NCBI GenBank assembly: GCA_010093815.1
Contig: ML996582.1
DNA: 35,932 nucleotides
Origin: Pseudovirgaria hyperparasitica
Taxonomy: Eukaryota
Direction: 5' to 3' (one strand)
Positions within the stretch are counted from its first letter, which is position 1. Each line of letters starts with the position of its first letter. This document shows, piece by piece, positions 1-35,932 of this stretch. The position numbers were made by a program, and so were the translations under genes. A model generated the notes under the pieces. It worked only from the letters and a program-made list of their open reading frames with translations. It was not told the DNA's origin and did no database searches.

Positions 1-369
1 GCGCGTCGTTTCCAAGGCGGCAAACCCGAGTCAAAGTGCATCTATGCGAGTCAGTGGCGTCGCGCTTGGGATGGGAAACGTGGGAAACGATGTCTAGATA
101 GGAAAAGACAATCTGCATGTCATTGTTAGCGCTCATTGGACTTCGATGGGTGGAATAATAGTACTTGCTAACATAGCAATAACAGAGCGATCTTATTACA
201 TGGCCGTGGGTCTAGGTCCACAACGCCATGGCGAGTAGGTCTGCGGGAATTCATGTGTCAGACATCAGATGAATCCTAATCCGTGGCCTCTGGTGGTAGA
301 GGCCGTTCTACACGGCTCAAGAACCGGGCCTGCCGATAGTAAGGTGTATACTTATGGTTAGCTCCGCTT

Positions 370-860
370 ATATGATAGTATATCTCGAATAGTAATAGCT
401 CAAGTATAATAGTATTTATTCTTTATATAGTATATTTATATTTATTAAAAAAATCTTATATCTAATAGATTATCTATGTTTAGTAATTCTATTTATTACT
501 ATTTTTTATATATTACTACTATAAATAGAATAGAATATTAAAAAGTATAAAAGAAAGTATCTCTTAAATACTATTATTTATAATAATTAGTATTATAGTA
601 AATATATATAAAATAGTTACTCTAGATATTATATAAATATAAACTCTATTATCTATAGATATTCTTAAATTATAAATAACTCTATTTTATAAGTATTATA
701 AGTAGCTTATTTATATTCTAATTCTACTAGTATAGTTAACTAATATACTTTTATAACTAGAATTAATATAGATATCTCTAGAATTATAGAAAGATACTAA
801 GCTAATTAATATCTAATACTTAGCTTATATAACTACTCTTTATTATGTAAAATTCCTATG
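370..860. repeat. AT-rich RIP-degraded relic (probable remnant of a repeat/transposon or duplicated gene)
   Basis: Abrupt switch to very AT-rich sequence saturated in TpA (tata, ctag, taa/tag) with CpA and TpG almost absent between about 420 and 840. This is the dinucleotide signature of repeat-induced point mutation in Pezizomycotina. Edges are graded; no TIR or LTR recognised. Confidence 0.8.
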
Positions 861-2052
861 ATAAAAATAGCTTTGACTTCTCCTTGTTCTAACCAGAGCG
901 AGCCTACTGTATTTAAGGGAACTGATCCGAGTGAATACGACAGGGTTCTGAATCCGGAAGAGGCTGGGGGCTCATGGAAAAACACTGTCAAAGCGTGGGT
1001 AAATATAACTAACGAACAAGCGCAGATGGAGTTGAAGTAGTATGTATGTACCTAGGAACAAGGGAGGGAGACGTCAATGGCGCGCGGGAGCATAAGTGGA
1101 CTGGGACCTGCCTTCCCGGATCTGCCAAGCTATTTCCGGCTTGCGTTCCTTCCCTGACCATTGGCTTAGACAGACGCCCTCTGCTCCGGAGCACACTGCC
1201 ATCTGCAGCCTGTCTTATCCTGTCTTGTCCGCCGACTCACCCCCGCTCCTTGTTTTATTTGCTCTTACGAACAGAGTACTTGCAACTCATGCAGTCAGTG
1301 TACAAGCTTTACTGGTCTCGTTCCTACAGGCTACCTGTCGTAGGGCTCTTCTGGGCACCGTGTCGTCGGGCCGAAGGAGGGGGGGGGAGGGGGGCTAATA
1401 AGCTTTCAGAATCCACTGGACCCGCAGAAATATGCATGTACAGGTGTGAGCGGAGATGTTGATGCTGATATGTATCAGCTTTGTATATGAGTACGAGTGT
1501 CGACACCTTCTTCCATGGCTGGTCATGTTTCAGCAGTCTGTGTGTTCTCAGGGCTATTAGTCTCTTGGAGACACCAGGGCGATCGTAGCGCTACTTGTTG
1601 ATTTCGAGGCAGCGAGTCATCCTGGCTAGGCCCGAGCCGGCCGGTTTGCGTGCTCCAAACCGTACTAAAACGGCATCAGAATAGCGTCTTGGTGGTCCAA
1701 CCATAGATCTGTACTGCCCGACGGGGAAGGTTGTCCACCCGCGTAGTCGGCCGTCCCCTGCTCAGCGCACTTGTGCGTGTCTCATGCGGCAGTTGAAGGA
1801 TCCAAGTAGTTGAAGGAAAAGCTGGTGATACATTTACACCATCCCGACTGTCTGGTCAGCCCTGGGCTTTCTTTCGAGGTCCAGGGGAGGTGAGCAAGCC
1901 CAGGCTTCGTACATATTTGTGCGGACTTGCTGTCTCTCTTGTTTAAAATTATTGCTCTTCGACAGTCCATCTCCTACTCAATCTTTCTGTCATCACTCAT
2001 TGTACAAAGCTGAACATACGAACTATCATCATCTAGTGATTACCCCATCATC

Positions 2053-2381
2053 ATGTGTGATTATACACAAGTCCATTACAAGTGTCAACATCTGCGGTAT
2101 ATAGTTCGCGCCTGGTGTACACGATATCAAGAGACCCACGTAAGATGTCCGGTAAACGTGGTGGCTGTGTAAGTACAAGCACGCCATATATGACTTCATG
2201 ACAGCTAATGACTTTCCAGAGAACATCGACTCACTGAAAATTGTGGTGAGTGGAGATCAATCCCCTGCTTTTGTCTTGGCGCGATCTGTCGACAACTAAA
2301 AAGACTAAATTTCGAACCACAGGCGACTGCCGAGGCACGACGACATCAACACATCTGCGTTCTGGACGACTCTCGATATGA
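2053..2381 (+). CDS. Small (66 aa) Cys/His-rich intracellular protein, 3 exons, putative Zn-binding; uncharacterised
   Basis: Exons 2053-2168, 2220-2245, 2323-2381. Intron 1 is 2169-2219 (GTAAGT...GCTAAT...CAG); intron 2 is 2246-2322 (GTGAGT...ACTAAA...CAG). Spliced frame reads MCDYTQVHYKCQHLRYIVRAWCTRYQETHVRCPVNVVAVEHRLTENCGDCRGTTTSTHLRSGRLSI*; the CxxC forms only across the second junction. ATG context ATCATG. Confidence 0.8.
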
Positions 2382-3986
2382 CTGACCCATAAGCATCGGA
2401 GCGGTGAAGTCACGGTTCAAAGGCGCCGGCGGAAAACTTCTTGTCAGCTCTATAGAAGGCGTTGTAAGCATGTGTATGTGGTTGATCTGGCTCTGTTTGT
2501 TGAGCGAACAAAGAGAATGGCGTTGGTCATGGCGTTCAAAAGCATCATTATTCACCAAACGTTAGATTTAGTATGAGGGCTGGGTTGAACATTGGCTTGG
2601 TAACATATCGAGACTCGACGAACTGGCGGCACTAGGACAAGTACAAACTAGTGCCAGTGGTACTACTAGGTCAAGTGTTGATAGAGTACATGCTGGCTGA
2701 AGCTCGGACAGCTAATCACATACAGTATCTGCATACTAGTGTACTGTATATTGGATTGAGTATGATGATGAGTGACAATATTGAGAATGAGCTGCAACTC
2801 GGCATGTCTAGCAACAAGATTAATCTCCCCGTCTTCCCATGCGGTTTTGGCCTCGGGACAGGTTCATGGATGTTCCCATGCGTACTGCAAGCTCAACGGC
2901 AAATCCCTACGACTATAGTCACTATCTGAACTACACAACGCTTGCCAACCCCCTAGGGTAAGAATTCGTTAGACTTGGATGTCCCTAGGGAAATGACGCA
3001 GTGCGCAGAGACAGCTGTTATTAGTTTACAAGCACGGCATTTAGCTATGCCAAAAGGCGCGTGTTTCAAAGAATGTCTTTCGATCTGGGTACTGTTACTG
3101 TTCCGTGGACCGAGCCGCATGGTTGGGATATCGGTGTCCCTTTGTTCCGCTTGTGTCGCGTGAGACGCTCCATAGAGAGCGGAACCGCTGTTACAGGCAT
3201 ACACCAGGTGAGGGACTAGGTTTGCTTGTGATACCTATCAGCCCCTTCCCCGAGGAATCGGAACCCAAAGACCTCGAAGAAATGTAGGAAGCTCATTTCG
3301 GCTCATCTCTGCCAAGGTCTCCAAGGTGAGGGAACAAGGCCAGGCCCATGAAAGTGGCTCATATGAAGACCCATCTCTAAAATCTCATCTACAGTGTATC
3401 GTAAACTAAAGAGAGGGGTTTGATTGTAGTCCTAAGCAGCATCGATACATATGCTCAGAATTCTCATGTACGTGCATGAGAGAAGAGGCTGTTCTTCAGG
3501 TATGTGATCATCCATTTGTCATGGACAGACAGGTCAAGAGAAGTTCACAACCAATCCTGGAAGCAACGATGTACAAGAAGCGCGTATATACAGACGTATG
3601 TTGGGGTGTCTTCTTGGCCCCTGAGAACGAACACTTCAGGCCGCTTTATGCCCTGTTTAAGTACTATTCTTGGTAAGACTTGGAGCGGGAACCATCCCTT
3701 GTCATGCAAAGTGCACATCCTGTTCCTGTCGTCTGATAGAGTACTGCATCAGATGGCGCAACCGCGGAAGGATTATATCCCCGCGATGGCGCGCAATGGA
3801 AAGGGACCGGGCAGGATTCTTGAGTGCATTCGGGGACATTTTGATTTGTTTCTTTCCTTTTGGAATCCCGAAAGTCACATGATACATGCCGTGGACTCCG
3901 ATATCGTACTACATACTACACGCACGCAAATAATCACCATTGACCCTGGCCCAGACACCTTTCACGTCCGACCTGTACGCTGAAAC

Positions 3987-5430
3987 ATGAGTCGCGACAC
4001 CAGCACAACAGCTCTCGATACATACGCCGTCCTTGTGACCGGAGCCAACAGGTAAGTTACGCCTTCAGTGCAGTCACCGCAAGAACCACAGTCGACGACT
4101 CGGACAAGCTGACGTCTACAGTGGAGTTGGCTTCGCCATCTGCTGCCGCCTCATTGATGAATACCTACAAAGAAACCTCCCCCATCTTGTAGCGACGAGA
4201 TTCGTCCTCATAGTCACGACCCGCAACCAGCGCAAAGGCAGCGACACCTCCCAGAAGCTTCGTCAACACATTAACAATTTATGTGCGAAAGAAGAGAGAC
4301 GATTCCCTGGCATCACGGAATTATGGCAACCAAGGGTCGAGGTTAGGGCAGAAATTCTGGACCTGACTTCAATTGTGTCCGTACAAGGCCTAGCTGAGAA
4401 AATGCTATCAGACAGAAGTACTACTGGCCTGCAAAAGTTAGATGCAATAATATGTAATGCTGGGATCGGTGGTTGGACTGGTGTCAATTACCCCAAGGCC
4501 ATATGGAACATACTGACCAATTGGGTGGACTCTGTCTCTTACCCTTCTTTCAAGACTGCTGGAATTGGATGGGTTACCCGATCACAGGTTGTCTCGGAAG
4601 AGTCTCGGGGACAAAAGTCATCTCCATTGAAGGTTGATACTGAACCTCCCCTTGGCGAAGTCTTCTGTGCAAACGTGTTCGGTCATTACTTGCTTGGCTA
4701 TTACCTCGGACCTCTTCTGTCGACGCCATCTAGACATCATCCGGCTCGAATCATCTGGATGTCAAGTCTGGAAGCATATGCTGATCAATTCCACCTTGAA
4801 GACTTCCAAGGTCTGAAAACGAAGTGGGCTTACGAATCATCTAAAAGATTGACAGATGTCTTGGCGCTCACGTCCGAAATGCCATCTGTTTCTCGCTGGA
4901 TTGATAGCTACACAAGCTCGCCTAACGCTTCACAGACAATGTCTAAAGCTGATTCACGAACCACGCGGCCATGTCTTGTTCGTCCTAAGCAGTACCTCGC
5001 TCACCCAGGAATATGCGCGACTGGTATTCTGCCAGTGCCTTGGTGGCTCGAATGGGCCATGACACTGGCACTCCACGCCGCACGCTGGATGGGCTCTCCG
5101 TGGCATCCAGTCGTTGCCTATCTCGGAGCCGTTGCTCCTGTCTGGCTAGCTATGGCATCTGCCACCAGCCTTGAGGCTATGGAGGAGACAGAAGGGAAAG
5201 GCAAATGGGGCAGTGGAACAGACCCAAATGGTAGCGAATGTGTACGGCGCATGTGGGTTCATGGCTGGGGCTGGGGTGGCAAAGAACAGGAAAAGGTGCT
5301 GCCAGGGAGACGTAAGGGTACCGAATATGCCACGGCGCAAGACAGAGAGGCTTTTGAAGAACTAGGCATCGCATGCTGGAAAGAGATGGAGGCATTGCGA
5401 CAAGAGTGGCACCGGCTTTTGTTCGAATGA
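3987..5430 (+). CDS. ERG27: 3-keto-steroid (3-ketosterol) reductase, SDR family, about 457 aa, 2 exons
   Basis: Exons 3987-4051 and 4122-5430; intron 4052-4121 (GTAAGT...GCTGAC...CAG). Splicing builds the Rossmann motif VLVTGANSGVGFAICCRLIDE. Downstream motifs NAGIG, LGEVFCANVFGHY, WMSSLEA and catalytic YESSK are typical of Erg27. The ORF-track entry 4375..5430 is N-terminally truncated. Confidence 0.93.
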
Positions 5431-5849
5431 CTATTCCAAAGAACGCCGAGAATGTTGTACAGCACCTTTTTTTAATCTGCTTTGCTGTGATACCCAATCT
5501 ATCGAGCCTACATCAATGTTCAGTGTTATATTCAAGGTAGAAATTAGAGACAATGGCAAGCGATTCTTCAAAGGGGAGAATAAATATCCACAGTCTAGAG
5601 GGTGACCTTGCATGTTGTGTGATCATACCAACATACTGACTGGGGCTTATATGCAGATGGAGGCGTTGATCAGGCTGATCATCCTTCTCACCCGCAGCCG
5701 TTGAAGCCCACGTGCTGACATTTTCTGAAAAAATGAGCCCCATGACTTTGTAGGTTCGTTGAGTATTCAGTCCGGCACATTATGAATGACAAAGACACCT
5801 GAGTCACTGTATCATGGCTCTTAACTTTATGGTCACCCTGCCAGGACTC

Positions 5850-7980
5850 TGAGTTTCAGACATCTGTCGATGTCGCGCTATTAAGTTTTTTTTTCAGCAT
5901 ACAGGGTAGAAGGACCGCAAAGCTCGAGGCCGGGTTGCTAACAATAATGACATTCAGGACCATATCGTCCATGCCCGAAACGGCATTCCGTTTCCGAAAT
6001 GGGCCTGGAAAGGGCTGGAACCGACGGCGACAGGGCTATACTGACGTGCAGCTGCAGATCCATCCCGGCGGCCTTTTTACTACGATCCCTCTACTCCTGG
6101 AACCCAGGACACGTACGTATTTGCAGACATTTTGTCCTTTCGTAGTGGTCGTATCATCGTCTCCAACGCCATACTGCAATCCATGCGTCTCACACCACGT
6201 CAGTAGAGAAGCATCAACATCAACGTTCGAGGCAAAATATTACAGCCACGGCCCTGGTCGCCTATGCAGTATACTACTATGTATGTACTATGTAATGTAC
6301 CATCACGCCATGCAGCATGCCGTCTGGCGCTCCACGGAGTCCACGCCCATCGTATGGGCGAAAGTGCCGTGACTGCAGGGGAACCCATGCCGGAAGAGTA
6401 CGCCGGAGCTCCCAACGCTCCCGAGACCTTGGATTTTTTTGGACGACACTTGCATGACACCAAAGAAGTTCCGATTGTCGATCAGACCCAGAGGAGCCAC
6501 CCCTCCTCTGTCGTCCTCTTCGCCCGCTCAAATGTCGGTGTAAACGTCAACCATACGGCGGGCTGGAATTCGCAAGCTTACTTTTGTTGTCTTAGTTGGA
6601 GCCATGCGATCGGACTGGACTGGCCTTGGTGGAGTTGTGCTAATGTAGCTTGCAGACTCAACAACTCGCGTGTCGAAGCTACCTTGATAACCCTATTAGC
6701 CATGGATGGATCCTAATTCGCGACTCGGAAAACACGCCGGACCATACAGAGCACAACTATACACACTTGCCCATACACTTCAAACACTTCAAACACGGTA
6801 CCTCAGACACAGTACACCATATATATACTAACACACAAACGCCATACAAAATACGCCGTACACAGTTTGCAAGGAATTGATATCTCCGGTGTGAGCGACA
6901 TACACGAACACAATCATCGAGTTAAGACAGCAACTTGATACATCACCAATCCCTGCAGTCTCCACACAAGCCAAGCAATGTAAAATTACTAAAAACATAC
7001 CTTCCCTGGCTTCGCCCACCCCGTCGATCGAGAGCTCCTTGAGAGCATTAGGATGATACGTACGTACTATGTACGCGTCCACCATGATCACAGACAAAGA
7101 AGTCGCTAATTTTAAACGCCGACGTCGCACAAGCGGGCCCCCACGCCTCCACCACCCCCTCTCTTTCTTACGCACATAACATACAATCCATACATACATG
7201 ATGATAGACTTGATAGTACGCATATCTTCTCCACACATACCGTACCCTTTTCGGAATACGGAACACCCATTTCTGTGGATCTTGATGCGCGCCCTTTCCC
7301 CCCTCCCCCCTCTCCACTAAAAAGAAAATCCTCCTCCCCCACTTGATATTCACTTTGCATTGCGCTATGCATCACATCAACATGTCCTCCCATCTGACTA
7401 CCACCACTACTAGTAGTAGTTACAAGACTCCATTTCGTTAATCTCATTCCACTTCTACGGTATTGTCGTCCCTCCATCTACCCTTGTCTTCCCCTCCGGC
7501 TTACCTACCTAACCGGTCCAGGACCTTACTTACTCCTCGCCGGGCTCAGCAAAGGACAGACACTAAAGACAGCGCTCGTACTCGGGACTCACTGGTGGGA
7601 ACATAGACTTGTTTATCTTCCTTGTCGTTTTTAAGTGGGCGAGTCCAGCGCGCCGCGCCGTTCGCGCCGTTCCCAGTGAGACCCGCTCGAAATAAACCTC
7701 AGCTACGCTCGCGTGGGAGACAGTCACTATCTTCATTCGAGCTAGTCGAAGTAGGGCCTAGTGATAGAGAGACGACCTTACCGGATTGGGACAGGAGAAG
7801 ATCGGGAGTGAGCAACTTTACGGGGGCGTTGTGAATAGTGATACGTTGACATGTGAGGTGCGACGTGCGAGGTTCACTAGACTATGGCGATTGAAGTGTA
7901 TACATTTTGTCAAAACAAGTATGAATATAATAAGAAGATGGTGGTAGCAAGATAGTCATGACTTGCGGATAATAAGATAT
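5850..7980 (+). ncRNA. Candidate long structured non-coding RNA (telomerase RNA hypothesis); boundaries approximate
   Basis: No credible CDS in a 2.6-kb convergent gap; several perfect hairpins; G-U wobbles favour the + strand; TAACCCTA at 6688-6695 lies immediately 3' of a helix. Pseudoknot and P6.1 were not convincingly identified. Confidence 0.25.
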
Positions 7981-8065
7981 GACTTCACTCATATTTTGAC
8001 AGCTAATCATCGCCTGCATAATTTCATTGCCAATAACTCTCCGTCTTCATGATCCCCGATCATGC

Positions 8066-11000
8066 TTATGATTTTGCGCTCCACTTCTCGTTAAACGCAT
8101 TTACTGCTACGGCAACCTGTCCGTAGAACCAATTTCTACTTCCTTCGTCCTGGACCGGTATGAATGGCCCGTTCGTTCCCCCTTTCAACGATATGCTGAT
8201 CCCCGTTCTTTCTTTGCTGATAGTAGCGACATCTTTGAGCGGCACATCCCATTCGGTCGTCAGCTTCTTTGTGCGGACTAGTAGGATGGTATTATATGTC
8301 AGCATGACAAGCATATCTGCATTGCCTGAAGGTCCACGACGAGCTGGTGACTGTGGCAACTGCGCTGACTGGCTTGGAGATAACGACGATCCGAGCTCAA
8401 GATGAGCGACATAATCTTCATTGAACCACTTGCCGTTGTCCAAGGTCTTCAGCCAGAACTGTCCAAGAGCTTCACGCTGAGAGTATGGACGGACAACCCC
8501 ATCGCGCCCGATAAAGCGTGTGAGACGCACACGATCAAGACCTTCTTGATCAAAGACCGTCGTTGTGTTCCGTACGCCTTCGGCCATGTTGCTAGCAAGG
8601 TCAAAAGCACCGATAGCAGGTTTCGTCGCTAGGCCGAGCACACCTTTCCCTACACCTTTCATGAAGCCGGCTACGCCCTCCTTCTCTGCTCCCTGAATAG
8701 GGTGTCGAGCTAAGCCACCAATACCAGATGCAAGCGATGACGCAAAGGCATTTCCTCCGGAGGTGATTCCGTAAAGGGCATGCTTTGGTCGGTTGCGTGA
8801 ACGGCTCATGCGACGCTGGTCTTGGAATTCCTTGTCCATAGACGCGGCGCTGAGACCCTTGGAAATTGATCCTGTGAACTTGGCCATACTGTCCGAGAAC
8901 CCAAATACACTCTTCTTCACGAAGCTACTTGCTCCCTTAGCAATACCAATACCAAGCTCTTGCGGCCTATCAGTCATAACTAGTCCCTGATATGGTTCGT
9001 AAAAGATGTCCGCCACACCCGATGAGATATTGTTGAACAAGCCGACAGGGTTACCGAGGAAGTCGGCGGATCCCAGGACAATATGAACTTGTCGCAGTGA
9101 TTCTTGTACGTAATGCGACCGGACATTCGAGATCAGCGCCGTCATCGATACGCGAGCATTTTCGAGCATGAGTGCGTTGTAGCGTACCGGTGCATCGTTG
9201 ACATTACCAATAGACATCGTCAATACATTGACTGCGAACATGAAAGGGTTGGACGATGTTGCAGTGTCCTCAGCATTGATGCGCTCCGTTCTTACAAACG
9301 ACAAGTCGAATTGCATGGGTTGAAGGTGAAGTAGTTCGAAGTAGACATCCTGTCCCGACTGTTCTTGTTGGGGTTCAGGCAATTCTAGCCGCTCATCACA
9401 AAGCTTGCCTTGTTTCTCTTCTGACCACGAGGCTCCTGGGATCTTAGTGAAATCGAGGAGGGCAAAGATAAAGTCCTCGTCAATCTCCAAGGTCATTTGC
9501 TGAAGGAGGATGGTGAAGTACTTAATGTATATCACGCCATATGAATCATCCTTGACTCTGGAGAGCGTCGCGTGCAGAATTGGATGCGCCTCCATTTCTC
9601 GACCGGTCTTGGGTACAACACTAGGATAGAAGAGGATTGGAAAGATTCCACCATAGAGTTGATTGTCAATCTGCATCCACTTGATTGTGAGACCTAAAGT
9701 CTGAAAAAGTGCCGATTCCGAGTATTTGAGCTCGATGTCCCGAAGAGTAAGATAGACAAGCTCGCGCAGCTGAGCATTGACCAAAGACACGCCGATACCT
9801 GCGAGTCGCAAAGTGGCTTTGAAGGTCACATCTGTGTCCTGCTCCTTGACTTCGAAGCCTGAAGTTGTCGATTGAGAAGCAGATGCGCTCTTCTGTTTGT
9901 ACAAACTCTTTGAAGGCTTATAAGTGGACAGGATGAGCGTCTGGGTTGGGCCGTCGGCAATTACGTTGAGATCAATGACTTTCTGTCTGTTGACCTCGGG
10001 TGTAGGAGGTAGCCTCATTGGTATCAGGTTACCAATCTCAGCGAGTCTGACGTGCCTTTCCCTTCCATTAGCAGTGAGGATTATCTCTTTGTTCTTCGCT
10101 GCAGGATGATCCCAAGCGTATGGCATGACACTTCTAGGAGGAAGTCTGTACCGGATTGGTCGCCACCCGGAACCACGATCCTCCTCATCTTCATCAACAT
10201 TTGGATTTGCTTGGTAGAATAAGAACTCTGTGTCACTCTCGTTCCGCATTGAGAAAGGCCAGTGCTTCGTCTCAATGCTCAGCTGTAAAAATATGGTCGC
10301 TCCTTCCATCAGAATGTCCACACGGACAAGTTGTTGACGTTTACCGTTTTTGGCTAGTTTGACGTGAACATTGCCAACATTAGCAATATCGAATGCTGAA
10401 GACCACTGATTGCTCACTCCTGGGAAGCATAGTGAGAGTTGTTGGCCTACACTCTGTCGCAGATATCTAAGGGGCTGGAGCTGACCAGATCTGAGTGTCA
10501 TGATGTTTGAGGACCCAGGTTCTCGTATGCTGATATCCTCTTTCATGCGATTCTTCACGATAAAGCGAGGAGCAATTGTAACAACCTTGCATAGGTTATA
10601 CTTTCCTTCGCCTTCTGCAACATTAATGCCTATGTGCATCTCGGAACAGCCATTGCCAGAAGTCAGCGACACATCGTATGCACTTCCGATGGCATCAAAG
10701 CTCTGTGGTTTGCTCCATTGAGAATCGCCAACCTTGAGCAAAGCACGATTCTTCTTGTCGTCCGTTGGAAAAGAGAACATGAACGGATGTGCTTTCTGTG
10801 CGTCTTCATCCTCTTCTTGAACAAATACTGCTTGTCCTGCAGCAGCCTTAGCTTGGCCCATGAATTGTTTGCTGCGAACATCCAGTTCAAGCCCAGTGCG
10901 ATTTAGTATGACGTAAGGGCTGTAAATTGTGACTTTGAAGGCACCGCCGCTATCAGGAATCTTGTAGTAGTGAAGGCTGAGTCTTAGACTGAGGTCTTTG

Positions 11001-14000
11001 TCGTCCTTAACCTCGATTGTCTTTTCCCGCCTGAAATCGTCCTTCCCAGATGAGTTTATGACTGCAAACTTGCTTTGTTTAAATGGTGTGTCTTGCATAT
11101 AAACGTTGATTAGCAAGAGGTGCGAGAGCTCTACTACATGGACGGGGCTAACACCGCCATTTCGGAGGAAGTTGGCCCAGTCTTTCTTCGTATTGTCATC
11201 GTAGATGCGGTATTTGAAATCGTATGGAAGTAGGTTCTGGACTTCTACGGGAGCATGTAGGCGAATTCGCATGTACGGATAAATACTGTTTCATGTCAGC
11301 TTCATCTTTCGATGAAAGTAGTGAAGCATACCTTGTGAGGGGGTCTCTTTTGTCGAATTGCGCATATGACTGGAAAAAGAATGGAGGGCTACTTTGATCA
11401 GAATCTCCTTTGCAAGTGATTGTCCTGTTGGGCCGCTTCAACGAGTCTTGCCAGAACAGTCTTTCGTTACTCCAAGCATATCCGAAACCTTGGTCAGGTC
11501 TTATTATGATACTATGCATATAAGCAGCGCCAACAGGGGCTGGCCTTGCATCGCCTGGCGCAATTTTCTCAATTTTGAGAATATGTCCTTCTTCGGGGTT
11601 GTAGATGCCGATCTCGATAGGGATCTGAGTGTTGTTCTCCACAAGGAGTGGCGATCTGAATGTAATGTATTTGACGTTGTCCGTTCCGAGCTTGACCTCT
11701 ACCAAGAGGCGATGTTGCACACGATCTTTACGAGGTTTCAAATTATAAAGATTTTCACCTTCACGGCTAACTTGAATGCGCGTGACGCTGTCGAATCCAC
11801 TACCTTCAAGCTTGACACCAAGTATACCCAGAGCCCCTTCTGGCGACAGTGTTTCTCTCGTAGTCGTAGGATCTTCAAAGCGCCAGGGTCTTTCTTCGCC
11901 ATCGTCAAGCTTGGCTGCCGGGCCCTCCTCGTTGTCTTTGCTATCTGCCCACACATTGATGTCAAAACCAGTATAGTTTCTGATTCGGTATGGTGCATCC
12001 ATGCCTCGGGGTTTCGAAAGGACATCTTCTTCTGTCGAAAGGAAATCCGCGGATTTGCTCGCAAGAGCTATAGTAGCCGTTGTGATAGACAGCTCCAGGG
12101 CTTTACGGGAGAACAGCTCCACGCCAAGCTTGTCAGGGCTCTGTTCCTTAGACATGTGGAAACCCACAGACCATGGCTCTATCAACGGTTCCCAGGCTGA
12201 TTTTGAGAAGTTGTAGATATTAAAAAGCGTGTCAATATTGGTGTCCGCAGTCATAGCTGCAGACCAGTCTCGGACATCTACATTGAACTTGTGGACCCGC
12301 CAATCCAGCATTGGCAACTCATGCGCGTCGCCAATGAGGACAACTCGCAAGCCCTCGAACGAAACTTTCATTTCCTCGCGCTTCATTACCGTAGAAGCCT
12401 TCTGCTGTTTAGTGGTAATTGCAGAAACTCGGTCTGTCTTCTTGCCGGTCTTGATGGAAGTCGCAGATTTCCCTCTAGCATGCGTAGATGTTGCCTTCTT
12501 ATGACTTGACTTCGATCTACTAGTAGAGTCATTGGCTTTGACTTGTTTCAAATTTTTCGGTCCATCATCCACCGTTTGTTGGTCCGGGGTCTGCATAGCA
12601 GAAGCACGATTGAATATCTGCATAGCCAGTAAAATGTCTCGCAGTGATAGTCGCAAAATGAGAGGTTCGACATCGACGTGAATACTCGTGAGCGAAGAAT
12701 CCTCCCCTTGCGAACGCATATCTAGGGAGGTCGTAACACTAAAATCATCGAGGATCCTAAGCCTTGTGGAGTCGAATTTGTCCATGCGACATAAGAACAT
12801 ACCAACCTTTTCAACCTGAAGAGTGGTAGAGTTCTGTTTCGAGACCAATACTTGCTTAGTGCCCAGTACGATAGCCTCGGAATTGTTGATCGCCGGATTA
12901 GCAAGGAGGATGATCTGCGCATCCACTAAGTTGACACGGAAAGAGATAGTCATTCCGTCTGGTTCTTTTTCGTCTCGGGTCTCCGCTTTGCCGTCTTTCT
13001 TGATGGAGGAGAGGGCGCCCGACTGTACGCTGACGGTACTCTCACTTTCTATATCCTCATCCTGGTCCTCAATGTGGAGGATATCGTCCGTCATCAAGCC
13101 TGCGCTCACAAAGCCCTGAAGAGCAAAGAGATAGTCAAGAGCGAGAATGACACGAGGACTATCGATCGTCAAAATTGCTATGAGATGTTTGTCCTCATTC
13201 CCTGAAATGGACAAGCTGGCCATGAACTGTTGCTTCACTTCTGTGTTGGTCAAAGACATAATCTTACGGAATTTATTCGTTGTCTGAGAGCGACTGTCGC
13301 GGATCGAGAAAGACTGGATCAGGAGTTCAGCCTCCAGGGAACCATCACTCATCATCCGCGTCTTGATGTTCGTGTCACTGAGCGAGAACTTAGAAAGACT
13401 GGCACTCTCGAGATCGCCCACAGGCTCTACCGTCCTGGCTTGTATAAGCTCTAAACCAACGGCACCAATCTTGAAAATAAGATCAAGCTTTGCCCATTTG
13501 TCTTCCTCGCTCTTGCCTAATTCAGATACCTGTTTCGTTGTAATGTTTTTAGACTTCGGTGTGGTCTCTTCATATTCTGCGATTCGACGCGAAGGGCGCA
13601 ACGCGGATTCTTCCAGCTCGTCCATAGCCTGACCTTCCAGCTCTTCTGCTGGCTCTGTAGCGAAAGCTTCTGGGATAGACCTCGAGAGCTCGAGAGCAAG
13701 TTTCAATTGTTCTTGAGTGAGACGCAAATTAATATCAGACATATTTCCTTCAATCTCCACATCTGGGCGCTTGTATCCTTGTTTATGCTCAACCAATGTG
13801 ATATTAAAGTCAAGATTCACTTTGTCAATGAGCTCAAGTTCTTCCACTTGATCATTGTCGTAGTGCAAATTCGACGTCAGCTTAATGTTGCGCACGCCAG
13901 CTGTCAACTTGTTCGCAAAGTCGGACATCTTTGAGTCGTCTAGAGGGACAAATTTATTGTTTGCATATATCTCACCAAGGTTCGCCGTCAATGTATCTCT

Positions 14001-17000
14001 TTCAGGTTTCTCAGTGATGACCATACGTGGAAAGACGACGATAGGCGTTCGGATTATAATATCGAAGTGCATCTTACCAGCACTTTCTTGAATCTGGTTT
14101 GCCTGATTTGCCGCAGCCTGGCGTGCTGCATTAAAGATGGCTTGCATCTTGCCGAATTTGACACCGAACTCCATAATTTTTCGGAAAGGCTCTGTCAAGA
14201 AGTTAACCTTTAATGAGCCGGACCTTAGATATATTGACGAGTCATAACCAGGGTAGTTGTCCGTGTTTGCATCGAACGTCTCGTATGAGAAGTCAGCGAG
14301 CTCTTTGCCCTGAATCGTAACCAGCTGGCGTAGTGACGACTGTTCAGAAACCCCCTGATTGACATCGTCAATCAGCGAAAGGTTGCCAAGCTTAGCATCG
14401 ACGCGCATAGCTTTTCCTGCCAGGAAGACTCCAACATCCGCAGCATTGAGACTGAGTGTAGCTAGCCGAATGCCGTCATTATTCAGTATCAATGCTATTC
14501 TCTTGAGTCTAGCTTTGATGCGGATCTTGTCAGGTTCTTGTGATTCAGGTCCCTTCTTGTCTTCCTTCATTGGGCCGTCTGGCGAGTCCTCCACAGATTT
14601 GTCCTGAGCTACGAGACTGGAGTTCGTGAACGTGACAAGGACAAAGTCTAAGAGAGTCAAGAGCGTTTTTCGAGTTACAATTAGATTGATCGTCGATACC
14701 ATGACGTCTAGATTCATTGCCACACCCTGGTATAACTCATTAAATTCTGGTGAGTCTTCGTTGACTCTAATGAACTTTAGCTGAAACAGATCCTTTTGGA
14801 GGGCCGTATCAGTATCCTCTGAGGAAATGAGATTTCTAAACTCAGGCAACGGGTTTTCTTCGACATGATCCTGTACCGCAAGAGTCTTAAGACTAACTTC
14901 TGCGACCATACTGAACTCTTCTTGGTAGAAGTCTAAGTTAAAGCCTTGCGCAACTAGTTCCACGAGAAGCTCGTCAGGCTTCTTACCGTCAGGGTCGGAT
15001 CGATAGAGAGAACCTTGTAACTTGTCGACAGTGAATTTGAATTCAAAGTTACGTTGATGAATGTTTCTTTCCGGAGCAGCCTTCTTGTCTGAAGCATCTT
15101 GAAAATCATCCTGCTCAGATTCGCTTCCTTCTTCACCGACTAGAATCTCCTTTCTCTGCGAGGTCTTGGTGAAAGACTTTGCACGAGTCCTACCTACCGA
15201 TGACCCGTTGCGTTCTCTAATTTCAATCAGAGGATCAAGGTTCGATGGTCCTGTGGTCTCGTTCTGCAACTGCTTAACATTTTCATTCTCGTCGAACCTA
15301 GGAATTGCAACATCAATGAGGCGCATCAAGCTTTTGTACTTTGAATCCGAGACTGAGGCATGGAGAACCGGTAGATTACCGGAGATGCGAAATTTAGTCA
15401 AGTCCGCTGCCCTTTGGATGATGCAGGTCTCGATTGTGAAATCCATATTAATACGGTCAACGAGGTGTAGACTCTTTGAAGTTGATTTTTCATCAAGTTG
15501 TGACTTTGTTTCCTCAATCGAGGTGCCGATCAGAACCTGAGTTGATTCAAGCTTCAGTATGAACTTGTCGTACATAAGACCTTCAAGTTGTTTGAAGTCT
15601 GCCTCCGTATACTGCTTGCTATGTTTGTTCTGAATATCTCGAATGGTCGATTTATCGACGAGGTCGCTACTGACGCTCACATGACCTGCATCTATGATTA
15701 GACAGATAGTACTGCTGTCCGTCACCGAGTCTGGTATGATAATAAGAGGAGCTTGTAGATCGAGCTGCGTGTTGATAGTCTTATGTTCTTCAAGAGCAAA
15801 CTCTAATCCGGCACGAGTCTGCTGCCGAATGCCTTCCACGGTAGCACCCGCGGTCTCCATTAGAGCACCAATCGACTCCATGTGACGCTCAGGGGGTTTG
15901 AAGAATTTGGCGACTTCGGCGATGAATTTAGGATTGTAGACAATCTCCATGCCCTTTAATCTCACGTTTAGCGCAGTATCGGCGCTTCCGTCTAGCGGGT
16001 TCTTCTCGAATGCAACTTGGAAGAACGGATCGCCGTCCTCAGCTCTGTCGTCTTCATCATGATCTCCCTTCAATCGTGGTTCCGTCTCATCATCGTTCAA
16101 TTCTCGAATCCGATCCTCATCAGCGACAGGAGCGACACCTTTGACGATGATTATCTGCTCAAACAGACTTCCATCAGTCGTACCGTCGTATAAGCGCATA
16201 CCATCAAGGCTCAATTCTATCAACATAGAATCCGTGCGCTGTAATGCTTTTGTGCTGAAATTATCAAATAAGAGTCGTAGTATGTTGTTGGGCTTGCCAC
16301 ATCTACCATGTGGATCCCGTCTAAGAGTGAAACTTCCTGTCCGCAAACTCATCTCGACTTGCATTTTCACGTATTCTCTCGGCATATCAATAGCGTCCGA
16401 CAGCTGCTGCTGTTCATCCCAATCAATCGCATCGTACAGCTTTTTGCGATCCTCTTCTGTGATATCTGTCTCTTCCTCTTGATTCTGTGGTTTACTACCC
16501 CATATCCACGCACCCCAGGACTGGGTTTCCTTATGTTTGGGCACACCGATATTCTCTTTGCGAAGCTGGTTCCGGGCTAGCGAGCGCCAGAACCGGAGGT
16601 CTTCATAAGATAACTTGCGTTCAAGTGCATCCATTTCCTTTGCTTCATCGGGTGTGAGCTTCTCCTCCTTCTTTTTCTTTTTGAAAAGGGCAATATAGCG
16701 GAGTCGGTCATCTCTCCTTTCCCGGAAATAATCCCAAGACCACTTCCGGTTGCGGTCATGGATTTTGTCCAAGACAGCTTTTCCAGCGAATTGTAGCCAT
16801 GCGAGTGGATCTTCTGCCGGTCTTGATTTGGGTTCAAACTTCTTGTACTCTTGATGTCTGATGAAGTAGTGAAAGAGCTCAACTAACATCAGCGCATCGC
16901 GGTATTGATCCTCGTCGATAATGAAACCGAGTTCGTCAAACAACAATCGCGCCTTTACTTTCGGCTTACCAGGCTTCCCAGTCTTATCTATCTCAAGTCC

Positions 17001-17819
17001 AGCACGACCGCTGACAGGCTTGAGGATAAATTGATGTTCTGCGAGATCTGGGCTGTCGCCTCGTACAATCATCTGTTTCGCCTTCTTGATAAATTCTTCT
17101 CTATCTAGCCCTTGCTCTTCATCTCTGATCTGCTCTCCTTTTCCAGTACCCATAAGAGATGCATCAGTATCCCAATATACCGCGAGGGAGCCCAATGTTG
17201 CAAGTTTATGAGACGAAGCTGAACTACCTTGAATGAACGTAGGTTTCCAGTCCCCATCAGTGCTGACAGCGCTAAATTCTTCAAGAGTGATACCGAGAGC
17301 GAATGCGTGGCCAGGATGAGATATTGCGTCTTCGTATCTGATGTGGATGTTCTTAACGCTGACTTGTAAATTGTCAACGATTGTGGTGACCAAGCTTGCA
17401 GTGAAGCTCTGGTTCTTCTTTTGCTCCTCTGCGCTCATGCCTTCCGTATTTCTCTCTTTCAGGAGTTCAGCAGAATCAAGCTTCTCCATCTTGACAGCAT
17501 GTGCTCTGGTCTCTTCCTCTTCTGCATCGTATTCTGCATCCTCTTTTGGTGCTGCCAGTAGGAAAACATCCTCTATACTGACATGCACTGGGCTTCCTCT
17601 GAGATTCGACCAGGGTATTCGGAGTGTGAGTTGGCCAAGATGGCCTTGGACTACGTTGAGGGGTAGATGAAGTTGGTCGAGAGCTTCTCGTCGCAGTTCC
17701 AGATTTCGAAGCTTCACATCTCCAGACCATATTCCGACATTGAGTTGTTTAGGATCAAAATTCTTGACATACATGCCAAGAAACCTGTTTAGCAGGTTCG
17801 CGACTAGGCCCTCGAGCAT
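8066..17819 (-). CDS. VPS13: Vacuolar protein sorting 13, bridge-like lipid transfer protein, about 3235 aa, 2 exons
   Basis: Chorein N-terminus MLEGLVANLLNRFLGMYVKNFDPKQLNVGIWSGDVKL; C-terminal region HIVLGSADFLGNPVGLF...GVGKGVLGLATKP and PH-like end. Exons 17819-11332 and 11285-8066; a 46-nt intron at 11331-11286 (GTATGC...GCTGAC...CAG) joins the 2207-aa and 1068-aa ORFs in frame (DPLTS/IYPYMRIRL). Confidence 0.97.
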
Positions 17820-18466
17820 GATGCAATGTGATGGCCGTGACCCAGGCGGGGGACTAGAGTTGGGTTGGTTCTATGAGTGCGCGTGAGGGTTAAGCACGGT
17901 CAACGTGATATAGGTGTCATAGTCGAGCTTCGGCAAGAAAGCTGTTGAGGGATCGCGAAGTTTGACAGGATATGGTGAGATGCAACACAGTCTGTCAACG
18001 CAAGGACAAAGCGGATATCACATAAAGTCTGCACGGAATGAGTGAAGAGAACGGATGAGTGCTGTCTGGTATGCTACGCGTGAGACTGCGTATCAAGCAG
18101 GTAGTAGGATGTATGCACGGAAGCCTGGTCATGAGAAGGTGCGATGTCTTTACCCGCAAAGGGAAAAGCTAGAGCTAGAGTTGATCGAGATCCCGCTCGG
18201 GCAGGCTGGCACCGTGCAAGCACCATGATGACGTTGCGTGGCGTTGGCCCTCCGGAAAGCTGACCATTAAATTTTAGGCGAGTGTCACGTGCAGTCCTGT
18301 ACGTACAGTGCCGTACTGTTGAAAACCACAAAGCTCAACATCGTCTTCATATCTTACTTTACGAACAATCAAAACTTCATACACCATCGAGCATCCCCCT
18401 CCTAGTAACGATAGCTCTCGATTACCGTCTCTCACGACGTCCCATCTCATACCGAGACCTCTCAAC

Positions 18467-18982
18467 ATGGGCTGGTGGTGGCGCTCCGACCCAGAAGCAC
18501 CTATCAAGCCCTCAAATCACAGCGCACTCGCCGCAGCATGCGAAGTCGCCGACATGACCAGCCCCAACGTATCCACACTGCGACAACAGCCCGACCTCCT
18601 CCCTACCCAACCCGATGTACCAAACCGCAGTCCCCCTGACAGCTCGCTTTATCCATCCACGATGTCCTGTCGCGATGCATTCGACGCCGCGTACTACTGT
18701 GCGTCATTCGGAGGCAAGTTCAACGACATATACCGCTACGGCGAGCTGCGGTCGTGTAGCGAGCACTGGGGCCAATGGCGGTTTTGTATGCGACTGAAAG
18801 TGCTGCAGCCACAAGAGAGAGAGCAGCGGGTCAGGGAATTCTACAGAGAGAAAGAGGCGCATACGAGGGTTGGGAGAAATAGCGAAGAGGTGTGGAAGAG
18901 GAGGACGGATATACCCGAGAGGTACATGTGGAAGAATCCGGATACGATGGAGCCGATTGAGGGGTTGGAGGAGAAAGCTTGA
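18467..18982 (+). CDS. EMI1: Early meiotic induction protein 1-like, twin CX9C protein (171 aa)
   Basis: MSCRDAFDAAYYCASFGGKFNDIYRYGELRSCSEHWGQWRFC contains two CX9C motifs and the YRYG signature, followed by NSEEVWKRR; N-terminal MGWWW. Single exon. Confidence 0.85.
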   Translation: MGWWWRSDPEAPIKPSNHSALAAACEVADMTSPNVSTLRQQPDLLPTQPDVPNRSPPDSSLYPSTMSCRDAFDAAYYCASFGGKFNDIYRYGELRSCSEHWGQWRFCMRLKVLQPQEREQRVREFYREKEAHTRVGRNSEEVWKRRTDIPERYMWKNPDTMEPIEGLEEKA

Positions 18983-19692
18983 GAAGAAAAATAGACAGGA
19001 ATCAAATATATATATATACAACAATCGAGGAATACGTAGGTATCAGCTGTGTAATACATGTACTATACATATATGTATCCTCAATGGTGCATGTCCCGTT
19101 TTCAACCCGTTAGTCCGGAGGAGCGAGAGTCGGAACTGCTGTTGTGCTTCGTCGGTCTAACATGTCGTCCAAGTTCATGTATCTTCGAAAACGCTACTTC
19201 TGTAATGATTTTGAAATACATCTACTTGTTTTATTGCGATGCGAGAAGTTGACTTTATAGGAGCATGTAGCTCTAGGGCATATAGCATTCCAGCTGTGTA
19301 GAGGTCCAACGCCGTTGATTGATACTTCTTCAAGTGTCTAGTGGTCATCTGTTACGGAATTCGTGTTCTTGATCAGCTAGCTTGTATCAACGCTTGTCGG
19401 ACCTAGCCGTTGGAAAGATTTTTCTTTAAGCTGGGTAAATATCGACGGAGCGCCATAGTAAGACATGTGGAGAACAATTTCTTAAGTATTGATTATGGAA
19501 GACATAAGCCTTGTCTTATTCTACGAACTTTTGCCGTCCGAATGATTATATCTCATTTCATAACAAAGGAGACCCACGCTACATGAACAGCCGTAAGAAG
19601 CTCATCTTCAGGCGTGAGCTCCAGCAAATAACTCCTGTCCACCCAAAGGATCTATGCAGGAAGAAGATGACGCCAAGGAAAGGATGAGACAT

Positions 19693-21710
19693 TTAGTCGA
19701 CCTCCTCGACGGTAGGACCATCATCGCCACCGCCAGGAGCGCCACCAGCACCGGCACCAGGGAATCCACCACCGGGCATACCACCACCAGGCATACCACC
19801 GGGCATACCACCCTCACCACCAGCGCCGTAGAACTTCATCATGATAGGGTTGGCAACACCTTCAAGCTCCTTCTGCTGGGACTCGTACTCGTCCTTGGTA
19901 GCTTGCTGATTGTCGTCAAGCCACTGGACAGTCTTGTCGATCTCAGCCTTAAGTTTCTCCTTATCACCAGCTTCAAGCTTCTCATCGACCTTGGAGTCAG
20001 AGAGGGTATTCCTCAAACTGTATGCGTAAGACTCGAGGGCGTTCTTCGCAGAAATGCGGGAAGCTTCAGCCTCATCTTCAGCTTTGTACTTCTCGGCCTC
20101 GGCCAACATCCTCTCGATGTCCTCCTTGGATAGACGACCCTTGTCATTGGTGATGACGATCTTATTAGTCTTGCCGGTACCCTTTTCGAGAGCAGAGACG
20201 TTCATGATACCGTTGGCATCAACGTCAAACGTAACCTCGATTTGGGGTACACCACGGGGGGCAGGCGGAATGCCAGAGAGTTCGAACTTTCCAAGGAGAT
20301 TGTTATCCTTCGTGCGGGCACGCTCACCTTCATAGACTTGGATAAGCACGCCAGGCTGGTTATCGGAGAAGGTAGAGAACACTTCGGATTTCTTCGTTGG
20401 GATGGTCGTGTTGCGCTTGATCAGAGCAGTCATCACTCCTCCGGCGGTTTCGATACCAACGGAAAGAGGAGCAACGTCGAGCAACAAAATCTCATTAGTT
20501 GACTTGGAAGAGGTGTCACCGGAGAGGATAGCAGCTTGTACAGCGGCACCGTAGGCAACGGCTTCGTCGGGGTTGATGGACTTATTTGGCTCCTTGCCGT
20601 TGAAGAAATCGGACACCATCTTCTGAACCTTGGGGATACGAGTAGAGCCACCGACGAGAACAATTTCGTGGACGGAGGACTTGTCAATCTTCGCGTCGCG
20701 GAGGACACGCTCGACTGGCTCCATGGTGGACCGGAAAAGATCCTGGCACAGCTCTTCAAAGCGGGCACGAGTTATAGACGTGTAGAAGTCAATGCCCTCG
20801 AACAGCGAATCGATTTCAATTGAGGTCTGAGCTGATGAGGAGAGGGTACGCTTAGCACGCTCGCAGGCGGTGCGAAGTCGTCGAAGGGCGCGCGCATTGG
20901 AAGTTAGATCCTTCTTGTGCTTTCGCTGTATTGTGAATTAGCGACCTGACCTAAATCAATGGTTGCGGGGTTGCTTACCTTGAAATCGGCAACGAAGTGG
21001 TTTACAAGTCTGTTGTCAAAGTCCTCACCACCTAAGTGAGTATCGCCAGCGGTAGACTTGACCTCGAAAATTCCCTCCTCAATGCTAAGCAGTGACACAT
21101 CGAAGGTGCCACCACCTAGGTCAAAAATGAGGACATTTCGTTCTCCGGTCTGTTTCTTATCAAGACCGTAGGCGATGGCGGCTGCGGTGGGCTCGTTGAT
21201 GATACGGAGGACGTTCAGTCCTGAGATGAGTCCGGCATCCTTGGTAGCTTGACGTTGAGAATCGTTGAAGTAAGCTGGAACTGTAACAACAGCGTTGTTG
21301 ACGGTACAACCCAGGTAAGATTCAGCGGTTTCGCGCATCTTGGTAAGAATCATCGACGAGATTTCCTCGGGGGTGAATGTCTTCTCCTCGCCCTTGAACT
21401 CGACACCGATGACTGGCTTGCCACCTTTATCGAGGACCTTGAAGGGAAAATGCTTCATGTCGGCCTGAACCTCAGGGTCGGCAAACTTGCGTCCGATAAG
21501 ACGCTTGGCGTCAAAGACTGTGTTTGAAGGGTTCATAGCGACTTGATTCTTGGCAGAGTCACCAATCAGACGCTCGGTATCTGTGAAGGCGACGAAGGAC
21601 GGGGTTGTTCTGTTTCCCTGATCGTTGGCGATGATCTCAATGCGGTCATCTCTGAAGATGCCTACGCAAGAGTAGGTTGTTCCCAAATCAATACCGATCG
21701 CGGGAGCCAT
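19693..21710 (-). CDS. HSP70: Cytosolic heat shock protein 70 (Ssa-type), about 654 aa, 2 exons
   Basis: [21 protein letters not shown] and [11 protein letters not shown] signatures; GGMP repeats and terminal GPTVEEVD indicate the cytosolic class. Exons 21710-20979 and 20925-19693; intron 20978-20926 (GTAAGC...GCTAAT...CAG) gives [23 protein letters not shown]. Confidence 0.98.
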
Positions 21711-21896
21711 GATGTGCAGATGTTATGAGATGTATGAAAAGGTCGGATGGGGTATCAAAGACGCAACGTGTATATTTGATATAGTCCCTCGTATGGCTGG
21801 CAAGAGGCAGAAATTTGGGGAGATTGGAAGTGTGGAAGCAAGTGTGGTGGTGGCAGGTGGGCGTCGTGGATTTTGTATGAATTTTTGAACGGACAC

Positions 21897-21921
21897 AGAA
21901 CATGCTGGAAGCTGATCGAAA
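21897..21921 (-). promoter_or_regulatory. Candidate step-type heat shock element upstream of HSP70
   Basis: GAA at 21898-21900, 21908-21910 and 21918-21920 (exact 10-bp period, GAAn7GAAn7GAA), about 190-210 bp upstream of the HSP70 ATG. Further two-unit GAAnnTTC sites at 22165, 22288 and 22373. Confidence 0.55.
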
Positions 21922-22210
21922 CCTCAACAACCCACCAGACTTGTCCAGAATGTACCCCCAGCAACGCTGCCATGCTACCTTGTTCGCCACGGACTAACAT
22001 TCACATACTAGGTAGCTTCTACACACTTTCAGAACCCTCGGAGTCATACATACTTTTCAATCAGACGGCAACCAGCCCAGTCAAACCAGAAAATGCATTC
22101 TTTCAGGCGCTGTCGTGGATGCCATTCTGTCCCCGCGCTTAACCCTTTTCAGCGTTGTCGAAAAGAAAATTCCTAGTGGGGCTCTTGACATCATGCCCAG
22201 ATAGATGTCA

Positions 22211-22255
22211 GCCTGACTGGAGCCTGACTGGCGCCTGAGCCCGTCTGAGCCTGAC
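22211..22255. repeat. Short imperfect tandem repeat of GCCTGA-containing units in the HSP70 upstream region
   Basis: gcctgactgga gcctgactggc gcctgagcccg tctgagcctgac. Confidence 0.5.
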
Positions 22256-24495
22256 CCAGAGCCAGGCATCAATTAAATAAGCGACTGGAAGCTTCGCGTT
22301 GCAGCTGGGCGCGTGATTAACAGCGGAGATTGATGTCGCCAAACGTGCACTGGTCAAGAAATGAACACTTAGGAAATTTCTGCGACTGTCGCCGTCATTC
22401 TGACTAACGACGCAGATCAAAATCACCGCCTCTGAGAGCTGTGAATCATCGTCAAATCAACAAATCACTTCTAGGTCGAACGCTGTTCATGTAGACTGAG
22501 TCAGACTGCATGTGATAGTCTTACTTGCTGTCTCTTCTACGCAGTGCTAAGAACGTTGCTATGCTTCACAAGGTTGTGGCTTCTCGAGCGAAAATGTTTC
22601 CATATCTTCATTCTGAAGACTATAAGCAAACATGCCTAGATCAGTATTAATGGCACTGGAAGCCTCGATCTCTAGTGAACATCAATTTAGACATGAAACG
22701 ACTGCCAAGCATATCGCAGACGACACACTCACAATCTTCACGGACACTCTATCAACGGGACAGGCACATCTATAGACAATAGGTGCAACCAGTCATGTAC
22801 TTTGGAAAGAAAAGTAGAACGCCACGGTCCAATCATTTGCCCGTGGCGCCAAATGAAGTCCACTTGATGACACAGCTATCATCGCTTCGTCTCGTTGCGT
22901 GTGTCGCATTCCTCGCGTAGGCACGTAAATCGCCAAAGTGTCATACAAAGTACGAAGTGATTATCGCTGGAAACCAGTCAGGACTGCACACAAAGTAAGG
23001 CTGATGAATCGGATGAGTTTTCCGCCGTTGAACTTTAACCACTCTTCTATGGCGCGCCCTCTTGAACGCTCACTTCCAGTGCAGAGGTCATCTTTGCACT
23101 CTTTTGTAGGCCAGATTAAAATGATAGCCATAGTAATAAGATAGAGCTCTGCTTTGCAACGATTGGAAGTTCAAACTGATTGGTGTAGACCACATACTGA
23201 TACACAATCTGAAGTATACCCTCTCATCTGATAGCATGACATGTACTGTCATGTGTAAAGTAATAGGCATGGTCAGGCATGTCTATTGCCTAGGATGAAA
23301 TATAGATTTTGTCGAATATTGAGGAACAGGAACATCTCCTCGCGACGCGCTAGAGACTACTAGCTTTATCGTCGGGGTTTATAATACATAATGATTATCA
23401 TGATGATCTCGTTTTTTGTAGAGCTGAGCTGGCCCGTTTGAATAGGAGAAGGAATCCGTTGAGGTAGAGATGTCAGGAGTCGGGCTAAGAGCTCACACTT
23501 TGGTGAAAGATGGAAGCGCGAGACTGAGGAATAGCACATACACCGACCGAACGGTCCCTGAGTGTGGTTCAGAAAGCGTTTTGGTGCTATGGATGATAAG
23601 TATCTCAAGGTCCAGCTCGGCACGTTGAGGAAGAGAGGCTATAACAACGGATTTGGATCATAATTTATAGCAACTTCTCACGGTGACGAGTGACGTGAGC
23701 GTAACGTGGGTAGCACTCACTTTCGGTAGACGCGCTTTACATCAGACCCATTGTACATGCTAGACTCTCGTCCGGCACAAGGTAAGGTGGTGATTCGTCG
23801 GGTTTGCTAGGCATGATAGGATCAGTCCATTCACGAAATGAGTCCAGACGTGTCATGCAGGTGGTCACGATACGTCAATTATGGCCGTGATCAGATACCC
23901 TTGATATCTTTGGGGGCGCGATCAGGAGGAGATGAGGTAATTCCAGACAAATGCGCATCTCAATGAGTTGAAATAAATACATGGCGGAGAACCAGTCGGG
24001 GGACTTGAAGGAAGTAATGCCAAATTGACGGTCATGCAGCGGCAGAAGCTGACATATGCACCTTACAATCGTCCGCGGGCTTCTTTGTGGTCTATCCCGC
24101 GCTAGACTTCGCGCTTCCGACTTGGCCAACCAATAAGACGTCCGCGTGCCTGGATTAGGCTAGGTAAGATCGCTCTTCTCTCGCGTTTTCCTGCGTCCTT
24201 CCTCCCTTTCAGAATTCACTCGTCAATCTGCCATTTCACGACCACGCACCCGCACAAAGATCATGTATTGCGCTCTCTTCCCACTCTGACGCCCTGCTTA
24301 ATCCTTTCGCTCTCTCTTAGTCGGTGCTGTGTGGTCTTTTTGGTCTCCTCCAACGCTCTGCCTCTGTGCTACAGTGCCTCACACTCCTTTGGAACCCTGT
24401 AGCGACCCAACCTCGACTACTCCACACCCATCTCCACCTTCCACTTACGACCACAAGGCTATTCACACTCTTAGCATCTGCCTGCGATACATACA

Positions 24496-26956
24496 ATGGA
24501 CACCAGTGGTCTGCGTGACCCTTTCGCCATTCAAGGAGCCTCAAGTGAGCCTAAAGGCCTCGGCGTCTCCATGTCTCCCTCTTCCAACTACGGTCTTACT
24601 TCTCCCGAGATCGATGGCTCCGGATTCCAAGCTCTCGATCCTCGCTTGACATATTCGTCGTTCGCTCCCCCCACCAACGTCATGATCAACGACGTGAAGA
24701 ATGGCCTCGGGGATGCCACGAGTGCAGCCCAAAGAGAGAGAGCACGCAGCTCTGCGCTGTTAAACGTCAATGATCCTGTTTCACTGCATCTACTGGTAGA
24801 GACAGCGATGGGCGACAGTCAAGATTACGAAATCTTATCCTATGAGGAAGTGGATACCATAAAGACAGAACTACGAGACCTCCAGCCGCGCATCGAGGCT
24901 ACATCGAGGAAACTAGCCATGGAATCTAAAGTTCGCGATGCTGCACAGTCTCTCGGTCGCCTGCACAAAAAGCAAGATGCAATTCAGAGCTCTCCTAAGC
25001 GCAACAGAAGAAGTATGAGCAATCGGTCAAGCACCAGCGGTGTAAAGTCAAATAGCGAGTGGAAGGGCGATAGTGAATTGGCTACCAGTATCAAAAAGTG
25101 CGACAATCTTTCTCAGGAACTTTGGCATCTTGAGTCAAGATGCCGCCTACTACAGACCCAACTTCTGAAGCACACTGCCGGCATCCTGCAAATGACACAC
25201 GCTGGGCCAACCAAGAAGGAGGCTATGCGATCTCCCGCGGTAGGGACGGCAAACAATGGCAGACCAGATAGCCCACAGAGCATCTATAACTATGACACGT
25301 CGCGGAAGAAGAACTCCAATCAGTTCGAGGACACATTCGACGAACGTAGCCTGTATCGATCACCCGAAAATCTGGATCACCTCATGCTTGCTTTGAAGAA
25401 TGGAACTCATCACACCCACATTGACGAATTCAACGACGGATTGGCGAGTAATCAGGCGCTCGTATCTGTAGAACAGCGGCTGGAGGATCTAAACAACCGT
25501 ATGCGAGACCTTATCGTGAAAGCAAATCCAGATCGGAACAAGGACTATGCGTCCGTCCCAACAAGATCTGTCGAGCTGCAACTAGACTACCTCGACAAGG
25601 CTCTGGGTCATATTGGCGCTGAGAACAATGAACTTCAGAAACGATCGAGGCACTCGCAAAGTGAAGTCGAAGGTAGACTTGAAGAAGCGAACAATCAACT
25701 GTGCAGTGTCATAAACAATCTACGTTCTACTGATCTCGACCCCTACCCACCTCCACCCAGAATATCAGGACGCAACATGCAAGAACAAATAACCTACTTA
25801 CAAGAGGCTCTATTTGCTCTAGAACAGGCTACCATGAGCTCGCAATCTGGCCTCGGGCATGACGCTGCGCAGTACGAGGCAACACTGTCTGGTCTATGGT
25901 CAATAATCCTCGCTGGTGAAGAAGAGGCACGGCAAAGGAAGCGACAAAGACGACAGAACATTGCGGCAAACCCAGGCGGTTTTGAGCGGGAAGAAGATCT
26001 GTCTCCTGACGAGGACGGTAATACTGACGAAGCGTTCACGCTACAAGCCTTTTCGGCAAAGGTCCAGTGGCTTTATAGTCGAGCCTCGAATCTCAAGGAG
26101 CAGCAAAGTATACTCCGCCGACAGATTCGGCAGCAACGCGAACTCAATAACAAGACTGATGCGCAGACTGAGGAAAACACAGGCCAGCTCCACGCTCGTA
26201 TCGAAGACCTCGAATCCGAACTTACTCACATGCGTGACGACTCGCGAATAGAAGCATCCGAAATGCAAGCCAGTCTTCATGAGGCTTCAGAACGTATCGA
26301 GCAGTTGTCTGCTGACCTTCGTCAAGCTACCGACGACCGAGAGGCGAAAGACATGGAACTTCGTGATCTCGAGGGTGAGGTAGTGCGATTACAGACTGAA
26401 GTCACCATCGCTAGGGCAGACCTCGACGGCGCTTACGGAACTCGTGCTCAACGCGCAGCCGAAGTTGCCTCAAATCCTGAAATCAAGCGCGAGCTTGAGG
26501 AACTCAAGCAGAACGAGCGTGTGCTAAAAGAGGAACTCAAGGGCATGGCGGCCGAATACGAGGCCTTAACTCGCGACAGCATTCAGAATGAAAAGGACCG
26601 CGATGGCCTCGAAGCTCTTATCGACTCGCTGAGAAACGAGAAAGAGAGGTTGGAGCTCGATCTGAGTGACGAAAGGGTGCGATGGCTAGGCGCGCGCAGC
26701 CCAGGTGCTGGACCGACAGGGATCGAAATGACTAGTGTGAGGATGATGAGAGAAGACTTCAAGAAGATGATGAGGGAGAAGACTACGGAGGCTTTGAAAG
26801 CCTTGCGTGTAAGTTCATCCCCCGAAGCCACGTTCACCGCTAATCATTTGTCAGGCCGAACAAGAAGAACGACGAAAACTAGAAGCGCTCGTGCGCCAAC
26901 TACGAAAGGGCTCAGAACCTCCTAAATCAGGTCTCAGTCACAGCATGACCGCCTAA
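24496..26956 (+). CDS. Up-regulated-during-septation (Uds1) domain coiled-coil protein, about 804 aa, 2 exons
   Basis: LLNVNDPVSLHLLVETAMGDSQDYEILSYEEVD...KVRDAAQSLGRL...LLKHTAGILQMTH resembles the fungal Uds1 domain; long heptad-rich C-terminus. Exons 24496-26808 and 26855-26956; intron 26809-26854 (GTAAGT...GCTAAT...CAG) yields ALKALR/AEQEERRKLEALVRQLRK...SMTA*. Start codon uncertain. Confidence 0.82.
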
Positions 26957-29088
26957 TAACAATTTAACCTTACACAAGTACCCGGCCTTGAGACTTTCGC
27001 CACGATCTATACTGCAAAGTATAGCACAAAACTTTTATGCATGCATGCTGTTCAGCGATGGTGTTTTGGATAGCCGCGGTTGACTCAGCCACTTTCATTA
27101 TTACCTTCCTGTACCTACTTTTTCAATTTAAGGGGGCATATATCAATAACACATACAAGGGTACATCATTGTCCACACCATAGTGGAATTAGCCTGCCAT
27201 CTAATCAATCAATTCTTATGCTCTAGCGACCCGGCGTTCGCACCGGTAACTATTGAGGAACTGTTCCTTCCCGCCTGGCTACGTCCGCGATAGTAATTGA
27301 TTTATCTACAAGTACGGTCACTAAGTGCCTCCTCCACTACGCAAACAAGAACGATCTAACGAAAGCCAAATCAAAAATGTTTATATCCATGGATTTCATA
27401 GCCTCAGCCTCGTCCACGCCGAGTGGCATCATGCATCATGCCCTCGGCTTTTCACATAGCAATATTTGATGGTTACTCGATGCACAGCTACGCACAGCAA
27501 TACTAGATACCGGGAACTGAGTGGCAGGCATCTTGAAATTTTTTAGGCTTCTCGCAGTCTACGAGTCGTTCATCTGGGTGCTCTCTACCTAGTATAACAA
27601 CCAGTAAGTGGTACTGCACATCTAGTGTTAGTGCCAAGTCTCGATAATCGCGATTTTAGAGTAAAATCGTGTCTCTCTCCGTACAACTATAAGTCTGCTG
27701 ACTGCGCGCAGGTCACTTTATCACATATTCTCAACATTCAAATGACAATTGTGTTTGCTACATTGGCAATACTCCTGCGCGAGTGTACCCGAGGTATCTT
27801 ACGGGCAGCTACACAGTGGTATTACAATCAAACTTCATTCGCGTGTGTTAGACTGCTAGCCTTGCTGAGTGATTTAATGGCCTCCACTGAAATTGCCGAC
27901 CGACTTCCTAATATGGTATACTAGAACTACCCTCAGCAGTGCTCTTTTCCAATTGAACCGTCACGTACCCCGTTGAGGATGACCAGAAGACAATAATGCC
28001 TGTGTCCAGATGTGAAGCATTTAATTGGTCCGGGGTCGTAGGTATGGTTATCCTTGCAATTTTCACAATAGTGGTGGAGAAGTGGACGTGAAGGTCGGAG
28101 TTGAGGCAGGTAAGACAGTGATATGAGTACCAACAGCCCGATCTAGATCTTTGGCGACAGTCTAAGCAGGATACAGAGGATGACAGATTAGATAGTCAGG
28201 AATGGGTGAAGCGAGCGGAGGTGCCATGAGCTAGACTTGCTCTTACACACAAGTGAGAATGTTCAAATTATTTGGTGAGATGTATTATGCCTGAATTCTT
28301 TCCATCAGAGGCGCGCTCAACTTGTCCATAACACAACAAGATTCTGCATTCACTATTCTTAGGAACAGCACAAACTCTATGTGTTCCTAAGTGGATATGA
28401 GAACGTATCTCTAGCCATATATAGTTTCGGGAATTTCGAATTCTTTCAGTCACTGTCACTACTGCCCCCGTGGTATAGAGACATCAACGATGGATAAAAA
28501 AGCGCAGTTTGTTACGGCTTTCTCGATTCCCCGAAGGTCGCAAGTTCGACCCGCGCGATATATGAGTTTTGTTTTGCAAATTTTCTCGGCTGACCTCCAT
28601 TTTTCAGATCAATTGGTTTTGACTGTGGCTGAACTAGCCCATTTGTGCTGTGTATTCATTCGTCTCCAGCTTGTTACGATCGGTTCCACATGAACAAGAA
28701 GATACGAATCTCTACACCTGTCTTTCTCTGATTCAGCTACGCAGCGACGCGTGAAACATACAGGCTAATCACTTGTTTTGGGTGTGGTAGGCTTTTAGCA
28801 CTACGAGCACAAGGCGCTCAGGCTTGTGATATCTCAACCCCTGTCTGAATCCCTTGGTTCGTCAGAAACAGCCAGCCACATATATTGACGACTGTGAAGC
28901 TTTTGAACTATGTGTTGAGCTCTGGTATTGAAGGTGTTCATGGTCGTCAGGATGATTGGGCAGCTAATATGCCACAAGATCACGTTGATGACAGGGCCTA
29001 TGACTTGTCCCCTCCATATCTATATTTTCCATCGTCATACTATTCAAGTCACATATATGTACGCCGTTGTTCTTTATAATCTACCATT

Positions 29089-30422
29089 ATGGCCACCCCT
29101 CAACCTAATCTGCATAAGCGACAAAAAGTAGACGTTACCTCACTACAAGGAAACAAGATAGCTTCCGATATAGGAGAGAGTGATTCGAAGAAGCTACGTG
29201 CTAGAAGATTCGATACAATCTACAAGAACTGGAACCTCACAGAAGAGAAATTGCAGAGCCACTTCGCAGAAGATGACGCATGCCAATCTTCACATGGTAC
29301 GCTCCTCAAACAAGTCAGAGACTGGCCGCAGAGATTTTTAGAGAAAATCGCCACGCTCTCTGGCAAGATCAGTGATATCTCCACGGCTAAGGCTTTACTA
29401 TGTCAGGAGAGGGCGATGCGACGTGTCTACGAACAAGCGAATGGACTATCCCAGTATGGTCGCTACAATGAGATAGGCTTTAAAACCTTAGAAGTTGAGC
29501 AAGTTTTGCTCAAATTGAAAAGAGCAGAAGCAATCGTTGCCGGAAATGATGGCCGGATGTGTTCAAACGACCCATGTGAAAATAAAGCTGCCCAACGGCC
29601 TTCAATCGTCCAATCGCCCGCGTTGCACGTTCGCGATAGCCCGAGATCGAAAGATATTGTAAGGATCAATGAGATACCGAGTCTAGGTTCTCCGGGTCTA
29701 CAAGAGACGCCAACGGCGCAAAACAACCCTACGAGCTTCTCGACTGCATATAACCCACAACAGTCCTTTGCTTTCAGCTCAGCATCAGCCTTGTTCCCTT
29801 CAGTACTACAATCATCAACGGATATTTCCAGCTTTCACAGTACTGGAGATAGCCGCTTCGAAGGGGAGGATGAGTTTTTGAGCATGGTCGACTTTGACGG
29901 CAATGCAAATCATCACATATATGACTCACAGGGTTGGCAGAGTGATACGCGTGGGTTCAAGCCGGTGCCGCAGTCTCAGAAAAACATGCTAGCCCTCCCT
30001 TCCCCCATTCGAACGACGACCCCAGGGCTTAACGCCAAGACCGGTCACCAACGAACGATGACCTACACGCCAACCTCGCAGCTACCAATTTAGAAGATTC
30101 TACTGATGACACAGCGATCAACAGGGTTTCGGCCGTAGAGCTCGCTCAGCATGCTATCGGGAATTCGTTCTTTCGGTCTACATCAATGGCGAAGCGCAAA
30201 CTTGAATCGATGCGCGATATGTTTGAGGATGGCGACTGTGACTTAACTGCAGACATGGACGCGTCAGAAATGCGTTCCATGATCGAATATTGTGCGGCAA
30301 TCGAGAGCTACGAACGTGGAAAGGAGGATAACAGGCCACGTTTGGTAAAACAGGCGAAGTCGCAAATGGCGAAACTTTGGCTTCGTGAGAGGTTGAGACT
30401 GGAACACGGGGTTGAGATGTGA
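29089..30422 (+). CDS. Hypothetical (orphan-like) protein, probably 2 exons, about 410 aa
   Basis: 334-aa ORF from 29089 plus a second frame open from 30033 to 30422. A phase-1 intron (donor GTTGGC 29933 or GTGGGT 29951; branch GCTTAAC about 30027; acceptor AAG 30039, alternative CAG 30114) joins them in frame. No family recognised. Confidence 0.55.
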
Positions 30423-31062
30423 GGTGTCGCGGGATAATAAACGGCCTGATTACTGGGCCAGCTCACATTACAGAAGGATTGATGATTGACGATATACACG
30501 AGGGTGTGCGGTCTCTGGGTTATATGCACGAAAGACTTCTTTATTGGCCACACGTTCTGCGGTTTACCCCTAGACTGTTGCTTGCACACGAACAATTTTC
30601 TTGAAAGAGTCCATGAAACGGTCTTTGAGCCCCATATAGAATTCTCCCAATACATCTATTTTATTGTTCAGTGCATTCTTGCCTGTGGTTATCAATATAC
30701 TATGTTGGCATATCGATTTGCGTAAACTAAGAATTAAATCGCAGCACTGACTTGTACGTTGATGAGCTTTCTAGTTCATAGTGTACAATCTTGAGCCTAG
30801 GCTAGATTCATAATGTAAAGGCGAAGGAAATATTACGCTGTGACTTCGACGATCCAATATACTATTGCACTGACGAGAAAGCTCCAAGGTCGTTGAACGG
30901 CCTCGGTAGCGGAGAAACTTAACCCCGCAGCTATCTCTATGACCAAACCCTGGAAGCTCTAGGCAAGCTATGCAGAGCCATCAAGTCAGGAGCCTTATCA
31001 ACGTTGTCATCATTTAGGAAGAGCTGTCGCCACTTTCAAGCTCTTCCACGACATTCGCCGCT

Positions 31063-33816
31063 ATGGCACCGCATAAAGATACTCTGTTCCGCTCGGCGGA
31101 CATGAGTCTGACCCAGCTGTACATTGCCAATGAGATCGGAAGGGAGGTTGTGAGTGCTTTGGGCGAGCTCGGGGTGATGGATTTTAGAGACGTGAGTTTG
31201 TCTAGCAAATTAACAGCAACATAGGCTCTATTTATACTATCGAGCACTCCAGAAAGACGGCTGACAATGATGCCTACAGCTCAACGCCGAGACTACTGCT
31301 TTCCAACGTACCTTTACCCAAGAGATTCGCCGCCTAGACAATGTCGAAAGACAACTACGTTATTTCCATAGCCAGATGGAGAAGTCAGACATAGCTATGC
31401 GTTCCATTTATGATTTTAATAATATACTGGCTGCGCCATCTGCGTCGGAGATTGATGAGCTGACTGATCGAAGTCAAGGACTGGAGGCAAGAATCACGGG
31501 ACTGAATGACAGTTATGAGACACTCAAGAAAAGAGAAATGGAGCTCACAGAATGGAGATGGGTGCTGAGAGAGGCTGGAGGCTTCTTCGATCGTGCTCGT
31601 GGCCAGACCGAAGAGATTCAACAGCGAACTTCAGAGGATAACGATGACGCACCGCTCCTCCGTGACATGGAACAACACACCGAGCAAGCTGAGCAATCCT
31701 TTTCTGTGATGAATATAGGCTTTGTTGCTGGCGTAATTCCACGGGAGCGGATGGCGGCGTTTGAGCGAATTCTGTGGAGGACCCTGCGTGGTAACCTCTA
31801 CATGAATCAGTCGGAGATCCCCGAGCAGATCATTAATCCAGAGACCAATGAAGGCGTGAATAAGAACGTCTTTATAATATTTGCGCACGGAAAGGAAATC
31901 ATCGCCAAGATCCGCAAGATCTCAGAATCCCTCGGGGCGGACCTCTACAGCGTCGACGAGAACAGTGAGCTTCGGAGAGACCAACTTCACGAGGTAAACA
32001 CACGCTTGAATGACCTCGCCAGCGTACTTCGCAACACCAAGCAGACTCTTGATGCTGAACTTACACAAATCGGTCGCAGTCTCGCTGCCTGGATGGTTGT
32101 TGTCAAGAAGGAGAAGGCTGTCTACGAGACCCTGAATAGATTTTCTTATGACCAACAGCGCAAAACACTCATTGCGGAGGCTTGGTGTCCTACTAGCTCT
32201 CTCGGTTTGATAAAGTCTACTCTCCAAGACGTCAATGACCGTGCCGGGCTGTCGGTGCCTACTATCGTCAATCAGATTCGAACTTCTAAGACGCCACCAA
32301 CATACGTCAAAACTAACAAATTTACGCTCGCCTTTCAAACCATCATTGATGCTTACGGTACTGCGAAATACTCCGAAATCAATCCCGGGCTACCCACCAT
32401 CGTTACCTTTCCTTTCTTGTTTGCCGTCATGTTCGGTGACTTCGGTCACGGAATGCTTATGACCTTTGCCGCACTTGCTATGATCTACTGGGAGAAGTCG
32501 CTCTCACGCGGCAAGCTTGATGAACTTTTCTCGATGGCATTTTACGGCCGCTATATCATGCTGATGATGGGTATATTCTCCATGTACACCGGTCTCATCT
32601 ACTGCGACGCCTTCTCCAAGGAATTGCCTATTTTCCCGTCCATGTGGAAATGGCCCGAGGGTGCTGAAGAAGGACAATCCGTAACCGCAATCCGGGAGAA
32701 CGGCTATACTTACCCCTTTGGACTGGATTGGATGTGGCACGGTACCGAAAACGACCTCCTCTTCTCAAACAGCTACAAGATGAAGCTCAGTATTCTCATG
32801 GGATGGGCACATATGACTTTTTCACTCTGCTTGTCGTATGTTAACGCTCGCCACTTCAAGTCGCCCATCGACATTTGGGGAAATTTCATTCCTGGCATGA
32901 TATTCTTTCAGTCCATCTTTGGTTACCTGACTTGGGCAATAATATACAAGTGGTCTGTCGACTGGGTTTCCATCGATAAGAACCCGCCCAGTCTGCTCAA
33001 CATGCTTATTTACATGTTCTTGCAGCCCGGAACACTCGAAGACCAGCTCTACTCAGGGCAAGCAACGTTGCAAATTATTCTCGTTCTTCTCGCGTTGGTA
33101 TGTGTCCCAATAATGCTGTTCTTGAAGCCGTTTTACCTTCGTTGGGAGCACAACAAGGCCCGGGCCATGGGATACCGTGGCATCGGAGAAACTACTCGTG
33201 TCTCGGCTTTGGACGATGATGATGATGATGAAGAGAGCACAACGCTTAATGGTGGACGTGACAGTTACGCTGACGATGAGGACGGCGTCGCGCTGATCAC
33301 CCAGGACATTGGCCATGGTGAGGAGCACGAAGAATTCGAATTCAGCGAGGTCATGATACACCAAGTCATTCACACTATCGGTAGGTCAGATTCCTTCCGC
33401 AATTGCTCATGATTAACAGAAATAGAATTCTGTTTGAATTGTGTCTCTCATACCGCCTCCTACCTTCGGTTATGGGCTTTGTCGCTAGCCCATCAACGTC
33501 TTTCTATTGTACTTTGGGACATGACCATGAAGATTGCTTTCGGCTACAGCGGTGCTGTTGGGATTGTCATGATTGTCGTCCTATTCTACCTCTGGTTCTT
33601 GCTAACCATCATGGTTTTGTGTGTCATGGAAGGTACTAGTGCCATGTTACACTCACTGCGACTGCACTGGGTGGAAGCCATGAGCAAGCATTTCATAGGA
33701 GACGGCGTAAGTGATTCCATCTAGTGACGTGGGCGTAGCATAATACTAACCTAATACAGGTTGCGTTCGAACCTTTCAGCTTCAAAGTTCTGTTGGAAGA
33801 GGATCCTGTCGAATAG
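31063..33816 (+). CDS. VPH1: V-type proton ATPase V0 subunit a, about 855 aa, 4 exons
   Basis: Exons 31063-31191, 31280-33380, 33426-33706, 33760-33816; introns GTGAGT..CAG, GTAGGT..TAG, GTAAGT..CAG. Motifs [68 protein letters not shown] (essential Arg) and [10 protein letters not shown]. Confidence 0.97.
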
Positions 33817-34798
33817 TTAGTCGCAATACTGTGACTTGTCCTGTGTTTTATTATATAGTGTAAAGTGTATGATAGGAATCCAACGTAACACCCGTCGTTC
33901 TATTGAGCAAGTTTTCAACACAGCCTGGACATGTGCGATCATTCAAGAATTTTGAAGTCCGTCACACTGGTATTGACATAGCATGAGTGCGCCCAATGCA
34001 TAGTGAGAATTATGACTGACATGATATGGCAGAGAAAATCTGGCCCTCTAACCATGTTCAGAGTCTGCTCTTCATAGATGGACTGATTCATCAGAGGTGG
34101 AGGTTCTTTTTCCAAGATTGCTCTGATATGAGTCCTTGTCAGACTGTAAGCCTTGTCGAGTGGCCTCCTTTTTCAGTTGTAAATTCTGCCTTCTTCATCT
34201 ATACCTAATCGTACTGAGGGTAGCGGTGTTACCGATGGGTCATAACTCACAGCCCAGTATGTCCCCGTCACCTCAATTCCGATCCTGTCGCCAAACCTTA
34301 TCGCAGTGCCATGGCCTCTTTATTCTCGTCCTCAGGGCCGTCCTCCGCAACTATATTTAGATTTTTCATCATTCAAATCAGTATCGACAAGCTCTAATCG
34401 CCGATATGCCCAAAAGTTGGATTTGCGTATAGCCCGATTCCAAGAGCAAGTATAACGAGCATCAATAGGATTCCGTGAGACAGGTATAGGTTACATAACG
34501 AAAGTCGGGCTGTCAACAAGGCCGGAGCAATGAGATTATAAACCAGGAGAAGCCTATGCATTGAACGAGTAGGTAATAAAACCTTCTGTGACATATTAGC
34601 CAACCTTACTGAACCAGTAGCGTTGGATGTGATGCAACTTTTATAAACGCTTCAATGTTCCAGAAACAGCATGCACACCCCTTGTACTGTCCAGTACTCT
34701 CACAATGCTCTTAAAGAATCGATGTTTGATGGAGGGACGAGTGAACCACTTGCAACTGTGCAGCACGATTGCGCCAGCAATGCCAATGTAATGCCAAT

Positions 34799-35260
34799 CA
34801 GACGTGAGCATATACAATCGGATACAATCCAAGGTCCTAGATTAGGATTGTATGATTAGTCACTCTAAAAGTACGGATTAAGCTTGGAATCTATACTAAG
34901 GGATTAAGATTAATTGTGTTAGATTAAATAAAGTAGGGTATATACCTATATATAGCCCGGGGCCCTATCTTAGGCCATATTTAGGTATTAATTCTGCCTA
35001 AGGCCTATACTTTAGCCTTAGGCTCTAATATAGTAGCCTTAGGCAGAAATGATGCCTAAATATGGCCTAGGATAGGGCCCGCGGCTATATATAGGTATAT
35101 ATCCCACTTTATTTAATCTAACACAATCAATCTAACTAATCGGATTGAGATTATACCGTCTTAGCAATCATTTTGAGGCGTGGATTGAGCTTGTATTCTC
35201 TATTAAAATTTTGGCCCAGATTGAGATTGCACAGATTCGGATTGTATATGCCCATCTCTG
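34799..35260. mobile_element. Non-autonomous hAT-type DNA transposon (MITE), 462 bp
   Basis: Perfect 8-bp TSD ATGCCAAT at 34791-34798 and 35261-35268. 24-bp TIRs: left CAGACGTGAGCATATACAATCGGA (34799-34822) versus reverse complement of right CAGAGATGGGCATATACAATCCGA (35237-35260), 4 mismatches. Many subterminal GATT/AATC motifs; no coding capacity. Confidence 0.88.
34907..35133. repeat. Long inverted repeat (98-bp arms, 31-bp spacer) inside the hAT MITE
   Basis: Arm 34907-35004 aligns without gaps to the reverse complement of 35036-35133 with 9 mismatches. Confidence 0.95.
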
Positions 35261-35932
35261 ATGCCAATTGTGATGGCCCACTTCTATGAGCCTCCTCGTT
35301 GATCACAGCCGGTTACAAAGCGTGGTAACATGCATACATGATGAAACGTCGCACAGAACGTGCATGCCAGAAAGATACCAACTATCTGGACCCAGGGTGA
35401 CTGATCCATTGACAGCACTAGCTAGTGCAGTTCTTTGGCTACTCTCTTTTAGAGAGCTGACACTATTTCACAATGCCTATTGTGAAGAGCTCTGAGATTC
35501 GATGTGTCAGGAAAATATGACCGTAATGGCGCAGAACGCTATAGGCACGCCTGAGCTACAAAAAACGAAACACCAGAGACATACCTACAACTAGTCAAGC
35601 TGCATGCATCTGAGGTGAGAAAATTATTGAATGAAGTTGTTGTATTAGAGAAAGAGTTGAGTCTCTAGGAGACAGTTTAAGTACAAAGTGCTAAGTGCTA
35701 GCGTTCCATATGAGAGTAGTTCCTTCCACAAAAATAGCACGGTGCCTAGACAAAGGTGTGAAATATAATGTCTCACCTTAGTGGTTCCGACAAGCACTAC
35801 GAAACTCTTTATTGCTGACTAAATTTTAACATCTTTGACATCTTTGACATAAACAAGTAATTTCTCATGTGATTTGCTACTTGGTTCTTGTAAACTTAAC
35901 CTCTACTATATCTAATAAGTTTATATAAGGTA

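What the first reader, a model, noticed from the sequence alone, without database searches (positions are those of the whole stretch)
2053..2381. Hidden three-exon 66-aa Cys/His microprotein missed by the ORF track
Seen: two canonical introns and a 26-nt micro-exon assemble a frame with C2-x8-C11-x-H13-x8-C22-x9-C32-x14-C47-x2-C50, no signal peptide. Both junctions keeping frame and creating a CxxC is unlikely by chance. Inference: a compact Zn-binding module; from memory it resembles a family of small uncharacterised ascomycete proteins starting MCxY...CxH...CxxC, which I cannot verify here. It lies in a long gene-poor stretch upstream of ERG27 and is the sort of gene annotation pipelines drop.
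Basis: partly seen in the sequence, partly recalled or inferred. Interest (0 to 1): 0.7.

Follow-up and report, generated by a model that had tools for sequence, protein, structure and literature searches.

The report
Conserved fungal two-zinc microprotein gene
This is a real, spliced gene for a 66-residue protein whose 51-residue cysteine/histidine core is strongly conserved across filamentous ascomycete fungi and is predicted to fold into a small, probably two-zinc, self-pairing module that fits no catalogued family and whose job is untested.

Summary
Confirmed. Exons 2053-2168, 2220-2245 and 2323-2381 give a 66-aa protein, and contigs of two public runs (one sample) skip both introns exactly. 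The core (residues 1-51) has hundreds of homologues, all labelled hypothetical or unnamed, in Dothideo-, Leotio-, Sordario- and Eurotiomycetes, including Neurospora crassa and Botrytis cinerea. Intron positions are shared and median dN/dS is 0.03. Seven ligands (C2, C11, H13, C22, C32, C47, C50) are nearly fixed; H29 is variable. No Pfam, PDB-sequence or significant fold match. AlphaFold of a close homologue gives a confident beta-beta-alpha-beta-alpha fold, and a complex model supports, but does not show, a homodimer through antiparallel beta3 strands (0.38 against 0.01). Best reading: an intracellular, zinc-stabilised dimeric interaction module, with one C/H/C/C site and one three-Cys site that includes the N-terminal Cys. 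Its layout recalls the Fur/PerR dimerisation domain and the E7/CW-type zinc site, but sequence homology to them was not found. Zinc binding, dimer and partner are unmeasured. The Botrytis orthologue is expressed in culture, not induced in fruit, and up in constant light.

The parts
1912..2052 (+). 5' untranslated region (minimum extent; no upstream ATG; in-frame stop at 2011-2013)
   Evidence: contig of run X1 begins at 1912 (contigs do not show true starts); no ATG in 1912-2052; open frame of 52 codons only
2053..2168 (+). coding exon 1: residues 1-39 (C2, C11, H13, W21, C22, Y25, H29, C32; strands 1-2, helix 1, start of strand 3)
2169..2219 (+). intron 1, 51 nt, phase 2 (after CDS nt 116)
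   Evidence: skipped in contigs of both runs; same position in 34 of 70 modelled loci, window included
2220..2245 (+). 26-nt micro-exon: residues 39-48 (E40, R42, C47; second half of the predicted dimer strand)
   Evidence: the same 116/142 intron pair, hence the same 26-nt exon, in 31 of 70 modelled loci, window included
2246..2322 (+). intron 2, 77 nt, phase 1 (after CDS nt 142), splits the CxxC
   Evidence: skipped in contigs of both runs; same position in 54 of 70 modelled loci, window included
2323..2381 (+). coding exon 3: residues 48-66 (C50, terminal helix, variable basic Ser/Thr-rich tail) and TGA
2382..2730 (+). 3' untranslated region (approximate end)
   Evidence: contigs end at 2730 (X1) and 2703 (X2)

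Best explanation
A single-copy, expressed gene for a 7.8-kDa intracellular zinc-binding microprotein. SHOWN: gene, splicing, conservation, purifying selection. PREDICTED: residues 1-55 fold as a three-stranded sheet with two short helices (beta1 2-9, beta2 14-20, alpha1 23-28, beta3 34-42, alpha2 48-55). INFERRED from that layout: site A = C11 and H13 (turn of the first hairpin) plus C47 and C50 (start of the last helix); site B, at the other end of the sheet = C2, C22 and C32 plus a fourth ligand that is not fixed in sequence (H29 in most members; otherwise the free N-terminus of Cys2 after Met removal, or solvent). PREDICTED: two copies pair through antiparallel beta3 strands (residues 36-45) into one extended sheet. 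INFERRED function: a non-enzymatic adaptor or regulatory subunit. Zinc holds the fold, and the conserved non-ligand residues (T5, R15, W21, Y25, T28, R31, E40, R42) bind a conserved cellular partner, most likely a protein, in a process specific to filamentous ascomycetes, possibly light-linked development. The tail after residue 51 is dispensable or an accessory.
For: Splice junctions in contigs. 130 homologues among 133 candidates, 86 among 2011 with a divergent profile, 319 cluster representatives at E<=0.001. Among 248 distinct N-terminal 33-mers chosen for having C2, C11, W21 and C22 in register: H13 243, R15 239, Y25 238, C32 234, H29 190. 115 of 123 full-pattern proteins start at the Met-Cys. 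Median dN/dS 0.028 over 33 unsaturated pairs, none above 0.21; pN<pS in 47 of 47 pairs with the window gene. Fold model of homologue P0010: pLDDT 87-93 over residues 1-50, five models 82-84. Hairpin register puts C2 opposite C22 (2+22 = 11+13). Homodimer with zinc: score 0.38, best of 3 controls 0.01, runs agree in 100% of contacts, pLDDT at least 84; the mark was reached by 21 of 30 solved pairs and 0 of 23 single chains (microbes), and by 17 of 29 and 0 of 30 in eukaryotes. No hydrophobic signal stretch. B. cinerea orthologue Bcin05g02180: 855-1647 raw reads in three 'IV' samples, log2FC -0.23, +0.04 and -1.44 in three fruit-versus-IV contrasts (PMC6405687 supplement rows); log2FC +1.71, padj 3.8e-9 in the constant-light set (PMC8637145 supplements).
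Against: No metal, protein product, dimer or partner has been measured. No coordinates were returned, so ligand distances were not checked. Models are of a homologue (82% identical over exon 1), not of the window's own spliced protein. With 25 sequences only 1 of 5 models was confident. The dimer score is just over the mark (0.32); the job carried zinc, unlike the calibration; only 1 of 7 eukaryotic pairs without an older solved relative reached the mark; and edge strands are easily paired by such models. Site B has only three fixed ligands. The light link is one gene among 663 induced in one species. The RNA evidence is one sample of unrecorded kind.
Confidence: 0.55

Rival explanations
1. 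Metal or redox sensor/carrier: site A is structural, while the three-Cys site with its N-terminal Cys is an open, exchangeable site that binds Zn (or Cu, or an Fe-S unit) or is oxidised, and so switches dimer shape, partner binding or protein stability, much as the Fur/PerR dimer core couples metal to conformation.
For: Only three fixed ligands at site B; H29 is replaced in 58 of 248 sequences; Met-Cys start kept in 115 of 123; same order of strands and helices, and dimerisation through the last strand, as described for Fur-family dimer cores (PMC2691836 passages); Fur/PerR/Zur chains recur among weak fold hits; orthologue up in constant light.
Confidence: 0.2
2. A small nucleic-acid-binding subunit (ribosome-, spliceosome- or chromatin-associated) that uses its conserved Arg/aromatic face and basic tail on RNA or DNA.
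Against: Core charge nearly balanced (7-8 basic, 5-7 acidic); profile comparison with E. coli L31 0.1%; no sequence match in the PDB, which holds fungal ribosome structures; moderate expression; the tail is not conserved in sequence.
Confidence: 0.13
3. A disulfide-bonded small secreted protein (effector or antimicrobial) exported without a classical signal peptide.
For: Small, six Cys, present in many plant pathogens.
Against: No hydrophobic leader; very strong purifying selection; equally present in saprotrophs, root symbionts and thermophiles; CxH and CxxC half-sites are metal-type motifs; orthologue not induced in fruit.
Confidence: 0.04
4. Metallothionein-like metal sink with no fixed partner.
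For: Small, Cys/His-bearing, no signal peptide.
Against: Only 6 Cys in 66 residues; bulky non-ligand residues are as conserved as the ligands; regular predicted fold.
Confidence: 0.04
5. Not a protein-coding gene: a chance frame, a non-coding RNA, or contigs from an intronless DNA copy.
For: Run kind not on record; one sample only.
Against: Codon-position pattern of variation 0.14/0.09/0.48 and dN/dS 0.03; one significant match in the genome; no Rfam match in 1-6000; purine at -3 in 29 of 30 loci.
Confidence: 0.01

Closest known systems
Unnamed Pezizomycotina 'hypothetical protein' family (N. crassa EAA29502.1/Q7S297, Sordaria SMAC_05652, C. thermophilum CTHT_0010830, B. cinerea BCIN_05g02180, Zymoseptoria MYCGRDRAFT_39210, Ascochyta M3J09_001668)
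   Same: Same Met-Cys start, ligand spacing and W21/Y25; 80% identity over residues 1-51 to the closest full model and 51% to N. crassa; shared introns in related loci. The window gene is a member.
   Different: The family has no Pfam or NCBIfam model and no name; many database models are mis-spliced. Sordariomycete and Leotiomycete members often carry a Trp-containing tail motif that this gene lacks (67 of 123 full models).
CW / papillomavirus E7 / Ash2L-type zinc site (a treble-clef-related variant; PMC4999995, PMC5795450)
   Same: [quoted passage not shown]
   Different: Knuckle is CxH, not CxxC; a second Cys cluster (C2, C22, C32) is added; these folds were not among the listed fold hits.
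Fur/PerR/Zur C-terminal dimerisation domain
   Same: Three-stranded sheet joined across the dimer into six strands through the last strand, with a structural Cys4-Zn site (PMC2691836, PMC8063818 passages); recurring weak fold hits spanning that domain.
   Different: No winged-helix DNA-binding domain; no FUR Pfam match; profile probability 0.3%; rmsd 7-9 A. An analogy, not shown homology.
One-domain zinc-finger micro-proteins (Haloferax; PMC6562870 abstract)
   Same: Stand-alone proteins under 70 aa built on one Cys/His metal module; 12 of 16 deletions there gave stress or lifestyle phenotypes.
   Different: Archaeal proteins; no sequence link to them was tested or seen.

Membership tests
Unnamed Pezizomycotina Met-Cys seven-ligand family | C2-x8-C11-x-H13-x7-W21-C22-x9-C32-x13/16-C47-x2-C50, starting at the initiator Met | tested here: met
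Unnamed Pezizomycotina Met-Cys seven-ligand family | Significant sequence similarity to members and shared intron positions | tested here: met
   E 1e-16 from exon 1 alone; 116/142 intron pair in 30 other loci
Zinc-binding domain (general) | Bound Zn with tetrahedral Cys/His geometry | not testable with these tools
   no coordinates returned; inferred from conservation and hairpin register
Canonical treble-clef zinc finger | Two ligands from a knuckle and two from the N-terminus of a helix | tested here: inconclusive
   secondary structure places C11/H13 at a hairpin turn and C47/C50 at a helix start; distances not measured
Canonical treble-clef zinc finger | Order knuckle - loop - primary beta-hairpin - helix (PMC4999995) | tested here: not met
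   the model has a helix and a single strand, not a hairpin, between knuckle hairpin and final helix; one member of 52 hit a treble-clef Pfam at only E 0.012
Fur family | N-terminal winged-helix DNA-binding domain | tested here: not met
   66-aa protein, upstream in-frame stop, no upstream ATG in the transcript contig
Fur family | Sequence match to FUR (PF01475) or to E. coli Fur/Zur | tested here: not met
Fur family (dimerisation domain only) | Same fold and dimer geometry | tested here: inconclusive
CW/E7/Ash2L-type zinc site | Structural superposition on those domains | tested here: inconclusive
   not listed; absence from a list does not exclude it
Small secreted cysteine-rich effectors | N-terminal signal peptide and induction in the host | tested here: not met
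   hydropathy only; orthologue not induced in fruit
Metallothioneins | Very high Cys content, little regular structure, few aromatic residues (definition recalled) | tested here: not met
   6 Cys of 66; conserved Trp/Tyr; ordered fold

The most novel reading that the evidence does not exclude
The family defines an uncatalogued zinc-finger architecture: a stand-alone, dimeric two-site module in which the processed N-terminal cysteine forms part of an open, switchable metal or redox site. It would be a fungal counterpart of the Fur/PerR dimer core working without a DNA-binding domain, relaying light, oxidant or zinc status to a conserved partner in filamentous-ascomycete development, and the conserved archetype of the larger, fast-evolving Met-Cys microprotein arrays noted elsewhere in this scan.
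Probability: 0.15. Interest if true: 0.8.

Novelty: new variant of a known kind. Interest (0 to 1): 0.5.

Why it matters
A gene kept under very strong selection across four classes of filamentous ascomycetes, present in the model N. crassa, in industrial thermophiles and in major crop pathogens, has no family model, no structure and no paper in the searches run here, and is often mis-spliced in annotation. The correct exon structure, a confident fold with no significant PDB match and a specific dimer prediction make it directly testable. It may add a new zinc-finger architecture and a lineage-specific regulator, and it would anchor the many more divergent Met-Cys microproteins of these fungi. 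The gene itself is an ordinary member of that family; the surprise lies in the family, not in this locus.

Full report
OBSERVATION. The 201-nt spliced frame gives 66 residues with C2, C11, H13, C22, C32, C47 and C50. Both donors are the best in the region; intron 1 has a standard branch site, intron 2 only a near-consensus one. Without splicing the frame ends after 39 codons, and an in-frame stop lies 14 codons upstream of the ATG, so there is no N-terminal extension. Two public runs hold the stretch; neither is on record as RNA and both come from one sample. Laid on 1500-3000, each has one contig that skips exactly 2169-2219 and 2246-2322 and carries no other letters; the contigs span 1912-2730 and 1957-2703 at depth 28 and 85, against 2.6-5.4 for the flanking contigs. 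Exact GT..AG removal, ends near the gene and a single significant genomic match make these transcript contigs by inference. A shuffle control gave a comparable CxxC in 5 of 500 trials.

FAMILY. Exon 1 alone found 8 of 8 candidates at E 1e-16 to 5e-10. A profile found 130 of 133 candidates (120 listed), a divergent profile 86 of 2011, and the library of 50% representatives 319 at E<=0.001 (150 listed). Named sources are Dothideomycetes, Leotiomycetes, Sordariomycetes and one Eurotiales species (class assignments from my own knowledge). Every name given is 'hypothetical', 'uncharacterised', 'unnamed', 'predicted' or a bare identifier; no Pfam domain is precomputed. No yeast, basidiomycete or non-fungal name appeared, but the searches were seeded from close relatives, so the range is a lower bound. 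Of the first 120 proteins, 7 with an insertion (read-through of another intron) were left out; in the other 113, C2, C11, R15, W21 and Y25 are invariant, H13, C22 and C32 are each in 112, and H29 is in 97 (the filter required C32, or C22 with R31, so those columns are partly fixed by selection). In the wider set, 358 of 384 proteins held have the N-terminal pattern in register; of 248 distinct 33-mers H29 is kept in 190 and is Gln in 36. Only 21 of the 113 carry the CxxC in register; the rest diverge where the introns lie, which shows how often the gene is mis-modelled.

GENE STRUCTURE AND SELECTION. Of 80 metagenome loci (best 80 of 133) plus the window, 70 of 81 gave a 0-2-intron model with the full Cys pattern, 11 none. 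The pattern was required, so Cys conservation there is by construction, but intron positions were free: 116+142 in 31 (window included), 125+142 in 16, 64+142 in 7, 125 alone in 13, 116 alone in 3. Loci include near-duplicates (48 distinct cores). Among these, 33 of 1128 pairs were unsaturated (pS 0.1-0.6), with median dN/dS 0.028 and maximum 0.20; all 47 pairs with the window gene have pN<pS; variation sits in third codon positions. The tail after residue 51 varies in length (proteins 55-90 aa) and is basic. Neighbours are not shared.

EXPRESSION OF AN ORTHOLOGUE. No main-text mention of the orthologue identifiers was found. In supplements, B. cinerea Bcin05g02180 has 855-1647 raw reads in three 'IV' samples and log2FC -0.23 (padj 0.85), +0.04 (0.97) and -1.44 (2.7e-4) in three fruit-versus-IV contrasts (PMC6405687, supplement rows only; I read IV as in vitro from the sheet names). 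In PMC8637145 (passages and supplements) it is 'up', log2FC 1.71, padj 3.8e-9, in the constant-light network, one of 663 induced genes. This argues against an infection effector and gives a weak lead to light-linked development. Three other papers gave nothing or could not be fully searched.

MECHANISM. Most likely (0.55): a zinc-stabilised, probably homodimeric intracellular adaptor whose conserved non-ligand residues bind a conserved partner. Rivals: a metal or redox switch at the three-Cys site (0.2), a nucleic-acid-binding subunit (0.13), a secreted disulfide protein (0.04), a metallothionein (0.04), not a gene (0.01). Gene, splicing, conservation and selection are shown; fold and dimer are predicted; metal, ligand pairing and function are inferred.

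NOVELTY. The gene is a plain member of a family that sits unnamed in databases. The family has no Pfam model, solved structure or paper in the searches run, and its ligand layout is not that of a canonical treble clef, so I rate it a new variant of a known kind (one-domain zinc microproteins; compare PMC6562870, abstract only). Earlier notes of this scan describe what seems to be the same family in another genome (e1-7221352) and looser Met-Cys seven-ligand arrays; these are unchecked AI notes and not independent support. Interest 0.5.

Noticed in passing
window 400-870: AT-rich island (GC 12-15%) with (CA+TG)/(AC+GT) of 0.0-0.15 and raised TpA/ApT: the signature of a repeat relic mutated by repeat-induced point mutation, about 1.2 kb upstream of the gene.
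   Followed up: partly
window 3987-5430 (+): Downstream gene with an intron near 4052-4121; weak SDR match (NCBIfam E 5e-5), no Pfam or PDB hit. The label ERG27 is recalled, not confirmed.
   Followed up: partly
window 1430-1437: ATATGCAT, an 8-mer seen upstream in 9 of 30 homologous loci (0.6 expected, shuffle maximum 7); a possible shared promoter element, weak.
   Followed up: partly
window 2169-2172: Retention of intron 1 gives an immediate stop and a 39-aa product with site B ligands but without C47/C50; many homologue gene calls end at the same place. Could serve as a splice-controlled off switch; no reads were available to test it.
   Followed up: no
P0330 and P0290; P0018, P0061, P0070; P0124, P0126, P0129: Some genomes hold two or more copies (Thermothelomyces, Pyrenochaeta, Mytilinidion), and Sordariales seem to have two paralogous groups, whereas this genome shows one.
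   Followed up: no
window 8066-17819 (-), 18467-18982 (+), 19693-21710 (-), 24496-26925 (+), 31376-33412 (+): Ordinary neighbours: a VPS13-like gene and an Hsp70 (both recognised from the translation, recalled), PANTS-like, Uds1/DUF7801 and V-ATPase subunit a (Pfam).
   Followed up: partly
window 29089-30093 (+): 334-aa ORF with no Pfam match; not studied.
   Followed up: no
L003 7546-8214 (+): Nearest long ORF upstream of the window (222 aa), no Pfam match at E 0.001; it looks by eye like a PI-PLC X-type domain (recalled). It ends about 3.7 kb before the microprotein transcript.
   Followed up: no
L019-L023, L063, L064: A subgroup of homologues has an intron after CDS nt 64 instead of 116, and another after nt 125, while the intron inside the CxxC (nt 142) is common to all groups: intron gain and loss in a tiny gene.
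   Followed up: partly
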